From the NCBI GenBank assembly GCA_947444305.1, contig CANEZP010000008.1, positions 86,682 through 150,681 of the forward strand: a stretch of 64,000 nt of DNA. The letters run 5' to 3'. Shown piece after piece: positions 1-64,000 of this stretch (position 1 is its first letter; the number at the start of each line of letters is the position of its first letter). The DNA comes from Pseudobdellovibrionaceae bacterium (GTDB lineage: Bacteria; Bdellovibrionota; Bdellovibrionia; Bdellovibrionales; UBA1609). Below the pieces are notes generated by a model, which was not told the origin of the DNA, ran no database searches, and saw only the letters and a program-made list of their open reading frames with translations. A program made the position numbers and the translations under genes.

Positions 1-995
1 AGCGCGAACAACAAACCGAAGAAGACAAAAATTTGGTAATGTTCGTTGTAGTGACTGACTTCGAGCGATTCGTACTGCGCTTTTTGTAAACGGTCGATGC
101 CGTCACGCAGGTTCTTTACCGCGTCACCGCCGAAGCTGACCTGCATGTATTCGCCTTTGCCCGCCGTCGCTAAAGCTTTAAGAGCGTCGCCGGTGAACTT
201 GCTCGTGACCGGTTGGCCCTTGCGGTCCTTCTTGTAACCGACCATGTTGCCGTTTTTATCACGCACCGGGATTTGCCCGCCGGCTTCCGTACCGAAACCT
301 AAGGTGTAAATGCGCGCGCCGCCCTCGGCGATTTTCTGGGCGGCGTCGAGCCCGCCTTTTTCCGTTTCCTCACCGTCGGAAGCGAGGATGATCACTTTGG
401 TCACCTTTTGGTCTTCGTCGCTATCGACACCGCCGCGATGCAAAGCCTGGTTCGCTTCGGTCAGCGCCTTTTTAAAATCGGTCCCCTGCGTGGCCACCGA
501 ATCCGGGCTTAAGGATTCAAGAAACATTTTGAGCGCGGACTTATCGCTGGTTAACGGCGACAGCAAGATAGCTGAGCCCGCAAAGGCAATCAGGCCCACC
601 TTGTCGCCCCCGAGCAAATCTAAGAAACGTGAGATCTCGCGCTTCGCTAAATCTAACCGTGAAGGCCGTGCGTCTTCGGCCAGCATGGAGTTACTTACGT
701 CGACCGCGATCATGATCTCGAGGCCTTCGCTCTTCGCCTTCTGCTTACCTTCGCCGGATTGCGGCCGCGCCAGGGCAATGATGAAGAAGAACAAAGTGAT
801 GCATTGAAGGATCAGCTTCCATTTGCGTTTCTTTAACGAGAGCGAGCGGGTCAGGAACTTCGCGATCGGCGCCGAAATTTGGCTTTGAATCACTTGCGCG
901 CGCCGTTTCCCCGTCCACCAAATTAGAAAAATAACGAGCGGGATCAGCCACAACAATTGTAAAGCCGCGTGATCTTCAAAACGGTATTCGAACAT
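1..995 (-). CDS. batB: BatB-like vWA-domain membrane protein (partial; C-terminus lies beyond the left window edge)
   Basis: Absent from the ORF track because it is edge-truncated. Manual minus-strand translation from ATG 995-993 gives MFEYRFEDHAALQLLWLIPLVIFLIWW (TM), then LEIMIAVDVSNSMLAEDARPSRL (MIDAS DxSxS), then KVIILASDGEETEKG. The frame stays open to position 1. The start overlaps the batA stop (TAATG). Confidence 0.8.
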   Translation of the reverse strand, partial: MFEYRFEDHAALQLLWLIPLVIFLIWWTGKRRAQVIQSQISAPIAKFLTRSLSLKKRKWKLILQCITLFFFIIALARPQSGEGKQKAKSEGLEIMIAVDVSNSMLAEDARPSRLDLAKREISRFLDLLGGDKVGLIAFAGSAILLSPLTSDKSALKMFLESLSPDSVATQGTDFKKALTEANQALHRGGVDSDEDQKVTKVIILASDGEETEKGGLDAAQKIAEGGARIYTLGFGTEAGGQIPVRDKNGNMVGYKKDRKGQPVTSKFTGDALKALATAGKGEYMQVSFGGDAVKNLRDGIDRLQKAQYESLEVSHYNEHYQIFVFFGLLFA

Positions 996-2002
996 TACGG
1001 CCCCTTCCTTAGAACGGTCGCGCCCATGAACACGGCGATGATGTACAAAATCACCGACCACTTAAGATAAGGCGGGAACAGCTCGGCGTAGCGGGTGAGC
1101 TGCGAAGTCTCGATGTTGGTTTTTTCTAAGCTATCGATCTCTTTAAAAATATTTTGGAGGGCATTGCCGGTGGTCGCGCGCCAATACTTTCCGCCCGTAT
1201 CGCCCGCGAATTTTCCGAGCAGTTGATCGTTCACCGAAGAATGGATCGGCCGGTAGCGTTTGACCTTGCGACCGAAGACGTCTTCAACGACCACGGGCAA
1301 CTGTGCATCCCCGTCGACGCCGACCCCGATCGAGTAGATCTTTATGCCGTAACCCTTCGCGATCTCGAGCGCCGTTTCCGGATCAATCGTGCCGGTGTTG
1401 TTTTCACCGTCGGTCATAAAAATTATGATACGGCTTTTCGCGGTCGAATCTTTGAGGCGGGCCACCCCGTTGGCCAGGCCCACGCCGATCGCCGTCCCCA
1501 TTTTGATGTTACGTGCCGGTTGGATGTCGGCGACGCTTCTTTGCAGCAATGGATAATCTAAGGTCATGGGCACGCGCGTGTAGCTTTCACCGGCAAAAAC
1601 CACGAGGCCTATACGATCCGAAACGCGTGCTTTGATGAAGTTCGATATCGTTTGTTTGGCCGACTCGAGCCGGTTCTCGGGCTCCATGTCTTCGATCAAC
1701 ATCGAATCCGAGATATCGAACACGATGACGATGTCGATGCCCTCCACGCTACGTTTGATTTTCGTGTCGGCTTTTTGCGGCCGCGCGAGCGCGAAGACCG
1801 CGAGGATTAACGCGAGCACTTTTATTATGACCGGCGCCCAGCTTAATTGCGCACGGTAGCCGCGATGAACCTTTAAAAAGCCTGCGAGATGCGAGAACTG
1901 CACGGTCGCCGTTCGTTTCCGGCGCGCGTACCAAATCCAAAACGCAACCGCGGCGAGCGGCAGCAAAAGCGCAAAGGCGTAGGGTGAGTACCACACCGTC
2001 AC
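995..2002 (-). CDS. batA: BatA-like vWA-domain membrane protein
   Basis: 335 aa. N-terminal TM segments, MIDAS motif IVIVFDISDSM, vWA core IIIFMTDGENNTG, C-terminal TM. 4-nt overlap with the upstream gene. Confidence 0.85.
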   Translation of the reverse strand: MTVWYSPYAFALLLPLAAVAFWIWYARRKRTATVQFSHLAGFLKVHRGYRAQLSWAPVIIKVLALILAVFALARPQKADTKIKRSVEGIDIVIVFDISDSMLIEDMEPENRLESAKQTISNFIKARVSDRIGLVVFAGESYTRVPMTLDYPLLQRSVADIQPARNIKMGTAIGVGLANGVARLKDSTAKSRIIIFMTDGENNTGTIDPETALEIAKGYGIKIYSIGVGVDGDAQLPVVVEDVFGRKVKRYRPIHSSVNDQLLGKFAGDTGGKYWRATTGNALQNIFKEIDSLEKTNIETSQLTRYAELFPPYLKWSVILYIIAVFMGATVLRKGP

Positions 2003-2901
2003 CGGCCGCCTCCCCGCTTCGCGTCTTTCGCGGCTTCAATACGCTCGGCCGCGTCCATGCTCATGCGGTGAATCTGTTCAACGTCCACCTGCTTCACTTC
2101 GGCGACGGATTTCATTCGCGCTAATTCCTGCAACGTGCGCTTCAAAGGATCGCCCGCGTTCATGTACACTTGCCGATGCCTTCGGCGTAAGTCGTCCATG
2201 ATCGCGCGGTCGGACCATTCCAGCGTCGGGATTTGAAATTCGCGTAAAATATAAAGGCGGAATTCACGGTTGAGATCGTCCGCCACGGTTTTGATCCCCT
2301 CGGGCGAAACGGTCACGTTTAAACGGCGGCGCAACTGCCGGGCGTCGCGGTAAAACTGGTGGAGCGGAGACAACGCCGTTTTGTGGCGCGCAAGCTCGGC
2401 CAACATGCGGGTGCGTTGCGAGTAGCGGCGCACAGTGCGGAAAATAGCCAGCGCGATCAATAAAACGACGACGCCGATCGCAACGACGATCCACATGGGA
2501 AAAGTCAGCCCCCACGGGCCATAAGGCGGGAACGGTTGCACCTGCTCGCCTTTTTTCAGAATACTTTTAATTTCCCAAGCAGGCTTCGCGACTTCAAAGC
2601 CGGCTTCACCTTGCGTGATGCGAACGTATTCCGGGGCGTGCGCGCCCGGTTTGTAACCCGTGACGGTCATGACCGCTTCGTTACCCTCGAGCTTTTCGGC
2701 TTTCAGAACGTAGAGGCTATAACTATCTTCCTTTTTCGGAAACTGAACGGTCAACGGACCCGCCGCGGCCCAAGTCACGGGAATGTCACCCCGGCACGAC
2801 AGACTAAATTTCGCGCCCACGGTCAGCGCGTTGAGTTCGGGCGGGTTTTGTTCCGCCGCTTTACCGAAGGTGCAATTCCAAATAGGTAGCGCTTCGCTCA
2901 T
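1999..2901 (-). CDS. Membrane protein of the Bat/MoxR operon, function unknown
   Basis: 300-aa ORF translationally coupled on both sides (4-nt overlaps with the DUF58 gene and batA). One central TM segment (WIVVAIGVVVLLIALAIF). Confidence 0.6.
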   Translation of the reverse strand: MSEALPIWNCTFGKAAEQNPPELNALTVGAKFSLSCRGDIPVTWAAAGPLTVQFPKKEDSYSLYVLKAEKLEGNEAVMTVTGYKPGAHAPEYVRITQGEAGFEVAKPAWEIKSILKKGEQVQPFPPYGPWGLTFPMWIVVAIGVVVLLIALAIFRTVRRYSQRTRMLAELARHKTALSPLHQFYRDARQLRRRLNVTVSPEGIKTVADDLNREFRLYILREFQIPTLEWSDRAIMDDLRRRHRQVYMNAGDPLKRTLQELARMKSVAEVKQVDVEQIHRMSMDAAERIEAAKDAKRGGGR

Positions 2902-3773
2902 CGGCCGCTCCGCCTTTGAAAAAAGCCTAAGAGCGGCGTTACGAGATCGCCGTCGGTGCGGATATTAATTTGATCGACTTGGCTGCGCTTCAATTCGTTC
3001 GCGCGCTTAGAGGTCATCTGGGTTAGGTATTCTTTGTATTCTTTTTGGAAGACCGGCGACGATGTGTCGACGCATACCGTTTCGCCCGATTCGGGATCTT
3101 CAAAATCGACCAATCCCATTTTCGGAATTTCGACTTCGAGTTTATCTTCGAGTACGACCGCGACCGTGTCGTGCTTGCGGCTGAGTTTGCGCAATGCCCC
3201 TTCGAAGCCGCTGCCCAAAAAATCGCTGATCACAAAGATGTGCGCTTTCTTTTTTAGCGCACCGTAGAGGTGATCGATCGCCACTTCGATGTTCGTGCCC
3301 CGCGAAGCGGGCTTGTGATAATAGAGGTCGCGTAAAATTCGCATCGCTTGCCCGCGACCTTTTTTAGGCGGCACGAACAATTCGACTTGATCCGAAAACA
3401 GCAGAAGTCCGACGGAATCTTTGTTCGCCGTTGCGGCGAAGCTTAAGAGTGCGGCCACGTGCGCGGCCACTTCGCCTTTGAAATATTGTTTGCTGCCGAA
3501 GTCTTGCGAACCGCTCACGTCGACCGCGAGGATCACGGTCATCTCGCGCTCTTCGTCGAACTTCTTGATGTAGACTTTGCCCGAGCGGGCCATGAGCGAC
3601 CACGCAATCGTGCGCACGTCGTCGCCCGGGACGTATTCGCGAAATTCAGAGAAAGTCATACCCTGACCCTTAAAGGCCGAATGGTATTCTCCGAGGAAGA
3701 GATTGTTCACCTTCTTACGGGTGGAAATCTCGAGGAGCTTAACTTTCTTGAGGAGCTCCGGCGGTAAACTCAA
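2898..3773 (-). CDS. DUF58 family protein (vWA-like, MoxR-associated)
   Basis: 291 aa with DUF58-type pattern (FSEFREYVPGDDVRTIAW, ILAVDVSGSQDF). It sits directly downstream of a MoxR ATPase, as in Bat operons. Confidence 0.85.
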   Translation of the reverse strand: MSLPPELLKKVKLLEISTRKKVNNLFLGEYHSAFKGQGMTFSEFREYVPGDDVRTIAWSLMARSGKVYIKKFDEEREMTVILAVDVSGSQDFGSKQYFKGEVAAHVAALLSFAATANKDSVGLLLFSDQVELFVPPKKGRGQAMRILRDLYYHKPASRGTNIEVAIDHLYGALKKKAHIFVISDFLGSGFEGALRKLSRKHDTVAVVLEDKLEVEIPKMGLVDFEDPESGETVCVDTSSPVFQKEYKEYLTQMTSKRANELKRSQVDQINIRTDGDLVTPLLGFFQRRSGR

Positions 3774-3775
3774 GG

Positions 3776-4765
3776 CTACGGTACCTCTACGTGCCCGAGA
3801 ATTTCTTTGATCACGGTGTCGGTGGTGATGCTCTCGGCTTCGGCTTCGTAGGTTAAGATCAAACGGTGACGGAGGACATGGTACGCAATCCCCTTCACGT
3901 CATCGGCGGTGACATATCCGCGACCGCGGATGAAGGCGTGTGCTTTCGCCGCACGGGTTAACGAAATGGTCGCGCGCGGACTGCCGCCCACTTTAATCAT
4001 GGGCGCCATCGGCGCGAGCCCGTGCTCTTTGGGTTCGCGGGTCGTCATGACGATTTCGACGATGTAGTTTTTGATTTTTTCGTCGACGTAGATTTTATCG
4101 GCCGTTTCGCGCGCGCGGTTCAAATCGTCTTTTTGGATGATCGTTTCGATGTCGGGTTGTTTGTCGACCGACATGCGGTTCAAGATTTCCATCTCTTCGT
4201 TACGTTTAGGGTAATCGACCACCAACTTGAACATGAAACGATCCATCTGCGCTTCGGGTAAGGGATAGGTCCCCTCTTGTTCGAGCGGGTTCTGAGTCGC
4301 GAGAACCAAGAACGGTTTTTCCAATTTATAAGTCGTGTCGCCGATGGTGACCTGTTTTTCGGCCATGGCTTCGAGCATCGCCGATTGGACCTTAGCCGGC
4401 GCGCGGTTGACCTCATCGGCCAAGATAATGTTCGAGAAGATCGGCCCCTGCTTCGGCACGAAGTCGCCCGTCTTAGGATTGAAGATCATCGTCCCGATCA
4501 AATCACTGGGCATCAAATCGGGAGTAAACTGAATCCGTTGGAATCCTAAGTTGATCGCCTTCGCGACAGAGGAGATCGTCAAAGTTTTCGCCAGGCCCGG
4601 GACCCCTTCGAGCAAAACGTGTCCGCCCGTCAGCAAACCCATCATGATGCCTTCGAGCATTTCTTTTTGCCCGACGACGACCTTCGACACTTCTTTAAGC
4701 ATCTTCTCGACGAAGACACTTTCCTTTTTTATGGATTCGTTCAGGGCCATCAAGTTGAAATCCAC
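3776..4765 (-). CDS. moxR: MoxR-family AAA+ ATPase
   Basis: 329 aa. Walker A GVPGLAKT, Walker B ILADEVNRAP. Length and layout are typical of MoxR/AAA_3. Confidence 0.9.
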   Translation of the reverse strand: MDFNLMALNESIKKESVFVEKMLKEVSKVVVGQKEMLEGIMMGLLTGGHVLLEGVPGLAKTLTISSVAKAINLGFQRIQFTPDLMPSDLIGTMIFNPKTGDFVPKQGPIFSNIILADEVNRAPAKVQSAMLEAMAEKQVTIGDTTYKLEKPFLVLATQNPLEQEGTYPLPEAQMDRFMFKLVVDYPKRNEEMEILNRMSVDKQPDIETIIQKDDLNRARETADKIYVDEKIKNYIVEIVMTTREPKEHGLAPMAPMIKVGGSPRATISLTRAAKAHAFIRGRGYVTADDVKGIAYHVLRHRLILTYEAEAESITTDTVIKEILGHVEVP

Positions 4766-4877
4766 GCTGCACTCCTGATCTTTAGTATTATCACCGACCG
4801 CTCGCTCGCGATCCTTTGCTTGTCTCTTGAACCGACATACAGTTTAATCTACGGATTATCGATATGGCGAGGGTAGA

Positions 4878-5714
4878 TTGTTGAAATCTTGGATGAATCC
4901 GAAATGGCGGGCACTCACGTTCTTAATTTTAGTTAATCTCGCCTGGATCGCCGGGGCTACGGCGTGGACGGATCGCGAAACTTGGTTGTGGATTACGCCG
5001 ATTGCGCTCAGCATTAATTTTCTCCTTCTCACTTACGACCAGCTCCTCACCTTTAGCCGACTCGACAGTCGTCCTTTGCAGGGCCAAGACGCTTGGGGAA
5101 TATTAAAAGCCGTTCATTCTTTAAGCCAAAGATTTGAAATGCCCGAACCGGAAGTTTATATGGTCGCGCATCCGTCGGCGCAAGTCTTCGCTTACGCGCG
5201 CACCCGCAAGCGCGCCCGAGTTTTCGTGACCGAGGGCGCCGCGCGTCTCTTGCGCCCGCGCGAACTCGAAGCCGTTCTGACTTTCCAAATGATGTCCATC
5301 GACCGCTCGCTGCCCATCCTTAATTATTGGATCGGCGCTCTGCTCGATCTGATTTTTCGGGTCGGCGCTACGGTCGAGCGGGCCTTCGCTTTTGTTTTCG
5401 GCTGGGCGCCCCCGCTGGCCGTGTGGCTCATTGGACCGGTGTCGTGGCTGCTGCATTTCTTTTTATTGAGCCGCTCGGATTTTCGTAAGCTCGACAAACG
5501 CACGGCGAATATGATCGATAATCCCGAAGATCTCGCGCGGGCACTCGTGAAAATGGAATCCTACGCCCGCACGCAGCCCTGGCGCGAAGCCTGGGTGTTC
5601 GCCCACATGTGCATCGTCAGTCCACTCGATCTGGGCAGCATGCAGAACTTCTTACGGGCCCAACCCCCCATGAAGTCGCGCATCAAAGATTTGCTGGGCC
5701 GCTACCCGCTTTAA
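4878..5714 (+). CDS. M48/HtpX-like membrane protein lacking the HExxH catalytic motif
   Basis: 278 aa with N-terminal TMs and an M48-like core (VYMVAHPSAQVFAYARTRKRARVFVTEGAARLL..RELEAVL). AHExxH is replaced by TFQMMS. TTG start uncertain (alternative ATG 4893). Confidence 0.6.
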   Translation: MLKSWMNPKWRALTFLILVNLAWIAGATAWTDRETWLWITPIALSINFLLLTYDQLLTFSRLDSRPLQGQDAWGILKAVHSLSQRFEMPEPEVYMVAHPSAQVFAYARTRKRARVFVTEGAARLLRPRELEAVLTFQMMSIDRSLPILNYWIGALLDLIFRVGATVERAFAFVFGWAPPLAVWLIGPVSWLLHFFLLSRSDFRKLDKRTANMIDNPEDLARALVKMESYARTQPWREAWVFAHMCIVSPLDLGSMQNFLRAQPPMKSRIKDLLGRYPL

Positions 5715-5796
5715 ATTCCGCGCAAGGATGAACGCAAATTCACTTGATTCGGGGCGCCACCGAATGCAAATTCTTTGGAATCGCGAGGAGGCTCAC

Positions 5797-6072
5797 TTGG
5801 CTAAAGATTCGTTACCGTGCTCTTTTTCAACTCTCATTCTATCGATGGCCTCCAGCGCCGTGCTCGCGCTCGGGCTCGATAAAAATCCGCAAACCGGTGA
5901 GTACGAAAAAGACTTGGACGTCGCCCGCTTCAACATCGACATGCTTAATCTTTTGAAAGAGAAAACAAAAAATAATCTCGACAAAGATGAACAACAATTT
6001 CTCGATAGCGTCGTTAGCGATCTGCAAATGAAGTTCGTCTACGTTCAAAACGGTTCCGACAAAAAATCATAA
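5797..6072 (+). CDS. DUF1844-like small protein
   Basis: Pattern FSTLILSMASSAVLALG followed by an acidic/lysine-rich tail. I prefer TTG 5797 (in frame, 5 nt after GAGGAGG) over the longest-ORF start at 5728. Confidence 0.6.
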   Translation: MAKDSLPCSFSTLILSMASSAVLALGLDKNPQTGEYEKDLDVARFNIDMLNLLKEKTKNNLDKDEQQFLDSVVSDLQMKFVYVQNGSDKKS

Positions 6073-6086
6073 GGAGTTCTTCAGTC

Positions 6087-7556
6087 GTGAAAAATCTCGT
6101 CGCGCTGGTCGTCGCAATGACCGCCGGGTTTCTCGTTATCGCCCAAACTACACCGACCACTTCGATCCCCGTGTTTCCAAAACTAAAAGATTCCGACCCG
6201 TTACCGACCGGTCTCTTCATCAACTTGGCCAAGGCGGTTAACCCCGCCGTCGTGAATATCTTCACGACGTACATGCCCAAGGGCCGCGGCATGGGTGGCG
6301 GCGGTCGCGGCGGGCAACCGGGTGATCCTAACCGTGATCCATTCTTCGATCTGTTCGAACAATTTATGGGCCCGAGCCCGTACGGCCCCGCGACGCCGCA
6401 GCAATCGCTCGGCACCGGTTTTATCATCCGCGAAGACGGCTTGATCGTGACGAACAATCACGTCGTCGACAAAGCCGACGTCATTAAAGTGCAACTTGAA
6501 GAACGCTCGAAAGAATCTTTCGACGCCAAGGTCATCGGCAAAGATGCACGCACTGACATCGCGCTCATCAAAGTCGATGCAAAACGCAAACTGCCCTTCA
6601 TCAAGATGGGCGATAGCGCCTCCGTTCAGGTCGGCGAATGGGTCGCGGCCTTCGGTAATCCGTACGGCTATGGCCACTCGATGACCAAAGGGATCATCTC
6701 GGCCGTCGGCCGCGAAATTGACGAGCTTAATTTATTCCCGTTCATGCAAACCGACGCCTCGATCAACCCGGGAAATTCGGGCGGGCCTTTGATTAACACG
6801 CAAGGCTTGGTCATCGGCGTTAACGCCGCCGTTGACGCCCGCGCGCAAGGCATCGGCTTCGTCATCCCGATCGACAACGTGAAAAGCATTTTGCCCATGC
6901 TCGAAAAAGAAGGCTCCATTCAGCGCGGCTACATGGGCGTGCAACTTGAAGACATCGACGACGAACAAGCCGAATCTTTAGGCGTGAAAAATTCCGAAGG
7001 TGCCTTCGTCATGATGGTGCTGCCGGGTTCGGCCGCCGAAAAAGCCGGGCTTGAAACTTACGACTTGATCGTCGAGTTCGACGGCAAAAAAATCGCTTCG
7101 GCGCGGGATCTTACGAAAGCCGCGGCAGGCACGCCCGTCGGCGCGAAGGTCACGGTTAAAATCTTACGCAACGGCAAACCCAAAACTTTCCCGCTCACGA
7201 TGGGCAGCAATAGCGATCTTAAAACCGCCCGCCGCGGAACGAAGGACGCCAAGAAGATCGAAGGCGTGAAAGCCCCGTTCGAACTCGGCTTCATCGCAGG
7301 CGATTACTCCGCTTCGCTGGCCGAAGAATTCTCGCTACCGCGCTTACGCCAGCCGCGGCCCGTGATCCTTGCGGTCGAAAACAATTCCGAAGCGGCCCGC
7401 GCGGGGCTCGCGCCTGGTGACGTGATCCTCGATGTAAACCGTATCGAAGTGGCACGCGCGAAAGACGTAATCAAAAACTTGCGTAAAGGCACGATCAACA
7501 TCCTTCGCATTTTGAAACAAGACCGCGTCGTCCTCGTCTCGCTGCGAGCCAAGTAG
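6087..7556 (+). CDS. htrA: HtrA/DegP-family periplasmic serine protease with two PDZ domains
   Basis: 489 aa. Signal peptide, TNNHVV (His), DIALIKV (Asp), GNSGGPL (Ser), then two PDZ-like segments. AAGGAG lies upstream of the GTG start. Confidence 0.9.
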   Translation: MKNLVALVVAMTAGFLVIAQTTPTTSIPVFPKLKDSDPLPTGLFINLAKAVNPAVVNIFTTYMPKGRGMGGGGRGGQPGDPNRDPFFDLFEQFMGPSPYGPATPQQSLGTGFIIREDGLIVTNNHVVDKADVIKVQLEERSKESFDAKVIGKDARTDIALIKVDAKRKLPFIKMGDSASVQVGEWVAAFGNPYGYGHSMTKGIISAVGREIDELNLFPFMQTDASINPGNSGGPLINTQGLVIGVNAAVDARAQGIGFVIPIDNVKSILPMLEKEGSIQRGYMGVQLEDIDDEQAESLGVKNSEGAFVMMVLPGSAAEKAGLETYDLIVEFDGKKIASARDLTKAAAGTPVGAKVTVKILRNGKPKTFPLTMGSNSDLKTARRGTKDAKKIEGVKAPFELGFIAGDYSASLAEEFSLPRLRQPRPVILAVENNSEAARAGLAPGDVILDVNRIEVARAKDVIKNLRKGTINILRILKQDRVVLVSLRAK

Positions 7557-7567
7557 TGCGTTAGCAC

Positions 7568-7618
7568 GGGCGCAGGCTTGCGCCCGTTCCATATAAAGCC
7601 GGCGCAGGCTTGCGCCCG
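7568..7618 (+). terminator. Duplicated GC-rich stem-loop downstream of htrA (putative terminator / REP-like pair)
   Basis: The 18-mer ggcgcaggcttgcgcccg occurs twice (7569-7586 and 7601-7618). Each copy folds as stem ggcgca / loop ggct / stem tgcgcc. No clear U-tract. Confidence 0.45.
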
Positions 7619-7674
7619 CAAATTTCGCGAGATCACGATCTCTTGATCTGCGCGAATTTAGCCGATACATAGCC

Positions 7675-8658
7675 ATGGCTGAATCGGCGGCAAAAAATTT
7701 CTCGGATGATGAGTTTCTCGCGGTACCCGTCTCTTCGCTTCTTCACCGTAAGGCTTCGTTGTCGGATCTATATATCCGGCTCGGCACCGAACGCATGATT
7801 AAGGTTGCCCACAAAGGTGGCGCGATCGATGTCGAACGCATTGCCCGCTTCGGCGAAAAGAACGTGCAGTACCTTTACGTTCACCGCTCTGAATTCTCCG
7901 GCATCGTTTCGGATTTGGTTCGCGGCGCCGAACATCTGACCGGCCTGCACCAAGTTCCGCACGATTTGAAGATCACCAAGTTTTTTAACATCGCCGAATC
8001 CGTTTATAGTGAGCTGCTGAATTTGCCCATCTCGGACGAATCGCTCGGCCGCGCGATGCGCCTTTCGACCGAGATCGCGACGAACCTACGTGAGAAGCCC
8101 GACTTCGCCAAGTTAGTCAAAAGCGTCGTCAGCATGGGTGACGAGTTTTCACGCCATTCACTCGGTGCGGTTGTGATGTCCAATTTATTAGTGGCGCAAC
8201 TGGATTGGTCTTCGCCTAAACTTCTCGCGCCGATCACGATGGGTGCCTTCTTCCACGACATCGGCCTGAAAGAACTGCCGCAAGAATTATGGTTTAAAAA
8301 CCGGATCGAAATGTCGCGCGAAGAGATCGCTTTGTACGAAACGCATCCCGCCCTCGGCGTGCAGATGCTAAATTCAATTCCGTTTATCACGCCCGACGTT
8401 TTACGGATCGTGCAAGAACATCACGAAATTCCGAACGGCGCCGGTTTCCCGAACAAGCTGCGTTTAGATCGCATCTTCCCGATGGCGAAGATCGTTTCGT
8501 TCGGCAATATGCTCGCGCATGAAATGTTTGATCCGAATCCTGACCAGCCGTTTTCGCTCGACCGCATGGCGCAAAAGATCGATCACGTCTACAGTCAGAT
8601 GTTCACCACCGACCTCGCCCGCGCGGCCCGCCGCATTTTCAAAAAAGACGACAAGTAG
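7675..8658 (+). CDS. HD-GYP-type HD-domain protein
   Basis: 327 aa. FFHDIGLKELP (HD) and HHEIPNGAGFPNKL (HHExxDGxGYP-like, with GFP in place of GYP). Confidence 0.8.
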   Translation: MAESAAKNFSDDEFLAVPVSSLLHRKASLSDLYIRLGTERMIKVAHKGGAIDVERIARFGEKNVQYLYVHRSEFSGIVSDLVRGAEHLTGLHQVPHDLKITKFFNIAESVYSELLNLPISDESLGRAMRLSTEIATNLREKPDFAKLVKSVVSMGDEFSRHSLGAVVMSNLLVAQLDWSSPKLLAPITMGAFFHDIGLKELPQELWFKNRIEMSREEIALYETHPALGVQMLNSIPFITPDVLRIVQEHHEIPNGAGFPNKLRLDRIFPMAKIVSFGNMLAHEMFDPNPDQPFSLDRMAQKIDHVYSQMFTTDLARAARRIFKKDDK

Positions 8659-9424
8659 AGTTCGTAAAAACGAAATCGATGCCGCGCGCCCGTTCGCGGT
8701 TGAAAAGGTTTTTTGTCGGCGTGAATCCCACGCCGGCGATTTGCTTTTGTTCGTGAAGTTGCGCGATGTGCGCTTCGCTCAAACCGAGATAGTGACCCGC
8801 CACTCCCCCGTAACCTTTTGCGAGCGAGAGTTTGACGAGTGGACTTAAATTCAACTGCCCGACCAAGATCCACGCGGCCGCCGGCGTCTTCCGTCCTTCG
8901 CGAACGATCGCGGGCTTCACCGTGAGCAAGTGGTAGTCGCGCAAAGGTTCGAATTTTTCTAAGCAGCTATTTAGTGCGGCTAACTTCGCGTCGTCCATCT
9001 CCACTTTGATTTCGATCATGAAGTGCAGGCCTTTGAGCGCCAGCACTTCGTCGAGCGTCGGTACATCCGGAGTAACCGATCGGATATTTTTGAGTGTCAT
9101 ACTTTTAAGAACGCCGGGGTGTTTGAACATTCGCTCGAGCTTGGGGTCATGATGGACGACCGGAACAAGATCGGCGGTAAAATGCACGTCGAATTCGATG
9201 CCGTAGGCGCCGAGTTCGCGCGCTTTGGTGAACGAGCGCATCGTGTTTTCAAAACAGGCGGTGTAGTCCCAAGCTCCGCGATGCGCGATCACTTTGGGGG
9301 CGGCGTGCGCGGAGCTTGGCGGATATCGGCGGAGCGCGAACGCTAAATCCGCGGCTTTCTCGACCAAGCTCACAACGTGTCTCAACATGAGACGGAAGAT
9401 ACCAACTGTTCCGTTTTGTTTCAA
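8639..9424 (-). CDS. Glycerophosphodiester phosphodiesterase family protein
   Basis: 261 aa. VIAHRGAW..ENTMRSF..GAYGIEFDVHFTADLVPVVHHD is the GDPD signature. The 3' end overlaps the convergent HD-GYP gene by 20 nt. Confidence 0.85.
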   Translation of the reverse strand: MKQNGTVGIFRLMLRHVVSLVEKAADLAFALRRYPPSSAHAAPKVIAHRGAWDYTACFENTMRSFTKARELGAYGIEFDVHFTADLVPVVHHDPKLERMFKHPGVLKSMTLKNIRSVTPDVPTLDEVLALKGLHFMIEIKVEMDDAKLAALNSCLEKFEPLRDYHLLTVKPAIVREGRKTPAAAWILVGQLNLSPLVKLSLAKGYGGVAGHYLGLSEAHIAQLHEQKQIAGVGFTPTKNLFNRERARGIDFVFTNSTCRLF

Positions 9425-9528
9425 ATTGAGACGCCGTTTTAGGTTGGTCTTTAGTCTAGTCCAGGATTCGCCGATACTAGGTATGGACTTGTGTATACAT
9501 CTTTTGAACTCATCCGGAGGTTACTGTC

Positions 9529-9828
9529 ATGAAGATCACCGAGGTCAAAGTCTTCCCCGTTAACGAGGAAAGGCTGAAAGCTTACGTCACGATCACCATC
9601 GACGACGTATTTGTAGTCCGCGATCTAAAAATCATCAAAGGCAACGAAGGACTCTTCGTGGCCATGCCTTCGAAAAAACGCAAAGACGGCCAATTCAAAG
9701 ATATAGCGCATCCCTTAAACCAAGAGACCCGCGCCGAAATCGAAAACGCCGTCTTCGACGCCTACGAAAAAGAAGTCCAAGCCATGGGCGCCAACCTAGG
9801 CGACCTCCACCGCGAAGGCTCCGACTGA
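9529..9828 (+). CDS. spoVG: SpoVG family protein
   Basis: 99 aa. MKITEVKVFPVNEERLKAYVTITIDDVFVVRDLKIIKGNEGLFVAMPS is near-canonical SpoVG. GGAGG RBS upstream. Confidence 0.9.
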   Translation: MKITEVKVFPVNEERLKAYVTITIDDVFVVRDLKIIKGNEGLFVAMPSKKRKDGQFKDIAHPLNQETRAEIENAVFDAYEKEVQAMGANLGDLHREGSD

Positions 9829-9830
9829 GA

Positions 9831-9882
9831 GGCGCTCCGTACCCTACGGGGTGGTCCGTACCCGCCTAGGGTACGGAGCGCC
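9831..9882. terminator. Perfect 15-bp inverted repeat between convergent genes (putative bidirectional terminator)
   Basis: ggcgctccgtaccct (9831-9845) pairs with agggtacggagcgcc (9868-9882). It starts 3 nt after the spoVG stop and ends 10 nt before the stop of the convergent gene. No U-tract. Confidence 0.5.
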
Positions 9883-9891
9883 TAAGGAATC

Positions 9892-11151
9892 CTACGGAAT
9901 GTACGGGACGTTGAAGCCCCGCTTTTCGGCCGGAGCCGCGCCCGAAAACAAATCGTAATTCAAGGCCCAGCCGAGTTTGTTCGTCTTCAGCGCGAACAAT
10001 GAGCGTGCGGCGAGCGCGAGTTTTGCGTCGTCGACGACTTTTTCTTCCACTAACGCATCTAAATCACTAAAGCGCCATTGCCGGATCATGCGGTCGCGCG
10101 GTTCCGTATCGTAGCGCGAAGACAAAACGACTACGCCCGCGGCGTTCGGCCGCCAGTAATACGAGTTCGCCGTTACGAAAGTCAGATTGTTCGCGACCTG
10201 GTCGAGGCGCGAATGCGTTACCGTGCCCGCGGCGCGCACCAACTGTTTGCTCAAAACTTGCCCGCCGTTCACGTAATAGATCCGCACCCCGCCCTCGGTG
10301 TAGTCGGTCGTGAGAATGTGCGCGTCCAAACCTTTCGCGCGCCAGATGACCGAGCCGCTGAGCGAGGTCGGGAGGTTGGTCAACGAACCGGCATCCGTAT
10401 CGACGACCGCCATGCGTGATTTTGTCGCGATCATCACTTGATCGGGCCGACCACGCACCGGCGCGAGCCACTCGATGCCGGTTAGGCCCGTGTTGATTGG
10501 AGCACCGATCGTCGTCCAAGCGCCGGAGCTCATCGTGGCGTCCATGTCCACTTTCACGATCGAACCGTCGCTCAGCGCGAGGATCAAACGTCCACCGTCG
10601 TCGATGTCGCCGGCCGCGATCGTGCGGTTGTTACCGAGATCGGGCCCGCCCTTCCAAGATTTGAGCACGCTCCCGTCGGCGTTGAGCTTCATCATTCCGA
10701 CCGACATCAAAGAATCGTAAATAACGATCACGCCGAGCGAGGGACGAAACGCCGCGGACACCGGGGTTCCAATAAAGCGTATCGGATTGTGCGTCGCCCC
10801 ACCCGCCCGGTCGTACACCGAAAGATGCTTCGTCGTAAAATCGATGATGTAATTGCCCCTCAAATTGTAGAGCACGGTGTGCGGAAGCCCCGGGTTCAGA
10901 ACCGCGAGGCTGCGTTCGATGTTCATGTTCGCGAGATTGAACTGATGAATGCGGCTAACGGTGGGATCATAAACCACGATCTGGTTCACGTCATTGCCGG
11001 CGTCGTCGTTCAGCGAGGACATATCTTCGAGCTTTGCGCCGATCGCGCTGGCGGGCTGAGGCTCGGCGAAGAAGCGAGCATCGCAAGCCGAAATCAGAAG
11101 CGGCATGGCCAAAGCGAAAAATATATTAAGAGCACGAGATTTAGAACGCAT
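9892..11151 (-). CDS. Lipoprotein, function unknown (repeat/beta-rich)
   Basis: 419 aa. Signal peptide with lipobox LLISAC. Last gene of a 3-gene operon (11-nt overlap with the upstream gene). Confidence 0.65.
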   Translation of the reverse strand: MRSKSRALNIFFALAMPLLISACDARFFAEPQPASAIGAKLEDMSSLNDDAGNDVNQIVVYDPTVSRIHQFNLANMNIERSLAVLNPGLPHTVLYNLRGNYIIDFTTKHLSVYDRAGGATHNPIRFIGTPVSAAFRPSLGVIVIYDSLMSVGMMKLNADGSVLKSWKGGPDLGNNRTIAAGDIDDGGRLILALSDGSIVKVDMDATMSSGAWTTIGAPINTGLTGIEWLAPVRGRPDQVMIATKSRMAVVDTDAGSLTNLPTSLSGSVIWRAKGLDAHILTTDYTEGGVRIYYVNGGQVLSKQLVRAAGTVTHSRLDQVANNLTFVTANSYYWRPNAAGVVVLSSRYDTEPRDRMIRQWRFSDLDALVEEKVVDDAKLALAARSLFALKTNKLGWALNYDLFSGAAPAEKRGFNVPYIP

Positions 11152-12325
11152 AAGCCACCCCTAAGTATTGCGAGAGAAGATTCGATTTGTAGTTCACGTT
11201 TACGTTTTCGTATTTGTACGGATGCACTTCGTAAGAGAGCCCCGCGTAGCCCCAAAAACCCCAGAAGATCGGCAAATAGTAATTCACCGCGACGCTTCCG
11301 CCCCAGGTTTTGGCCGAGTACTTCAAATCAAAAGTTTCGCTGAGCTTAAGATCGGACTTCACGTAATCGGCCATGACTTGGATCAAGAAGTGCGATTGGC
11401 CCCAGAAGGTTTCCGGATCGCGGAACGGAAACATGCGGTAGCCTACGCCGAAGCTGTAAATATTCACGTTCTCTTCGACCTTGACCGCGCCGCCTAAAAC
11501 TTTTTTGTCGTTCGCTTCCAGCCGGTATGATGCCGCGAACACGAAGTCTCCGAGTGCGTAGTGCGCGGTCAACTGCGAGCGCGAGAAATCTTCGCTCGCG
11601 AAAGTGCCTTTTGGTTTATCGTTCATGTTAGCCACGCCGAAATTCATGCCCAGCCAGAAGCGCTTCCAACTTTGCGAACGGTTGAGTCGCGCGCGGTAGC
11701 TTTTGATTTCGTACGGATACTGCACTTGCAAAACGGCCGCGCTCGCCCCCATGGCGTTGAGCAAACGACGTCCGCCCTCTTGCCCGTCGAAAGGTCCCAC
11801 GTCGCCTTCGTCCTGCATCGCTTTGCCGTTGAGGGCGGTGAGATGCAGCAGTTCGTGGGTCAGCAGGAACACGCGCTCGAACTGTTTGAGATCCAGGAAA
11901 CGTTTAAGATTGAGCGTGATCTCGCGCTTATCGCGATTGGTGACGGCGTCCACCGCGCGGGTCTCGCCCCGGTCGGACACGCGGATTTCTTCGTTGGTCC
12001 AACGGAAGCTGACGGTGTTCGGGTTGTAGACCATGCGTAAGATCTCAGGCGCCTGTTTGAAGAGCGCGTTGCTGCAGTAATCACGCTGCTTCTCGTTCAG
12101 GGCGCGCAAAGGTTCACATACCGAGCGATTGCGAAAGGTGTCGTTGCAGCGGCAGAACTCAACGTCTACCTCGTCTTTACGTTTCTCGATCGCGCGAAAC
12201 GCTTCCGCGACTTGTTTCTTCGTGACCGAGAGCTCGACGTCACCCGCCCCGCCCCCGTTTCCGACGAACGTGTTCGCGTGCGACGCGATCGGCATGAGTA
12301 TGAGCAACCACAACAAATGTTTCAT
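11141..12325 (-). CDS. Secreted protein: N-terminal HExxH domain fused to a C-terminal beta-barrel-like domain
   Basis: 394 aa. Signal peptide, GNGGGAGD, LLTHELLHL (HExxH), then an alternating aromatic/glycine-rich C-terminal half ending ..YLGVAYAF (OMP-like terminal Phe). Confidence 0.65.
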   Translation of the reverse strand: MKHLLWLLILMPIASHANTFVGNGGGAGDVELSVTKKQVAEAFRAIEKRKDEVDVEFCRCNDTFRNRSVCEPLRALNEKQRDYCSNALFKQAPEILRMVYNPNTVSFRWTNEEIRVSDRGETRAVDAVTNRDKREITLNLKRFLDLKQFERVFLLTHELLHLTALNGKAMQDEGDVGPFDGQEGGRRLLNAMGASAAVLQVQYPYEIKSYRARLNRSQSWKRFWLGMNFGVANMNDKPKGTFASEDFSRSQLTAHYALGDFVFAASYRLEANDKKVLGGAVKVEENVNIYSFGVGYRMFPFRDPETFWGQSHFLIQVMADYVKSDLKLSETFDLKYSAKTWGGSVAVNYYLPIFWGFWGYAGLSYEVHPYKYENVNVNYKSNLLSQYLGVAYAF

Positions 12326-13149
12326 TCGAGTTTCCCTCCTACAGGACTCAAATTAATGATGAATTGGTAAAGGCGATTCCCTGCCTTCTCCGGATTTTTC
12401 GCGGCGAAATCTTTTAGCTTCTCGGTGAACTCTTGAATCAAACCGTTCAGCTCTTCGTACCGTTGTTCATCAAGCGTGATGATCAAAGTGTTGGCTAAAC
12501 GCTCGTTCGGTTGAAATAGATCAAGCGCGACCTTCGCCAAACTCAAAGCGCCTTTGTGAAACTGCCGGATCTTGCGGCTGGGCACGTTCGGTTCACTAAT
12601 CGCGAGCGTCGTGTCGAGCACCACGCGGCCGTCGATGGTCTTGCGCAAATAACCCTCGCGCAGCAGGAATTGAACGGCCTTCGCGATGCGTTTCGGCGGC
12701 ACGACGGTCATCAATTGTTTTTTGATCAGCTCAGGGTTTTTTTGTACGGCGGGGATGTGGAAGAAGTCTTTAACGTAAACGTTGATCCAATCCGACAACA
12801 GGCCGAGTCCGACGTCTTTGCGCGTGCCCGTCGCTGAAGGTGCGAAGCCGTCTTCCAGAAAATCTTTGTCTTCGAGTTGTCCCAACCACTTACGAAAGTA
12901 GATTTTTTCGGAAACGTTGAGGTTCAGCAGTTTCGAGAACTCATCCGCCCGGTCGAGCGTGAGCGTGCGCTTACCTTGAATGACCAACGACACCAGCGCG
13001 GGCGAAATCTTGCGCAGGCGTTTGACCGAACGAAAGACGCTGAAGCCCGCTTCCGTGTTTTTACGAAAGCGGATCATGTCCTTCACAAACTCGGCAGGAT
13101 CGTCGTATTGACTGATCGTCGGTCGGTTCATGTGGCTGGAGACTCCCAT
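12322..13149 (-). CDS. TIGR02147-like protein (putative HTH regulator)
   Basis: 275 aa. The N-terminal pattern Y.D...F..D....RK...GFS.R..........SP.LVS.VI.GKR.LT matches my recollection of the TIGR02147 family. Paralog at 52018-52839. Confidence 0.6.
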   Translation of the reverse strand: MGVSSHMNRPTISQYDDPAEFVKDMIRFRKNTEAGFSVFRSVKRLRKISPALVSLVIQGKRTLTLDRADEFSKLLNLNVSEKIYFRKWLGQLEDKDFLEDGFAPSATGTRKDVGLGLLSDWINVYVKDFFHIPAVQKNPELIKKQLMTVVPPKRIAKAVQFLLREGYLRKTIDGRVVLDTTLAISEPNVPSRKIRQFHKGALSLAKVALDLFQPNERLANTLIITLDEQRYEELNGLIQEFTEKLKDFAAKNPEKAGNRLYQFIINLSPVGGKLE

Positions 13150-13326
13150 TTTTTACGTTTCGCTATCCGCATAGTTCATCGCCAGACTAAATATAAAAAT
13201 GAGCGATAACAATGGCTTGTGAAGAATCTATTTTCACTTTGTAAAAATATGGGAATGGATAAAAGGATCGGTCACTTAAGCGCCAGCGGGCCTTCCCGGC
13301 CGTGCATTCGGGTTCATCAAATCGAT

Positions 13327-13998
13327 TTAGTTGTGGTTTAGGAGGGCTGCTTTCTTCAATTTTTGCAGCTCTTCACGCAGATCCGGATCGGCCTTTAGCC
13401 GGGCACAAATCTCCGCGCCAAGCTTTTGCCCCGCCAGCACGTCGGAAGGATGATGAAGCCCGATCGTCGCGCGTAGATCCCCGAGCCACTGACCGAACGT
13501 TTTCAAATCTTCGGTTTTTTCTGGAAACACTTCGATGAGCAAACAGCTCACCGCCGAGGCCACCGCCGCGTGCGAAGACGGATAAGACTTCGCTCCGCCC
13601 GGGGTCGTCACGCAAGGCTTCACCCTAGGATTTGTGTCGTAAGGCCGGGGCCGGTCGAACTTATCTTTATGGTAGCCGGCAACCCGCTCGGTGAACTCGC
13701 CCACCTGCTCCATCAGCGGTTTAACCAACGCCATCTCGGTAACGTCGAGCAGTTCGCTCTGGAAGAGTGTCTTAAATGCCGGGAACCTCATTCGCTTCCC
13801 CTGCCAGCAATCCTCCGCACTGCGCCCGGCCTGCAACTTGAGCAGAGTTTCAAAATCCTTCGCGTAAGCTTCCGACCCGGGGGCCGGAAAGGCCTCAAGC
13901 GTAAAATCGGCCGAAGGAATGTCCTTCCAAGCCGCGAAAACAGGATGAGCAAACAGACTGAGAAGCGCCAGCAAGGTAGCGAGAGTATTCAATTTCAT
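13327..13998 (-). CDS. PAP2-family (class A acid) phosphatase, secreted
   Basis: 223 aa. Signal peptide. PAP2 motifs KDKFDRPRP, SYPSSHA, GLHHPSDV. Confidence 0.8.
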   Translation of the reverse strand: MKLNTLATLLALLSLFAHPVFAAWKDIPSADFTLEAFPAPGSEAYAKDFETLLKLQAGRSAEDCWQGKRMRFPAFKTLFQSELLDVTEMALVKPLMEQVGEFTERVAGYHKDKFDRPRPYDTNPRVKPCVTTPGGAKSYPSSHAAVASAVSCLLIEVFPEKTEDLKTFGQWLGDLRATIGLHHPSDVLAGQKLGAEICARLKADPDLREELQKLKKAALLNHN

Positions 13999-14159
13999 CC
14001 GATCTGCTTCTCAGATAGGCATCTCATGGTCAACGGCAACGCTCCGCACTGTCGCGACGGCAGCGCAATGCAACGGAGGCCTCAAACCCGCAAAATCACT
14101 TGCCTTGAACGCCAGTTTATTGGAAATCTCAATGTTCCAATCGTTTCTGTATTCCGTGT

Positions 14160-14235
14160 TGGGGTGTCGGCAAGCTGGTAAGCCTTCAGATTTTGATTCT
14201 GACATTCGCAGGTTCGAGTCCTGCCACCCCATCCA
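14160..14235 (+). tRNA. tRNA-Gln (anticodon UUG), CCA encoded
   Basis: Manual cloverleaf. Acceptor tggggtg/cacccca, D arm ggc-aagctggtaa-gcc, anticodon arm tcaga-ttTTGat-tctga, variable loop cattc, T arm gcagg-ttcgagt-cctgc, discriminator t, then CCA. 76 nt. Resembles E. coli tRNA-Gln. Confidence 0.9.
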
Positions 14236-14240
14236 ATTTC
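14220..14240 (+). repeat. attL-type core: tRNA-Gln 3' end (cctgccaccccatccaatttc)
   Basis: This 21-mer recurs as direct repeats at 25664-25682, 28846-28866 and 30041-30056, with a partial copy at 29021-29033. Confidence 0.7.
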
Positions 14241-14243
14241 TTT

Positions 14244-15335
14244 CTAACTCCCCGAAATCAAACGCAGTTTTTTTGACAGAATATGGGTTGAGGGTTTTTG
14301 CGGGTCAACGTTTGCCCCGAACATCACATCTGTTGCCCCATCCACTCTGAAAACATCACTCAAGGCACTCGAAACCTTCTGCTTCTGATGATCCGTTTCG
14401 CCCGTATATCTGCGGGTCACTCTTACGGAAGAGTGTCCGAGAAAACGAGAGATCGCATCGATATCACCAGTCGCTTCGTTTGCGAGTGTAGCCGATGTTC
14501 TTCTCATGAAATGAGTTCCGCTTACGTGCGTGAAGCCTAGCGATTTAAGCATCGTGTTGTAGTACGTCGCGATTGTTTTCCTATTTAACGGACTTCCATC
14601 GTGACGTGGCATCAACAGCGGGTTCTTTGGATCACTTACATCGATCAGGCCTTTAAGCTCCGGCACCAACTCCAAAGGAATCGGTAGATAACGAACACGC
14701 TTTGTCTTCGTGTGCTCTTTAATTTTGGGCTCCCATGTACGGAAGTCCCAATGAACACTTCTACGAATCGTTATCACGCGCTTGTTGAGGTCGACGCAGT
14801 CTTTATAGAGTGCGCACACCTCACCGATCCTAAGGGCAAAGAAGTACTGTAGGAGTGCTGTGTAGTAGTAGGTCCGATGTCGATTCTTAAGTCTTTGAAG
14901 AAACGCGATGGTTTCTTCAGAGTTTAAGTACTTCACTTCACCTTCTACGTTCGGCACCAGCGTGGTCATCTTCTTTAGCTTCTTAAAAGAAGGCATTGCA
15001 TAGCCAGCCCCTTCCGGAACCTCCTCTTTATAGAACTGAAGAATGACTCGTAACATCTGCCATTCCTTCATGAAGGATTTTCTTCTGAAGGATCTGGGAA
15101 AGTCATTCATCCAAAAATACGCGAGGCGGTTCAAAACCTGGCCATCGATCTTATTCACCGGATAATCGAGAAGGAAGTCCACCGCGGGAAGTAGATTTTC
15201 GTACTTCTGCTGCGTACTTTCCTCGATCAAAAGAAAATGGAACTTCTTCCACACCACGATGAGATCGCGAAACAAGAACCCGAGGGTCCTTTCTCCTTCG
15301 ACGTCCATCGTAAGGCTAGAGTCTTCAAGACTCAT
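14244..15335 (-). CDS. int: Tyrosine recombinase / phage-type integrase
   Basis: 363 aa. Catalytic signature ALRIGE (Arg), HFMRRT (HxxR), LGHSSVRVTRRY (His, Tyr). The stop lies 9 nt from the tRNA end. Confidence 0.9.
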   Translation of the reverse strand: MSLEDSSLTMDVEGERTLGFLFRDLIVVWKKFHFLLIEESTQQKYENLLPAVDFLLDYPVNKIDGQVLNRLAYFWMNDFPRSFRRKSFMKEWQMLRVILQFYKEEVPEGAGYAMPSFKKLKKMTTLVPNVEGEVKYLNSEETIAFLQRLKNRHRTYYYTALLQYFFALRIGEVCALYKDCVDLNKRVITIRRSVHWDFRTWEPKIKEHTKTKRVRYLPIPLELVPELKGLIDVSDPKNPLLMPRHDGSPLNRKTIATYYNTMLKSLGFTHVSGTHFMRRTSATLANEATGDIDAISRFLGHSSVRVTRRYTGETDHQKQKVSSALSDVFRVDGATDVMFGANVDPQKPSTHILSKKLRLISGS

Positions 15336-15538
15336 TTCTTGGCCCGTGTTCTTGAACTTTATCGCATCGACGATGTTCGGGAAGAAAGACTGTTCGCGCT
15401 TACTTACCCCTCCGACTTGGATTCGTCTGACTGCGCGATATTTTCCCGTAGGCTTCCAAATCGAAGCCGCTTCACACCAATAGAACTGCTAATAAATCCC
15501 CGGCTTATTTTTAACCGGGACTTCTTTTCTAGTCGATT

Positions 15539-15781
15539 TCATCTAGTGCCTCCTTTGGAGAACCACTCACGAACCCGTGTAGGATGAAACCGCAAAAGCC
15601 TTCCGACTTTAGAAAAGGGAATTGAACCTTCAGCAACTAATCGTCGAATATGCCGAGGTGAACACTTAAGCTCCCTAGCGACATCTTCGACGTCCCAAAC
15701 CAACGAATTTTCAAAGACCAACGGCGGATATTCCTCCGCCTTTAGAGAACTATTTCTCATTCTTTCTCCTTCGGAAATCAA
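15539..15781 (-). CDS. xis: Excisionase-type helix-turn-helix DNA-binding protein
   Basis: 80 aa. WDVEDVARELKCSPRHIRRLVAEGSIPFSKVGRLLRFHPTRVREW matches the MerR-superfamily excisionase HTH pattern. It lies upstream of int. Confidence 0.7.
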   Translation of the reverse strand: MISEGERMRNSSLKAEEYPPLVFENSLVWDVEDVARELKCSPRHIRRLVAEGSIPFSKVGRLLRFHPTRVREWFSKGGTR

Positions 15782-15966
15782 ACAAAGATATTTTTTCGAT
15801 TAGAATCTGAAACGATCTGTCTTAGTGCTTTAACAAGCTGAAGTGTGTATTTACGCGAGAGTAAACCAGGCGCTTCAGATCCCTTGCGACTGTTGACTGG
15901 GCATCTCAATGAATTATTGAACAAAACTTGCGCGCATTGCCTTACGAGCAACAAAATTTTTCGCAA
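15778..15966 (-). CDS. Small hypothetical ORF upstream of xis
   Basis: 62 aa with a 4-nt overlap on the xis start. No recognisable motif. Confidence 0.25.
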   Translation of the reverse strand: MRKILLLVRQCAQVLFNNSLRCPVNSRKGSEAPGLLSRKYTLQLVKALRQIVSDSNRKNIFV

Positions 15967-15989
15967 AAAAGCTATAAAAGATTATCTAA

Positions 15990-16025
15990 CGAATCGATCC
16001 TATCCCACGAATCGATGCCATCCCA
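15990..16025 (+). repeat. Tandem 18-bp direct repeat (2 copies)
   Basis: cgaatcgatcctatccca followed by cgaatcgatgccatccca (16/18 identical), in the non-coding part of island A. Confidence 0.8.
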
Positions 16026-16140
16026 CCCACGACCCACCGAGACCGTATTTACATTTCATATTTTCTCTCTTCTGCCCCCATCCCCGCTTATCTGTAATCC
16101 TTATTTTCTTCTCTCTCCATACTTCCTCCCTCCCCTCGCC

Positions 16141-16247
16141 CGCCACCTTCCCCATGGTTTGACACCAGCAATTGACCATTTCCCCGAAACATCGTGGAGG
16201 GGGAGTGGTCAATTGCGACCAGGGGGCAAAGCGTGGGGAAGGTGGCG
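16141..16247. repeat. 107-bp imperfect palindrome (long hairpin/cruciform potential)
   Basis: Outer arms cgccaccttcccca (16141-16154) and tggggaaggtggcg (16234-16247) are perfect. Inner arms caattgacca (16169-16178) and tggtcaattg (16206-16215) are perfect. The sequence between them is imperfectly paired. Confidence 0.8.
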
Positions 16248-16449
16248 GAACTAGGGCCATGGATTGACACGGAAATTTCGATTTCACCACCGACTGCCGC
16301 GCGCCTCGCAATGCGAACTTAATTCGCGATCTTTTCAAATGAATTCGCGATGAGGTTCGCATCTTCAAGACGGTTTTATCCCTTCCTTAGGGTAAATTTG
16401 AACACTGTCTCTGAAGAGAGGTTGAGCGGTACGCTGATTTCGGCGCTAA

Positions 16450-16875
16450 CTAATCCTCGGAAGCGATCTCGATCGAGAAATTACGAAGCCTTGCCTCAAT
16501 CGAATCGCGTGCGATGCGGAATCTTTGAAGCAGCTCATCTTCCGGTAACGGCTCTTTGGACGCTGGATCTGGAAAGGGCCAATGAAGCCGCTTTGCATTC
16601 GGTGCCACCACCGTCGGGCATACTTCTTCCGCACAAAGAGTGATCACAAAATCTAGGCGCTCCAGAAAGTCCGCTGGAATCTCTTTTATGCTTTTTGAAA
16701 AGTGCCGGGAGATATCGACTCCCTTTTCTGCCATTACTTTAACCGCAACAGGATTTAATTGGCCTGGCTCCGAACCTGCGCTCTCGACTTGAGCTTTGGG
16801 GAAAATCTTTCGAGCTAGGCCTTCAGCCAACTGACTCCTCGCCGAATTCGCCACGCACATGAATAAGATCTTCAA
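16450..16875 (-). CDS. arsC: Arsenate reductase, LMW-PTPase family
   Basis: 141 aa. ILFMCVANSARSQLAEG (CX5R P-loop) plus downstream Cys pair LCAEEVCP. Confidence 0.9.
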   Translation of the reverse strand: MKILFMCVANSARSQLAEGLARKIFPKAQVESAGSEPGQLNPVAVKVMAEKGVDISRHFSKSIKEIPADFLERLDFVITLCAEEVCPTVVAPNAKRLHWPFPDPASKEPLPEDELLQRFRIARDSIEARLRNFSIEIASED

Positions 16876-16887
16876 AGTTCCTCCGGC

Positions 16888-17586
16888 CTAGATTTTCGCA
16901 AGATCAACCTTGGATGCTCGTTCTTTTCTTTCGCTGTACCGATCCACTAAAAATTCGCGATGGTCCCGGGTCAAATAGGTAAAGCGCATAAGCTCTTCTA
17001 AGACGTCCACTACCCGGTCGCGGTAGGAGGAGTCTTTCATTTGACCATTCTCGTGAAACTCGTCATAGGCTTTCGCAACGGAGGACTGGTTAGGGATCGT
17101 TATCATGCGCATCCACCGGCCAAGAAGCCTCAAAGAATTGACCGCATTAAACGACTGAGAACCGCCAGACACTTGCATAATCGCAAGGGTGCGGCCTTGA
17201 GTCGGCCGCTGTCCTGCGTATTCTAGCGGAATCCAATCAATTTGATTCTTCATAACACCAGAGAGATTTCCATGCATTTCGGGCGTTACCCATACCTGAC
17301 CTTCCGACCAAAGACTCAGCTCACGCAGCTCTTTTACTTTAGGATGATCAGAATCTTGCTGATCGAAGACAGGCAAGCCTTTGGGGTCAAAAGTTTTTAC
17401 CTCGGTGCCCATGTAGCTCAGTACGCGCACGACCTCTTGAGATAGGAGGCGTGAAAAGGATTTTGCGCGTAGCGATCCGTGCAACACTAAAATTTTTGGC
17501 GGGTGCTTCGAAGAAGAATCTTGATCACCTTGAACGAGCAAATTGAATTTCTCGCCCGCTAGGTAATCTACGTTAGGAATTTCCAC
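16888..17586 (-). CDS. arsH: ArsH, NADPH-dependent FMN reductase
   Basis: [19 protein letters not shown] and the remaining ArsH-like core. I prefer GTG 17586 (preceded by GGGAGCAGG) over the longest-ORF TTG 17637, which would overlap acr3 by 65 nt. Confidence 0.85.
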
Positions 17587-18622
17587 GCACCTGCTCCCTG
17601 AAATATTGTTTACGAATCCAAAGTGAAACAGACACAAGTCCGATTAAAACCGGAACCTCGACCAGTGGCCCGATAACCGCCACAAATGCGGCTCCATGAT
17701 TTATACCAAAGGTCGCAATGGCGACGGCAATAGCTAACTCAAAATTATTTGAAGCGGCGGTAAAGGATAATGTAGCTGATTGTCTGTAGGGGGCACCGGC
17801 TTTGCCGCTCATGTAAAAGGAAACGATGAACATAATCAGAAAGTAGATCAATAGCGGAACCGCGATCCGGAAAACATCAAAAGGCAGACTAATGATCTGC
17901 TCGCCCTTGAGGGAGAACATCAGAACGATTGTGAATAATAGTGCCACTAACGCGATTGGTCCGATCCTCGGCAAAAATACGCTTTCGTACCACTCATCCC
18001 CTTTTGATCTGCGTAGAAAGAAACGAGTCAAAAAACCGGCTACAAAGGGTACGCCCAAGTACAAAAAAACCGCGGCCGCAACTTCCCCGATGGTGATCGC
18101 TACGTTCGTCTCCGGCATCCCGAATAAATGGGGGAGTGTTTTAAGAAAGAAAACCGCGTACACAGGAAAGAAGAGAACCTGAAAGATCGAATTGAAAGCA
18201 ACTAGGCCGGCGCAATATTCCCGGTCTCCGTCAGCCAAGTCATTCCACACAAGCACCATTGCGATACAGCGGGCGAGACCAATGAGGATGAGACCGATCA
18301 TATATTCAGGTCGGTTACGCAAAAAGATCGCTGCCAAGCCAAACATGAGCAACGGCCCGATCACCCAATTTTGTACAAGTGTAAGCAAAAGAATTTTTTT
18401 GTTTGAGAAAACCTGCCCTATTTCTTCATACTTAACTTTGGCAAGCGGCGGATACATCATGAGGATTAAACCAATTGCAATCGGAAACGAGGTCGTTCCT
18501 ACACTAAACCGCTGCAGAAACGGCACTACCCCGGGGACCATGTATCCCAATGCCACGCCAAAAAACATCGCGGCAAAGATCCAAACTGTAAGGTATCGAT
18601 CGAGGAAAGAAAGCCTTTTCAT
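17573..18622 (-). CDS. acr3: ACR3-family arsenite efflux permease
   Basis: [27 protein letters not shown] is a typical ACR3 N-terminus, and the protein is multi-TM throughout. I prefer ATG 18622 over the longest-ORF start 18691. Confidence 0.9.
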
Positions 18623-18703
18623 ACGCCAACCTTTGAGATCTGGGATCCAAGTGTTAATCCCCGGTTCATTGACTTTGAATAACACTTCCATTATTCCAGA
18701 ACA

Positions 18704-19018
18704 ATGGAAATAACGAACGCATGCGAAGCTTTCTCATCCCTCTCGCAAGAGACTCGGCTCAAGACTTTTAAACTGCTTATTCAATTTGGTAAGGATGGCG
18801 CGGCGGCTGGAAAGCTTGCCGAAGAACTTGAAATTCCAGACAATACTTTATCCTTTCACCTTGCCCAGATGACAAAGGCAGGACTTGTAACGTCTGAAAG
18901 AAGCGGCCGTTCTATTATTTATGTTGCGAATACTAAGCTAATGACTTCGCTAATTGGCTTTCTCAAAGAGAATTGTTGCGTCAGAGAGAGCAATTCACGG
19001 GTAAAGGCGAAGTGCTAA
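18704..19018 (+). CDS. arsR: ArsR/SmtB-family metalloregulator
   Basis: 104 aa. Winged-HTH core [13 protein letters not shown]...[26 protein letters not shown]-terminal Cys cluster [16 protein letters not shown]. Divergent from acr3. Confidence 0.85.
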
Positions 19019-19071
19019 GTGCTTTTTTGTAGCTTCACCAAGCACTCGTTTCACACAGGAGACGTAGAATT

Positions 19072-21477
19072 CTAAATTCTCGCGCGAGTGAGTTTTAATG
19101 CATTTGCGATCACCGACACCGAACTTAAGCTCATCGCAAGGCTCGCCATCATCGGATTCATAAGAATTCCAAACGCCGGATATAGTATTCCCGCCGCGAC
19201 GGGCACACCCAAAAGATTGTAGGCAAAAGCGAAGAATAAGTTCTGTCGAATATTCTTCATAGTTTGCTGACTAAGTTTATGTGCTCGAACTATTCCGGAC
19301 AGATCGCCTTTCAACAGTGTAATCGACGCACTTTCCATAGCCACGTCTGTTCCTGTACCCATGGCGATGCCCACATCAGCCTGAGCCAATGCCGGAGCAT
19401 CGTTGATTCCATCGCCGGCCATCGCGACTATTTTTCCGCTTTCGCGCAACTTTCGGACGACTTCATTCTTTTGCTCGGGTAATACCTCGGCCTCAAAGCG
19501 GTCAATGCCGACCTCTTTCGCAACAGCTGCGGCAGTAATTCTATTGTCGCCTGTCAACATGATGACTTCGATCTTCTTCGAGTGAAAGTAGGCGATGGCT
19601 TCCTTCGAAGTTTCTTTCACGGGATCTTTAACCGCGATGATTCCGGCGGGCTTGGAGTCAATTGCGACAAGCATCGCTCCGTGACCTGACTCCTGAAGGT
19701 TCTTGGCAATTCCAACCAGCTCGGAGGCATCTATCCGGTATTTCTCCATCAAACGTTTGTTTCCAATGACTACACGCCTACCGTCGACCGTTCCTTCCAC
19801 TCCCATTCCAGTTATTGATTGGAAATCCTTAACTTCCAATAGCGTTAAGCCTCTTTGAATTGCGCCTTCAACAATAGCTTCCGCGAGTGGGTGTTCGCTG
19901 GCTTTTTCAAGAACGGCAGCGAGTGCCAGAACTTCGTCTTCATTAGCCCCGTCTACTGTTTTCACAACGGCTAGCTTCGGCTTCCCCAGTGTGAGGGTTC
20001 CAGTCTTATCAACGATAAGCGTGGTGATTTTCTCCATTCCCTCTAAAGCTTCCGCACTTTTAATCAGTACTCCGTGCGTGGCCCCTTTCCCCGTCCCAAC
20101 CATAATGGACATCGGAGTCGCGAGACCGAGGGCACAAGGACACGCAATGATAAGAACTGAGACGGCATTAACAATCGCAAATGTGAACGCAGGATCGGGC
20201 CCGACCAGGAACCAAACAACCGCCGTAATGATGGCGATGAGAACGACTGCAGGCACAAAATACGCGGCCACTTGATCGGCAAGCTTTTGAATGGGTGCTC
20301 GGCTTCGCTGAGCTTGCGATACCATTTTGACGATTTGCGAGAGGAGCGTGTCCGAACCAACGCGCGTTGCTTCCATGACGAAAGAACCCGTTGCATTTAC
20401 GGTTGCACCAATGACCGAGTCTCCAGCACCCTTCTCGACTGGAATGGGTTCACCGCTAATCATGGACTCATCGACCGAGCTACGGCCCTCGATAACCTTT
20501 CCGTCGACGGGGACTTTTTCGCCGGGCTTAACTCTTAGCCGATCTCCGATCTTGATATGCTCGATCGGAATATCTTCTTCAGCTCCATTTGGACCGATAC
20601 GCTTTGCCGTTTTCGCCGCCAGCCCAAGCAATGCCCGAATGGCATTGCCCGTTTGGCTGCGCGCTCTGAGCTCCAAAACTTGACCAACTAATACCAGCGT
20701 AGTGATGACCGCGGCCGCTTCGAAATAAAGTGGAACCATTCCGCCGTGAGTCTTCAAATTTTCGGGAAAGATGACGGGAAAAAAGGTGGCCACGATACTG
20801 TAGACATAGGCCACACCGGTTCCGATGGAAATGAGGGTGAACATATTTAGGTTCCAGGTTTTGACCGATGCCCAACCACGTTCAAAGAATGGAAGCCCTC
20901 CCCAAAGAGCGACAGGAGTTGCCAGAGTAAATTGAATCAAGGCATTGATCCATCCAGGTATAAGATGTTGAACGGGCTGACCAGGAAGAATGTCGGACAT
21001 TGCCAGTAGCGTGAGCGGAATGGTTAGCACTGCACTGATCTTTAACCGTCTTGTGAAGTCTACCAATTCAGGATTGGCTTCGTCTGTGAGGCTAACTTCT
21101 TCAGGCTCCAGCGCCATTCCGCAGATAGGACAATTGCCAGGACCTTTTTGTCGAACTTCCGGGTGCATAGGGCAAGTGTAGATACGCTCGCTGTCTTCGG
21201 CCGAAACTATTACTTTCTCCGTAGACTTTGTTGAATAGCTCTCCGGATTAGCTTCGAATTTTGTTTTGCACTTGGGATTGCAGAAGTAATAAGTCTCATC
21301 TTTATATTTTGTGCTGCCAACTTTGGCGGTATTGGGATCAATGGTCATTCCGCAAACAGGATCGACCACTTGTGCCTGAGGCGGCTTTCTCTTCCCCTCT
21401 AGCGAGCAGCAGGAATGACCATCCGTGGGCACAGGCCCGTGATTGTGGGTATTGTGGTGACCGTGGTCGTGCTTCAT
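19072..21477 (-). CDS. copA: Copper-translocating P1B-type ATPase
   Basis: 801 aa. CPC ([13 protein letters not shown]), [15 protein letters not shown]. The N-terminus has a His-rich tract, a YHS/TRASH-like DPVCGM...YYFCNPKC, and CPMHPEV...CPICGM. Confidence 0.95.
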
Positions 21478-21543
21478 AAAACTCCTCTATTAGAGCGCAT
21501 CAACAGAAAGACTCTTAGACCCGATCCGGCGCGCCCACAACCC

Positions 21544-21574
21544 ACTATCGACGTTCCAGTCATTGGAAGGTCAA
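21544..21574 (-). promoter_or_regulatory. MerR/CueR-type promoter-operator for copA
   Basis: The minus strand reads TTGACC-ttccaatgactggaacgtc-GATAGT. That is a -35 and -10 separated by a 19-bp spacer containing the dyad ttcca/tggaa. Confidence 0.6.
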
Positions 21575-21625
21575 GGCTGAATTCGGGCGCTGCGTGCCAT
21601 TCCCGGACAATAGACGGAGCTGGGC

Positions 21626-21656
21626 TTGACCTTCCAGCGGCTGGAACCTTTAAGGT
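21626..21656 (+). promoter_or_regulatory. MerR/CueR-type promoter-operator for the cueR-MCO operon
   Basis: TTGACC-ttccagcggctggaaccttTAAGGT. The 19-bp spacer contains the perfect dyad ttccagc-g-gctggaa. It closely resembles my recollection of the E. coli PcopA operator. Confidence 0.65.
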
Positions 21657-21679
21657 TATTTACAAGGTTGGAGGTCAAT

Positions 21680-22084
21680 ATGACAATAGGTGAACTGGCG
21701 AAATCATCGGGTGTAAATGCGAAACTTATTCGTCATTACGAGTCTATTGGTGTCGTCCCGAAGCCCGGCCGCACAGATTCCGGATACCGGATCTACTCAA
21801 AGACCGACATTCAATTTCTGAAATTTATCAAAAGAGCCCGGGGGCTTGGATTTTCGATGAAAGAAATAAAGAAGCTTATCGGACTTTGGCGAAACAAATC
21901 CCGCGCGAGCAAAGATGTGAAAGCGCTTGCTCTAACTCACGTCAAAACACTGGATGCAAAAATATTAGAGATGCAAGAAATGGCGGATAGCCTTCGTTTG
22001 CTTGCGCGAAACTGTCACGGCGACGCAAGACCGGACTGCCCAATCTTAAGCAGCTTGGAAAACAACGGAGAAAAAAATGACTAA
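21680..22084 (+). CDS. cueR: MerR-family Cu(I)-responsive regulator (CueR-like)
   Basis: MTIGELAKSSGVNAKLIRHYESIGVVPKPGRTDSGYRIYS is a MerR HTH. C-terminal CHGDARPDC metal loop. ATG 21680 follows GGAGG. The longest ORF (21626) would cover the promoter. Confidence 0.85.
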   Translation: MTIGELAKSSGVNAKLIRHYESIGVVPKPGRTDSGYRIYSKTDIQFLKFIKRARGLGFSMKEIKKLIGLWRNKSRASKDVKALALTHVKTLDAKILEMQEMADSLRLLARNCHGDARPDCPILSSLENNGEKND

Positions 22085-24446
22085 TCAAATCGGAGCCTAT
22101 CACCAGAAGTGCGACATAAGATGTTGGACGAACGAGATATTCTTTCTCGTAACCTTAGCCGTTGCGATTCTCTTTTCATTCGGGGCTTTCGGAAAAACCG
22201 TTAAGTACGAGCTGAATATTGAGAATAAGCCGATGAACATGAGCGGCAAAAAGGATGTGAACTTTGCACTCACGGTAAATGGAGGAATTCCAGCCCCGAC
22301 GCTTGAATTTACCGAAGGTGATGATGCCGAAATTCTGGTGGTGAACAAGCTCAAGGAAGAAGAAGTTTCGATTCACTGGCACGGGATCTTACTCCCGCCG
22401 GAAGAAGACGGAGTGGCGTACGTGAATACGCCGCCGATACATGCCGGCACTTCTCGATTGTTCAAGTTCAAGATCCGTCAGAACGGTACCTTTTGGTATC
22501 ACTCGCACACCGCTGTCCAGGAACAAAAGGGTGTTTACGGCGCATTCATCATTCATCCAAAAAAGAAGTCCATATCTTACGATAAGGATGCGGTATTGGT
22601 CTTGAGTGATTGGTCTGATGAGAATGCCGATCAGATTATAAGAAATCTCCGCAAAGATGGAGATTTCTACCTCTACAAAAAAGATTCTGTACGCTCGTAC
22701 GTCGGCGCCGTCCGCGCAGGTGGCCTGAGATCGCACTTATCTAACGAGTGGAGCCGGATGGGCGGAATGGATTTATCCGATGTGGGCTACGATGCGTTTC
22801 TTATTAACGGCAAACGCAACTCGCAGCTCCTCACCGCTCATCTAGGTGAAAAGATTCGCTTAAGGGTTATCAATGCCGGTGCCTCAAGCTATTTCTATTT
22901 GGCAATGGGCGTACCCATGCAGGTCATCTCTGCTGACGGAGTAGATATCAAACCAGTTTCCGCAAAAGAAATTCTGATCGGAATGGCCGAAACTTACGAC
23001 GTGCTCTTTACGGTTCCTGAGCATAAAAACTATGAGATCCGTGCTACGACCCAAGACGTCACCGGATTTGCGTCGGCATGGATTGGAATGGGTGAAAAAG
23101 TACCTGCTCCCAATAAACCTCTTCCTGACATGTATGCAAGTATGGATCATAGCGGACACGGTGGTGCACATTCTGGGCACGGAGCCATGAGCCAGGGAGA
23201 TCACTCGGGTCACGGTGAAAAAGTTCCGAACACCGGTCATGCTCACCACACTGAAGCGTCAATGAAAGAGGATCACTCAAAGCATGGCGGCGGTAATCAT
23301 GCAAATCAACATGGTAGTGAGTCAGATCATTCCGCTCACGCCGCCCAAGTGAAACCTAAGCCGGCCACTACCAAATCCGAGGGTCCGATTGATTGGTCAA
23401 CCCAGTCTGATGCACAACTAAGACAAAATGCAGCGTCGCGGGATCTAAGCGGCGGCGATAAGCCCATCGAAACCCTGACTGTTGATAATCTATCGGCACT
23501 TCAGCCGACTACTTTGCCGAAGGATGTAAAGGTTCACGATGTGAAACTCGTGCTTGGCGGTGATATGCAACGTTACGTCTGGCACATTAACGGCAAGACA
23601 ATTGAACAAGACCGCCTATTGATGATTAACAAGGGTGAGATTGTTCGGTTTACATTTCAAAACGACACGATGATGCATCACCCGATGCATCTTCATGGAC
23701 ACTTCTTCCGCGTAATCAACGAGAACGGCGAAAGATCCCCGCTAAAGCATTCGGTTGATGTGCCCCCGCATAAATCTCGCACAATTGAGTTCTTTTCGAA
23801 CGAGCCGGGACAATGGATGCTTCACTGCCATAATCTTTATCATATGAAAACCGGCATGGCCCGGGTCGTACGTTACAATGATTTTAAACTCACACCCGAG
23901 ATGGCCAAGCACGACGCACACGATCCGCATCTTCACGAACACCTCTATACACACACACAGCTCGAAGCCGCGAGTAATCATGCCAAAGCGGGTTTCCATC
24001 TCATGCGCACGTGGGACGAAATCGAACTCGAAATTGAAAGCGCCAACCTCGACGGGAAGAACTTTTCGTTCGGAGAGGACTGGGAGACCGAGGGTGATTT
24101 GGTCTACCGTAGATGGTTTTCAAACTTCTTTAATTTGTTCGGCGGAGGATCACTTTACGATGAAAAGGGTTTCGGGACGATCGGGATTGGCTACATACTT
24201 CCTCTGTTGATCGAAACGCAGTTTTCCGTGAATCATGAAGGGCGCTTCAGATTCGATGTCGAAAAGCGATTCCAATGGACCAAAAACGTGTTTTCGGACG
24301 TCGATTTTACGTGGAGACCGGATTGGGATGGCGAGCGTGACACCGAGTTTGAAGTCAGCCTGATGTACGGACCTTCTTGGAATTGGTCGGCGGGCCTTAT
24401 GTTTACGGAAAAGAGCGCCGGTATTGGCGCAAAGATTCAGTTTTAA
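22077..24446 (+). CDS. Multicopper oxidase (CopA/PcoA-like) with His/Met-rich insert and a C-terminal CopB-like beta-barrel-type extension
   Basis: 789 aa. Cu sites HWHG, WYHSH, HPMHLHGH, HCHNLYHMKTGM. His-rich tract DHSGHGGAHSGHG.... About 190 aa follow the T1 site and end in GIGAKIQF. Confidence 0.85.
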   Translation: MTNQIGAYHQKCDIRCWTNEIFFLVTLAVAILFSFGAFGKTVKYELNIENKPMNMSGKKDVNFALTVNGGIPAPTLEFTEGDDAEILVVNKLKEEEVSIHWHGILLPPEEDGVAYVNTPPIHAGTSRLFKFKIRQNGTFWYHSHTAVQEQKGVYGAFIIHPKKKSISYDKDAVLVLSDWSDENADQIIRNLRKDGDFYLYKKDSVRSYVGAVRAGGLRSHLSNEWSRMGGMDLSDVGYDAFLINGKRNSQLLTAHLGEKIRLRVINAGASSYFYLAMGVPMQVISADGVDIKPVSAKEILIGMAETYDVLFTVPEHKNYEIRATTQDVTGFASAWIGMGEKVPAPNKPLPDMYASMDHSGHGGAHSGHGAMSQGDHSGHGEKVPNTGHAHHTEASMKEDHSKHGGGNHANQHGSESDHSAHAAQVKPKPATTKSEGPIDWSTQSDAQLRQNAASRDLSGGDKPIETLTVDNLSALQPTTLPKDVKVHDVKLVLGGDMQRYVWHINGKTIEQDRLLMINKGEIVRFTFQNDTMMHHPMHLHGHFFRVINENGERSPLKHSVDVPPHKSRTIEFFSNEPGQWMLHCHNLYHMKTGMARVVRYNDFKLTPEMAKHDAHDPHLHEHLYTHTQLEAASNHAKAGFHLMRTWDEIELEIESANLDGKNFSFGEDWETEGDLVYRRWFSNFFNLFGGGSLYDEKGFGTIGIGYILPLLIETQFSVNHEGRFRFDVEKRFQWTKNVFSDVDFTWRPDWDGERDTEFEVSLMYGPSWNWSAGLMFTEKSAGIGAKIQF

Positions 24447-24467
24447 TATAAATAAAAGGAGCGACAT

Positions 24468-24845
24468 ATGACAAAAAAAGCCACATCCCTACTTCTCACT
24501 CTAGCCACAAGCATTCTTTTTTGGGGCGTCACCGCTTCCGGCGCCGGCGAGGACTGGAAAATTGTTCCGAATAAACAGGTCTGTATGGTGACCAACGCGC
24601 ATTTTTCCCGGCCGCAGATCCCGGTCGAACAAGACAATAAAACCTATTATGGCTGCTGCGAGAACTGCAAAGCCACTATCCAAAAAAATGCAACTTCGAG
24701 GTCGGCGACCGATCCGCAGTCTAAAAAGTCAGTGGATAAGGCGACGGCAATTATCGCTGCGAACGATGCTGGCGAGGTTATGTACTTTGAGACCAAAGCC
24801 AATTTTGAAAAATACGTACACAACCTGAAGAGTATAAAAAGATGA
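24468..24845 (+). CDS. Secreted YHS/TRASH-like putative metal-binding protein
   Basis: 125 aa. Signal peptide. QVCMVTN....KTYYGCCENCKATIQKN resembles a YHS-type module. Lies in the copper operon. Confidence 0.5.
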   Translation: MTKKATSLLLTLATSILFWGVTASGAGEDWKIVPNKQVCMVTNAHFSRPQIPVEQDNKTYYGCCENCKATIQKNATSRSATDPQSKKSVDKATAIIAANDAGEVMYFETKANFEKYVHNLKSIKR

Positions 24846-24860
24846 GCTTAACAAACACCG

Positions 24861-25361
24861 ATGACGTCTAATTTTAAAATCAATTTAACTCTGCTTACTT
24901 TAGGTGTCTTAATTATCACCATGGTGGGAGTAACTGCTTCTGGGCATGAAAAGGTCCAGCACCTAAATCATGGAGATAAAGCCAAGGCCGTGAGTCCAGA
25001 GGTTCTAGCGAAGATAAATTTGTTTTACGAATCGTCCGTAAAATCTATCTTTAAGAACAGTTGTTTTGATTGCCACAGTTCCACTACCCGCTACCCATGG
25101 TATTCGGAGATTCCCGGAGCGAAGCAGGTCATCCAGAATGATATTGCGGAAGCAAAAAGCCATTTGGATATGAGTGATGGGTTTCCATTTATAGGCCATG
25201 GCAGTCTAAAGGAAGATCTAGAGGCAATTCGCAAATCTATCAAAGACGAGTCTATGCCGCCATTTCGCTATCGAATCCTGCATGGGAGTTCGAGGCTCAG
25301 CGATGAACAAAAACAGACGGTTCTCGAATGGTTCGATTCAAGCATCGCACTACTAAAATAA
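24861..25361 (+). CDS. Haem-binding-domain (Haem_bd-like) membrane-anchored protein
   Basis: 166 aa. CFDCHSSTTRYPWYSEIPGAKQVIQNDIAEAKSHLDMS matches the CxxCH...PWY pattern of that domain as I recall it. Confidence 0.65.
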   Translation: MTSNFKINLTLLTLGVLIITMVGVTASGHEKVQHLNHGDKAKAVSPEVLAKINLFYESSVKSIFKNSCFDCHSSTTRYPWYSEIPGAKQVIQNDIAEAKSHLDMSDGFPFIGHGSLKEDLEAIRKSIKDESMPPFRYRILHGSSRLSDEQKQTVLEWFDSSIALLK

Positions 25362-25663
25362 GACTAAGTGGTAGCGTCTTTTAACATCCTGGTTCTCACC
25401 ACATCGATCTCTAAATCCAATCGGATTCCCAAATGCATCCTTGGCGGCATTATGATCCCCCTAAACCTGTCCAATCTTTGTTTCGTTGGTTTGGGATGGT
25501 TGCGGGTCTTCCTCCCCCATGCAAATCTGTGGGCTTATGCGGGTCAACCCATGTCATACTGCTGCCTATTTAAGCATTTGCTGACATATTGGGTCGGAGC
25601 TAAATTCTCGGAATTGTTAAAACTCAAGTAATTCTATATACCTTTAAAACGAATATCGCGGCA

Positions 25664-25682
25664 CCTGCCACCCCATCCAATT
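25664..25682 (+). repeat. att-type direct repeat of the tRNA-Gln 3' end (junction island A / island B)
   Basis: cctgccaccccatccaatt, 19/19 identical to 14220-14238. Immediately followed by the second integrase gene. Confidence 0.7.
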
Positions 25683-25687
25683 CTTTT

Positions 25688-26692
25688 CTAAACATTCGAA
25701 ACCAAACGCAATTTTGAGACGGGTTTTTTCGGTGCGGGCTTTTGCGGGACAGAATCGCCCCCAAACATTTTATCCGCTCCCCCATCCACTTTAAAAACAT
25801 CGCCAAGCGCCTTTGAAATCTTCTGCTTCTGATGATCAGTTTCGCCCGTATATCTCCGAGTCACCCTCACTGAAGTGTGACCTAAGAATCTCGATACAGC
25901 GTCGATGTCGCCAGTCGCATCGTTTGCTAGAGTCGCGGCCGTTCTTCTCATGAAATGCGTTCCGCTAACGTGATTCAAACCCAGCGAACCCAAAACCATG
26001 TTGTAGTAAGTGGCAATCGTCTTCCTATTTACGGGAAGACCCTTCTTACTCACGAACAACGGATTGCTCGGATCACTTTGCTTAATCACATCTTGAAGTA
26101 CCGGAACCAACTGCTCAGGGATCGGCAAACGCCGTACGCGCTTTGTCTTCGTGTACTCTTTCACCGACGGCAGCCAGGTCCTTAGATCCCAGTGAACACA
26201 ACGACGAATCGTTATGACCTTCTTTTCAAGATCTATGCAGTCTTTGTAGAGGCCGCAGACTTCACCGATCCTCAGGGCAAAAAAGTACTGCAGAAGAGCG
26301 ACTACGAAATAAGTGTCATTACGTTTTTTAAGCTCTTGCAGGAACTTCGTCGCATCTTCTGAATCGAGGTACTTCACGGAACCATCGGAACTTTCAATGA
26401 GCACGGTCCTTTTGCGAGGCTTCTTAAACGAAGGCACATTATAGTTAACGCCCTCCTCAACTTCTTCTCTATAAAATCTTAAGATGACCCTTAGCAGTTG
26501 CCATTCTTTCTCGAACGATTTTCTCCGAAAGCTTCGAGGAAAATCGTTGAGCCAGAATTGCGCTAGCGAATTCAAAACCTTCCCGTCGATATCCTTAGCC
26601 GGGTAATCAGCTAAAAAATCGAGAGCCGGAAGAAGTTTCTCGTACGTTTTTACCGAACATTCGGTTATATTATCAGTCAGCATTTGTTTCAT
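25688..26692 (-). CDS. int: Tyrosine recombinase / integrase, paralog of 14244-15335
   Basis: 334 aa. ALRIGE, HFMRRT, LGHTSVRVTRRY. The C-terminal 111 aa are 81/111 identical to integrase 1 by manual alignment. Confidence 0.9.
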   Translation of the reverse strand: MKQMLTDNITECSVKTYEKLLPALDFLADYPAKDIDGKVLNSLAQFWLNDFPRSFRRKSFEKEWQLLRVILRFYREEVEEGVNYNVPSFKKPRKRTVLIESSDGSVKYLDSEDATKFLQELKKRNDTYFVVALLQYFFALRIGEVCGLYKDCIDLEKKVITIRRCVHWDLRTWLPSVKEYTKTKRVRRLPIPEQLVPVLQDVIKQSDPSNPLFVSKKGLPVNRKTIATYYNMVLGSLGLNHVSGTHFMRRTAATLANDATGDIDAVSRFLGHTSVRVTRRYTGETDHQKQKISKALGDVFKVDGGADKMFGGDSVPQKPAPKKPVSKLRLVSNV

Positions 26693-26721
26693 AAATTGAC
26701 TACAAAACGAAAGGAAAGAAA

Positions 26722-27132
26722 ATGAAAAGAACCGGTAGACTTGCGATCCCAGTTTTGGCCCTTACGCTATTAACAACCAATCTATATGGGAGAGAAAAAG
26801 CAATGACTTCAGAAAAAGTAAAAATAGCGGTTACCATCCGTCTTGAAGCTAAACCAGGTAAGGAGGTCGAGTTGGCCGAATTGCTAACTTCCGCTGCGCA
26901 AGTCGTCGCCAGCACGGAACCAAAGACTTTATTTTGGTATGCCACCAAAGTTAACAGTCGCACTTTCACAATTAATGATGGCTTCGCCGATGAAACAGGC
27001 TTGAAAGCCCATTTTGATGGTAAGGTAGCCGCTTTACTGAAGTCTAAAGCAAGCGACCTGATCGTTGGCGGCTGGGAACAAGGCGTTTTGCCTAACGTAG
27101 TCCAAAGTGATATTCTTTCGAGCATTAAGTGA
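26722..27132 (+). CDS. Secreted ABM (antibiotic-biosynthesis-monooxygenase-like) domain protein
   Basis: 136 aa. Signal peptide, then KIAVTIRLEAKPGKEVELAELL...TLFWYATKVNSRTFTINDGFADETGLKAH, a typical ABM ferredoxin-like pattern. Confidence 0.6.
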   Translation: MKRTGRLAIPVLALTLLTTNLYGREKAMTSEKVKIAVTIRLEAKPGKEVELAELLTSAAQVVASTEPKTLFWYATKVNSRTFTINDGFADETGLKAHFDGKVAALLKSKASDLIVGGWEQGVLPNVVQSDILSSIK

Positions 27133-27156
27133 GTCCGAAAAGGTAGACGATAAATA

Positions 27157-27705
27157 ATGAGAAAACCGCTGAAGCCGAAATCTGAAATCGTCACAGATTT
27201 GAGTCGAGTTTTTCGCGCTCATGGCTTTGATGGAGCCACGTTGACGAAGCTGGTTGAAGAAACTGGACTTGAGCGAGCGAGTCTATATCACCACTTTCCA
27301 AACGGAAAAGCAGATATGGCAGAGGCGGTTTTACTCCAAGCACTATTGGATTTGGAAGCCGACGTGATTAATTTTCTTAAAGAAGAGGGGGATGCAAAAG
27401 CGAAGCTCAAAAGAATGTTTAACGCCGTCGAGGCGTTTTACAACAATGGCAACGATGTTTGTTTCATCACGATTTTCTCGCTTGGCCACCAGAGCAAGAA
27501 AATTGATGAGATGATGAGTGGAGCGATTCGTACTTGGCTTAAGTATCTGGAGAAGACGTTGGCAGATTCAAAAGTTGATGACCCCAAAAAATCAGCTCAA
27601 CAACTTCTATCAACAATTCAAGGAGGTCTCATTCTGGCCCGTACATTAAATGATCCTTCAGTTTTTAGAAACTCCTTAAAGCCTTTACGCGTAGCTTGGC
27701 TGTAG
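27157..27705 (+). CDS. TetR-family transcriptional regulator
   Basis: 182 aa. FRAHGFDGATLTKLVEETGLERASLYHHFPNGKADM is a TetR HTH. Confidence 0.85.
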   Translation: MRKPLKPKSEIVTDLSRVFRAHGFDGATLTKLVEETGLERASLYHHFPNGKADMAEAVLLQALLDLEADVINFLKEEGDAKAKLKRMFNAVEAFYNNGNDVCFITIFSLGHQSKKIDEMMSGAIRTWLKYLEKTLADSKVDDPKKSAQQLLSTIQGGLILARTLNDPSVFRNSLKPLRVAWL

Positions 27706-27845
27706 ACTTTGAACTAATGACACTTCGTTCTAGACCGGTCGGCTATGAGCAGGTGCCAGGCTTCCTGACTCTACCTCAATCGGAATTCATCGTAACGGTT
27801 TGACTTGCTGACGGTTGCGAACAAAACGGAGCCTTTTGGACCGGT

Positions 27846-27879
27846 AAAATCAAAAGAAAGCGGACCAATATTGGTCCGC
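27846..27879 (-). terminator. Rho-independent terminator of the serine recombinase gene
   Basis: Perfect 20-bp palindrome gcggaccaatattggtccgc (27860-27879), followed on the minus strand by tttcttttgatttt. It begins 14 nt after the stop. Confidence 0.65.
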
Positions 27880-27892
27880 CTAGAATGGGTAT

Positions 27893-28603
27893 TTAGCCGC
27901 CTACTTCCTGTTCTCCATCAGTCGAAACGCCCTGGAACTTCATTTGAATTTTTGCGAGCTCTCTTTCTGCTTCGGCCCGCTTCTCAATTTCTGCTTTAAG
28001 AGCTTCCTCTTCACGCTTCATCGCCGCTCTCTCGGCCGAAACACTCCCGTGACTGCATTTCGCAATTAGGCTGATCTGGCGATATGAAATGCCACTTTTT
28101 AATAGTTTCCTAATTAAATCTGAATCGCGCATTTTCTTTCGACCAATCAGCCTCCCCTTCGCCCGAGCATTTGCGAGGCCGATCTTTACCCGGTCTGCGA
28201 TTAAATCCCGTTCGAGCTGAGCAATGCTTGCAAGAATACTGAAGATCGCAACACCTATGGCGGAGTTCGTATCGATTCTTTCTGATATTGAAATGAACTG
28301 AACTCCTTTTGACTTAAACTTCGACAATGCGCTCAGTAAATGGGTGGTGCTTCTTGCAAACCGACTGAAGCTATAGACGACGATGGTAGAGATCTCTCCG
28401 GCTTCAACCGCCGCCATCATCCGATCCAGAGCCGGACGACTGGACTTAGTTCCACTAATGCCGCCGTCCGAATAAAATTCGACATTGGTCATATGATTCT
28501 GCTCACACCAAGTTCTCAATACTCTGACTTGTGATTCTAAGCCGGTCTCTTGATCGGCTGTACTGGTTCTTGAATAGCAAGCGATCCGCTTGTCATCTGA
28601 CAT
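27893..28603 (-). CDS. Serine recombinase (resolvase/invertase family)
   Basis: 236 aa. IACYSRTSTADQ (catalytic Ser), resolvase core VYSFSRFARS, C-terminal HTH (ISYRQISLIAKCSHGSV) and a charged coiled tail. Confidence 0.9.
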   Translation of the reverse strand: MSDDKRIACYSRTSTADQETGLESQVRVLRTWCEQNHMTNVEFYSDGGISGTKSSRPALDRMMAAVEAGEISTIVVYSFSRFARSTTHLLSALSKFKSKGVQFISISERIDTNSAIGVAIFSILASIAQLERDLIADRVKIGLANARAKGRLIGRKKMRDSDLIRKLLKSGISYRQISLIAKCSHGSVSAERAAMKREEEALKAEIEKRAEAERELAKIQMKFQGVSTDGEQEVGG

Positions 28604-28692
28604 TCGTTCTCCGTTTTGTTGTTGCTAGTGGGTAATGTATTTTGAAAAAAGAAAAAACGTTGGCTTGGGTTTGGCTAAACCATTTCAGCTGT

Positions 28693-28716
28693 CCCGCACT
28701 TTTTCGAAAGTGCGGG
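28693..28716. repeat. Perfect 10-bp-stem palindrome upstream of the serine recombinase gene
   Basis: cccgcacttt-ttcg-aaagtgcggg, 90 nt upstream of the recombinase start. Function unknown (candidate recombination or regulatory site). Confidence 0.5.
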
Positions 28717-28845
28717 ATTCTGTGGGATTTGACCTGTCACTTAGCTGCATAAGCAGGCACTTCTTGTCCGACTGAGTCGCGAGCAACTAATTGAAATTAT
28801 TAAAACTTGAGTAAATTCAAAAACTTCAAACTGGATAAAGTGGCC

Positions 28846-28866
28846 CCTGCCACCCCATCCAATTTC
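28846..28866 (+). repeat. att-type direct repeat of the tRNA-Gln 3' end (right end of island B)
   Basis: cctgccaccccatccaatttc, 21/21 identical to 14220-14240. Confidence 0.7.
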
Positions 28867-29020
28867 ATTTCCTTTAGTCGTTTACACTTCCCTACAATTC
28901 TTAGATGGTCCGCATGTTGACCACGCATTCGCGTGGATGGCGTGACAAGCGTTCGAGCCGACCGCATCCACGGACGGACAATCTCCGCTGGGAACATGAG
29001 GACTTGCGATTACCCGTCAG

Positions 29021-29033
29021 CCCCATCCAATTT
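29021..29033 (+). repeat. Partial att core copy
   Basis: ccccatccaattt, identical to 14227-14239 of the tRNA end. Only 13 nt. Confidence 0.45.
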
Positions 29034-29127
29034 TATGGATTATGTAAGGAATTTTTAAAATTGAAAGTCGAAAGGAGAATGTAGCGGTACGAGTATAACC
29101 TAAACAAGTGTTTTACCCGGTCCCAAA

Positions 29128-29877
29128 CTACATTGAGGTGCCTTTATTGTGGACCAAGATCCCTTCCACGATAAAGTTGTTCGGTGGTAATTCCAGGCCG
29201 ATGTGAAAGACAGTCCCAGTTCCGGCGCTTAAATCGAACGCTCCTCTAAAAACTAACGATGCCTCACATCCATCAACTTTAATAAGGCGATCCGTGGGAG
29301 CCATGTCACCGATGGCTACATAGTTTTTAGCATCAGCTGAATAGAATGGATGATCAGATGTAGTTTCGATGGCTTTACCCGTCGGAGACAAATTGCACAG
29401 ACGGCCAAATATTCTATTTTGAATGATCTGGATGGACTTCACTCGATTTATAATCTGGCGCTTACGATCAATATCCCAGGAAATAATCTCGTCCCCATTG
29501 CCGATGCTCGCGATCGCCACGTAGCCCTTGGGAGTCAGAACCCGCATTGCAGACGTAAAGCAACCGTACTTCGAAACCCCTCGGAGTCTTGTTTCCTCGG
29601 ACGCTAATCGCCGAATTTCATCGTGTCCAAATTTGGTCCCGGCTGATTTCTCCATCGATAGTGTTTCAATTGCAAATTGGCGGCGATCAGGCAGTACTAA
29701 TCCGTTGATTTCAATGTCCTCAACTATAGATGCAATTTTCTCTATTCTAGAAGAGTCCCTGGTGCTCACAGGAGGGTTTGCTGCACCAACCTTAGATGCT
29801 GTTCCTAAGAACAATAGTGACACGAAGATCAAAATAAGAATTTGCAGATACGATTTCATTATGGCCCGACGATGCAA
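29128..29877 (-). CDS. Secreted protein with C-terminal Hint (Hedgehog/intein-like, BIL-type) autoprocessing domain
   Basis: 249 aa. Signal peptide, about 75-aa N-terminal segment, then G-C-F (C106) opening a Hint domain: CFTSAMRVLTPKGYVAIASIGNGDEIISWD, TTSDHPFYS (TxxH block), ...GILVHN near the C-terminus. Confidence 0.75.
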   Translation of the reverse strand: MHRRAIMKSYLQILILIFVSLLFLGTASKVGAANPPVSTRDSSRIEKIASIVEDIEINGLVLPDRRQFAIETLSMEKSAGTKFGHDEIRRLASEETRLRGVSKYGCFTSAMRVLTPKGYVAIASIGNGDEIISWDIDRKRQIINRVKSIQIIQNRIFGRLCNLSPTGKAIETTSDHPFYSADAKNYVAIGDMAPTDRLIKVDGCEASLVFRGAFDLSAGTGTVFHIGLELPPNNFIVEGILVHNKGTSM

Positions 29878-30040
29878 TAATCATGGGGCGCTGTAAATTG
29901 CGGTGTTGAAGCATGCAATTTCAGTTGCGTACAATCGATCAACGACGATGAAGATTTTTCCTGAACAAAATCAGATAATGTAGGTCCCGCTTATTCGGAA
30001 ATGCCGCGGACCTAGATCAATTGCTTAGTACGTGCCCCAC

Positions 30041-30056
30041 CACCCCATCCAATTTC
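30041..30056 (+). repeat. att-type repeat remnant
   Basis: caccccatccaatttc, 16/16 identical to 14225-14240. Confidence 0.55.
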
Positions 30057-30231
30057 GCCCTTCCGCCCGAAATTGGACGAAAATAGAAAATCGAAAGTAG
30101 TAAGACGGGATCGAAGGCGGAACCGTCGTCGCAGGAAATTCCTCTATTTTCTATTGTCGTTTTCGGCGGCAGGACTCGGAGTGAGAACGCGGCCGCGAGG
30201 ACCTGCGTCTACACGAAGCCCCATCCATTGT

Positions 30232-30765
30232 TTAAAGATTTTCGATCGCCGCCTCGAGGGCGCTCGTTTGATCTTTGTATCGACCGCTGGCGACCAATTC
30301 CTCAAGCTTTTCTATTAGAGTTCGGGTGAGCTTAAAAGCCTTTAGATGCTTCTTCTCGTTAAGCGGCTTGGTTCGCTTGTCTTTGAGCTGCGTGTACGCC
30401 CACACTTTCAGCTTTTCAAATGCCACCCCTTCAAACTCAGGACCGGCGTGTTCGCCGGCGCGTAGAGCTTTAATGACGACACGTAGATTTTCTGGCATCT
30501 GCTCAAAGTCGCGAAAACTCTTTTGATAATGAAGTACGGCGGTCGGAAGCACTTCGATAATTCGAGGCTCAACATTCAGGCCGGCCCAAATAGCATCTTT
30601 AATCTCAAGCTTCATACCCGTTTTTCCAGCAATGGGTAGATTTGTATTAAGAAGGCCTTTGCCTTTTAGAAAGGCCATTGTTTTTTTAAAGCGTGGATCT
30701 TTTCGATGCTGAGTATTTTGCTCCGCTTTTGCTTTAATCTTATTTAGAAATTCTGCATTCTTCAT
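30232..30765 (-). CDS. Hypothetical protein with C-terminal ribbon-helix-helix-like segment
   Basis: 177 aa. The C-terminal KAFKLTRTLIEKLEELVASGRYKDQTSALEAAIENL has a beta-strand/helix/helix RHH-like pattern. The start lies 2 nt after the upstream gene's stop. Confidence 0.45.
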   Translation of the reverse strand: MKNAEFLNKIKAKAEQNTQHRKDPRFKKTMAFLKGKGLLNTNLPIAGKTGMKLEIKDAIWAGLNVEPRIIEVLPTAVLHYQKSFRDFEQMPENLRVVIKALRAGEHAGPEFEGVAFEKLKVWAYTQLKDKRTKPLNEKKHLKAFKLTRTLIEKLEELVASGRYKDQTSALEAAIENL

Positions 30766-30767
30766 AA

Positions 30768-31283
30768 TTATTCCCCAGCGAAGTAATTTAAATCGCCGCC
30801 GTTTTCTTCAATACGGCGCATGAGATCCGGAAACTTCTCGCTCGCAATTGCGTCTACGATCAGAACCTTATTCTTTTCTTTTGCCTTCACTGCTTTGCTA
30901 ACTAATGTAGATTCCGGATCTAGCAACTTCACACGAACGAACCTAGAATCAAAAAGCGTATCAAAAGTACTTCCCGGTGGAATCCAGACGAGCTCACTGT
31001 CGTCATCAAGCCGAAGATCGTACTTAGGAAGAATCTCTTTTTTCAAAACGCTGATCACGAACGCTTGATTCTCTTCAACGACTGCGTCGAGATCGTTCGT
31101 CATGGCAAGAGTAAGGATACTTGCTGCAAACTCGTTTGCGAGTAGCGAAGCTTGTCCCATAATTCGAACTTCGATTGGACGAAGTTTGAGGCTTCCGAGC
31201 TTTTCACGTTCCTCATTTTCGGATCTAATCCGCTCGTTTAATTCCTCAAATATGTTTCGAAGCGTCTCCCTCATCACATCCAT
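30768..31283 (-). CDS. Nucleotidyltransferase-fold-like protein (DUF6036/AbiEii-like pattern, tentative)
   Basis: 171 aa. N-terminal helix, then IEVRIMGQASLL...TNDLDAVV (G-x-[AS]...DxD-like), and later VRVKLLDPESTLVSKAVKAKEKNKVLI. Assignment by eye only. Confidence 0.45.
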   Translation of the reverse strand: MDVMRETLRNIFEELNERIRSENEEREKLGSLKLRPIEVRIMGQASLLANEFAASILTLAMTNDLDAVVEENQAFVISVLKKEILPKYDLRLDDDSELVWIPPGSTFDTLFDSRFVRVKLLDPESTLVSKAVKAKEKNKVLIVDAIASEKFPDLMRRIEENGGDLNYFAGE

Positions 31284-31290
31284 AATATAA

Positions 31291-31300
31291 CGTATATACG
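31291..31300. promoter_or_regulatory. Perfect 10-bp palindrome just upstream of the NTase-like gene (candidate operator)
   Basis: cgtatatacg lies 8 nt upstream of the ATG (31283). Two AGATCT palindromes occur at 31314-31319 and 31346-31351. Confidence 0.3.
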
Positions 31301-31512
31301 GTATTTTATCAATAGATCTTGAATACTTATGTTACTTTACAATGAGATCTTTAAAGCTAATAAATTCCAGAGCTTACGAGGAGGTGTACGTTAGGACTGA
31401 ATCCAACCGGGCCTATTCTGATGCACACCTATACCTTTCGGCACTCCAGCTAAGGAGCAACTATCTACGACGAAAAGAAGCATAGGAATGTTGACTACGC
31501 ATCTGAGCAAGT

Positions 31513-31905
31513 TCAACTGAACATTTTTGGCAGCGGGCGTCCGCCGAATTCTTTTTTCGAAAGCTTTCGAGGCTCTTTCTTCCAACCGAACTTTTCTAAA
31601 TCTATAAGTCCGTTTTCATCGACTTCAACGCCTTCGGCTTCAAGGCGCGATTTCTGCCTTTTGTAGTCAACCGAACCTTTTTGAAATTTAATGGAACCGT
31701 CGGACCTGATAACTCGGTACGCGGGGATTTCGGACGAATCTTTAAAGCGATTCACCATAATACTAATGGGACTGGATTGTTGCGCCCGTTCGCAAAGCCT
31801 GGCGATTTGGCCATAGGTTGCTACTTTGCCTTCTGGAATAGCGAGGACCCATTTCATAACGGACTCCCGCATCGTTCCGCTTGGAGCCTTAACAGGAATT
31901 TTCAT
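31513..31905 (-). CDS. Alkyltransferase-like (ATL) protein, MGMT DNA-binding domain without catalytic Cys
   Basis: 130 aa. IPEGKVATYGQIARL ... IPAYRVIRSDGSI. The PCHRV active-site motif is replaced by PAYRV. Confidence 0.75.
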   Translation of the reverse strand: MKIPVKAPSGTMRESVMKWVLAIPEGKVATYGQIARLCERAQQSSPISIMVNRFKDSSEIPAYRVIRSDGSIKFQKGSVDYKRQKSRLEAEGVEVDENGLIDLEKFGWKKEPRKLSKKEFGGRPLPKMFS

Positions 31906-32131
31906 TGATAGCTCCCCTCACTTTTAGAATTGACGCCGTATATTTATCGTTCTGCAGCGGTCATCAAGCCGATCTTCTCTTGGATTAACGAAAGAGCCAA
32001 AAGTTAATTCATTGGGATGTCAGCACCGGACGAGCCTAAAGTAACTGAGAAAGTTCACTTTGCTTTCTAATACGGCTCGGTAGAATAGTGATTACTAAAA
32101 CTTTTGATCTTTTAATAACCCCAGGGTCACC

Positions 32132-32818
32132 TTGATCAAGTCAAAATCCGTCAAAATCAAAACAGAATCAGGCTTCGTTTCAGGAATTCTTGAAATTCCG
32201 AACAAGACCACTGCAGGCCTAACGCTCGCGCACGGAGCGGGTGCGGGAATGCACCACGCATTTCTGCGCGACCTTTCGACCGCGTTGGTGGCGCGGGGCT
32301 TCGCGGTTCTGCGCTTTCAGTTTCCCTACATGGAGGCCGGGAAGAAGAGGCCGGATTCTCCCAAGGTTGCGTGCGCCACCGTTGCCGCCGCCGTGGCCGC
32401 GTTACGCAAGCGCGTCCCGGACCTGCCACTCTTCGGGGCGGGCAAATCATTTGGCTCACGCATGACCACGACTGCGGCCAGCGAAGGACTATTAGAGGAT
32501 TTGAGCGGCATCATTTGTTTCGGGTTTCCCCTTCATCCCGCCGGCCAACCCGGGATCAAGCGGGCCGAGCACCTTAAGCAAGTCGCGGTAAAAATGCTTT
32601 TCTTGCAAGGCACACGTGATGATCTCGCCGATCTTAAGCTTATGCGCGGCGTTTGCAAAAAACGACCGCGCGCTAAACTTCATATCGTCGAAGGTGCAGA
32701 CCATGGTTTCGCTGTACTAAAGCGATCGGGCCGAACTCCCGCGGACGTGTTGGAAGAGCTGGCGAACGAAGCGGCTGGTTTTGCCGCTCGTACCGGAACC
32801 CGTAAAACTCGAAAATAA
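32132..32818 (+). CDS. Alpha/beta-fold hydrolase (dienelactone-hydrolase/KANL3-like)
   Basis: 228 aa. Nucleophile elbow GKSFGSRM, later LFLQGTRDD and GADHGF (Asp/His region). Confidence 0.75.
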
Positions 32819-32845
32819 TTTTATAATAGAAGAAGTCGTAAGGAG

Positions 32846-33184
32846 TTAGCGGCACTCTAATGGGGAGGTGGCCGCGTACCCGGTCATCGGCTGCGAACAT
32901 CGCGTGAGTCCGTCGCTGAAGCTTAAGATGCCCTTCGGCGTACCGTTACCACCACCGGTCGGCGACCAGTGTTCGAAAGTCACTTTGACGTAAGGAAGAT
33001 TGAATTTATGGCCACTCTCTTGCGCGACCATAATCATCGACGAAATCGTATTATAAATAAAACCACACCACTCGGCTGAATTCTTAACCGCGGCGCACTC
33101 GGCGGTCCATTGCGGTGAGGCTTCGGCTTGGATAGCGAAGAAGATAAGTATGGTAGAGAGAATACGGGCGATTTGTGCTTTCAT
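32846..33184 (-). CDS. Small secreted Cys-containing protein, unknown function
   Basis: 112 aa with a signal peptide (ILIFFAIQAEA). No recognisable motif. Confidence 0.45.
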   Translation of the reverse strand: MKAQIARILSTILIFFAIQAEASPQWTAECAAVKNSAEWCGFIYNTISSMIMVAQESGHKFNLPYVKVTFEHWSPTGGGNGTPKGILSFSDGLTRCSQPMTGYAATSPLECR

Positions 33185-33317
33185 TTGTTCTTTCTCTTAA
33201 AGGGAATTCGATTTCTTGGAGACCGTGGATCGGGTTAGCTTAAGGTTCTCGTTCAGGTCAATCCTCGGTCAGGAACAAGGTGCAAACTGCGAAGAAACGG
33301 GTTAAATTTCCTTACCT

Positions 33318-33653
33318 ATGAAAAATAAAACACTCTTCGCAATCTTTACCTCGCTTATCGGAGCGGCCTGCTCCACTCAGCCCTTTACCCAATCCTTATT
33401 GGCCGATGGAGCCACTTGGGAGGTTAGCGCCAATGAAGTCGATTGCCGTGGCGTGCCCGACTGCAAAGGTAAGATGAAATCCATCGTCGCCGATCGTGGG
33501 CGCTTCGTTTGTGGCCAGAAACCTTTTCGGGTCATGTCCTGCGATCCCAGAATGGCAAGCTACGGTATGGCAAAGGTAAAGTGCATGATCCGATGTGGAG
33601 AAAAACCACTTTCCGATACGCCCGGCCAAAAGCAACTTGAGCAAGAGCTTTAA
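33318..33653 (+). CDS. Small lipoprotein, unknown function
   Basis: 111 aa. Lipobox LIGAAC. Several Cys residues. Confidence 0.5.
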   Translation: MKNKTLFAIFTSLIGAACSTQPFTQSLLADGATWEVSANEVDCRGVPDCKGKMKSIVADRGRFVCGQKPFRVMSCDPRMASYGMAKVKCMIRCGEKPLSDTPGQKQLEQEL

Positions 33654-33737
33654 GCAGTCGGTTGGGCGACGAAGCGCTCTATTCATTAGCTTATCGAAAT
33701 TTTACATCGAGCTTCTCCGTCAAAACGGCTCGCAATC

Positions 33738-35054
33738 TTAATAGCTGCTGCCGGAACCGCCGCCACCCGAGGAACCTCCGCCGAAAGAGCCTCCGCCGCC
33801 GCCACTAGAACCTGAGCTGCCGCTGTAGCCAGAACTTCCACTTGAATCCGAGACGGCGGAGATGGCGGCAATTGCGTATAGTTCTCGCTTCAGCGATTTA
33901 CAGGCCAGACACTGGAAATGCCGTTCACCCCGCCCCTCGCTTGAAGTCGTCGGTTGCTCAAGGACTTTATTACTGATGCGCTTATTTGCCTTCGCATGGC
34001 ATTTTTCACATTCCGAATACTTGTAGGCATTGGGGCCTTCGTAACTATCTTTGCGAACATGTCCCTCGGGGCAAACCCAGACGTCATAGTCTACCGAGCC
34101 GATCTTTTCTTCGACAATTTCTTCTGGATCCTCGAAGGCTTTTTCCTGTTTATTATTCTGCAACACCATCGTTTGCCGGCAGTGCGGGCATTCGCGCGGT
34201 TGCGCGCGCAGACGTTCGGCCCACGCCGTCCGTGTTAAGTTTCCGACGATGAACCAGAGCACGGCCAAGCCGAAGCCGATGCCCAATGCGTTGAGTTCCC
34301 CGGATGAATAGGCAAACCACGCAAATGGCATAAAGAAGCTGGCGATCTGCCAGAAAAACAAAAAGCGGAAATCTTTGTACAACTGCCGGTAACGCCAAAG
34401 CGGATCCGGGTTCTTAAATAGAACAAGCATGCAGAGGAACGAGCAAAGGAGAAGGAAAGCGATGATCCCGGCGATAATGATTAAGGCTCCACGGCCTTCT
34501 CTATCGCCAGGATTAAATAAAGATGCACTCTGTCCGTCGGTTTGGAAATTCCTGGCGCTTGAATCTCCAAGCAAAACATCTTCTATTTTTCGCAAACCTG
34601 AAAGAAACCCCGCCGCAGCCCGACCTTGTTTGAGCGCCGGCACAATTAATTCTTGCTGAATTCGAAACAAGGTCACATCGGGCAGGACACCCTCTAAACC
34701 GTAACCGGTTTCCATTTCGATGCGCCGCTGATCGGTGACGAGGAGTATGAGAAGTCCGTTATCCTTAACTTTGTCGCCGATTTTCCAAAGGTTGAAAAGT
34801 TCGACCGCGAAGTCTTTCGGGATTTTCTTTCCGATACTTTTCAAAGTGACCAGCGCCACCTCGGCTTGCGTACGCTGATGAATTTCAGAAAGGACGGTTT
34901 CGATCTCCGCTTTCTCCTGAGAATTAAAAACGCCGGCGTTGTCGACGGCCCATTGATTCACTTTCCTCGGATTCGGTACGTCTCGCACATTGGCGATTTG
35001 TGCGTGTAAGGAAGTGCCGAGCAAACAGATAAGGGCGAGCATGATGTTGTACAT
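33738..35054 (-). CDS. TPM-domain membrane protein with zinc-ribbon-like insert and Gly/Ser-rich tail
   Basis: 438 aa. TPM pattern VDNAGVFNSQEKAEIETVL...NGLLILLVTDQRRIEMETGYGLEGVLPD. TM segments. CPHC...CPEGH...CEKC...CLAC. Tail SGSSGGGGGSFGGGSSGGGGSGSSY. Confidence 0.8.
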   Translation of the reverse strand: MYNIMLALICLLGTSLHAQIANVRDVPNPRKVNQWAVDNAGVFNSQEKAEIETVLSEIHQRTQAEVALVTLKSIGKKIPKDFAVELFNLWKIGDKVKDNGLLILLVTDQRRIEMETGYGLEGVLPDVTLFRIQQELIVPALKQGRAAAGFLSGLRKIEDVLLGDSSARNFQTDGQSASLFNPGDREGRGALIIIAGIIAFLLLCSFLCMLVLFKNPDPLWRYRQLYKDFRFLFFWQIASFFMPFAWFAYSSGELNALGIGFGLAVLWFIVGNLTRTAWAERLRAQPRECPHCRQTMVLQNNKQEKAFEDPEEIVEEKIGSVDYDVWVCPEGHVRKDSYEGPNAYKYSECEKCHAKANKRISNKVLEQPTTSSEGRGERHFQCLACKSLKRELYAIAAISAVSDSSGSSGYSGSSGSSGGGGGSFGGGSSGGGGSGSSY

Positions 35055-35261
35055 GCTCTTAGTTCAACACTCCTGAACGCTACGTTCAAAGTAAACGCAG
35101 GCCACTGGTCTATTGGCGTGATGGAGGGCCGCGCGACCAAGGCCTTTGAAAATTAGGCGCGTATGCCTAAACTTTTTACGGGCCGGCCAGGCGTTGCTTT
35201 TGGGATCCGCCCTGCTAAAAACCTAGATATTTTAGGCCCCCCCTTTGCAGCACTCCGGTAC

Positions 35262-36434
35262 ATGCTTAAGAATTTCCTTGTCCACATCGTATCGCTCGCC
35301 ATCGCTTTGCAATTCACCTTGGTGCTTCCGGTGAACGCCGCCGAAGATGAGACTCCCTCCGAACCCGTGGTGCCGATCTATCAATATAAAATCAATCCGG
35401 CGAGCCCCTCACCGATCCAGGAAATTCGCGTACTGGGTGGTGAAGCCAATTCCGTTGAAGAGCTTGAGGTCCTTCAAGAAGCGCTAACGAATAATAAACA
35501 GTTCGATGCCGTCACCATGGCCGAGCCCGATGAACCCACGGCCGTTCATCACTCCTTTAGAGAAAGGGCTAATCGATTATATTCCGAACTGAAAGCGCCG
35601 ATCCAGAGACGCGTTAAACTCTCTAGTCGCCATTTTGGGGATTGGTTTGTAAAAAACAGACTTCGCATTTCGATTGTCGCTATCGAAGTGATCACCGTTG
35701 CCGGTGTAAAGTACACCGAATTGCATTTTGGACCGCAGGCTTTTTCGCATTCGGTGGCCTTGACCGCCGGCATTTCAATGTCTGCGTTGATGGGCGTGGT
35801 CGACTGGAACACACCTCGCTTAATTCGATTTTTAACTACGACTTCGACTCCGGTACAGGCCGTGCTCGAACGAATCTCGAAGATGGCAGGAGATGAGCGC
35901 CAAGTGGCCCTGCACAAGACGCTGAGCACGGCTCATCAGTTTACCAAAAATGCGGGAATCAATTTAGCGATCTTCAGCGTTTTTAAAGCTATCCTACTCG
36001 CCACAACGCACGACGGGACCAATTTCGAGAACGCCTTGTGGGCGTTGCATGCGCTTGCGCCCGGCGAAGTCCTCGATTCCGTTAAATTGTCGGTTCTATC
36101 AACGGCCGTTTCATTCCCGACCACGATGGTCATCTTGGCGTACAACAAAAAGGCCAAGGCAAATGCCGATGGAAATTCGGAGGCGCTCGCGCAAGTGGCG
36201 AAAAATTCGATGACCATGATGTCCGCGGCTCTTACCTCGCGAGCACTTTTGTTCTCGTCGATCATCGTCGGCCAGCAGTTCCAATGGCAAACTTTGGAGC
36301 TCGCGGGATATTCGGGCCTCGGCGCAATATTCGTGGGAAGCATTTGGAAGCTTGTGTCCGACCTTACTAAGGCACGGCGCTTGGATTGTGCGAAGTCTTT
36401 AGCTAAAGAGCGTTCTCGCGTTCGCTCTCGGTAA
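35262..36434 (+). CDS. Membrane protein, unknown function
   Basis: I prefer ATG 35262 (MLKNFLVHIVSLAIALQFTLVLPVNA signal-like start) over the longest-ORF start 35163. Multiple TM segments in the C-terminal half. Confidence 0.5.
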   Translation: MLKNFLVHIVSLAIALQFTLVLPVNAAEDETPSEPVVPIYQYKINPASPSPIQEIRVLGGEANSVEELEVLQEALTNNKQFDAVTMAEPDEPTAVHHSFRERANRLYSELKAPIQRRVKLSSRHFGDWFVKNRLRISIVAIEVITVAGVKYTELHFGPQAFSHSVALTAGISMSALMGVVDWNTPRLIRFLTTTSTPVQAVLERISKMAGDERQVALHKTLSTAHQFTKNAGINLAIFSVFKAILLATTHDGTNFENALWALHALAPGEVLDSVKLSVLSTAVSFPTTMVILAYNKKAKANADGNSEALAQVAKNSMTMMSAALTSRALLFSSIIVGQQFQWQTLELAGYSGLGAIFVGSIWKLVSDLTKARRLDCAKSLAKERSRVRSR

Positions 36435-36774
36435 GCTTTCGTAGTGCGGTGAGCTCGCCCACCTGTTGGGGAAGATCATTAAATGCGGTGCGCCCGATAA
36501 AGAAATTCAGCGCCGTCTTTTGCACGATCCACTCTTGATCCGACTCAGGCAGTTGTCCGAACTCAACGGATTCCATTGCAAGACGCCTCACCTCTTGGCG
36601 AACGAGCTCATCGTCCATCGCGACCAAGGCGTTCTTATCATCTGTGGACTGGGAAGGAAGGGCTAAGATTTCGACGGGCGCGGCGTGAGCCACCGGGTTT
36701 TCGGTGCCCTTCATTAAGTAAGTCGTGAGGCTGATAACGACCATAAAGCTCGAAACGATTTCTAAGCGCATCAC
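36403..36774 (-). CDS. Hypothetical secreted protein
   Basis: 123 aa with a hydrophobic N-terminus. Overlaps the convergent gene by 32 nt. Confidence 0.4.
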   Translation of the reverse strand: MMRLEIVSSFMVVISLTTYLMKGTENPVAHAAPVEILALPSQSTDDKNALVAMDDELVRQEVRRLAMESVEFGQLPESDQEWIVQKTALNFFIGRTAFNDLPQQVGELTALRKLTESERENAL

Positions 36775-36979
36775 CTATTGTCGTTCATTTCGAAAGTTTC
36801 GAAAACCGGCAAATTTTTAATCACCTGATTTGGATCAGGTTGAGACGCTCCAACGAAAAAAATCAATCTAAAACATCTAATGTGAAGGACCGGGGCAAGG
36901 CTTTGCAGATTCTAGAGTCAGGCCGGCACTTTCTAATTTCTCATTTTACGAAAGGCTACTGAGCTGTAAAAAACCGGCG

Positions 36980-37633
36980 TCAGCCGCGGAATCGGCGATC
37001 CTTAATGGCGCCTGATTTATGGAAAGCGCGTATGATGGCCAAGGCATCGGCCTCCGCGCGATGGGCGCCGTAGCTAAACCCGTAGTGCCGACAGATCTTT
37101 TCTAGTCCGTAGCGTTCCAGGTTCGGATTGAACTTTTTGAAGTGCTTGCGAGAACAGAATCACTTGTTCGAATAGGTTTCGCCAACTCGCCGGAACTCGT
37201 TATTCAGGAAACCTTGGTCGAAGCGCGAATTCTGCGCGACTAACCTTCTTGTTTCCATGAAAGCTTTGATCTCCGCGGCCTGCTCCCGGAACGTTTTCGC
37301 TTCTAAGAGTGAATCATCCCGGATCTTATGAACTCGTAACGCTCCCGGATGACTTTTTCTTCCCTCGGGATTAACCAAGGCAACGTACTTAAGAAGGCGC
37401 CACTTCTCCGGCGAAACCTCCGTAAACTTGATGAGCGCGATTTCAATGATTCGATCATTCTCCGGATACGCACCGGTCGTCTCGGTATCGACAAAACAGA
37501 GTTTACCTATGTCCGGGCCAAAGTGTCCCCGAACATCTTGCAGAAGTTCGCGTTCGACCGGATCGATCACTTCATCCAATTCGGGTGAGGCCGGGTCGCA
37601 CAAATCGAAATTTAGGGAGTATTGATGATCCAC
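36980..37633 (-). pseudogene. DEDDh (DnaQ-like) 3'-5' exonuclease interrupted by a single in-frame TGA
   Basis: The 157-aa ORF carries Exo I (FVDTETTG) and Exo II (VAQNSRFDQGFL). It stops at TGA 37162-37160. The same frame continues FCSRKHFKKF...YGAHRAEADALAII (Exo III, HxxxxD) to TGA 36982-36980. Confidence 0.75.
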
Positions 37634-37803
37634 TTCAGATTAGATTAGATTAGCCATGAGAGAGTTCGCCCGCAAGGCATCACCTCACCGTCTGATAAAA
37701 AGCACGTGGCTGCCCGCTCGGCTGGACAATGTAGGCACAGTTTACACAAACCGAGTTCTGGTGATGACAAGATTTCGAAGTTTTCTTACAGGTTGCTTAT
37801 CGT

Positions 37804-38484
37804 ATGAGCTTTAAAGCGTTGATAATGTTTGCTTCAATTTATTATACCGCTACGGTACACGCGGTGAACTGCCGATCTTCACTGACCGAAAGTCAGGTGC
37901 AGCTTGAAATCATTATCGAAAAAGCTAGAGGTTACTATCAATTGGTTGATGCACTGGAAGGCAATCCTCAAGACGTTCAGGCATTGAATATGTTTGTCGA
38001 ATTTTTTGATTCTCATTCTGGTCTGGCCGCGCTTCAGCTTCCGCGCGCCATAAAAAGGCCGGAGTACCTCGACTTTCTGGAGAGGATTCTAAAAACAGAG
38101 ATGTCTCATCTAAAAGAGCAGATGAACGACGGTGATCGACAAACCCTGTTGTCGCGCCAGCGAGCGATTGTTTCGGCCATCATCTCCGCAGACACCGATT
38201 ATGCTTTTGATATCTTGATGCGCGCATTGGACTCAAACAACCCGTTCGTAGCTGAACCGGTGGCTTTCAGTTTAGATTCCGTTGGAAGATCAGATTTGAG
38301 GGCTAGGGCACTCGTCAAGGCCGCGAGTAGTCCAATTGCCGCAATTCGAAGAGGGGCCGCGGTCAGTATTCGAAACCTGGTCGCGCCCCAAAGCGAAGAA
38401 ATTGAAAATATTTGGCAGGATCTTGCAAAAGATAATGACGAGACGGTCCGCATGCAAACAGCGTTTACGCGCGGACGCGATTAA
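37804..38484 (+). CDS. Secreted alpha-helical repeat (HEAT-like) protein
   Basis: 226 aa. Signal peptide. C-terminal segments ...SSPIAAIRRGAAVSIRNL... and DNDETVRMQTAF resemble HEAT repeats. Tentative. Confidence 0.45.
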   Translation: MSFKALIMFASIYYTATVHAVNCRSSLTESQVQLEIIIEKARGYYQLVDALEGNPQDVQALNMFVEFFDSHSGLAALQLPRAIKRPEYLDFLERILKTEMSHLKEQMNDGDRQTLLSRQRAIVSAIISADTDYAFDILMRALDSNNPFVAEPVAFSLDSVGRSDLRARALVKAASSPIAAIRRGAAVSIRNLVAPQSEEIENIWQDLAKDNDETVRMQTAFTRGRD

Positions 38485-38488
38485 ATCA

Positions 38489-39310
38489 CTACTCGCAAAA
38501 ACGAGTGATCAAAGGTGAAAGTTCCACGCGCCGTTTAAGCGCATCCGCTTTCATGTCTTCGCAATCGGCCGTGATTTCGGTTTCCGCCGTTGAAAACGTG
38601 TCGGACACTTGCTTGGCGATGTCATGCTCAACTTTTTTAGATTGAAGGCATGAGCTTATCTTAGAAATTTCGGCCTTGGTGGTGTTTTGCTCCAGCGCGG
38701 TCTTCGGCGAGAAGTTAATATCTTTAGCGTCGGTTACAAATTTGCCACGCACACGCTTCTCGATATTCAAGGAGTAGAGATACACTTTACTCGTATCATT
38801 CGGACGGATGCTGGGATGAACCGGTCGGTAGCCGGCGATGTTGATATTGATCTGTACGCGCAAGGATTGATCGGCGGGGCCAACGCACGATTCAACTTTT
38901 TGGGCGTCATAAAGACAGTACGCTTCGAGCGAAAGGCCGATCGCCTTCAAACTCTCGGCGCTGGCGATCAGCTTGCGAAAGAACTCAAGAGCTGAGTCAC
39001 GGTACAAAGTGTGATCCTTGTGAGTGCGGGCAATCTGCTCGAGGTTCTGCACCTCTTTAGCCGCCAGGTCTAATTCCTGCCGCAAGTTAACGTCACAAGG
39101 AAGATAGGTTTTCGAGCCGCCGCTAAAATATCTATACTCTTTGAGATAAACGAGCCCGGTCTTCTCGGCGAGTCGCTCTTCCATCTTGCTTTGCCGTTCG
39201 AGCAGGACCGGGTCCGGGCTTTTGATCATCTCGGTCGGCTTCTTTTTGTTGTCGCAAGCCGAGATCGAAAGAGCACACACCGCTAAAAGCAAAATCATTT
39301 TTTTATCCAC
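38489..39310 (-). CDS. Lipoprotein, unknown function
   Basis: 273 aa. Lipobox LSISAC. Confidence 0.55.
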   Translation of the reverse strand: MDKKMILLLAVCALSISACDNKKKPTEMIKSPDPVLLERQSKMEERLAEKTGLVYLKEYRYFSGGSKTYLPCDVNLRQELDLAAKEVQNLEQIARTHKDHTLYRDSALEFFRKLIASAESLKAIGLSLEAYCLYDAQKVESCVGPADQSLRVQININIAGYRPVHPSIRPNDTSKVYLYSLNIEKRVRGKFVTDAKDINFSPKTALEQNTTKAEISKISSCLQSKKVEHDIAKQVSDTFSTAETEITADCEDMKADALKRRVELSPLITRFCE

Positions 39311-39386
39311 GAGCGACTCCGTCGTAAGGTTCGGGAGACTTCAATCGCAATACGGAGGCCATACTCTGCTCGCGTATATCGCCACT

Positions 39387-39409
39387 GCCGCCTCTGGGCG
39401 GTATTTTTT
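39387..39409 (+). terminator. Orphan Rho-independent-terminator-like hairpin
   Basis: ccgcc-tctg-ggcgg followed by tatttttt on the plus strand. There is no plus-strand gene upstream. Confidence 0.35.
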
Positions 39410-39625
39410 GCAGAATGATGTGCGAGATTGGACCTCGCGATGAGTGACAATTAATGGCGTGAAGCGGCTCACGGCGTAAATTAGATGGACGTGCCTCCCG
39501 CTTTTTAATCCTCGCAAACTTGAATAAGGCTTAGATTGTGAACCGTGCTTGTTCCTTGATGATGATTTGGGAACTTTTCTTTTCAGTGTGCAGCAGGGGT
39601 GCAGGCACGGCGGCGACTTAAAATA

Positions 39626-40711
39626 CTAAGGAATACAGTGCTCTTTCTTTACCGAGCAGCTTTTAATTGTATCATCCTCCTGGCCGATGATGCAGTTGCA
39701 GACTTCCTGAGAAGATGAGGATTTTCCAACGATCCGCATTTTCCGGTAGATATATGATTCTTCGTCTTCGGCAGGTTCTTTTGATTCGATTTCTATCGGC
39801 CGTGCCGTGAAATCTGAAATCGTAAACCGCGCTGACCGGGAGTATCTACCCGCACCGCCGGTCACACAACCGACGGTGAACTGTTTTTTTATTTTTAGAT
39901 CCGGCTCCGGATTGCAGAGGCTCTCGCCGCCGTAACCCTCAATTTTCAAATTACTAAAGTTGGATTTTTGGGGATCATAAAGCCAGATCGCATAATTAGT
40001 GTCATTGTGGATCCGTAGCTCTGTTCGCACGGCAATGTCTTTATACCCGTCACCATCATAATCTTTATCCGTGGACCACCAGTCGATATGGTTCGACATC
40101 TCGAAAAAATCTGTCTTCAATTCCTGCTCGTAATCATTTAGAGCTTGAAGTGCTTTGGTAGGATGGCTGGGATCGACAATAATGAAAGAAGATATTTCGC
40201 CATCTTTTTGAATCATATCGATTCGAAGGGGCTTTACCTTCCGGCCTATTCTATCCAATTGCATGTGTATAAGCTGTTGAGTGTCGATCTTTTTCCTCGG
40301 TTGCAATTTGATCGTTCCAAGTGCTCCTCGTGAAGGTTTCCAGTTGCCCTCCACCGATCCTTCTTTTATTTGAATCGCCCATGTTCCACCCGTAGGGTTT
40401 CCGCCTTCAAACTCTTCAACCGCGATGTTCGGAGAATCGCCCTCCCGTTTTCCAATAATACGAATGGGCTTTAAAGTCTTCTCGTAGTAATAAAAACCCA
40501 ATAAAGATCTTGGCTTTCCATTCTCGTATTCAACCTCGAAGTGAGCCGTAACGGGGAGCTTTTGATCCGGGATTGAAATCTCGCCATCAAGGTGAAATCG
40601 CTTTTCATCAGCGCGAGCGAAGTTTGACGATATCGTGATCGCAAGAATTAAAAACAAAGGTAACTTCGAGCTCAACCGGTAACGATTTGTTTCCATCTTG
40701 CCCCCTTCCAA
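39626..40711 (-). CDS. Secreted protein, unknown function (DxDGDG Ca-binding-like motif)
   Basis: 361 aa. Signal peptide. DKDYDGDGYKD motif. Several C-terminal Cys. Confidence 0.55.
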   Translation of the reverse strand: MEGGKMETNRYRLSSKLPLFLILAITISSNFARADEKRFHLDGEISIPDQKLPVTAHFEVEYENGKPRSLLGFYYYEKTLKPIRIIGKREGDSPNIAVEEFEGGNPTGGTWAIQIKEGSVEGNWKPSRGALGTIKLQPRKKIDTQQLIHMQLDRIGRKVKPLRIDMIQKDGEISSFIIVDPSHPTKALQALNDYEQELKTDFFEMSNHIDWWSTDKDYDGDGYKDIAVRTELRIHNDTNYAIWLYDPQKSNFSNLKIEGYGGESLCNPEPDLKIKKQFTVGCVTGGAGRYSRSARFTISDFTARPIEIESKEPAEDEESYIYRKMRIVGKSSSSQEVCNCIIGQEDDTIKSCSVKKEHCIP

Positions 40712-40847
40712 TAAATTAGTTCAGTCCGTAGGGAAGATCAATTGAGACCATGGCGGCCTAGTCTGGGGTGAGGCCATTAGATCCTCTTTCGACGTTAGCC
40801 AAAGATTCGTTAGTGACCGGCGATTATCCCCGCTTTACGCTAAGAAA

Positions 40848-41546
40848 ATGAAAGCGCCTCATCATATTTCTTCGCTAACGAACGGCCGGGCCGAGATGTT
40901 CACGACCGATCTTGGATTAGCCGCTTATCAAGGTAAAGCCGACGAGATCAAGCGAGCGCTCGAAAAAGGGGTTGATTGGGCAACTGAAGGTGAATTTCTA
41001 TTAAGCTCAGCCATCTTTGGGCATCAATGGCAAATCGCCCGGGAAATTTTAAGGGCCGGGATGCCGATTTCCGATTCAACCTACAAAATGATTTATTACT
41101 GGGCAGACCACTCGCTGCTCGATGAACTGCCGTCACGCCCGGATATCCTTGAACCGTTGCAATTAGATGGTCAGAAGACCGACTTCTTTAAGGCGGTCAT
41201 CGACGAAAACTTGGAAACGGCCCGCATCCTATTTCGAGCCGAATGGGTAAACGCCGAATCCGACATCCTAGCTGATCGTGTCTCCAGAAACCCACTGCAC
41301 TACGCTGCACGAAGATGCCATTTCGAACTGATTCGATTCCTTCTGATGTCAGGAGCCGATGTGAATGCTTTAACCGGCGACGGCCAAAGTGCGCTCACGC
41401 TCGTTTCTCGTTGCGCAACCGTCGATCGACGTACACGCAGGCTATGCTTCAAACTTGTTCGCTCCTTCGGGGGCGAAATGGTTCCGCCGGTAAAGAGCTG
41501 GTTTGAAAAGTGGCGTCTGTCCCGGGGCAATTGGAGCTCCTCTTAG
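40848..41546 (+). CDS. Ankyrin-repeat protein
   Basis: 232 aa. NPLHYAARRCHFELIRFLLMSGADVNALTGDGQSALTL is a canonical ANK repeat, with weaker repeats upstream. No signal peptide. Confidence 0.75.
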   Translation: MKAPHHISSLTNGRAEMFTTDLGLAAYQGKADEIKRALEKGVDWATEGEFLLSSAIFGHQWQIAREILRAGMPISDSTYKMIYYWADHSLLDELPSRPDILEPLQLDGQKTDFFKAVIDENLETARILFRAEWVNAESDILADRVSRNPLHYAARRCHFELIRFLLMSGADVNALTGDGQSALTLVSRCATVDRRTRRLCFKLVRSFGGEMVPPVKSWFEKWRLSRGNWSSS

Positions 41547-41555
41547 AAGCCCTCC

Positions 41556-41771
41556 CTATTCACGGCAGCGAAGCTCGATCAACACGCCCGAAAGATCTTG
41601 GACAAAGCTTTGGTATCCGTAAAGCCCGTGACGAGACGGTGCTTTGATTTCCCGCATGCCTTCTAAGATAAGTTCTTTGTGAAGCTTCACCACATCCGGC
41701 GTTATGATCATCTTCTCAAATTTAGAAACGGCGATGGTCTCGTGTTCAGTATCCAATAGAAGCTCCCCCAC
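41556..41771 (-). CDS. Short ORF, possible VOC/glyoxalase-fold fragment
   Basis: 71 aa. The C-terminal GLYGYQSFVQDLSGVLIELR resembles a VOC beta-strand pattern. Too short for a full domain. Confidence 0.3.
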   Translation of the reverse strand: MGELLLDTEHETIAVSKFEKMIITPDVVKLHKELILEGMREIKAPSRHGLYGYQSFVQDLSGVLIELRCRE

Positions 41772-42105
41772 ATCTAAAGCAACTATCCGTATTCAACATC
41801 CGGGGGGAGGTGCAGTCAGTAAACTCAGGTAGAAACCGTGTCCAAAATAGTGTGTGGAGATTTCTATCAGCTTATTTTGAAGGCACGTAGCGCAGGGCAA
41901 TTACGCCCGAGGAAAATTCGTGCCGGCTCACTGCCAACGTACAAACCTTTGCCCGATTAAGCTTTCAAATCACAAATGGTTTTTTCAAGCTGATGACCAC
42001 GCACGAACCAAAAATACGGCGGTGCGTGCACGGTGCGCCGGAGGCCTTGGCACGGTTGGTGCTGTTCTAAGCGTCTTCACGCAGAGTTTCAGCCCAGGAG
42101 GCCAC

Positions 42106-42315
42106 ATGTCAGATTCATCGCCCTCGATCGCCGAAGAAGTAAAAAAAGACAACGAGCAAAACCGTGGAGCAAAGACGGATGACGTTCCAGGAGTTCGTGG
42201 CCCCCAAGCGAATGATAAGGGCAAAGAGACCGACGGCGCCACTTCACCGACGAACTGGAATCGGTTCGCGCAGTCGTCTACGGAACCGAATCCAAAAGAC
42301 CCGAAGGATGCCTAA
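42106..42315 (+). CDS. Small hydrophilic, probably disordered protein
   Basis: ATG 42106 lies 5 nt after AGGAGG. 69 aa rich in D/E/K/P/N. The longest-ORF start (41920) lacks an RBS. Confidence 0.5.
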   Translation: MSDSSPSIAEEVKKDNEQNRGAKTDDVPGVRGPQANDKGKETDGATSPTNWNRFAQSSTEPNPKDPKDA

Positions 42316-44864
42316 GCGTTCGTGACCGGCCGCTCGGTTTTCTTTACGCTGCGGTATTCACCGCGTATGCCGATTGGTCCCTCGCCGAGTCCGTAATTTT
42401 CTTTGACCTTTAGCTCGCCCAAGATTTGCGCGGCGGATTTCTTGCCGCTGATCAAATCTTGGTAGCTCGCGATCTTCGCGATGAGCTCTGCCCCGCGCTC
42501 GTACAAGGCTTCGAAGCGAACCGAGCCGAGGTGCTGGGTCTTCCATTCCGCAAACTGCGAGGCCGCCGACTGGGCGACGGCGTTGTACATGGTGTTGCGG
42601 CATTCGGAGTCGGCTTTGATTTGGTGCCGGTTGCCGAATTCGTCTTTCAATTCCACGCGGTGCTTTTCGCAAGGCTTACCGCAATCGCGGAATGAGCTGC
42701 CTTTGCTGAGCATCGACGCGAACACGCAATGCTCCATGTGGAAGGCCGGCATGTACTGGTGAATGGTCACTTCAATCCGCCCCGCCTCCGCGGTTTGCAA
42801 AAGCTCATTCACCTGCTTGGCGTTCAGATCATAAGAAGCCGTAACCGTCGAAAGACCTTTCTCTAAAAGATACTGTGCGGTCAGGTGATTGGCGACGTTG
42901 AGGCTGAAGTCGCCGCGAAGTTCGCCGGCGTAGGGTTTCACTTTGGTGAAATAATAAAGGGCCCCAAGGTTCCTGATAAGTATCACGTCGGGCTGAAGTT
43001 GCTCGATGCGTTTGAAATGCATGTACTCGTTCGGCTTCAAGATCCGGTTCGTCGCGATGCCGCAACGGAGGCCCGCGCTTTTGAGCTTCGCGATGCTAGC
43101 TTCGTAATCGCGGCCGAACTCAAAATCTAAAATCACGCAGGCGACGTGGTCCCGGGCTACCCGTCCCGCTTCCAGGCCTTCGAGCAAATCTATAACCTGT
43201 CCCATCTCCCGCAAAAGGATGTTGAAGCGCGGAGATTCGCTCGGTACTTCAGCGCGCGAACCCCGCTGATCTTCCGACCATCGAAGCATTTCCTCGCTGC
43301 TCGCTACCGACGTATCGTCACCCCAGACGCGGTTCTGCCGGCGGGCCGCTTCGAGCTTCGTGGAAAGTTCACGACGGATTTCTTTTAACTCCTTATGCGA
43401 ATAAAAGATGGGTGAAGATTCGAAACGTTCCACCTTAAAAGATTTGATTTGAAATGGTGTCGCGCCAAGCGCGCCCAGTTCTGATTTTAAAAACTCATCG
43501 TCAACCGCCCGTTTTTGGGCAGGCTCTACCGAAGTCTTTCCTTCGACCACGCAATTTACGCGGCCGTCCGACATTTCGACCCGTAAAGGTTTGCCGATCT
43601 GCACGTGGACCACGACGGCCACGTCGATATTTTTTAAGGAGTGCCGGTCTTGAAACGATTTATTCAGATCTTTTTTCTGCGCGGCTACGCTGTTCAGAAA
43701 AACGCGCGCGCCCGCGGCGATCTGATTCACGTCGATCTTGTTCGCGAATTCAATTTGGACTTTGCGGTCACCGTATTGAGTAACGCCGTAGATCTGCGCG
43801 CCGGACTCTGCACCTTCGCGGTTAATCCACAAGACTCCGTCACCGGCGGCGAGCGTGGTCTTTTCGGCAAGTTCAATCATCATCGAATTGACCGACACGA
43901 ACTTAACTTTTCCGATCTCGAGCCCGCGGTGAGCTTTGCCGGTGCCCTCGACCAAACGTTGATGATCAACGCCGTGGAGCCAGCCCGGGAAAAACCCGCG
44001 CGAATAGGTCGTCGACAATTTCTTCCGGCTCAATGCAACTTCGGAAGGCGTTAACGCGCGCGACGAGCGATGACGATCAATCGCCTGCCGGTATTCTTGG
44101 GCCGCGGCCGCGACGTACTCGGGAGATTTCAAGCGGCCTTCGATCTTAAATGAACCGACGCCAATTTCGATGAGCTCTGGAATTTCAGCCACGCCGCAAA
44201 GATCGCTCGGCGACACGACATACTTTTTATCGAGCGTGCCCAACGGCTTACCGTCGACGCTCACTTCGTAACCGAAGCGGCAGCTCTGCGCACATTGCCC
44301 GCGGTTGGCCGAGCGGCCCCCGATCGATTCCGAAGTAAAGCACTGCCCCGAATACGAAACGCAAAGCGCCCCGTGCACAAAAACTTCGAGGTCTTTATCG
44401 GGCGCAGAGTTTTTAATCGATTTGATTTCGGGAATAGAATTCTCACGCCCGAGCACGAACCGGCGAAAATTCAAATCTTCAACCAGGTGAATCGCTTCGT
44501 GGCTCGTCACCGTCATTTGGGTGGAGGCGTGAATCACTTGATCGGGCGCCATCTGCCTAACGAGCTTAGCTAAGCCCAAATCTTGAATGATGAGCGCGTC
44601 GGGCTTTAACGGCAGCACCGACTCCAAAGCTTTGATGACGGATTCAATCTCGCCCGGGAAAATTAAAATGTTTAACGCGAGATGCGCGCGCACGCCGTAG
44701 AGATGGCAAGTCTCGATGATCTCGCGCAGCTCTTGCGTGTCAAAGTCTTGCGATCGGCCGCGGGCGTTAAAATGCGGGAAACCAACGTAGATCGCGTCGG
44801 CCCCGTTATGAATCGCGGCCAAAGCCATTTGCATATTGCCGACCGGAAGTAACAACTCACTCAT
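42312..44864 (-). CDS. Two-module U32-family protein (RlhA/YdcP-like architecture)
   Basis: 850 aa. N-terminal U32 core with CVSYSGQC-x15-CAQSC (Cx6Cx15Cx3C). Second module with HCVFASMLSKGSSFRDCGKPC. Confidence 0.9.
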   Translation of the reverse strand: MSELLLPVGNMQMALAAIHNGADAIYVGFPHFNARGRSQDFDTQELREIIETCHLYGVRAHLALNILIFPGEIESVIKALESVLPLKPDALIIQDLGLAKLVRQMAPDQVIHASTQMTVTSHEAIHLVEDLNFRRFVLGRENSIPEIKSIKNSAPDKDLEVFVHGALCVSYSGQCFTSESIGGRSANRGQCAQSCRFGYEVSVDGKPLGTLDKKYVVSPSDLCGVAEIPELIEIGVGSFKIEGRLKSPEYVAAAAQEYRQAIDRHRSSRALTPSEVALSRKKLSTTYSRGFFPGWLHGVDHQRLVEGTGKAHRGLEIGKVKFVSVNSMMIELAEKTTLAAGDGVLWINREGAESGAQIYGVTQYGDRKVQIEFANKIDVNQIAAGARVFLNSVAAQKKDLNKSFQDRHSLKNIDVAVVVHVQIGKPLRVEMSDGRVNCVVEGKTSVEPAQKRAVDDEFLKSELGALGATPFQIKSFKVERFESSPIFYSHKELKEIRRELSTKLEAARRQNRVWGDDTSVASSEEMLRWSEDQRGSRAEVPSESPRFNILLREMGQVIDLLEGLEAGRVARDHVACVILDFEFGRDYEASIAKLKSAGLRCGIATNRILKPNEYMHFKRIEQLQPDVILIRNLGALYYFTKVKPYAGELRGDFSLNVANHLTAQYLLEKGLSTVTASYDLNAKQVNELLQTAEAGRIEVTIHQYMPAFHMEHCVFASMLSKGSSFRDCGKPCEKHRVELKDEFGNRHQIKADSECRNTMYNAVAQSAASQFAEWKTQHLGSVRFEALYERGAELIAKIASYQDLISGKKSAAQILGELKVKENYGLGEGPIGIRGEYRSVKKTERPVTNA

Positions 44865-45475
44865 TTGACGGACTCCAAATAATCTCGCATGCGGCGAAGC
44901 GCCTGCGCCCGGTGACTGATCCGCACCCGTTCCTCGAGCGACATTTCGGCGAAGGTCAAAGCCGATCCAGCCGGGCGAAAGATAGGCGAGTAAGGCATGC
45001 CCGCGCTCCCCTTCTCTTCCCGTAGGATTTCGCCGTCCACGCGGCCTTCGAATACATGCTCTTTGCCATTTTCAATCAGCACGATCACGGTTCGAAACGT
45101 CGCCCGGCGATTCTCTTCACCCGCCATGAGGCTTAGGGTTTTTTCGCGATTCGCCTGGCCGGTGGCGCCTTCTCCCGCGAACCTTGCCGTAAGCACGCCG
45201 GGCCGGCCGTCTAATGCGTCGATCTCAAGACCGGTGTCATCGGCGAAGCACGCGCGCCCAAGCTTTTTAAAAACAGTTTGCGCTTTTAACCGCGCATTGC
45301 CGACTAAGGTATCTGCGATTTCAGGAATCTCGGTCGTCCATCCCAAAGAACTGAAATCCACCACGGAAAATGTGGGCCCCAACGAAGCGCGTACTTCTTC
45401 CAATTTTTGGGGATTGTGGGAGGCAAAAACAAGTTCCATGCTGGAAGCCGTACCGTAAGGACCCAGCGCCGACAA
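44861..45475 (-). CDS. rdgB: RdgB/HAM1 non-canonical purine NTP pyrophosphatase
   Basis: ELVFASHNPQKLEEV...FADDTGLEIDALDGRPGV...SHRAQAL. The true start may be the internal MELVFAS. Confidence 0.9.
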   Translation of the reverse strand: MSALGPYGTASSMELVFASHNPQKLEEVRASLGPTFSVVDFSSLGWTTEIPEIADTLVGNARLKAQTVFKKLGRACFADDTGLEIDALDGRPGVLTARFAGEGATGQANREKTLSLMAGEENRRATFRTVIVLIENGKEHVFEGRVDGEILREEKGSAGMPYSPIFRPAGSALTFAEMSLEERVRISHRAQALRRMRDYLESVK

Positions 45476-45539
45476 GTCATTCTACCGGGGAGGCCCATCC
45501 CCCTGGCTAAACTACCCGATCTGGAGTATGGCGTAGCTT

Positions 45540-45794
45540 ATGAATTCCCAGACCAAACACGAATTACGGGACCAGATCGACTCCCTAGATGATCAGATCA
45601 TCGAGCTCCTGCTCAAGCGGATCCACCTATCGAATTCGATCATCAAAGCAAAGGCGCCCGGGCAAATCGTCGATGCGGGTCGTGAGGAAGAAATCCACCA
45701 CCGCTACACCGGCAAGCTCGCCACCGTATCGACCCCGGTCAAAATCAAACAACTCGTCACGGCGTTGCTTTCCGCCTCGAGCCTTTATCCGTAG
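45540..45794 (+). CDS. Chorismate mutase (AroQ class, small)
   Basis: 84 aa. ELRDQIDSLDDQIIELLLKRIHLSNSIIKAK is the typical CM_2 helix 1. Confidence 0.8.
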   Translation: MNSQTKHELRDQIDSLDDQIIELLLKRIHLSNSIIKAKAPGQIVDAGREEEIHHRYTGKLATVSTPVKIKQLVTALLSASSLYP

Positions 45795-45797
45795 AAA

Positions 45798-45817
45798 TCG
45801 GCAATCCTTATTGCCGA
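45798..45817. terminator. 8-bp-stem hairpin after chorismate mutase
   Basis: tcggcaat-cctt-attgccga begins 4 nt after the stop. No U-tract. Confidence 0.35.
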
Positions 45818-46059
45818 GGCGGAACGTACGAGACCTTGCTTAAGAAGGGCTGGCGCGTTCCCACGATCGCCGTCACACGGAATGGAATGTTCGGCATCGC
45901 TCGCTGGAGACGAATGGCGACGGTATCTATGGGAAAGCGGTGGGCCACGAACCGCTCATTGGATTTTGTCCTGCCTACCTCGTAATTTTGATCGGCGTCA
46001 GAAAAGTGTACTTCGATTTCATCAGTTAAAACTAAGAATGGCGAGCCGGCCTTTTTCAT
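45808..46059 (-). CDS. Hypothetical small protein
   Basis: 83 aa. Overlaps the 3' end of the upstream gene by 38 nt. No motif. Confidence 0.3.
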   Translation of the reverse strand: MKKAGSPFLVLTDEIEVHFSDADQNYEVGRTKSNERFVAHRFPIDTVAIRLQRAMPNIPFRVTAIVGTRQPFLSKVSYVPPRQ

Positions 46060-47332
46060 CGCGGTAGAAGCGGACCCACTTCGTCATCGCATATTCACGC
46101 TTTTCTGTAGCGATCTCAGCGTAACGCCAAGCTCCTATCCTCTGCAGGATCGGCGGCGCTTTTGACCTGCGAGTCTGCGTAAAATTGTGTTCGACCTCGA
46201 TCAATTTGGAATCGCCCGGCGCAAGGGCGTTAATTTCCTGTGTGAGATCTTCAGAAAATATAAATATATCCAAAAACTTTTCGATCACTTTATTGGACTG
46301 ATTGCTGTTGACTCCCACCGAGGCCGGAATCCAAATATCATGGTACCAATGCCCGCCTTCGAAATTCGCTAAAGCGTCCTTCGCCCAAAGAGCGTGCGCT
46401 TCCGCGCGGTTTAGCGAGGTGACCGAGTCGAGGCTGATGGTGTCGTACCGGCTATCCTGACTCCAGCGTCGTAACGAAATCGCAAGGTGCCGGGAAAACG
46501 TTTCCCCTTTGATTATCTCTTCGAAATTAAAAAATGCGGTGAAGGCATCGTCGCGCCCCTCGCCCGTGACGGGAATGCTATTGTTTTGGATAAGCGTTTC
46601 TATAAACCTCACGATTTGGTGCTGTTTATTTGCTTTAAGATCAGAATGGTTTTCGACGCGCGCGATTTTGCCACTTTTGAATGGGAACTGGAACCACACG
46701 GGGTTTACCGGCTTCGCGGCTATGAGTTTTGCGCCGGCAATCCCGATACTCCGAACCGGGACCGAAATCTCAAGTCGCGGGATCATCGGAAGTTCACGGG
46801 CCACGGCCTTACCCCAGGCCACGATCACGATGCGATCGGCTTTCTCTGGTCCGACGAAAAATTTAGGCAGCATGAGCGACGACTGGGGGTCGAAGACATC
46901 TAAGAACCGATGCGAACTGATTTCGTGTAGTGGTTGGATGTCGGCCCAAAGCTTCGCGAGCGGCAGCGTTGGGTAGGTTTCCGTATCGTAGTTCTCGAAG
47001 CGCTTACCGACTTTCGCGAGCCATTCGGACCCGGCCGGCAAATTCAAACGTTCGCCGAGCTTTGCCATTCCCTCACGCGCGACCTGCCGCCCATTAAGCG
47101 CTAAGAGGTAATCCTGCCCGTTGTAAGTCAGCACAACGCCCGGATAACGGTCATGGTCGCCGAAGTTTTCGCGGGACAGAAAGAGGTAAGGATTGCGCGC
47201 CACTTCGGAAATCGCGATGCGCGGGAACCCGGGCGGAATCGCGGTGGAAGCAGAAAGATCGTCTAGGCAACTTGCACCTACGCTCATAGAAAGCGAGGCA
47301 AGATACGCCCAGCATATAACCATGCCTTTCAT
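46022..47332 (-). CDS. Secreted hypothetical protein
   Basis: 436 aa with a signal-like N-terminus. No recognisable motif. Confidence 0.55.
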   Translation of the reverse strand: MKGMVICWAYLASLSMSVGASCLDDLSASTAIPPGFPRIAISEVARNPYLFLSRENFGDHDRYPGVVLTYNGQDYLLALNGRQVAREGMAKLGERLNLPAGSEWLAKVGKRFENYDTETYPTLPLAKLWADIQPLHEISSHRFLDVFDPQSSLMLPKFFVGPEKADRIVIVAWGKAVARELPMIPRLEISVPVRSIGIAGAKLIAAKPVNPVWFQFPFKSGKIARVENHSDLKANKQHQIVRFIETLIQNNSIPVTGEGRDDAFTAFFNFEEIIKGETFSRHLAISLRRWSQDSRYDTISLDSVTSLNRAEAHALWAKDALANFEGGHWYHDIWIPASVGVNSNQSNKVIEKFLDIFIFSEDLTQEINALAPGDSKLIEVEHNFTQTRRSKAPPILQRIGAWRYAEIATEKREYAMTKWVRFYRDEKGRLAILSFN

Positions 47333-47491
47333 TTTTACTCTCCAATGACGATAGGCGATTCACGCAGGTTTAGACGGTCGAATAGTGCGATCTTAATGCC
47401 ACAAAGAAGACCCGGTCGATCACGCAACTTGATTGACAGGCTAAGGCGCCCAACTAAACTTAACCGAACAATATAATTAAAGGAGACTCTC

Positions 47492-48046
47492 GTGAAATCG
47501 CTTCGCTATCTTTTGTTGTCTTTGGCGTTAGGTGCCTGCGCGCACGGTAAAATGGGTGCGATCGAGCAACCGCTGGCCGCCGGAGTTATAACTAAAAATA
47601 CGCCGATCGCGGTTGAAACGGTCTCGGCGAACGATGCCGCATTTAGCGGCGATAAATCGGGCGACGTCACCCGCGTGAATCAAGAGAAGCGCGAGATTGA
47701 ATCGCGTTTTGCGCAAATGATCGTTTCGCAACTCGTGAAACGCGGCTACAAGGCCTCGGTAAGCGAAGGAACCGCGAAGAGCGGTGTGGTGTTGAGCGGT
47801 AAGGTCACCAAAATCGAACACGGCTCGGCGGCCGCACGAATCATGGTCGGCATGGGCGCGGGCAGCGCAAACATGTTCACGAATTTTAAGTTGGAAGACC
47901 GCACCGCCGGCAAGATGTTGAGCAAGTTCCAGGTCATCGCCACCTCGGGCGGTCGCGGAGGCTTCATGGCCGCCGGCAGTTTTATGGAAGCGCACCTCGA
48001 GGACGGCTCTACCAAGACCGCGCAGTATCTAACCGGCGAGAAGTGA
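47492..48046 (+). CDS. Lipoprotein (DUF4410-like)
   Basis: 184 aa. Lipobox LALGAC. GSAAARIMVGMGAGSANM pattern as I recall it for DUF4410. Confidence 0.55.
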   Translation: MKSLRYLLLSLALGACAHGKMGAIEQPLAAGVITKNTPIAVETVSANDAAFSGDKSGDVTRVNQEKREIESRFAQMIVSQLVKRGYKASVSEGTAKSGVVLSGKVTKIEHGSAAARIMVGMGAGSANMFTNFKLEDRTAGKMLSKFQVIATSGGRGGFMAAGSFMEAHLEDGSTKTAQYLTGEK

Positions 48047-48101
48047 AATTAAGCCTACGTAAAGGTTTGCGAGCCGCTTTGTCTTGAGATTATAGTGCCG
48101 C

Positions 48102-49418
48102 ATGAATTTACATTGCTTGAAGCGCAGCCTTGGTCTGCGCGATTCTTTGGCGATCGTCTCGGGATCCATGATCGGTACCGGGATTTTTCTAAAGACGGCG
48201 ACCATGACGCAACTTCTGGGCACGGCCAACTGGGTTATTTTCGCTTGGTTCGTGGCCGGGGTTTTGTCTTTGCTCGGCGCGCTTACGTACGCCGAGCTGG
48301 GGGCCCTCTTCCCCGACTCCGGCGGTGGCTATCTCTACATAAAGAATGCTTACGGTCGCATGGCCGGCTTCATGGCGGGTTGGGTCAGCTTTTGGATTTT
48401 GTTTCCCGGCTCGATCGCCGCTTACGCGGTTGCCGCCTCAACATTTATGGGCGGGATAGTGCCGGCGCCAATTTTGATATTATTTTTCGCGGGCATTAAC
48501 GCCTTGGCTTTAACCGTCGGCGGAGCGGTACAAAGCTTGCTCACGGGTTTAAAAATACTTTCGATTGCAGGGTTAGCCTTGGCGATCTTTATATTTACCG
48601 ACCCCACCGCGGTTTCGGTGCCGCAGATTTCAACGCACACCTTTACTTTCGGCGCCTTTGGCATGGCCACGTTATCCGCGCTTTGGGCGTACGACGGATG
48701 GGAGGCGATCGCGCGCATCGCGGGCGAAGTGCAAAAACCTCAGCGCAACATTCCCCTTTCACTATTGTTCGGCATTACTTTGGTGTTCGGCCTTTACACG
48801 ATTCTGAACCTGGCTTACTTCTGGGCCCTTCCGATTAGCGAGATCGTGACCGCTAACTCAGGCCTTTATCCCGACGCCGCGCCGGTCGCGACGAAAGCCG
48901 CCGCGAGTTTCCTAGGCGCGGGCGGCGCAAAATTCCTTTCGCTCATCTTCGTGATTTCAAGCGTCGGCGCGATGAATGGCTGCATCATGACCTCGGCGCG
49001 GGTGCCGTTCGCGATGGCGCGAGACGGATTATTCTTTCGCGCGATCGCGAAGGTGAGTCCGCGCACCCATGTCCCCGTGCGCGCCGTATGGACCCAAGCT
49101 TTGGTGGCGTCGCTTCTTGCCGCGACGGGTACCTTTGATCAACTTACTAATTACGTCGTTTTCGCCGCTTGGATTTTCTACGCCATAACCGGTTACGCGG
49201 TGATCATCTTCCGAAAGCGCAACCCCTTGGCTCAAAGTGCTTTCCAAGTTCCCGGTTACCCGGTGGTGCCGTTACTGTTCGTTGGCTTAGCGAGTATTCT
49301 AGTGATCACGACGCTCATCGAAGCGCCGCGGGACTCACTGATCGGTTTAGGTTTAATTCTAACGGGTTGGCCGGCTTACTTCTTCTTCCGTAAACAAGAC
49401 GCGGTTCAAGCGCCTTGA
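48102..49418 (+). CDS. APC-superfamily amino acid permease
   Basis: 438 aa, about 12 TMs. N-terminal LAIVSGSMIGTGIF signature. Confidence 0.9.
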   Translation: MNLHCLKRSLGLRDSLAIVSGSMIGTGIFLKTATMTQLLGTANWVIFAWFVAGVLSLLGALTYAELGALFPDSGGGYLYIKNAYGRMAGFMAGWVSFWILFPGSIAAYAVAASTFMGGIVPAPILILFFAGINALALTVGGAVQSLLTGLKILSIAGLALAIFIFTDPTAVSVPQISTHTFTFGAFGMATLSALWAYDGWEAIARIAGEVQKPQRNIPLSLLFGITLVFGLYTILNLAYFWALPISEIVTANSGLYPDAAPVATKAAASFLGAGGAKFLSLIFVISSVGAMNGCIMTSARVPFAMARDGLFFRAIAKVSPRTHVPVRAVWTQALVASLLAATGTFDQLTNYVVFAAWIFYAITGYAVIIFRKRNPLAQSAFQVPGYPVVPLLFVGLASILVITTLIEAPRDSLIGLGLILTGWPAYFFFRKQDAVQAP

Positions 49419-49888
49419 CCTTGCAACCGCATGGTCAGACCTTTGAGGAAATTGCGCAGGACCTGATCGCCGGCTTCGCGGTAATTGCGGTGATCGCGCT
49501 TGCGCAAAATTGCCGAGAGTTCGGGTTTGCCGAAGTTAAAACCGGCGGAGGCCATGATCTCGAGCATGTCGTCTTCACGCAATTGAAAGGCGACCCGCAA
49601 CTTCTTGATCACTAAGTTGTTCGATACGGGCAATTCTAACGGAGGCGGCGGCTTGGAATCGTCTTTGCCACGATTTAAAAAGATGAGCCCATCTAAAAAA
49701 TGCGCCAGCACATCACCGGGACATCCTTTGGCGTCGGGGTCTTCTTCTTCGCGTAAGAATTCATGAACCTGCGCGGTCGTAATCACGCGGCCCGAAAGCG
49801 CGCAAATTTCGACAACCTTAGCGTTATTGATTTCTAGCATGTAACGTAAACTTCTTAAGACATCGCTATTGAGCATGCGAAAGCTCAT
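49406..49888 (-). CDS. DUF1456 (YehS-like) protein
   Basis: 160 aa. Duplicated pattern LRYMLEINNAKVVEI / LRVAFQLREDDMLEI. Confidence 0.7.
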   Translation of the reverse strand: MSFRMLNSDVLRSLRYMLEINNAKVVEICALSGRVITTAQVHEFLREEEDPDAKGCPGDVLAHFLDGLIFLNRGKDDSKPPPPLELPVSNNLVIKKLRVAFQLREDDMLEIMASAGFNFGKPELSAILRKRDHRNYREAGDQVLRNFLKGLTMRLQGQGA

Positions 49889-49901
49889 ATCACAAATTTA
49901 A

Positions 49902-50294
49902 TTAAACAGACCGGTATTTAAACGAAGCCTGCCCCGAAGCGATGAGGGTGCCCGCTTCGTCGTATACTTGCGCCTCGGAGAAAAAGATTTTTCGTCCGCC
50001 GCCGATCTTTCTAGCCTTCACGATGAGGGTGCCGGTCTTCACTCCCGAGACGAAATTGACGTTCAGAGTGATCGTCACGCCGTGGACCTCGGGGCTTCCG
50101 GGTGGTGAATACATTCCCGCGTATCCGCAAGCCGCATCGACGAGCGTTGAGACCACCCCGCCCTGAAGCGCGCCCGAGCGATTCATGTGCCACGTCTGTA
50201 CGGGCATGCGGAACTCGGCGAGATCCATTTCCCATTTCGTGATTTCAATACCCATGTGCTGCAGAAATGGATTTACGATCGATGGTGTGCTCAT
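49902..50294 (-). CDS. PaaI-type hotdog-fold thioesterase
   Basis: 130 aa. MGIEITKWE...NRSGALQGGVVSTLVDAACG... Confidence 0.8.
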   Translation of the reverse strand: MSTPSIVNPFLQHMGIEITKWEMDLAEFRMPVQTWHMNRSGALQGGVVSTLVDAACGYAGMYSPPGSPEVHGVTITLNVNFVSGVKTGTLIVKARKIGGGRKIFFSEAQVYDEAGTLIASGQASFKYRSV

Positions 50295-50363
50295 GACTAG
50301 ATGCTAGTTGATTCGAGCCTTGAGTCAACAACCAGGCAATCGTAAAGCCGGCTTACCACCCGA

Positions 50364-50780
50364 TCACCATTCGTCGATCACCCTGTTAATATCCTTCTTC
50401 CGGTCGTGCTGGCGAACAAAAGCCTGAACTTCGAGCCGGCCGTTCACGCGCTCGGCGTAGAAGCGATAATTACCGAACCGCTTACCACGCAGCCTTATCT
50501 CGAGAATATGCGAAGCACGTTGTAGGCGTTTGCAGTGAGTGGAATCGGTCACCGGTCCTAAGCAACGAGACAGGGTCGACATAAATTGTTCGCGTGCGTC
50601 TTGGTCGAAGCGGCGCGAGCTTAACTCTCGATGCACATTCTTGGAGATGGAGACTTCAACATCTTCGTTACCTTGACGGAAAGAAAAAGTTGTATCGGAC
50701 GTCAGTAATTCGTCGCAGGCGTACACCAGCGGCCCGTGCGAAAGGCAAAGCACGGCCGCTACTCGTATCCACGTGAGCAT
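50364..50780 (-). CDS. Hypothetical protein with RelE/ParE-like C-terminal pattern
   Basis: The C-terminus LRGKRFGNYRFYAERVNGRLEVQAFVRQHDRKK resembles the RelE/ParE G-x-YR-hhY...h-V-h-x-V-x-HR-K block. The N-terminal hydrophobic stretch may be a start-codon artefact. Confidence 0.35.
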   Translation of the reverse strand: MLTWIRVAAVLCLSHGPLVYACDELLTSDTTFSFRQGNEDVEVSISKNVHRELSSRRFDQDAREQFMSTLSRCLGPVTDSTHCKRLQRASHILEIRLRGKRFGNYRFYAERVNGRLEVQAFVRQHDRKKDINRVIDEW

Positions 50781-50809
50781 ATATGGTCCTTAGCTAGCGG
50801 TGCTTTGAA

Positions 50810-50992
50810 TTAGTTGGGAAAGATTTTTTTCATGGTGGCGCGAACGGCTTCAAGCTCTTTGCGAACCGCCTTGCGGTCGCCGGTTGAAACGTCGTAGATG
50901 TCCTCGGTGATGTCGAACCAAGGTAAAGGTTCTTCCGTCATCATACCCACGAGGTCCTTAAGCGGCCTGGGACCTTGCCAATTTGCTGTCAC
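50810..50992 (-). CDS. Small hypothetical protein
   Basis: 60 aa. 4-nt overlap with the upstream HExxH gene. Confidence 0.3.
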   Translation of the reverse strand: MTANWQGPRPLKDLVGMMTEEPLPWFDITEDIYDVSTGDRKAVRKELEAVRATMKKIFPN

Positions 50993-51900
50993 ACGAGGGG
51001 TTTCTCAATGCCACGGAACTCGAAAGCGTGGGGCACGGTGGACATAAAATTCTTGAGGTTGCTGATGCGAAAGTAAACCGCGTAGATATCTTTTTGATTC
51101 TGCCCGTTCAATGGACCGAGAAAATCTTTGGTTTGTTTCATAAACGCTAATGTAAGCTCTTCGGTGATATCTTTATCTAAGGCCGTTAATGCAAAAGCCA
51201 GCCCGATCGAACTGAGTTTTTCGCAGTCTTCGATTAACATATTAAGCGTCAAGGCGTTCTCGGTTTTATCTTTCCAGCTTAGGGTCTCGTTCCAGTCATC
51301 TTGCAACTCTGTTAAGGCATGATTGCTGACTTTGATCGATCCTAAAGCAAGTCTTTCCAGAGCAACGGCTTCCGTCTCATCGGTCCCCACCAAGTGCGTG
51401 AACTCGTGAATCGCCAAAGCAAGCGCATGATTATAGACCGTCGATGTTTGGTGCTTTAACCACATTGAATGAGCATCAAAACATACCGTCATGTTTTCCC
51501 GATGAGCACTCGCGTCTCTTCTTTCGTTAGTCTCCGGGTCGTAGCAAGGCTCGGTCTGCACGTTAATGCGCGCGGTTCGAATGGCCGCGAAGATATCGAG
51601 CGGTGGCGTCGTCAGTTTAGCGCGTAATTTTTTACCCGCTTCGTGCCCACCAAGGGGGAATTCCAATTCATTCGTCGATTCGGTGTCTACGTTTAACAAT
51701 GGGCTGAGCATCATGTTGAAATGCCAAGCACTTAGCGTCGCGACCTTGTTACGAAGAAAGTCGGCAAGTTCTTCTTCGGTGATCGTTCGGGGTGGGCTAA
51801 GATCGCCACCGCCCCCGCTGTTGCCGCCGAGCTTCGGAGTCGCGATCGCCGTTTGGGCCGTGGCCATTAAACATAAAAAGATGAGCTTCATATTTTTCAT
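50989..51900 (-). CDS. Secreted HExxH-motif protein, related to the N-domain of 11141-12325
   Basis: 303 aa. Signal peptide, GGNSGGGGD, ALAIHEFTHLVG (HExxH). Confidence 0.6.
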   Translation of the reverse strand: MKNMKLIFLCLMATAQTAIATPKLGGNSGGGGDLSPPRTITEEELADFLRNKVATLSAWHFNMMLSPLLNVDTESTNELEFPLGGHEAGKKLRAKLTTPPLDIFAAIRTARINVQTEPCYDPETNERRDASAHRENMTVCFDAHSMWLKHQTSTVYNHALALAIHEFTHLVGTDETEAVALERLALGSIKVSNHALTELQDDWNETLSWKDKTENALTLNMLIEDCEKLSSIGLAFALTALDKDITEELTLAFMKQTKDFLGPLNGQNQKDIYAVYFRISNLKNFMSTVPHAFEFRGIEKPLV

Positions 51901-52017
51901 TGGTTACCTCCAGTGGTGTACCTGGGAACGGTCTATATCGCAAGGTGCTATACTTTATATATTTATGATGTTAATGCTTAGGCCATTTTTTAATTTTTAA
52001 TTAATTTATGAGGCTAA

Positions 52018-52839
52018 GTGATTGATATGAATAAGGTTAGTGACTACACCGATTACAAGCAATTTCTGCTCGATTGGATCGATTCGCGCAAGGCACTTCA
52101 ACGTGGATTGCGTACGGCCCTCGCTCAAGCGGCCGGCTGCCAAAGTGCGTTCGTCTCCCAGGTCCTTAACGGCAAGCCGAATTTTTCTATCGAACAATCG
52201 TTCGCCATCACTTCGTTCTTAGGCCTCAAACCCGACGAAACTCGCTACTTTCTTGCGTTGGTGCACCTCGCGCGCGCGGGAACGCCGGAGCTGCGCAAAC
52301 ATTGCCGGGCCGATTTGCAGGAACAACGTAAGGTCTTATTAGATATCAAAAGCCAGGTTGGTGAGACCCGCGCCCTCACGCCCGAAGAGCAGAATCTTTA
52401 TTACAGCTCGTGGCTTTACGTGGTGATCCATATGTTAGTCACCATTCCCCAATACCAAAACCTGAAGGTCATCGCGCAAGCATTGAAATTAGAACTCTCG
52501 CGGGTACGCGCCGTGGTTAGCGACTTAGTCGGCTTGGGTTTGATACGCCAAGTGAAAGACCAATTCGTTCCGGGCGCAACGCAGATGCATTTGCCTAAAG
52601 CTTCACCGCTGATCCGGCAGCACCACGGCAACCTACGACTCAGGGCTTTAGATCACCTTGCCACCGGAAACGCCGAGGGAATTCACTACTCCACCGTCTC
52701 AAGCTTATCCGCGCAAGACGCTGAGAAGCTTCACGCAAAGATCGTCGAGTGGATCGCACAATACAATTCGGTGGTTCGCGATTCGCCGGAAGAAGTTTTG
52801 GTGGGTTTTAACGTAGATTTTTATTCGCTAGTGAATTGA
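52018..52839 (+). CDS. TIGR02147-like protein, paralog of 12322-13149
   Basis: 273 aa. DYTDYKQFLLDWIDSRKA...SQVLNGKPNFSIEQSFAITSFLGLKPDETRYFLALV. Start may be ATG 52027. Confidence 0.6.
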   Translation: MIDMNKVSDYTDYKQFLLDWIDSRKALQRGLRTALAQAAGCQSAFVSQVLNGKPNFSIEQSFAITSFLGLKPDETRYFLALVHLARAGTPELRKHCRADLQEQRKVLLDIKSQVGETRALTPEEQNLYYSSWLYVVIHMLVTIPQYQNLKVIAQALKLELSRVRAVVSDLVGLGLIRQVKDQFVPGATQMHLPKASPLIRQHHGNLRLRALDHLATGNAEGIHYSTVSSLSAQDAEKLHAKIVEWIAQYNSVVRDSPEEVLVGFNVDFYSLVN

Positions 52840-52876
52840 CCGGCACGCTCGCTTCCTTAAAGGAAAAATCCGATCG

Positions 52877-53314
52877 TTACTTTTTAGCGAGGAGCGCCTC
52901 AAGTTGGGCCAATTGTTCAGGCAGCGCGCCCGTCGATTCCGAAGCGATGGCCGCGTCGAGGGCGTCCTTCGTCGGATATAATTCATGAACGGTAACCTCG
53001 GTCGCGCCGCCGACCTCTTTGAACGTTGCCGTGGTGATAGACGCGGATTCTTCGCCACCTTCGTCGTTGCTCCAGACGATACGCGAGTGCGGGATAACCT
53101 CGCGGTACTTACCGAAGAAGACCATGGTCTGATCGCCCGCGCTGAACTCAAGCCGGTACGTTCCGCCGGTGCGGACATCCATCTCGCAGGATTCAAGTTT
53201 GATCGGCGCCGATCGGGGCACCCACGACCAAACGGCGCGGGTTGACGCGTTGATGACTCGCGAAAAAACGAGCTCCCGGTCCGACATTCGCCGCGGGCCT
53301 TCCTGGCTTGTCAT
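52877..53314 (-). CDS. SRPBCC/AHSA1-like domain protein
   Basis: 145 aa. LVFSRVINASTRAVWSW...GGTYRLEF...FGKYREVIPHSRIVWS. Confidence 0.8.
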   Translation of the reverse strand: MTSQEGPRRMSDRELVFSRVINASTRAVWSWVPRSAPIKLESCEMDVRTGGTYRLEFSAGDQTMVFFGKYREVIPHSRIVWSNDEGGEESASITTATFKEVGGATEVTVHELYPTKDALDAAIASESTGALPEQLAQLEALLAKK

Positions 53315-53700
53315 AGACTCTCCTTCTCTTTTTTCTCATCCGCCCGCATGGGCATGGAGTCGACTTTATCAAAGATGACTTGCGGGTCGAACACGGACGT
53401 GGACCGCCATTTCGTGCCCCCGTCTTTACCGATCAAAAAAGCGCTGAAGGGCGCCTCGGGCTTGAAGTAGCGGTGCAATGGTCCCGAGGGATCGCTCTCT
53501 TCAATGACTTGAAGATCACGATCTTTCATCGCGGCTTCGACGGAGGTTAACTTAGCTTTTTGCCGGGCGAGAAGTGCGTCACCGACGGGCGCAAGCAGAA
53601 CCAGCACGCACTTCTTCCACTTGAATTCACCGAGGGGCGACGCCGAAGCATTTACGAGCATGGGAATGTACAGCAAGGCTGCGGAGATAAACCATTTCAT
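53311..53700 (-). CDS. DUF4174-like secreted protein
   Basis: 129 aa. Signal peptide. VLVLLAP...Q...L......RDLQVIE..FSAFLIGKDGGTKWR. Confidence 0.6.
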   Translation of the reverse strand: MKWFISAALLYIPMLVNASASPLGEFKWKKCVLVLLAPVGDALLARQKAKLTSVEAAMKDRDLQVIEESDPSGPLHRYFKPEAPFSAFLIGKDGGTKWRSTSVFDPQVIFDKVDSMPMRADEKKEKESL

Positions 53701-53804
53701 GCTTGAAGCTTAGCTTACCTCTTTCGTTCTCGAAAGATTTTTAAATTAGAAAGTCGGCGAGATTGTTGCAGACCAGCCCGGTGAACACTCATGGAGGCCG
53801 ACAA

Positions 53805-54008
53805 ATGCCAAATTTTGAACGAAGTGAATTTTTGATCGCGCAAAATTTCGACGCCAATCAAAGTGCGCCGAGCCAACGTCTCACGGTTCCGGGGGCGATG
53901 CGCGAAAATGCGAACGGCGGGATCAGCGCGAGTCTTACGTGGGCGAGTCCCCTCGTGATTTTGATTATTATCGCCGTCTATCTATTTGCGCGGCGGCGTC
54001 TTAACTGA
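53805..54008 (+). CDS. Small membrane-anchored protein
   Basis: ATG 53805 lies 7 nt after GGAGG. C-terminal TM LVILIIIAVYLF. Confidence 0.45.
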   Translation: MPNFERSEFLIAQNFDANQSAPSQRLTVPGAMRENANGGISASLTWASPLVILIIIAVYLFARRRLN

Positions 54009-54019
54009 AGGATCAAAAA

Positions 54020-54838
54020 ATGAGAGAACTCAGTTTAAATTTAAAATCGTTGGCGCATCAAAGCTTGAACGAACTCGGGGGTGCGTCGAGCGTCCTCACC
54101 CATCAGCGGAGGGACCACGTCGATCTTGATCGGATGCTTCAGCGGCTCGGCGAGCTGAGGCCTGAGCAGCAGCGGGATCAATTGTTACGCATCTACCGTC
54201 TCGTGTTTCCGCACGCGTTTGCCGAAGAATCCGTGCTCTGGCCCGTCATACGGCGATTGCTACCCGACGGCCATCAACTCACCCTTAAAGTAGAACAGGA
54301 ACACCAAGAAATTAATGAGCTGGTCGCGAGACTAGAATTGATGAACGTCCACTCGCCGGAACGGCAACTGATCCTCGCGCGGGTCATCGAGCTGCTCCGG
54401 GCTGACGTGCGAGACGAAGAAGACGATCTCTTGCCTCGCTTGCAAAATAAACTTAGCCACTCGCAACTACGGTGGCTCGGCATCGCGTGGGAAGCGGCCC
54501 GGCGAATCGCTCCGACTCGCGCACATCCGATCGTCTCGAGACGCCCGCCCGGCAACGTTCTCGCGACTTTGCCTCTGACCGTGATCGATCGAAGCCGTGA
54601 TTTCATAGATTCGCTCGCCTACCCGGGCTCCGTACTCGCTCCGTTATTGAACCGCCTGAGCTTGGCGCTTTGTAAAGCTTCATTCCAGGTCGAACGACTT
54701 CCGGGCATGGAACGCGGCGAAGATTCATCGACCCGGGTCGAGCGAAAAGATGGTTCCATTTTGAGAGCGGTCGTCGTGTCGGTCGCGGCCTTGGCGGCGT
54801 TGCTCCTGCTGGGTAAGACCCGCCCACGAAAAGCGTAA
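54020..54838 (+). CDS. Hemerythrin (HHE cation-binding) domain protein with C-terminal TM
   Basis: 272 aa. HQRRDHVDLDRML, HAFAEESVLWP, EQEHQEINELV. C-terminal hydrophobic anchor. Confidence 0.75.
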   Translation: MRELSLNLKSLAHQSLNELGGASSVLTHQRRDHVDLDRMLQRLGELRPEQQRDQLLRIYRLVFPHAFAEESVLWPVIRRLLPDGHQLTLKVEQEHQEINELVARLELMNVHSPERQLILARVIELLRADVRDEEDDLLPRLQNKLSHSQLRWLGIAWEAARRIAPTRAHPIVSRRPPGNVLATLPLTVIDRSRDFIDSLAYPGSVLAPLLNRLSLALCKASFQVERLPGMERGEDSSTRVERKDGSILRAVVVSVAALAALLLLGKTRPRKA

Positions 54839-54941
54839 ATAAATTCCGATCCGAATAAGACTGTTGTAATTCGGGCATAGATATTGCTCGGGTCAGTGAA
54901 GTCTTATGTTACGAACAGAATTTGTTTACGCGCGAGGAAAA

Positions 54942-55934
54942 ATGGTGCTCAAACGGGGCTTAGTATTTATTTTAGTGGCACTTTTCTCGAGTCAGGGGCA
55001 CGCGCATTCCAAACGTTTGTGTTCAACCGATCTCGAAACGAACGCAATCAGCGTCGCGAAGCAAAAGGTTGAAGACCTCCTCCGGAAAAATAATCGTGTC
55101 TTGCGGGCGCCGGTCGCGGACCTACAAATCTACATCTCGGGCAGTCTTCTTCGAAAAGCCCGTGCGCTCGTTAATGAGCATAAGGTGTCCAACGGGCTTT
55201 CCGAACAAAAAGTACGTACGCTGCTGGATTCCATCGTTCGACATCCACGGAATAAAAATATCTTCGATTTCTCGGCGTTTCGGGCGAACGATGCATTTTC
55301 TGATTTCGTAAAATACTTAGTCGAACCGGACGACTTAAATTTCGCGCTCAGATTGCGTTTGTTCGTTAACCGGCAAATTTGGATGGGATATTACGGCCGG
55401 CAAAATACTTCCGGATACATGGCTGCGCAAACCGCCTTTGAGAATTACATCGCGCTTTCAAAAGAGCGTGAGGTTTTGTTCGGAGAAGATCAGGAAGATT
55501 ACGGAAGCAAAACCGTGCGCGAACTTGGTTTCTACAGACACCGAATCCGGGTTTTGATTGACGCCATCGAACGACATTATTTGCACAACGTTACCCTGCC
55601 CGGCGAAGTCAACTCTCTGATCGATGAGATGATATTCTCAAACGCGGGAATCTACGAATTCCGTGATCGCATCGCGGACGTTGAATCAAATTTAAATGCG
55701 TCATCAAACGTCGACGAGGCTTGGGATTTAAAATCATTAGCGGCGGAAGGCGGGATGATCACTTCGTTAGCCCAATTCGAGTCCGAGGAAAAACGCCCTT
55801 CGTTGCGCAACATCGTTGCGCGCGACAACCGCAAAAGGTTGATGCCCGAGGGGCATTACGAACGCATAAGCTATCTTGAAGAGCAGCTTAAAAAAGTGAA
55901 CCAAATTCTTTTCCGTGCAGGTTCAGGCAACTAG
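54942..55934 (+). CDS. Secreted hypothetical protein
   Basis: ATG 54942 follows GAGGA. Signal peptide MVLKRGLVFILVALFSSQGHA. No motif recognised. Confidence 0.55.
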   Translation: MVLKRGLVFILVALFSSQGHAHSKRLCSTDLETNAISVAKQKVEDLLRKNNRVLRAPVADLQIYISGSLLRKARALVNEHKVSNGLSEQKVRTLLDSIVRHPRNKNIFDFSAFRANDAFSDFVKYLVEPDDLNFALRLRLFVNRQIWMGYYGRQNTSGYMAAQTAFENYIALSKEREVLFGEDQEDYGSKTVRELGFYRHRIRVLIDAIERHYLHNVTLPGEVNSLIDEMIFSNAGIYEFRDRIADVESNLNASSNVDEAWDLKSLAAEGGMITSLAQFESEEKRPSLRNIVARDNRKRLMPEGHYERISYLEEQLKKVNQILFRAGSGN

Positions 55935-56085
55935 AGCGGGCCGGGATAACCGAACCGCTGTTTTGATCTCTTCGCCGTAAAACTTTCAGAACTGCCCTCT
56001 TCTTTAACATTTAGGTAGGTTTTCTCTCAACGCATCGACGCCGTGGCCGAGGTCGGCTGGCGGTCGGATTGCAATTCGCTCAACC

Positions 56086-57180
56086 ATGATACTAACCACT
56101 GAAGATGTCCTAAGCCTGCAAGGGCCAGCTCTCGCCCGCCTCACCGAGGAATTCGGGGCGGTTCGTGACGTTCATTCGCTCTACCTTCACTTTCGATTTC
56201 AATACCTCCAGGGTAACGTCGCAGCGATGCAGAACCTCCTTGAGGAGCATACAAATCTGATTCAGGCTGAAGGATCTTGGCTCAGAGAACTTTTGCGGCT
56301 TCGCCTAGCCATTAGAACGAAGCAAGATTTAGCGGAAATTTGCGCGCGGGCGAGCGAAGCGTTTGCCGTCCTGACTGCCCCGGCTTGGCGGGGGGAAGCA
56401 TTCATGGTGTTGGCCATGGCCTTAGAAGATGCGCAAAACGATCTGGCGGCGCAAAGCGCTTATCAAAAAAGCGCCGGCGCTTTTCGCGCGGCCGGTATGC
56501 CCAGAAAATCTTTGATCGCACGCTACAACGGGCTAGCGTCACAAACGCGCATAGAAGCCGGTAAAAAATATTTCTTTGAACTACAATCGTTTGCCGACGA
56601 GGCGATTTCGCTCCGTTGTTTTGACCTTGCCGGTACGGCGCTCGCAAATCTTTCGCGTGATTGCCAATTGGCCGGGGCACCCGAACTTGCGTTGAAGCAT
56701 TGCGCGGAAGCCCTGCACTACTTGCGCGCGCACGACTTCGGTACCCTTCAGTACTTCCTGACCGTAGCCCACCATCTTAATTTACTTCTGCAGCTTTCGA
56801 AGTGGGATGAGGCCGTCGTTTACTACGAAGAGTTACGGCTCTCACCCTTCAACGAAACGAAAGAGATCAGCACGGTCATTACCGACTATCTCAACGCGAA
56901 GAAAGAAGAACCCGATTACGCGCACTTGCCACTGACCTGGCGAGAACGCCGGAAAGATCTGCTGGCGCAAAAATCAGTTCGCTTTACCGCGAAAGAGCGG
57001 CAGCTAGTGGAAAGTTTGACGTGCGGACCGTTAAGTCTCGGGGAGCTTACCGGTCGATTGTACGGCGCTAAAATTGATTTCGAAAGCGGCGTCGCGCGTA
57101 CCAAACAGCTTCTTCATCGCTTGAAACAAAAAGCGCCCCAACTGATCGTGCGCGAAGATGACAAATATGTTTTGGCGTAG
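56086..57180 (+). CDS. Putative regulator: TPR-like helical N-domain plus C-terminal winged-helix
   Basis: 364 aa. The C-terminal FTAKERQLVESLTCGPLSLGELTGRLYGAKIDFESGVARTKQLLHRLKQK resembles an OmpR/wHTH-type output. Overlaps the next gene by 23 nt. Confidence 0.5.
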   Translation: MILTTEDVLSLQGPALARLTEEFGAVRDVHSLYLHFRFQYLQGNVAAMQNLLEEHTNLIQAEGSWLRELLRLRLAIRTKQDLAEICARASEAFAVLTAPAWRGEAFMVLAMALEDAQNDLAAQSAYQKSAGAFRAAGMPRKSLIARYNGLASQTRIEAGKKYFFELQSFADEAISLRCFDLAGTALANLSRDCQLAGAPELALKHCAEALHYLRAHDFGTLQYFLTVAHHLNLLLQLSKWDEAVVYYEELRLSPFNETKEISTVITDYLNAKKEEPDYAHLPLTWRERRKDLLAQKSVRFTAKERQLVESLTCGPLSLGELTGRLYGAKIDFESGVARTKQLLHRLKQKAPQLIVREDDKYVLA

Positions 57181-59176
57181 CCTTTTAACCATACTCTTTG
57201 CGGCCCTGACCATCCCCGCCGCGCAGGCCCTGCCTCAAGGAATCGTCGAAGTCTATTCGGCCTACACGGATGTGCAAAACGGCAATGTCAAAGTCGTTAA
57301 GGGCTATGGCTTCATCGTGAAGCTCGTATTCGATTCGACGGATGCGAAAGGTGGGCACGTCTTCGTGATCCAAACCGTCTCGCATTTAAGCCAAGGCGGT
57401 TTGGGGCCCGATCGGCTGCCCCGCACGGCGGTAAAGTTTAACCTGAATGATGGCCGCGAAGTCGTCGGCCGATATGGCCTTGCTCCATTAGCGACCGAAC
57501 TCGGGCCCGTGACGAAGGGGATCGAATCCGAAGCGATGCTCCTGGGTTCGCGTTTTTCTAACGTCAAAGATAGTGAGCTTCTGATTATCGATCCGGGCTA
57601 TCGCGGTCGCGCGCACATTTCAGAACTCATCGAGATCCGCGTAGAGCGCGGACAGATTATATCGTACGAAATGAAGATTGATCCGAGCACGATGCTTGAA
57701 AGCAAGGACGGCTGGCGGGTCAAAAAAATTCGTAAGGATTTAGGCATTATCTGTCCCGTTGAATTTAAAAGTTGTTCGGTGGATGACGACGCCGTCCTCG
57801 GCGATGGTCCGATGAACCACTTTTCTCATCTGATCAAAGTGGAAGGCTACATTCAAACCGAATACGATTGGCTGGTCTTCACGCGCACCGAACAAGGCAT
57901 GAGCGGTTTGCCGGTCGTTTCCTTTATGGAGTCGGCTTCGAACGCGGGCCACGTAAAGAAATTTAAATCGAGCTTAGTTGGTTCTGTCATGGGCGCGATC
58001 AGCTCAAGCTCACGCCAGAGCGACGAGACCTGGGCTACGTTCCTCGACCCGCTCGCCGATTTCCTGAGCTGGATGAACGCCGGCGGACAAAGCTCGTCGC
58101 TCGCCGACGTGCGAGTCATCGGCGCGGAAAAAGTTTTTTGGGAACTCGAGGCCGGAATTTTACGGCGTAAGCTGATCGGTGAGAACCACACTTACGTGGA
58201 ATGGTCGCCCGATACTCTGCCCGATCTAACTTCCGCCCCGAAAGCCCGCTGCGAGAACGGCGGCGCTTTTCGCCATGACAACGGCGGCGACCTGCCCGGT
58301 GACCCGTGCGGGGTGACCAAAATGGCGACCGGTAAAGGTGGATTTAAAATCGCAGACTCTACCGGTCGGTTCAGCAAATCTAACTTGTTAATCATGTCCC
58401 ATCCGGCGCATACGCGGATCGTACCGGCAACCGTCGCGGGCATGGCGCTTTCGCATTACGCAAAGGCGTTTGATTCGGCCAGGCTGCGGGCCGGTGGCTA
58501 CGCGGGCATGACCTTCACCGAGTATACGGATGAAGTGCGGTCGGTCCGCTGGGACCCGTTTCGTGAATTGTACGATTCATTTTACCGGCGTGCGCCCGTC
58601 ACCGGAGAGGATCGTGATTTCCTCGCCAGGCAGAAAGTTGATGTCGCAGATCTCGTGGTTGAAAAATTCACGGGCCAACTGAACGTGAGCAAGGTCTTGC
58701 GCAACGGTGGCGCTCAAGTCGTCTCCGATGCGAAAGCGCAGCTCGAAATTCTGTCGGTTATTCGCAAGGACGGTGAACTCGCCGGCAGCTTTTTCAAGTT
58801 GTCGTTTGAAGGCCACGAGATCAGCCGTTGGATCAGCTTCTCGGAAGATCGTGATATTTACCGGGGTGAGATCCAAACTTTTGCCCCCTACGTCACCGTT
58901 CGGTTCAAGGGTAAACCCGCGAGCCTTGAGCTTGCGGGCATGCTCTCGCACAACCCCGACCGCATGAACATTCCCGACTTGCGTTTAAATCACGTGCGGG
59001 CCATCACCCCGGCGGAGTTACCCGCCGGTTTAAAAACACCCGTCCATAAATTCTTCGAGATGAAGAAGATCGACGGTGATGTTTCGATTAAAACGGTCTT
59101 TAGCCTGCAAACCGAGAGTGAAACCTTTTACTTCAGCCTAGCCGCTTCGCAAACGGCCAAGGCTTCGTCTTGGTGA
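57158..59176 (+). CDS. Secreted protein with N-terminal trypsin-like (S1/Trypsin_2-like) domain and large unknown C-terminal region
   Basis: 672 aa. Signal peptide. GYGFIV...VIQTVSHLS (His), DSELLIID (Asp), TEQGMSGLPVV (Ser) in the canonical order. Confidence 0.55.
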   Translation: MTNMFWRSLLTILFAALTIPAAQALPQGIVEVYSAYTDVQNGNVKVVKGYGFIVKLVFDSTDAKGGHVFVIQTVSHLSQGGLGPDRLPRTAVKFNLNDGREVVGRYGLAPLATELGPVTKGIESEAMLLGSRFSNVKDSELLIIDPGYRGRAHISELIEIRVERGQIISYEMKIDPSTMLESKDGWRVKKIRKDLGIICPVEFKSCSVDDDAVLGDGPMNHFSHLIKVEGYIQTEYDWLVFTRTEQGMSGLPVVSFMESASNAGHVKKFKSSLVGSVMGAISSSSRQSDETWATFLDPLADFLSWMNAGGQSSSLADVRVIGAEKVFWELEAGILRRKLIGENHTYVEWSPDTLPDLTSAPKARCENGGAFRHDNGGDLPGDPCGVTKMATGKGGFKIADSTGRFSKSNLLIMSHPAHTRIVPATVAGMALSHYAKAFDSARLRAGGYAGMTFTEYTDEVRSVRWDPFRELYDSFYRRAPVTGEDRDFLARQKVDVADLVVEKFTGQLNVSKVLRNGGAQVVSDAKAQLEILSVIRKDGELAGSFFKLSFEGHEISRWISFSEDRDIYRGEIQTFAPYVTVRFKGKPASLELAGMLSHNPDRMNIPDLRLNHVRAITPAELPAGLKTPVHKFFEMKKIDGDVSIKTVFSLQTESETFYFSLAASQTAKASSW

Positions 59177-59757
59177 TCGAAAAAGCGGAAGTCTTTCACC
59201 ACCTCCTGACCGCGTTTCAATCGGTAACCGCCGGTGCAAAAGAGGGCGCGGCATTGCTCGTAAAAGCGTTCGCAGAGCATACCGTTAACCGGTTCGGGCG
59301 ATGTTGCTTTCTGGTAAGGACCTTCCGCTTTCAAGACCCGGTATTCAACATCAACCGCTTCGGGAATATAGATAACCAGCGGGCGATGTTTTTTGACGTC
59401 GATCACTAAGCTACTCCGGCCATAGATCGTCTCGGGTTTTGTTTCCGAACAGGCTTTCATCGTACCCGTATATCCCCCGTTCGCCTGTACATCGTAGTAA
59501 GGGTAGTACTCTTCAATTAGGGCCGACTTAATCTCGCCTTTAAGAACTTTCCCGTTGCAGTCGGAGTTGGGCAAGAACTTCGAAATGATGAGCTCCACCT
59601 TGTGCTCATTCGAGGATAATTTTGGAAGATCGATGACCACGCGACGTTTACCGTCTTTCGTTTCGGGATACTGGTCAAGGAGGCCGGTGGCTCCGGCGGT
59701 TGTGCCGCAAATAAATGTCAGGACGAGCGCGATTTGAGTGAACATAGAATTCTCCAT
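59128..59757 (-). CDS. eco: Ecotin-family serine protease inhibitor with Cys-rich C-terminal extension
   Basis: 209 aa. Signal peptide. YPETKDGKRRVVIDLP, VELIISK...DCNG, reactive-loop-like GTMKAC, RPLVIYIPEAVDVEYRVLKAE parallel to E. coli ecotin as I recall it. Confidence 0.85.
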   Translation of the reverse strand: MENSMFTQIALVLTFICGTTAGATGLLDQYPETKDGKRRVVIDLPKLSSNEHKVELIISKFLPNSDCNGKVLKGEIKSALIEEYYPYYDVQANGGYTGTMKACSETKPETIYGRSSLVIDVKKHRPLVIYIPEAVDVEYRVLKAEGPYQKATSPEPVNGMLCERFYEQCRALFCTGGYRLKRGQEVVKDFRFFDHQDEALAVCEAARLK

Positions 59758-60007
59758 CGTAAGGGTTTTAGGTTTATCTAACTGGCGCAGAAAATAGCGC
59801 CGCGTTGTCCCAAATCCCAGTTACAAACAGTTATAATTCACTCGGATTCTATGGAATTTATTTAGGATTCGGCCCACCCGGCATTTCGCAACGTCAAGAT
59901 TTCTTGATGGGCGGGACACGGACCGACGTGGCGGAATTCGCGAGGGATCGTACTAGACCGAGACACTTCCGGCTCAACTTTCGCCCGGAAATTGTCGTTG
60001 GAGAGAT

Positions 60008-62086
60008 GTGGTTGCAACCGTTGTACGTCATTTCAAAAAAGCCGCCGATCATCCCGGGAGTGAACTGGGTCAGGGCCTTCTACGCGTCGCCGTCAACATC
60101 CCCTTTTCCATATTTGGCTGGCAGTTGCTCGCCGGCACCACGCTGCTCCCGAACCCTCTGCTTTTCTTTGCGGTCGGAAACTTCAATGCCCTTCTGATCT
60201 TGCTACACATTATTTGGCGACCAAACCCGAACGATACGAGACGCATTCTCGGCACCATCAACGATCAATTGTTGATCACCTATTTTCTGTATTACATCGG
60301 CCTCACGGGCGCCGTGTACTTTTTCGTCTTTTCTTTCTTAACGGTAGGCAACGGCTTCCGCTACGGTGGGCGCTACCTTGCGTTCTCGGGTTTACTCGGT
60401 GGCGCGGGAATTTTAACGCTGATCTTTTTATCGCCGGCTTGGGTCGGGCACACCGATATGGGATGCAGTGTTTTGCTCTCGCACATCATGGTGAGCGGTT
60501 ATACCGGGCTACTGCTGCACCGGTTGCGAACGACCCAACAACGAGAATTGAAAAGCCATTCCATCCTGAGTTCGATTATCGAGAACAGCCCGTCGGTTAT
60601 TTTCGTGAAAGATGCCGACGGAAGATACTTATTAGTTAACAAAAAATTTGAACAGAATTTAGGTTTTACCGCGGACCAGGTCATCGGTAAAACCGGCCGC
60701 GAGATCTATCCTGCGGAGTTCGCCAAAGACTATGCTCAACACGATAAGCTCGTGCTTGAATCAAAATCCCACATTCAACACGAAGAGATCGCTCCGCACC
60801 CGGACGGCTTACATTCTTATTTCACGGTAAGATTTCCGATCCGCAATCCGAGCGGCGAGATCGTCGGCATCGGCGGCATCGCCACCGACGTGACCGAAAA
60901 CAAAAAGTTTGAGACCGAACGCGCGGAACTTCGAATTCGTGAGCGCACCGCGGTCGAGGCCTCTTTAATGAAGTCATCCTTTCTCGCGAACATGAGCCAT
61001 GAACTGCGAACACCTTTGCACGGCATAATGGGTATGGCCGACCTTCTGCGCTCGACGATTCTGACGGCCGAGCAGAAGTCCTTCAACGATACGGTCACCC
61101 AGTGTGCGGAGTCCCTGCTCACCCTCGTGAACGATATTTTAGATTTATCGAAGGCCGAAGCCGGCAAGATCGAGCTGGAATCGATTGACTTCGATCTCCA
61201 CAAAGTGACGACGGATCTAGACATGATGTTGCAGTTAGCCGCGCAACGAAAAGGATTGAGACTCAGTTTCCAAATTGAGGATAACGTTCCGCAATTCCTT
61301 AAGGCCGATCCCACGCGGATTCGCCAAGTTTTGCTGAACCTATTGACCAACGCGATCAAATTCACCGATTCGGGTTATGTTAGCGCGGTCATCCGAGCCG
61401 AGCGCCGGGAAGATAAAATCTATTTGCGTTGCGAGGTGCAAGACACGGGCATCGGCGTGAAAGAAGAAGCACGCGAACGTTTATTTATGCCCTTCTCCCA
61501 AGCGGACGCTTCGACCACGCGCAAATTCGGCGGTACGGGATTGGGTCTCTCGATTTCGAAACGTTTAGTGGATTTAATGAAAGGCGAAATCGGCGTACAA
61601 GCCCGCTTAGGCGGAGGCACGACGTTTTGGTTCACGTTACCCGTCATCGAAGTGGGTCAGCTCGCGCCGGGTCCCGAAGCCGTGGCGCTTCCGTACTTGC
61701 ATCATGCATTGAAGGTATTAGTCGTGGAGGACAACCGAGTTAACCAAATGCTGGCGATTCGCATGCTCCAAACGATGGGTCACCAAAACCGCGTGGTCAA
61801 TAACGGTCTCGAAGCTTTGATGGCGCTGAATCAAAGTCACTACGATTTGATTTTGATGGATTGCCACATGCCGGAGATGGACGGTCTCGAAGCTACGCGC
61901 ATGATTCGGGCCGGTAAGACCCTGGGCCCACGCGACACACGCATCATCGCACTTACCGCCAACGCGATGGCCGGTGACCGCGAGCGCTGTTTAGAAGCGG
62001 GAATGAATGACTACGTGGCCAAACCCATGAAAATATCGGATCTGCAATCGGCCATCGACCGGGTCATGGCGAAACCGACCGGCTAA
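60008..62086 (+). CDS. Hybrid sensor histidine kinase (TM sensor, PAS, HisKA, HATPase_c, REC)
   Basis: 692 aa. H-box SHELRTPLH, N/G boxes (LLTNAIKF, DTGIG, GGTGLGLS), receiver VLVVEDN...LILMDCHMPEMDG...K. Confidence 0.9.
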   Translation: MVATVVRHFKKAADHPGSELGQGLLRVAVNIPFSIFGWQLLAGTTLLPNPLLFFAVGNFNALLILLHIIWRPNPNDTRRILGTINDQLLITYFLYYIGLTGAVYFFVFSFLTVGNGFRYGGRYLAFSGLLGGAGILTLIFLSPAWVGHTDMGCSVLLSHIMVSGYTGLLLHRLRTTQQRELKSHSILSSIIENSPSVIFVKDADGRYLLVNKKFEQNLGFTADQVIGKTGREIYPAEFAKDYAQHDKLVLESKSHIQHEEIAPHPDGLHSYFTVRFPIRNPSGEIVGIGGIATDVTENKKFETERAELRIRERTAVEASLMKSSFLANMSHELRTPLHGIMGMADLLRSTILTAEQKSFNDTVTQCAESLLTLVNDILDLSKAEAGKIELESIDFDLHKVTTDLDMMLQLAAQRKGLRLSFQIEDNVPQFLKADPTRIRQVLLNLLTNAIKFTDSGYVSAVIRAERREDKIYLRCEVQDTGIGVKEEARERLFMPFSQADASTTRKFGGTGLGLSISKRLVDLMKGEIGVQARLGGGTTFWFTLPVIEVGQLAPGPEAVALPYLHHALKVLVVEDNRVNQMLAIRMLQTMGHQNRVVNNGLEALMALNQSHYDLILMDCHMPEMDGLEATRMIRAGKTLGPRDTRIIALTANAMAGDRERCLEAGMNDYVAKPMKISDLQSAIDRVMAKPTG

Positions 62087-62117
62087 AGCTGGCGCCGGAT
62101 TTACTTCCCGAAAGCGA

Positions 62118-62747
62118 ATGCGAAACCGTAAAGACATTCACCCCGCCTCCCCACCCCAAACAAAAGATTTAAAACAATTGCGATCGGCCGCGAAAGATTG
62201 CACCGCGTGCCCGCTTCATCTCCTCGGAACTCAAACCGTGTTCGGTGAGGGGCCGAGAAAAGCTACCGTCATGCTCGTCGGTGAGCAGCCCGGTAATCAG
62301 GAGGATCTTCGGGGCCAACCCTTCGTTGGTCCGTCGGGAAAGATTATCGATGACCTATGTGACGAATTAGGAATCGACCGCGCGGACGTTTACGTGACGA
62401 ACGCGGTGAAACATTTTAAATGGCACGCGCGTGGTAAGATTCGCCTCCACCAAAAACCCGATCTGTCGGAAATTGCCGCCTGCCACCCGTGGCTCGAAGC
62501 GGAGATCAATAGCGTTCAACCACGGATAATTTTATGTCTGGGTGCAACGGCGGCGCGCGCGGTTCTAGGTAAAACCACCGCGATCGGTGCCTCGCGCGGC
62601 AAATCCTTCGAAGCGTCGGGCGCAAAGGTTCTGGTCACGTGGCATCCTTCGGCTATCTTACGTAGCCCGGAACTTAAATCGCGCGAGGAAAAGTTGAAGG
62701 ATTTGAAAGCTGACCTAAAGGCCGCGTGGGCAGCTACCGAACTTTAG
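62118..62747 (+). CDS. Family-4-type uracil-DNA glycosylase, UdgX-like subgroup
   Basis: 209 aa. CTACPL, GEQPGNQEDLRGQPFVGPSG, VTNAVKHFKWHARGKIRLHQKP (R-loop-like with His), HPSAILR. Confidence 0.8.
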   Translation: MRNRKDIHPASPPQTKDLKQLRSAAKDCTACPLHLLGTQTVFGEGPRKATVMLVGEQPGNQEDLRGQPFVGPSGKIIDDLCDELGIDRADVYVTNAVKHFKWHARGKIRLHQKPDLSEIAACHPWLEAEINSVQPRIILCLGATAARAVLGKTTAIGASRGKSFEASGAKVLVTWHPSAILRSPELKSREEKLKDLKADLKAAWAATEL

Positions 62748-63849
62748 CCCCTCCAAGGGGATCGACGAGTTGGAGTTTTTTTGGAGAGTCCGGTGTGTCT
62801 AAGAGTTGGGGGAACTGCTTGCTAACGTCGTAAGAAAACTGCCTCATCAATTCGGCGGTAAGATCCGCATTTTTCTTTAGCTCCTCGCGTGAGTACGGAT
62901 GCTGCGTAGACAAATTGTCGTAAATCTCATCGACGGCCATCGGCTTTGAGAAGTGGACGTCGATGAACTTGCCTTTTTTAGCGATCGCTTCGCTAAAGAA
63001 CCAGATGATCCGTTCGTAGTCGCCACCGCCGAAGAGCTTACGGTACTTATAAAACGCTTTGCTGTTCACGCTATCGACGTTTGCGAAAACGATGTCGGCT
63101 TTCGCGCGCCTGGCGAGTTGGATGAAGCCACTCTGCCAAGAGTTGACCTCATCGTAAACGTTTGCGGGATACTTCGCCCCCGCGTTCATCCCCGCGACGT
63201 GACCCGCCGGAAACACAATAAGCGCGCCGCCCATTCGCAATACCTTCAGCGCAGTTTCCGCACCCTTTCCGTTGAACTCCTTCATCCTTGCGAGCTTATC
63301 GATGAAATCAGGATCTGATTCTTTTGGCTTATTGATTTCAATGGGGAGCGCCGTGCCCCAACCCGTTTCGTCATCGTAAACGGCGTGCGGGAGTAGATCT
63401 TGAATCCAACGCGCCAGAAACAAAAGCGATGGCGCGTCGGTGCGGGCCTTGCTGACCAAGTACTGCATCGCTAGGCCGTCGGCGATGCCGAGGTGATGAT
63501 TCGCGACGATGATCAACGGCCGGCCCGTGTTCATCGCGTTTAAATAGGCTTGATCGTAGCGAACGGAAATCCCAAGCTCCGCCAAACCCATTTCGCCGAA
63601 GTTGGCGTAATCGAGATAACGGCCAGAATCGCGGAACTCTTTGATCCCTTCCATGTGCTTCGGCAGACCTTTGGCGTAGGCCAAACCGTTGAGGGTTAAT
63701 TTTACGGCATCCTTTTTTAACTGAATGATACGCGGATTGGGTTGCGGCACGAGTACTCGCCGGCAAATGAACGGATCGTCCTCGGCGAGGGCCCAATGCA
63801 TCAAAAAAATCACGGGAAGCAATACGGAAAGTCTCACGATGCGGGGCAT
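62734..63849 (-). CDS. Lysophospholipid (PlsC-like) acyltransferase family protein
   Basis: 371 aa. Signal/TM start. IIVANHHLGIADG (HX4D) and IVFPAGHV blocks. Confidence 0.7.
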   Translation of the reverse strand: MPRIVRLSVLLPVIFLMHWALAEDDPFICRRVLVPQPNPRIIQLKKDAVKLTLNGLAYAKGLPKHMEGIKEFRDSGRYLDYANFGEMGLAELGISVRYDQAYLNAMNTGRPLIIVANHHLGIADGLAMQYLVSKARTDAPSLLFLARWIQDLLPHAVYDDETGWGTALPIEINKPKESDPDFIDKLARMKEFNGKGAETALKVLRMGGALIVFPAGHVAGMNAGAKYPANVYDEVNSWQSGFIQLARRAKADIVFANVDSVNSKAFYKYRKLFGGGDYERIIWFFSEAIAKKGKFIDVHFSKPMAVDEIYDNLSTQHPYSREELKKNADLTAELMRQFSYDVSKQFPQLLDTPDSPKKLQLVDPLGGAKVR

Positions 63850-64000
63850 ACGATGACGGCTCCAAGTATGATGAGTGCAAATGTTCTAATTGGAGCGATA
63901 TATAGCCCATACGTGCTCGGTGTCTAGGGCGATTGCAAAAACCTTCGCGGTTAAATGCAAGGGAGGCGCCTATAGAATTTATAGCGGTTTCGCGATCTTG

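Follow-up and report, generated by a model that had tools for sequence, protein, structure and literature searches.

A candidate mobile toxin-antitoxin module of Bdellovibrionota that pairs a DUF6036-related nucleotidyltransferase with an RHH-tailed partner

What is the function of a coupled gene pair of about 1.1 kb that lies at the tail of a low-GC island in a Pseudobdellovibrionaceae bacterium? The question concerns a lineage, the predatory Bdellovibrionota, in which the content of toxin-antitoxin (TA) and defence systems is poorly explored. In the window (i.e., the whole stretch of 64,000 nucleotides that was analysed) the two genes lie on the minus strand, gene A at 30768-31283 and gene B at 30232-30765, separated by a gap of 2 nt (TAA-TT-ATG). 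These two open reading frames, as well as the peptide strings quoted from them in the original prediction, are all present in the sequence. A comprises 171 amino acids counted from its first ATG and B comprises 177; translation of A probably begins further in, at the second ATG (31274; M4, which gives 168 amino acids), since the homologues begin there and the identical NCBI-sourced protein P0001 is 168 amino acids long. With moderate confidence, the locus is regarded here as a mobile, autoregulated bicistronic operon that encodes an undescribed TA pair, possibly an abortive-infection module.

The surroundings of the operon were described beforehand as an AT-rich island tail beside att remnants, and this description holds. 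The GC content of the module is 43.6%, compared with about 54% in the flanking chromosome, and the tRNA-Gln 3′-end core CCCCATCCAWTT is found in seven copies against 0.56 expected. The last of these att core copies, CCCCATCCATTG (30219-30230, plus strand), adjoins the stop codon of B and belongs to the context, outside the operon. To the right of the module, a search for a distal att copy was negative, and an Rfam search of 28500-32500 returned no RNA family.

Gene A, the predicted toxin, appears to encode a Pol-beta-type nucleotidyltransferase (NTase) related to DUF6036, which is an uncharacterised NTase family in Pfam with no described function or partner; a literature search for DUF6036 found no mention of it. 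The protein of the window had no match among the models of Pfam (including DUF6036, at E≤1), NCBIfam, PADLOC and PHROGs. Its family consists of 244 representatives among 1.84 billion proteins searched, and the connection with DUF6036 is provided by a divergent member, P0281, which is matched by the A profile at E=7e-19 and scores 31.9 bits (E=1.4e-7, residues 26-138) against PF19502, a model with a gathering threshold of 23.6 bits. DUF6036 was matched at E≤1 by 5 of 86 A-family members (P0301 scores 16.4 bits) and had no match in ten proteins from the A clades that diverge most; the members that bridge to it form a separate small clade with a KFKRxKD motif. It is thus supported, at the level of the family, that A belongs to DUF6036 transitively, as a divergent subfamily.

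The motifs of A are consistent with this assignment. The NTase signature used for comparison was hG[GS]-x(9-13)-[DE]h[DE] together with a third carboxylate located on the following strand, and A presents G43, D64-L-D66 (within T62-x-D64-x-D66) and D93, with an invariant Q44 in place of the canonical G/S. In 86 diverse members, the resulting GQ…TxDxD…D signature has G43 and Q44 invariant and D64, D66, and D93 conserved in at least 90%. The distance from motif I to DxD is 19 residues (16 in one clade) instead of the canonical 9-13; AbiEii also has a longer spacing, of 15 residues (PMC3985639). Near the C-terminus there is a basic motif, SKAxKAxEKN (S129-K130…K137-N138), which in divergent members reads K-F-K-R-x-K-D. 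In the AF2 model (pLDDT 94) a helix (3-29) is followed by a strand (37-42), a helix (43-56), a strand (64-70), a helix (74-87), and then more strands, i.e., a helix-beta1-alpha2-beta2-alpha3-beta3 topology which places G43-Q44 at beta1/alpha2, D64xD66 on beta2, and D93 on beta3. Seven of the eight best Foldseek matches in the PDB are TUTases or CD-NTases, at non-significant values (E=0.77-2.9, TM 0.15-0.28). When PDB sequences were searched with P0281 and the profiles A1, A2, and A3, all matches were spurious (fibrinogen, chemokine, glycoside hydrolase, gasdermin) and were dismissed. The NTase-like, DUF6036/AbiEii-type layout proposed for A in the original prediction is therefore upheld at family level, by the DUF6036 score of P0281 and by the position of the conserved G-Q, DxD, and D residues on the model.

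Gene B seems to be composed of two parts. The N-terminal one (30373-30765, minus strand; about residues 1-131) has six helices and is predicted to neutralise the toxin. Searches of B against Pfam, NCBIfam, PADLOC, and PHROGs gave nothing but a weak AF0941-like match (E=0.018), and Foldseek of its model against the PDB and BFVD found no match below E=1. The AF0941-like match was reproduced in 1 of 84 relatives only and was rejected as noise; a literature search on AF0941 yielded nothing useful. For the N-domain, which had been noted as unrecognised from the beginning, no relative could be detected in Pfam, PDB, or BFVD. Its invariant residues are K36, W60, E66, R68, E71, P74, W122, D129, and R131.

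The degree of folding and conservation of this domain is unusual for an antitoxin that simply sequesters its toxin, and its invariant charged residues would suit an enzyme too.

The C-terminal part of B, including the stop codon (30232-30339, minus strand; about residues 143-177), is predicted to be an operator-binding repressor domain formed by an FKLT strand and two helices. The AF2 model places these helices at 148-159 and 166-176; they are preceded by R145 and L146, which are conserved residues of the F-[KR]-L strand. The B of the window is itself below the threshold of the RHH profiles, and the assignment comes from its relatives: RHH_1 is matched by 15 of 84 (best E=1.9e-5), and other matches in this set are RHH_10 (five relatives), DUF6364 (four), NikA-like (three), and BrnA (two), as well as RHH_3 and RHH_4. 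A ribbon-helix-helix C-terminus, as suspected at first sight, is thus supported as a family-level assignment.

A repressor of this type would need a site in the promoter of the operon, and a plausible one is present. The promoter scan identified a -35-like hexamer TTGATA (31307-31312, minus strand) and a -10-like hexamer TATATT (31284-31289, minus strand) separated by a 17-nt spacer, with 10 of 12 matches, the best within 29900-31700. As the -10 box adjoins the first ATG, the leader would be very short or absent and translation would start at the ATG at 31274. In the spacer, and overlapping the -10 box, there is an 18-bp dyad with one mismatched pair, ATACCGTATATACGTTAT (31287-31304, given as the minus strand). 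The core of this operator candidate is the perfect 10-bp palindrome CGTATATACG (31291-31300), which ends 7 nt, and not 8 nt as reported earlier, from the first ATG of A. The palindrome had been proposed to be an autoregulatory operator; taken alone it is at chance level, since the window contains 90 perfect 10-bp palindromes and the CGTATATACG word is present at ≤1 mismatch in 66 of 100 shuffles. The part of the proposal that stands comes from comparison: the consensus ATAnnGTAwwTACnnTAT is found upstream of A in 31 non-redundant loci, within about 100 nt and mostly at 7-56 nt, and the flanking ATA/TAT positions, which were not part of the search pattern, are kept dyad-symmetrically in 23-29 of the 31. 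Because its core recurs in the promoters of these loci, the dyad is considered a candidate operator. The locus of P0281 carries the same GTATTTAC motif upstream. In distant relatives the dyad overlaps the -35 box (TTTACA, 17 nt, GATAAT) instead of the -10 box, which suggests that the motif is kept while the promoter position shifts.

The co-occurrence survey bears out the pairing assumed in the original prediction: A is followed directly by B, on the same strand, in all 34 species-level genome loci, and likewise in further metagenome contigs, with a gap that is typically between -4 and +10 nt. A B-like partner also accompanies the divergent P0281 (hhalign probability 89.6%, E=1.9e-6). Nearly all of the 34 paired genomes are Bdellovibrionota. 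The neighbourhood is different each time, with no flanking gene common to any loci, and the DNA homology to related modules ends exactly at the promoter (31329-31333) and at the stop codon of B. Among the neighbours there are IS66 transposase, HigBA, Phd/YefM, a small terminase, a prophage integrase, and tRNA att sites. The generic traits of a TA system, i.e., a small, coupled, co-directional pair that is conserved, patchy, and mobile, are all found here. PADLOC detected no known defence system, and no match was obtained when A, B, and P0281 were compared by tblastn with plasmids, or A with phage genomes.

It is conceivable, although highly improbable, that A and B themselves form the core, or the machinery, of a minimal cassette that lacks an integrase and would insert at gene or tRNA 3′ ends, with the NTase and the RHH protein acting in its mobility. 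Several loci invite this idea. In L001, the ftsK 3′ end is directly repeated over 124 nt (81% identity) on either side of a 1421-bp insert that holds A and B only; at a similar spacing of 1.42 kb, a repeat of 61 nt (77% identity) flanks the module of L008. A 28-nt repeat is present in L026, and in L025 a 48-nt copy of the B 3′ end lies upstream of the module. Furthermore, the B stop codon adjoins the tRNA-Gln att core in the window, and the B 3′ end faces a tRNA-Met 3′ end in L028 and L034. Nonetheless, most loci lack flanking repeats and the orientation relative to the target varies between loci. A simpler explanation of the repeats is that they are att scars left by decayed islands whose last surviving part is an addictive TA pair; alternatively, the module would be cargo beside an integrase, as in L043. 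Searches with the integrases and the resolvase of the window as queries found no homologues beside the module in other loci. Pol-beta NTases and RHH proteins are not known to be recombinases, which also counts against such a cassette.

Returning to a TA pair, the decay of the module gives an indication of which gene is harmful. A is disrupted and B intact in seven loci, and B is truncated with A intact in one; the lesion of A is a nonsense mutation in one of the seven, a frameshift in another, and a deletion of independent origin in each of the remaining five, with loss of the catalytic core in at least three of these. This asymmetry of seven to one is marginal (one-sided binomial of about 0.035) and the loci come from MAGs, where assembly errors occur. 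The preferential decay of A with retention of B points to A as the toxin.

The same observations have to be weighed against a non-toxic accessory operon, which is judged unlikely. According to this explanation, the substrate of A would be a protein or a small molecule, the latter either a nucleotide signal or an antibiotic (as with the ANT, KNTase, and Lnu enzymes), and B would combine a substrate-binding or regulatory partner with an RHH repressor, so that the pair would spread by benefit and not by addiction. An NTase with an autoregulator, the mobility, and the low GC content fit this too, and PADLOC did not detect any defence system. The N-domain of B, folded and with invariant E66, R68, E71, D129, and R131, looks functional, unlike a disordered antitoxin tail, and exactly this alternative was raised for mobile MNT-containing pairs by Makarova et al. 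2009 (PMC2701414). However, the repeated independent inactivation of A with B kept is unexpected for a beneficial enzyme with a mere helper. The strict coupling, the small sizes, and the placement amid TA pairs and mobile-element debris are typical of TA systems, and the profile searches gave no match to a resistance-enzyme family.

A quite improbable arrangement is that the roles within a TA pair are reversed, B being toxic and A serving, by nucleotidylating it, as an MntA-like antitoxin, or that B enzymatically reverses or pre-empts the modification made by A, in a type VII/IV-like fashion. The NTase-first order is that of MNT-HEPN (MntA/HepT) and HEPN-RHH fusions are known (PMC2701414); the invariant polar residues of the B N-domain and the weak AF0941-like match of B (E=0.018) could be read in the same direction. 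Against B as the toxin, the Rx4-6H motif is absent (the family has no conserved His, and H79 is replaced by R in the consensus), Pfam gave no HEPN match, no similar fold was found in the PDB or BFVD, and the AF0941 match occurs in one member out of 84. If B were toxic, the decay expected would be the reverse of the observed loss of A with B kept. None of these results speaks against B as a reversing enzyme. The HEPN identity of B was rejected on account of the missing motif, profile match, and fold match.

For the preferred reading, a TA module with A as the toxin, we infer the toxicity and the substrate of A, the interaction of A with B, and the binding of B to the dyad, according to the following scheme. 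A would be a small Pol-beta-fold NTase from a divergent branch of DUF6036 which, by analogy with AbiEii and MenT, may transfer a nucleotide to an essential RNA such as tRNA and thereby cause growth arrest. B, presumably produced by translational coupling from its position 2 nt downstream of A, would neutralise A with its helical N-domain, and its RHH domain would dimerise on the dyad in the promoter and repress the operon. A more far-reaching version, which is doubtful at present, is that the pair founds a new TA class in which a DUF6036 toxin is combined with a folded, RHH-fused domain that acts enzymatically, reversing or pre-empting nucleotidylation or modifying the toxin, and not by sequestering it. 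If this were true, it would provide a first function for DUF6036 and for a new protein fold, as well as a Bdellovibrionota-specific defence or addiction system at integration hot-spots.

If confirmed, the module would give the uncharacterised DUF6036 NTase family its first functional context and would define a new antitoxin or partner domain without detectable relatives in Pfam, PDB, or BFVD. In addition, the AbiE/MenAT group would gain an NTase toxin system that is restricted to one lineage and for which an operator and its repressor are already at hand. As the cassette marks decayed integration sites, it may also help to map the turnover of mobile elements in Bdellovibrionota genomes. It is important to note that the module is one more predicted TA family among many, and that its wider impact hinges on the toxin target and the mode of neutralisation.

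Among the known systems, the best reading is that the module resembles AbiE/MenAT with a reversed gene order and a new antitoxin domain. The likeness lies in a bicistronic, mobile organization with inverted repeats in the promoter (autoregulation being predicted here from the conserved dyad) and in a small Pol-beta-superfamily NTase with G-x…DxD and a C-terminal basic motif, SKAxKAxEKN in A, the corresponding AbiEii motifs being KLxAaxxR (motif III) and +DxxD (motif IV) (PMC3985639). The defining domain of the AbiE type IV toxins is DUF1814 (COG2253/COG4849), whereas A is DUF6036-related, with no DUF1814/AbiEii Pfam match for the A of the window or in the top families of the 86 members. Moreover, the NTase comes first and B downstream in all loci, while the AbiE antitoxin is encoded upstream; B has a novel N-domain and a C-terminal RHH instead of the N-terminal winged HTH and COG5340 C-domain of AbiEi; and motif I of A is G-Q, 19 residues before DxD. 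With MNT-HEPN (MntA/HepT, type VII) the module shares the NTase-first order, a coupled all-helical partner of similar size, and a mobile, patchy distribution, and fusions of HEPN to RHH exist (PMC2701414). It differs in that B has no Rx4-6H motif, HEPN profile match, or HEPN fold match, and in that, judging from the decay pattern, the harmful component here would be the NTase and not the helical partner. The reverse-order type II systems HicAB, HigBA, and MqsRA have the toxin gene upstream, as predicted here, and a downstream antitoxin of two domains, of which the folded N-terminal one neutralises the toxin and the C-terminal RHH or HTH binds a promoter palindrome, the roles predicted for B; HicB is especially similar in this respect. 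Their toxins are RNases whereas an NTase is predicted here, and the B N-domain does not share the HicB fold (neither Pfam nor Foldseek gave a match). As for DUF6036 (PF19502) itself, although the A of the window and most of its family fall below detection, P0281 passes the threshold and has the same GQ/DxD core, the same partner, and the same operator candidate.

The pair forms a mobile, Bdellovibrionota-restricted, bicistronic operon in which a predicted DUF6036-type nucleotidyltransferase (NTase) is coupled to a partner with a ribbon-helix-helix (RHH) tail, and in which a conserved dyad lies inside the promoter. Both genes are on the minus strand: A (30768-31283), which encodes the NTase-like protein, is an ORF of 171 aa counted from the first ATG, and B (30232-30765), which encodes its partner, is an ORF of 177 aa with a GGGGA stretch ahead of its ATG. 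Only 2 nt (TAA-TT-ATG) lie between them, and the two ORFs of the original prediction, together with all the peptide strings quoted from them, were found as described. For A, 43 close relatives were found, and its representatives at E<=1e-3 number 244 among 1.84 billion proteins; for B, a profile search gave 342 relatives. All of these are without names, and precomputed Pfam domains are absent from the relatives listed, a DUF6036 entry being seen for P0281, a divergent member of the A family. A scan limited to a single genome for each species bore out the expected co-occurrence of the homologues: B directly follows A on the same strand in 34/34 loci, usually with a junction of -4 to +10 nt, and the same arrangement is found in metagenome contigs. 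Nearly all the loci belong to Bdellovibrionota MAGs (Bdellovibrionales, Pseudobdellovibrionaceae, Bacteriovoracaceae and Oligoflexia), those outside being one from an Acidobacteriota MAG and one labelled Streptomyces. No flanking gene within 4 kb is common between loci, duplicate assemblies aside. At the DNA level, the window resembles its closest relatives from 31329-31333, just upstream of the -35 box, to the B stop codon; from these limits and the pairing, the conserved unit consists of promoter, A and B (~1.1 kb). Its GC content is 43.6%, against ~54% for the chromosome.

The best sigma-70-like match within 29900-31700 lies on the minus strand and consists of TTGATA (31312-31307), followed after a 17-nt spacer by TATATT (31289-31284). 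The palindrome CGTATATACG (31291-31300), which lies 7 nt and not 8 nt from the first ATG of A, thus takes up the spacer and reaches the -10 box. Since this box directly abuts the first ATG, the A homologues begin at the M4 position and an identical protein from NCBI has 168 aa, A is probably translated from the second ATG (31274, M4), on a leaderless or nearly leaderless transcript. The proposal that the palindrome is an autoregulatory operator draws its support from conservation. Taken alone, a single 10-bp palindrome carries no meaning: the window contains 90 perfect ones, and the word with at most one mismatch appears in 66 of 100 shuffles. What recurs, however, is a promoter dyad. GTA-NN-TA[CT] is present upstream of A in 31 non-redundant loci, mostly as GTATTTAC, at 7-56 nt from the A start in intact loci. 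Its flanks, which the search pattern left out, are conserved as well as dyad-symmetric, with ATA at -5 to -3 in 25-29 and TAT at +10 to +12 in 23-28 of the 31 loci, and the next inner pair covaries in some of them (T/A, C/G, A/T, G/C). The resulting consensus is ATAnnGTAwwTACnnTAT, from which the window dyad ATACCGTATATACGTTAT (31304-31287) departs by one mismatched pair. A second, weaker copy is found 11 or 21 nt upstream in some loci; over the 345 kb of loci the 8-mer has a density of only 0.11 per kb, mostly accounted for by the promoter copies. In the window's subgroup the motif sits in the promoter spacer, while in distant relatives it overlaps the -35 box (TTTACA, 17 nt, GATAAT); this persistence while the promoter position shifts argues for a candidate repressor site and against a promoter element.

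The window protein A gave no match in Pfam, NCBIfam, PADLOC or PHROGs, and sequence searches of the PDB with its family returned only spurious matches, so that its NTase-like character, claimed from the sequence alone, stands at the level of the family and not of the single protein. G43 and Q44 are invariant among 86 diverse members, and conservation reaches at least 90% at T62, D64, D66, D93, W100, P102, S129, K130, A134, K137 and N138. The AF2 model (pLDDT 94, pTM 0.87) comprises a long helix, beta1 (37-42), alpha2 (43-56), beta2 (64-70), alpha3 (74-87), a short strand before D93, two further strands and a helical tail. With G-Q where beta1 turns into alpha2, DxD in beta2 and D93 in the strand that follows, the modelled motif placement matches the Pol-beta nucleotidyltransferase arrangement. 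The best Foldseek matches of this model in the PDB, terminal uridylyltransferases and CD-NTases, are suggestive only (E ~1, TM 0.2-0.28). When members were scanned one by one, 5 of the 86 matched DUF6036 (PF19502, titled 'nucleotidyltransferase of unknown function'), and clustering separated a small clade with K-F-K-R-x-K-D replacing K-A-x-E-K-N. P0281, from this clade, matches DUF6036 over residues 26-138 (31.9 bits, threshold 23.6, E=1.4e-7) and the A profile over its full length (E=7e-19). Its gene is overlapped by 4 nt by a downstream gene for a 162-aa protein, which aligns with the B profile (hhalign probability 89.6%, E=1.9e-6), and its promoter contains GTATTTAC. Through these links A is classed, by sequence, as a divergent DUF6036-type NTase.

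The RHH-like C-terminus of B is likewise supported at family level: RHH_1 is matched by 15 of 84 relatives (best E=1.9e-5), and further ones match RHH_10, DUF6364, NikA-like, BrnA, RHH_3 and RHH_4. In the AF2 model (pLDDT 85), six helices within residues 1-123 are followed by a disordered linker (132-142) and terminal helices at 148-159 and 166-176. The N-domain, with invariant K36, L39, W60, E66, R68, E71, V72, P74, W122, D129 and R131, is as unfamiliar as predicted, having no match in Pfam, PDB (sequence and fold) or BFVD. A HEPN identity was rejected, since the Rx4-6H motif is absent and most members have R in place of H79.

In the window, an array of integrated elements at tRNA-Gln (14160-14235) spans 14160-30230. 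Copies of the tRNA 3'-end core CCCCATCCAWTT delimit each of its tandem islands; there are seven (14227, 25671, 25780, 28853, 29021, 30043 and 30219) against 0.56 expected, and the last abuts the B stop codon. In island 1, an integrase is accompanied by copper-resistance cargo (19072-24446), namely a copper P-type ATPase of the heavy-metal type that has HMBD/YHS domains (19072-21477, minus) and a multicopper oxidase of three domains (22077-24446, plus). Island 2 has a second integrase and, between successive att remnants, a TetR-family regulator (27157-27705) and a serine resolvase (27893-28603). The tyrosine integrases (14244-15335 and 25688-26692) are paralogous and each adjoins an att copy; a 300-nt stretch occurs twice, the copies (14289-14588 and 25733-26032) being 75% identical. 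The gene for a 249-aa Hint/pretoxin-HINT protein (29128-29877), flanked by the att copies of 29021 and 30043, is isolated and fragment-like. The low-GC stretch of the module is shared by a 130-aa protein (31513-31905) with the MGMT DNA-binding domain PF01035. The normal MGMT active-site sequence is PCHR; on account of PAYRV at that position, we take this protein to be alkyltransferase-like (ATL).

Elsewhere the neighbours include an IS66 transposase, a small terminase, and ParA with HigBA; in two loci (L028, L034) the B 3' end faces a tRNA-Met 3' end. In L003, the genes for a Phd/YefM antitoxin and for a 103-aa partner (6094-6682) immediately downstream form a small toxin-antitoxin (TA) cluster with the A-B pair. 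The only viral-contig match, L043 (1-2338; IMG/VR UViG_3300025173_000081), has the pair at the extreme end of a predicted provirus of 36 kb, beside a tyrosine-integrase-like gene (1382-2338, minus) at the contig end. The 1421-bp insert of L001 contains the pair alone between direct repeats of the ftsK 3' end (124 nt, 81% identical; 5651-5774 and 7072-7195, also in L005), the distal copy still encoding a 51-aa FtsK-gamma fragment, and looks like an integrase-less att-flanked islet. Shorter direct repeats bracket the pair in L008 (5793-5852 and 7210-7268), L025 (5778-5824 and 7012-7059) and L026 (4912-4939 and 7043-7070). The upstream copy in L025 is a 48-nt, 98%-identical copy of the B 3' end followed by a perfect hairpin, which suggests an earlier module, replaced or in tandem. 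We take these repeats to be att scars left by integrative elements that have decayed around a surviving addictive pair; a self-mobile cassette is a reading of low probability.

A is disrupted beside a full-length B in 7 of the 34 loci. L006 has an in-frame stop and L028 a C-terminal frameshift; L033 lacks the first ~46 residues, L034, L035 and L036 have lost the catalytic core through internal deletions, and L037 retains only residues 108-166. The differing deletion end-points indicate independent events. The converse, a truncated B with intact A, is found in L030 only, and the asymmetry has a one-sided binomial probability of ~0.035, on small numbers of MAG data. Loss of a toxin from beside an antitoxin that persists would be expected to leave such a pattern. 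In the seven species-level genomes with a disrupted A, the operator is intact wherever upstream sequence is present, and their loci may represent orphan antitoxins or repressors.

The window locus is thus very probably an autoregulated NTase-RHH mobile operon, and we lean towards a TA module in which A is the toxin. B would repress the A-B promoter through its RHH domain and neutralise A, a putative nucleotidyl-transferring toxin whose target, by analogy with AbiEii and MenT, may be tRNA. With AbiE and MenAT the operon would share an NTase toxin and inverted-repeat autoregulation, both predicted here. The C-terminal basic motif of A resembles motifs III and IV of AbiEii (PMC3985639). Of the DUF6036/AbiEii likeness first proposed, the former part holds through P0281, whereas A is not a DUF1814 protein. 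With HicAB the operon shares gene order and an antitoxin, predicted for B, that is folded and has a C-terminal RHH. Since the operon resembles AbiE/MenAT and HicAB while having the defining features of neither, and differs from MNT-HEPN in that B is not of HEPN type, it is set as a variant outside those families.

Follow-up and report, generated by a model that had tools for sequence, protein, structure and literature searches.

A regulator-coupled, predicted chymotrypsin-fold protease and a convergent, extended ecotin in an uncultured relative of Bdellovibrio

The locus described here lies in a 64,000-nt stretch of DNA from a Pseudobdellovibrionaceae bacterium (hereafter the window, on which all coordinates are counted). 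The first of its three genes, on the forward strand, encodes a 364-aa putative cytoplasmic one-component regulator (56086-57180). It is followed on the same strand by the gene of an exported two-domain protein of 672 aa (57158-59176), which meets tail-to-tail a reverse-strand gene for a 209-aa variant of ecotin (59128-59757). A check of the open reading frames showed that the coordinates and overlaps given for all three genes by the initial annotation were correct, including the 23 nt by which an upstream gene, described there as wHTH/TPR-like, overlaps the protease start (57158-57180, counting the protease from its first ATG). The gene calls of protease homologues begin at the second ATG, which lies at 57167 in the window and reduces the head overlap to 14 nt; head overlaps in relatives measure 14-17 nt. 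The true start of the protease is likely to be 57167, giving a protein of 669 aa. The host is uncultured and related to the predatory Bdellovibrio, in keeping with the original guess of a predatory bacterium, and the DegP encoded in the window is 83% identical to the DegP of a Pseudobdellovibrionaceae MAG.

The 672-aa protein begins with MTNMFWRSLLTILFAALTIPAAQA/LP, which reads by eye as a Sec signal peptide (residues 1-24, 57158-57229, forward strand) cleaved after AQA. In the family alignment, which holds the 8 known members at 22-97% identity, the mature N-terminus LPxG is conserved, ALPxG is kept and P26 is invariant. The length of the exported protein ranges from 613 to 672 aa across all lineages. 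Among 1.84 billion representatives, just 7 clusters are related to it, and the family has no member among 185,579 GTDB species genomes. Searches of Pfam, NCBIfam and PDB sequences gave no match for the 672-aa protein, its isolated N-domain or any of the 8 family members, and a profile comparison by hhalign with the window's own DegP was not significant (E 0.09). The Trypsin and Trypsin_2 HMMs matched none of the eight members, and the family label S1, under which the protein was initially described, is not borne out.

The protease-like fold itself is supported by structure prediction. The AF2 model of the whole protein, built from just 8 sequences, reached a pLDDT of 75.5 and a pTM of 0.79, with about 70-91 pLDDT in the N-domain. 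The best Foldseek match of this domain in the PDB was TEV protease (E 1.9e-4, prob 1.0, TMt 0.48), followed by Deg2, DegQ, DegS and HtrA1 (TMt 0.46-0.51). The search of BFVD returned a Pandoravirus trypsin-like protease (E 1.5e-4) together with 3C-like regions. In both libraries, the confident matches were PA-clan proteases only (E 1.5e-4 to 1e-2, prob 0.9-1.0). The TM-scores are modest, at about 0.46-0.51 of target length. The predicted chymotrypsin-fold (PA-clan) domain occupies 57230-58102 on the forward strand, and the three motifs initially reported were found where stated: His76 within VIQTVSHLS (57383-57385), Asp138 within DSELLIID (57569-57571) and Ser249 within QGMSGLPVV (57902-57904). 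Because they are conserved across 8 members at 22-97% identity, they are more than a chance occurrence. T73, S75, H76, L77, Q79, G80, G247, S249, G250 and P252 are invariant in 8/8 members, Cys199 and Cys206 are conserved, and Asp138 is kept in 7/8, inside a DxxLLxL strand motif, being unaligned in the most divergent member (P0015). When model and alignment are read together, the secondary-structure element that carries each triad motif is the one expected of a chymotrypsin-fold enzyme.

We infer that the N-terminal half is a very divergent chymotrypsin-fold serine protease with His76, Asp138 and Ser249 as its putative catalytic residues. Like HtrA, DegS and DegQ (S1C) or TEV NIa (C4), it has a predicted double beta-barrel, the His/Asp/Ser order and a C-terminal helix, and its motifs TxSHL, DxxLLxL and GxSGxP resemble the TAAHC, DIALLKL and GDSGGP of PA-clan enzymes. 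Unlike HtrA/Deg and TEV, it cannot be linked by sequence to any protease in Pfam or the PDB. Further, where HtrA/Deg proteins have PDZ domains, the 672-aa protein has an octapeptide-repeat loop and a beta-rich domain of 270 aa. On the predicted fold, the protein would define a PA-clan family that current sequence models fail to see. Its members are restricted to a few uncultured Bdellovibrionales-like lineages, in whose predatory way of life secreted hydrolases play a central part. The two halves are separated by a low-confidence linker (58211-58339, forward strand, pLDDT 33-44), with a loop bracketed by Cys365 and Cys384 that contains one octapeptide repeat G[GSN][AG][FI]RxDN (NGGAFRHDNGG). 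Relatives carry 1-3 copies, and R364, G368, R372, D374, N375 and G376 are invariant in the family alignment. The beta-rich C-terminal domain (residues 396-662, 58343-59143, forward strand, pLDDT about 75-94) has no Pfam match and weakly resembles the half-barrels of LolB (3wjt/1iwm, prob 0.44-0.51), AttH (2ich) and DUF1329 (4z48) in Foldseek.

The regulator gave no significant Pfam match, wHTH and TPR models included, and its predicted architecture comes from an AF2 model of pLDDT 86. The model shows 16 helices, which form a TPR-like solenoid (residues 1-270, 56086-56895, forward strand), and then three helices and a beta-hairpin (302-363; H302-311, H318-326, H332-349, E354-357, E360-363) in a C-terminal winged-helix-like domain (residues 300-364, 56983-57177, forward strand). 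The Trans_reg_C HMM did not match the whole regulator, nor the last 69 aa in six members, and hhalign against the DNA-binding domains of PhoB/OmpR placed 65 columns in register at E 0.084. DNA binding is a plausible function of the winged helix, and the solenoid may sense a ligand.

The conserved core of the locus is the regulator together with the protease. Regulator homologues of 34-57% identity lie beside all protease homologues but one; the two genes adjoin in 7/8 lineages with readable flanks, or in 5/6 relatives when the window's own lineage is set aside. This coupling, proposed at the outset, is the most conserved linkage of all and is kept despite an inverted gene order in one lineage. 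It points to dedicated sensory control of the protease.

The convergent gene does encode an ecotin, as first described: residues 28-143 match Pfam PF03974 at E 2.2e-19, with 70.1 bits where the cut-off is 22.2, and ecotin chains in the PDB match at E 1.8e-12. The NCBIfam ecotin equivalog model scored 74.7 bits, under its cut-off of 162, so that the protein is a member of the ecotin family with no orthologue-grade match. Like E. coli ecotin (MEROPS I11, PF03974), to which it is 33% identical, the variant has a signal peptide (residues 1-23, reverse strand), a Cys pair flanking the loop, the T-M(P1)-x-A-C signature and a dimerisation strand (PLVIYIPEAVDVEYRV). The reactive loop T99-M100(P1)-K101-A102-C103 (59449-59463, reverse strand) lies within the ecotin domain (residues 28-152, 59302-59676, reverse strand); its TMKAC aligns on E. 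coli TMMAC and DCN on E. coli DCN, and Cys67/Cys103 keep the disulfide of the Cys50-Cys87 type that tethers the loop. A standard ecotin is a single domain of about 140 residues that stops at the dimerisation strand, whereas the variant adds a C-terminal extension of 57 aa (59131-59301, reverse strand) with four cysteines (162, 169, 174 and 203). The extension has no Pfam or PDB match and no known homologue; among ecotins, an added C-terminal domain has otherwise been reported for Leishmania ISP3 (PMC9904509). All 4 cysteines are invariant in the ecotin P0004 (59% overall identity), where the extension is conserved, and the identity by codon position (0.76/0.74/0.41) indicates a coding frame under purifying selection. 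The extended form matches the protease in rarity and was seen only beside it, and a canonical ecotin relative is without such a protease neighbour.

The convergent, overlapping ecotin occurs in three lineages only (the window's lineage, L002 and the P0002 contig), one of them without retrievable DNA and one with a second ecotin gene, with protease identity down to 41-44%. Five other protease-family lineages (P0011-P0015) are without an ecotin neighbour, which means that the module can do without the inhibitor. The self-protection pair initially proposed thus stands in part: conservation of the convergent genes in three lineages and the finding of the Cys-rich ecotin only beside the protease speak for it, and the five lineages without an adjacent ecotin speak against it; conservation of the pair in related genomes is partial in the same way.

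The best explanation, which we rate at roughly even chances, is a lineage-restricted module in which a coupled regulator and an exported chymotrypsin-fold protease are accompanied by a convergent extended ecotin serving as a dedicated inhibitor, with a non-regulatory overlap. The TPR and winged-helix regulator would act in the cytoplasm, translationally coupled to a Sec-exported protease whose Cys-bracketed repeat loop would join the protease half to the beta-rich domain. Both the protease and the ecotin carry signal peptides, and therefore they are expected to share a compartment. The chymotrypsin-fold serine proteases that ecotin inhibits span many specificities, and the proteases of the cell itself are held to lie outside its targets (PMC9904509). 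Here, the Met100 reactive loop would bind the active site of the protease and keep it silent in the periplasm of the producer until released or needed, and the extension may make an additional, specific contact. Unlike ecotin as reviewed, the variant is genetically paired with an endogenous chymotrypsin-fold protease, and the tail-to-tail position of the extended form suggests that it restrains an enzyme of the cell itself, beyond foreign ones. Its most likely role is that of a dedicated periplasmic inhibitor of this putative enzyme. If true, ecotin, which is understood as armour against foreign proteases, would also serve to control a weapon made by the cell itself, and the pair would offer a simple two-protein system for testing this role.

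Secreted proteases with a co-encoded inhibitor include Pseudomonas AprA/AprI and staphopain/staphostatin, and to our knowledge the ecotin family is not known from such pairs. The genes of the Tannerella KLIKK peptidases likewise lie beside those of potempins, inhibitors at work in the envelope of the producer (PMC9890683). As in all of these, a secreted peptidase gene here adjoins the gene of an inhibitor, a putative one; unlike them, the genes converge and overlap instead of being co-transcribed, and the pairing is found in part of the protease family only.

Alternatively, the ecotin variant might, like its E. coli counterpart, be a general periplasmic shield against foreign serine proteases, whether from prey, from competitors or from hosts, and lie beside the protease operon with no specific interaction. 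This reading, to which we would give a minor share of belief, is consistent with the five lineages without an adjacent ecotin and with the P1 Met, the broad-specificity residue of E. coli ecotin. It is opposed by the adjacency and a 49-59-nt overlap that are kept where the proteases are only 41-44% identical, and by the extended form having been found only beside this protease; a predator that secretes many proteases would also be expected to need self-protection.

Doubt may also fall on the enzyme. The 672-aa protein could have the chymotrypsin fold and yet be a pseudo-enzyme or serve for binding, or AF2 could have assigned the wrong fold; either way, the neighbouring ecotin would have nothing to do with catalysis. 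The failure of protease HMMs on all eight members, a model from 8 sequences with modest TM-scores, and the unaligned Asp138 of P0015 would fit such a protein. However, His and Ser are invariant in canonical motif contexts over 22-97% identity, every confident structural match in two libraries is a PA-clan protease, and an adjacent inhibitor directed at this very fold class accords with an active enzyme. We regard an inactive protein as improbable.

The two 3' ends overlap by 49 nt (59128-59176, both strands), where the protease ends in SLAASQTAKASSW and the ecotin in EALAVCEAARLK, each followed by its stop codon. The overlap measures 49 nt also in L001, L003 and L002, and 59 nt in the P0002 contig. 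Its persistence in three lineages could mean that it is a regulatory device, in which transcription interference or antisense RNA would set protease and inhibitor expression reciprocally; as no intrinsic terminator lies between the genes, each transcript must enter the other gene. Nucleotide identity to L002 is indeed higher in the overlap (84%) than in its flanks (64-74%). However, such extra conservation is predicted by dual coding alone: identity is 94% at the first and second codon positions of the two frames, against 65% at the third positions that they share. A phase in which the third codon positions fall together, as here, constrains the two frames least, and the last 10 protease residues form a disordered tail missing in other members (AF2 model and alignment). 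Compaction appears to be general, since other convergent gene pairs in the window overlap by 14 and 20 nt and convergent neighbours in relatives begin 1-18 nt past the stop. A search for promoter, intrinsic terminator and Rfam signals around the overlap found none standing out. The 'lock' through antisense overlap that had been suggested finds no support here. The 49-nt overlap is probably not a regulatory device, and a reciprocal switch of this kind seems quite improbable; most likely it arose as a side effect of a compact genome and of the added ecotin extension, and is tolerated.

The linker repeats allow two further readings, both far less probable. It is highly unlikely that the ecotin, recruited through its Cys-rich domain as partner of the endogenous protease, sets a threshold for a protease that also cuts its own linker peptides, which the TPR solenoid of the regulator would then sense. 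A full RRNPP-type circuit is the least credible of all. There, the exported protein would process itself and free G(S/A)GFRxDN linker peptides, which would be re-imported and bound by the regulator, with ecotin tuning the processing. The TPR peptide receptors NprR and Rap are the best Foldseek matches of the regulator (E 1.6e-4 to 7e-3, TM 0.42-0.53) and have a solenoid of similar length, and NprR controls a neighbouring extracellular protease gene (nprA). One to three tandem, near-invariant repeats in a disordered loop would suit released peptides, and the coupling of the regulator gene to that of a secreted product recalls the overlapping genes of RRNPP pairs (PMC10075063). However, the generic TPR proteins LGN, KLC1, alpha-SNAP and OGT score nearly as well, and the regulator is without sequence homology to RRNPP receptors. 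Neither processing sites nor a peptide importer turned up for this purely speculative circuit, and no gene for a small secreted propeptide lies beside the regulator, whose neighbour encodes an exported protein of 613-672 aa (672 aa in the window) as against a propeptide of about 50 aa. If true, the reading of linker peptides would amount to an RRNPP-like circuit in a Gram-negative predatory bacterium. RRNPP systems are on record for Firmicutes and for the mobile elements of these bacteria (PMC10075063), whereas the host here belongs to the Gram-negative Bdellovibrionota, and the winged-helix-like domain of its regulator is C-terminal, unlike the N-terminal HTH of RRNPP receptors.

The regulator gene (56086-57180, + strand, 364 aa) is followed by the gene of a 672-aa exported protease-like protein (57158-59176, + strand), which is faced from the opposite strand by an ecotin gene (59128-59757, - strand, 209 aa). 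The initial annotation had placed all three open reading frames correctly, and a check of the codons showed that the motifs it cited contain His76, Asp138 and Ser249. The 3′ ends of the protease-like and ecotin genes overlap by 49 nt (59128-59176), and the overlap between the regulator gene and the protease-like gene is 23 nt, or 14 nt if translation starts at the second ATG (57167). The homologue gene calls use this second start, and the 14-nt overlap matches those of 14-17 nt between the regulator and protease genes of relatives. In the mechanism that we propose, a cytoplasmic regulator would control an exported serine protease of the chymotrypsin fold, with which it would be co-translated. 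The periplasmic ecotin variant of this sub-lineage would most likely bind the protease through its Met100 loop and hold it inactive in the periplasm of the producer, with the Cys-rich C-terminal extension of the ecotin as a candidate for an additional, specific contact. Taken as a whole, we give this mechanism roughly even chances of being right. It follows the same logic as the known gene pairs of KLIKK peptidases and potempins (PMC9890683). Ecotin is generally held not to inhibit endogenous proteases (PMC9904509), and in this respect the mechanism breaks with current opinion. A literature search found no paper that connects ecotin with Bdellovibrio-like bacteria or with a partner protease from the same organism. 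The kinds of components (ecotin, PA-clan protease, TPR regulator) are already known; the novelty lies in the protease family, as far as sequence models go, in the ecotin extension, and in the pairing, which varies the protease/inhibitor theme in a new way.

The identification of the convergent gene as an ecotin was borne out by a Pfam Ecotin match over residues 28-143 (E 2.2e-19; score 70 bits, cut-off 22) and by a match to solved ecotins (E 1.8e-12). Residues T99-M100-K101-A102-C103 align on the reactive loop T-M-M-A-C of the E. coli protein, which makes Met100 the P1 residue. The C-terminal dimerisation strand is retained, as are Cys67 and Cys103, the pair that tethers the loop. The protein differs from an ordinary ecotin in that its score falls short of the NCBIfam equivalog cut-off and 57 further residues follow the ecotin fold. 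This four-Cys extension, which has no relative in Pfam or PDB, is real coding sequence: it is present in the ecotin P0004 of a relative (59% identity overall), all four Cys are invariant between the two (CERFYEQCRAxFCTGG...AVCEAAxLK), and identity by codon position is 0.76/0.74/0.41. The extended form makes up only two clusters among 5.8 billion and was absent from the GTDB species genomes and JGI metagenome contigs that were scanned; the remaining matches of the ecotin search were canonical 158-aa ecotins of 37% identity or less. Conservation of the convergent pair in related genomes, which the initial annotation had named as a check, extends to three lineages only. These are the window lineage (49-nt overlap), locus L002 (ecotin 59% and protease fragment 79% identical, overlap also 49 nt) and, for the protease relative P0002, a JGI contig (protease 41-44% identical, 59-nt overlap, a second ecotin gene). 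The protease family members P0011-P0015 have genes other than ecotin downstream. Ecotin could instead be a generic shield that merely lies near the protease. The accepted role of the inhibitor and its absence beside P0011-P0015 speak for this explanation, the recurrence of the pair in three lineages speaks against it, and the canonical ecotin relative examined has no such protease neighbour; on balance we consider it unlikely.

The 672-aa protein had been described as an S1-like protease, and of this description the fold was supported and the family was not. No match to the protein, its pieces or any of its relatives was found in Pfam, NCBIfam, PADLOC or PHROGs, nor did phmmer and profile searches find a PDB sequence match; at the sequence level none of the eight family members matched peptidase family S1. 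The window also encodes a canonical DegP/HtrA with Trypsin_2 and two PDZ domains (6087-7556), another potential periplasmic ecotin target, and its hhalign alignment to the 672-aa protein, which sets GMSGLPV on GNSGGPL, was not significant (E 0.09). Members of the family are exceedingly few: two relatives came from a word-indexed search of 5.8e9 clusters, seven from an exhaustive HMMER profile search of 1.84e9 representatives, and none from a one-genome-per-species GTDB scan (185,579 species) or from JGI metagenome contigs. In the resulting alignment of eight sequences (22-97% identity), T73, S75, H76, L77, Q79 and G80 as well as G247, S249, G250 and P252 are invariant, and Asp138, in the context DxxLLxL, is retained in seven. 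Chymotrypsin-fold enzymes carry the signatures TAAHC, DIALLKL and GDSGGP, which the conserved His, Asp and Ser contexts of the family resemble.

In an AlphaFold2 model built from this alignment (mean pLDDT 75.5, pTM 0.79), residues 29-311 are well predicted as a beta-rich N-domain; a linker of low confidence (352-394) separates it from the C-domain (396-662), which is also beta-rich and has weak Foldseek resemblance to LolB, AttH and DUF1329. In the modelled N-domain, His76 lies within a short helix after a strand, Asp138 starts a strand, Ser249 directly precedes one and a helix closes the domain, the arrangement expected for a chymotrypsin fold. All confident Foldseek matches in the PDB were PA-clan proteases, comprising TEV protease (E 1.9e-4, prob 1.0, TMt 0.48), Deg2, DegQ, Deg9, DegS (TMt 0.46) and HtrA1 (TMt 0.48-0.51). 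An independent search of BFVD returned a Pandoravirus trypsin-like protease (E 1.5e-4) together with picorna-like 3C regions, a torovirus 3C-like protease and a phage periplasmic serine protease. Because the confident structural matches are exclusively to the PA clan and the residues are conserved, a chymotrypsin fold with a conserved predicted triad is supported, and membership of family S1 is not. With Asp138 unaligned in the most divergent member, P0015, and sequence models silent, the protein might still be an inactive pseudo-protease, or the fold call wrong; against the agreement of model and alignment, we regard this as distinctly improbable.

The 49-nt overlap is 84% identical between the window and L002, which places it within the top 4% of 49-nt windows; the 3′ flank on the protease side reaches 74% and the ecotin gene 64-65%. 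This conservation, and the proposal in the initial annotation that the overlap allows reciprocal regulation, raise the possibility of an antisense switch. However, the reading frames are phased such that their third positions coincide, and identity is 94% at positions 1 and 2 and 65% at the shared third positions, as double coding predicts. This phase is the cheapest arrangement for two overlapping genes. In the protease frame, folded protein accounts for only about 16 nt of the overlap, the last strand ending near residue 662 (nt 59143), and the final 10 residues are disordered in the model and absent from other family members; on the ecotin side conserved residues are encoded, Cys203 included. 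Two further convergent pairs with Pfam support overlap in the window (7675-8658/8639-9424, by 20 nt, and 62118-62747/62734-63849, by 14 nt), indicating a generally compact genome, and in relatives the convergent neighbour begins 1-18 nt past the stop. Matches to promoter and terminator consensus sequences were at or below shuffle expectation, and Rfam revealed no riboswitch or small RNA in the region. On the strength of the phase, the disordered tail, the other convergent pairs and the lack of these signals, the overlap is read as compaction plus the acquired ecotin extension. No specific support was found for an antisense device, and such a switch seems a little less probable still than an inactive protease.

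The regulator has no signal peptide and is cytoplasmic; its family, with five clusters, is as rare as that of the protease. It lacks a significant Pfam match (TPR_1, E 0.048). In its AlphaFold2 model (pLDDT 86), a 16-helix solenoid is followed by three helices and a beta-hairpin, and the C-terminal 65 residues align in register, though not significantly (E 0.084), with PhoB/OmpR DNA-binding domains. Since neither search gave a family, the description as TPR plus winged helix is predicted from structure and does not assign the protein to a family. The gene overlaps the protease gene start at L001 and L003 (window lineage), on the P0002 contig, and at L004-L006 (P0011), L007-L009 (P0012), L010 (P0013) and L013. 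For P0015, the most divergent lineage (L097 5001-7963, GCA_050184215.1), gene order is inverted and a regulator homologue (hhalign E 7.5e-38) lies directly downstream with a 4-nt overlap, which indicates that the linkage outlived rearrangement; only P0014 (L011) lacks the neighbour. No other neighbour is conserved across module loci. Since the 342-aa gene upstream and the small divergent genes at L007 and L010 proved unrelated, we rejected a conserved operon extending further.

In the Foldseek search the regulator came closest to NprR and Rap, peptide receptors of the RRNPP type (E 1.6e-4 to 7e-3, TM 0.42-0.53). The protease linker contains a loop (58250-58309, residues 365-384) that is disordered in the AlphaFold2 model and, in most members, enclosed between two Cys; its one to three tandem octapeptides G[GSN][AG][FI]RxDN, in which R, D, N and G are nearly invariant, recur at homologous positions in P0011-P0015. 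With R364, G368, R372, D374, N375 and G376 invariant in the alignment, this loop is among the most conserved features of the family. An RRNPP-like peptide circuit employing these repeats is nevertheless very improbable, generic TPR proteins scoring nearly as well as NprR and Rap.

Several observations concern the surroundings of the module. In samples DRR438488, DRR438490 and DRR438491 two different regulator-protease modules were present (P0011 and P0012, with 39% and 27% identity to the 672-aa protein), which may be paralogues of one genome or come from co-occurring relatives. The 97%-identical strain of L001 carries just upstream of the regulator gene a 553-bp insertion (L001 8022-8574; window site 55953-55959), absent from the window and L003, with a compact 164-aa signal-peptidase-I-like gene (Pfam Peptidase_S26; motifs SGSMEPT and GDN...SxDSRYWG). 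Genes for a hemerythrin-domain protein with a hydrophobic C-terminal tail (54020-54838) and a 342-aa signal-peptide protein (54906-55934) lie 5′ of the module and are kept in the closest strains only, not with the module. A gene for a hybrid PAS histidine kinase that includes a receiver domain (60008-62086) is transcribed away from the ecotin gene, with 250 bp between the two, and its product could regulate ecotin. The window DegP, used as the taxonomic marker, shares 83% identity with the DegP of a Pseudobdellovibrionaceae MAG, and its next 18 matches all come from Pseudobdellovibrionaceae, Bdellovibrionales or Bdellovibrionota MAGs. The earlier guess at a predatory lineage fits these relatives; a predatory lifestyle of this MAG we would infer rather than observe. 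A defence-system or phage origin of the region was rejected by PADLOC and PHROGs. Elsewhere, a MoxR AAA ATPase/DUF58/VWA (BatA-type) operon occupies 995-4765. A tRNA-Gln (14160-14235) adjoins a phage-type integrase (14244-15335), 3′ of which lie a copper P-type ATPase (19072-21477) and a multicopper oxidase (22077-24446), then a second integrase (25688-26692), a resolvase (27893-28603) and a PT-HINT protein (29128-29877); 14160-30000 looks like an integrated element with copper resistance.
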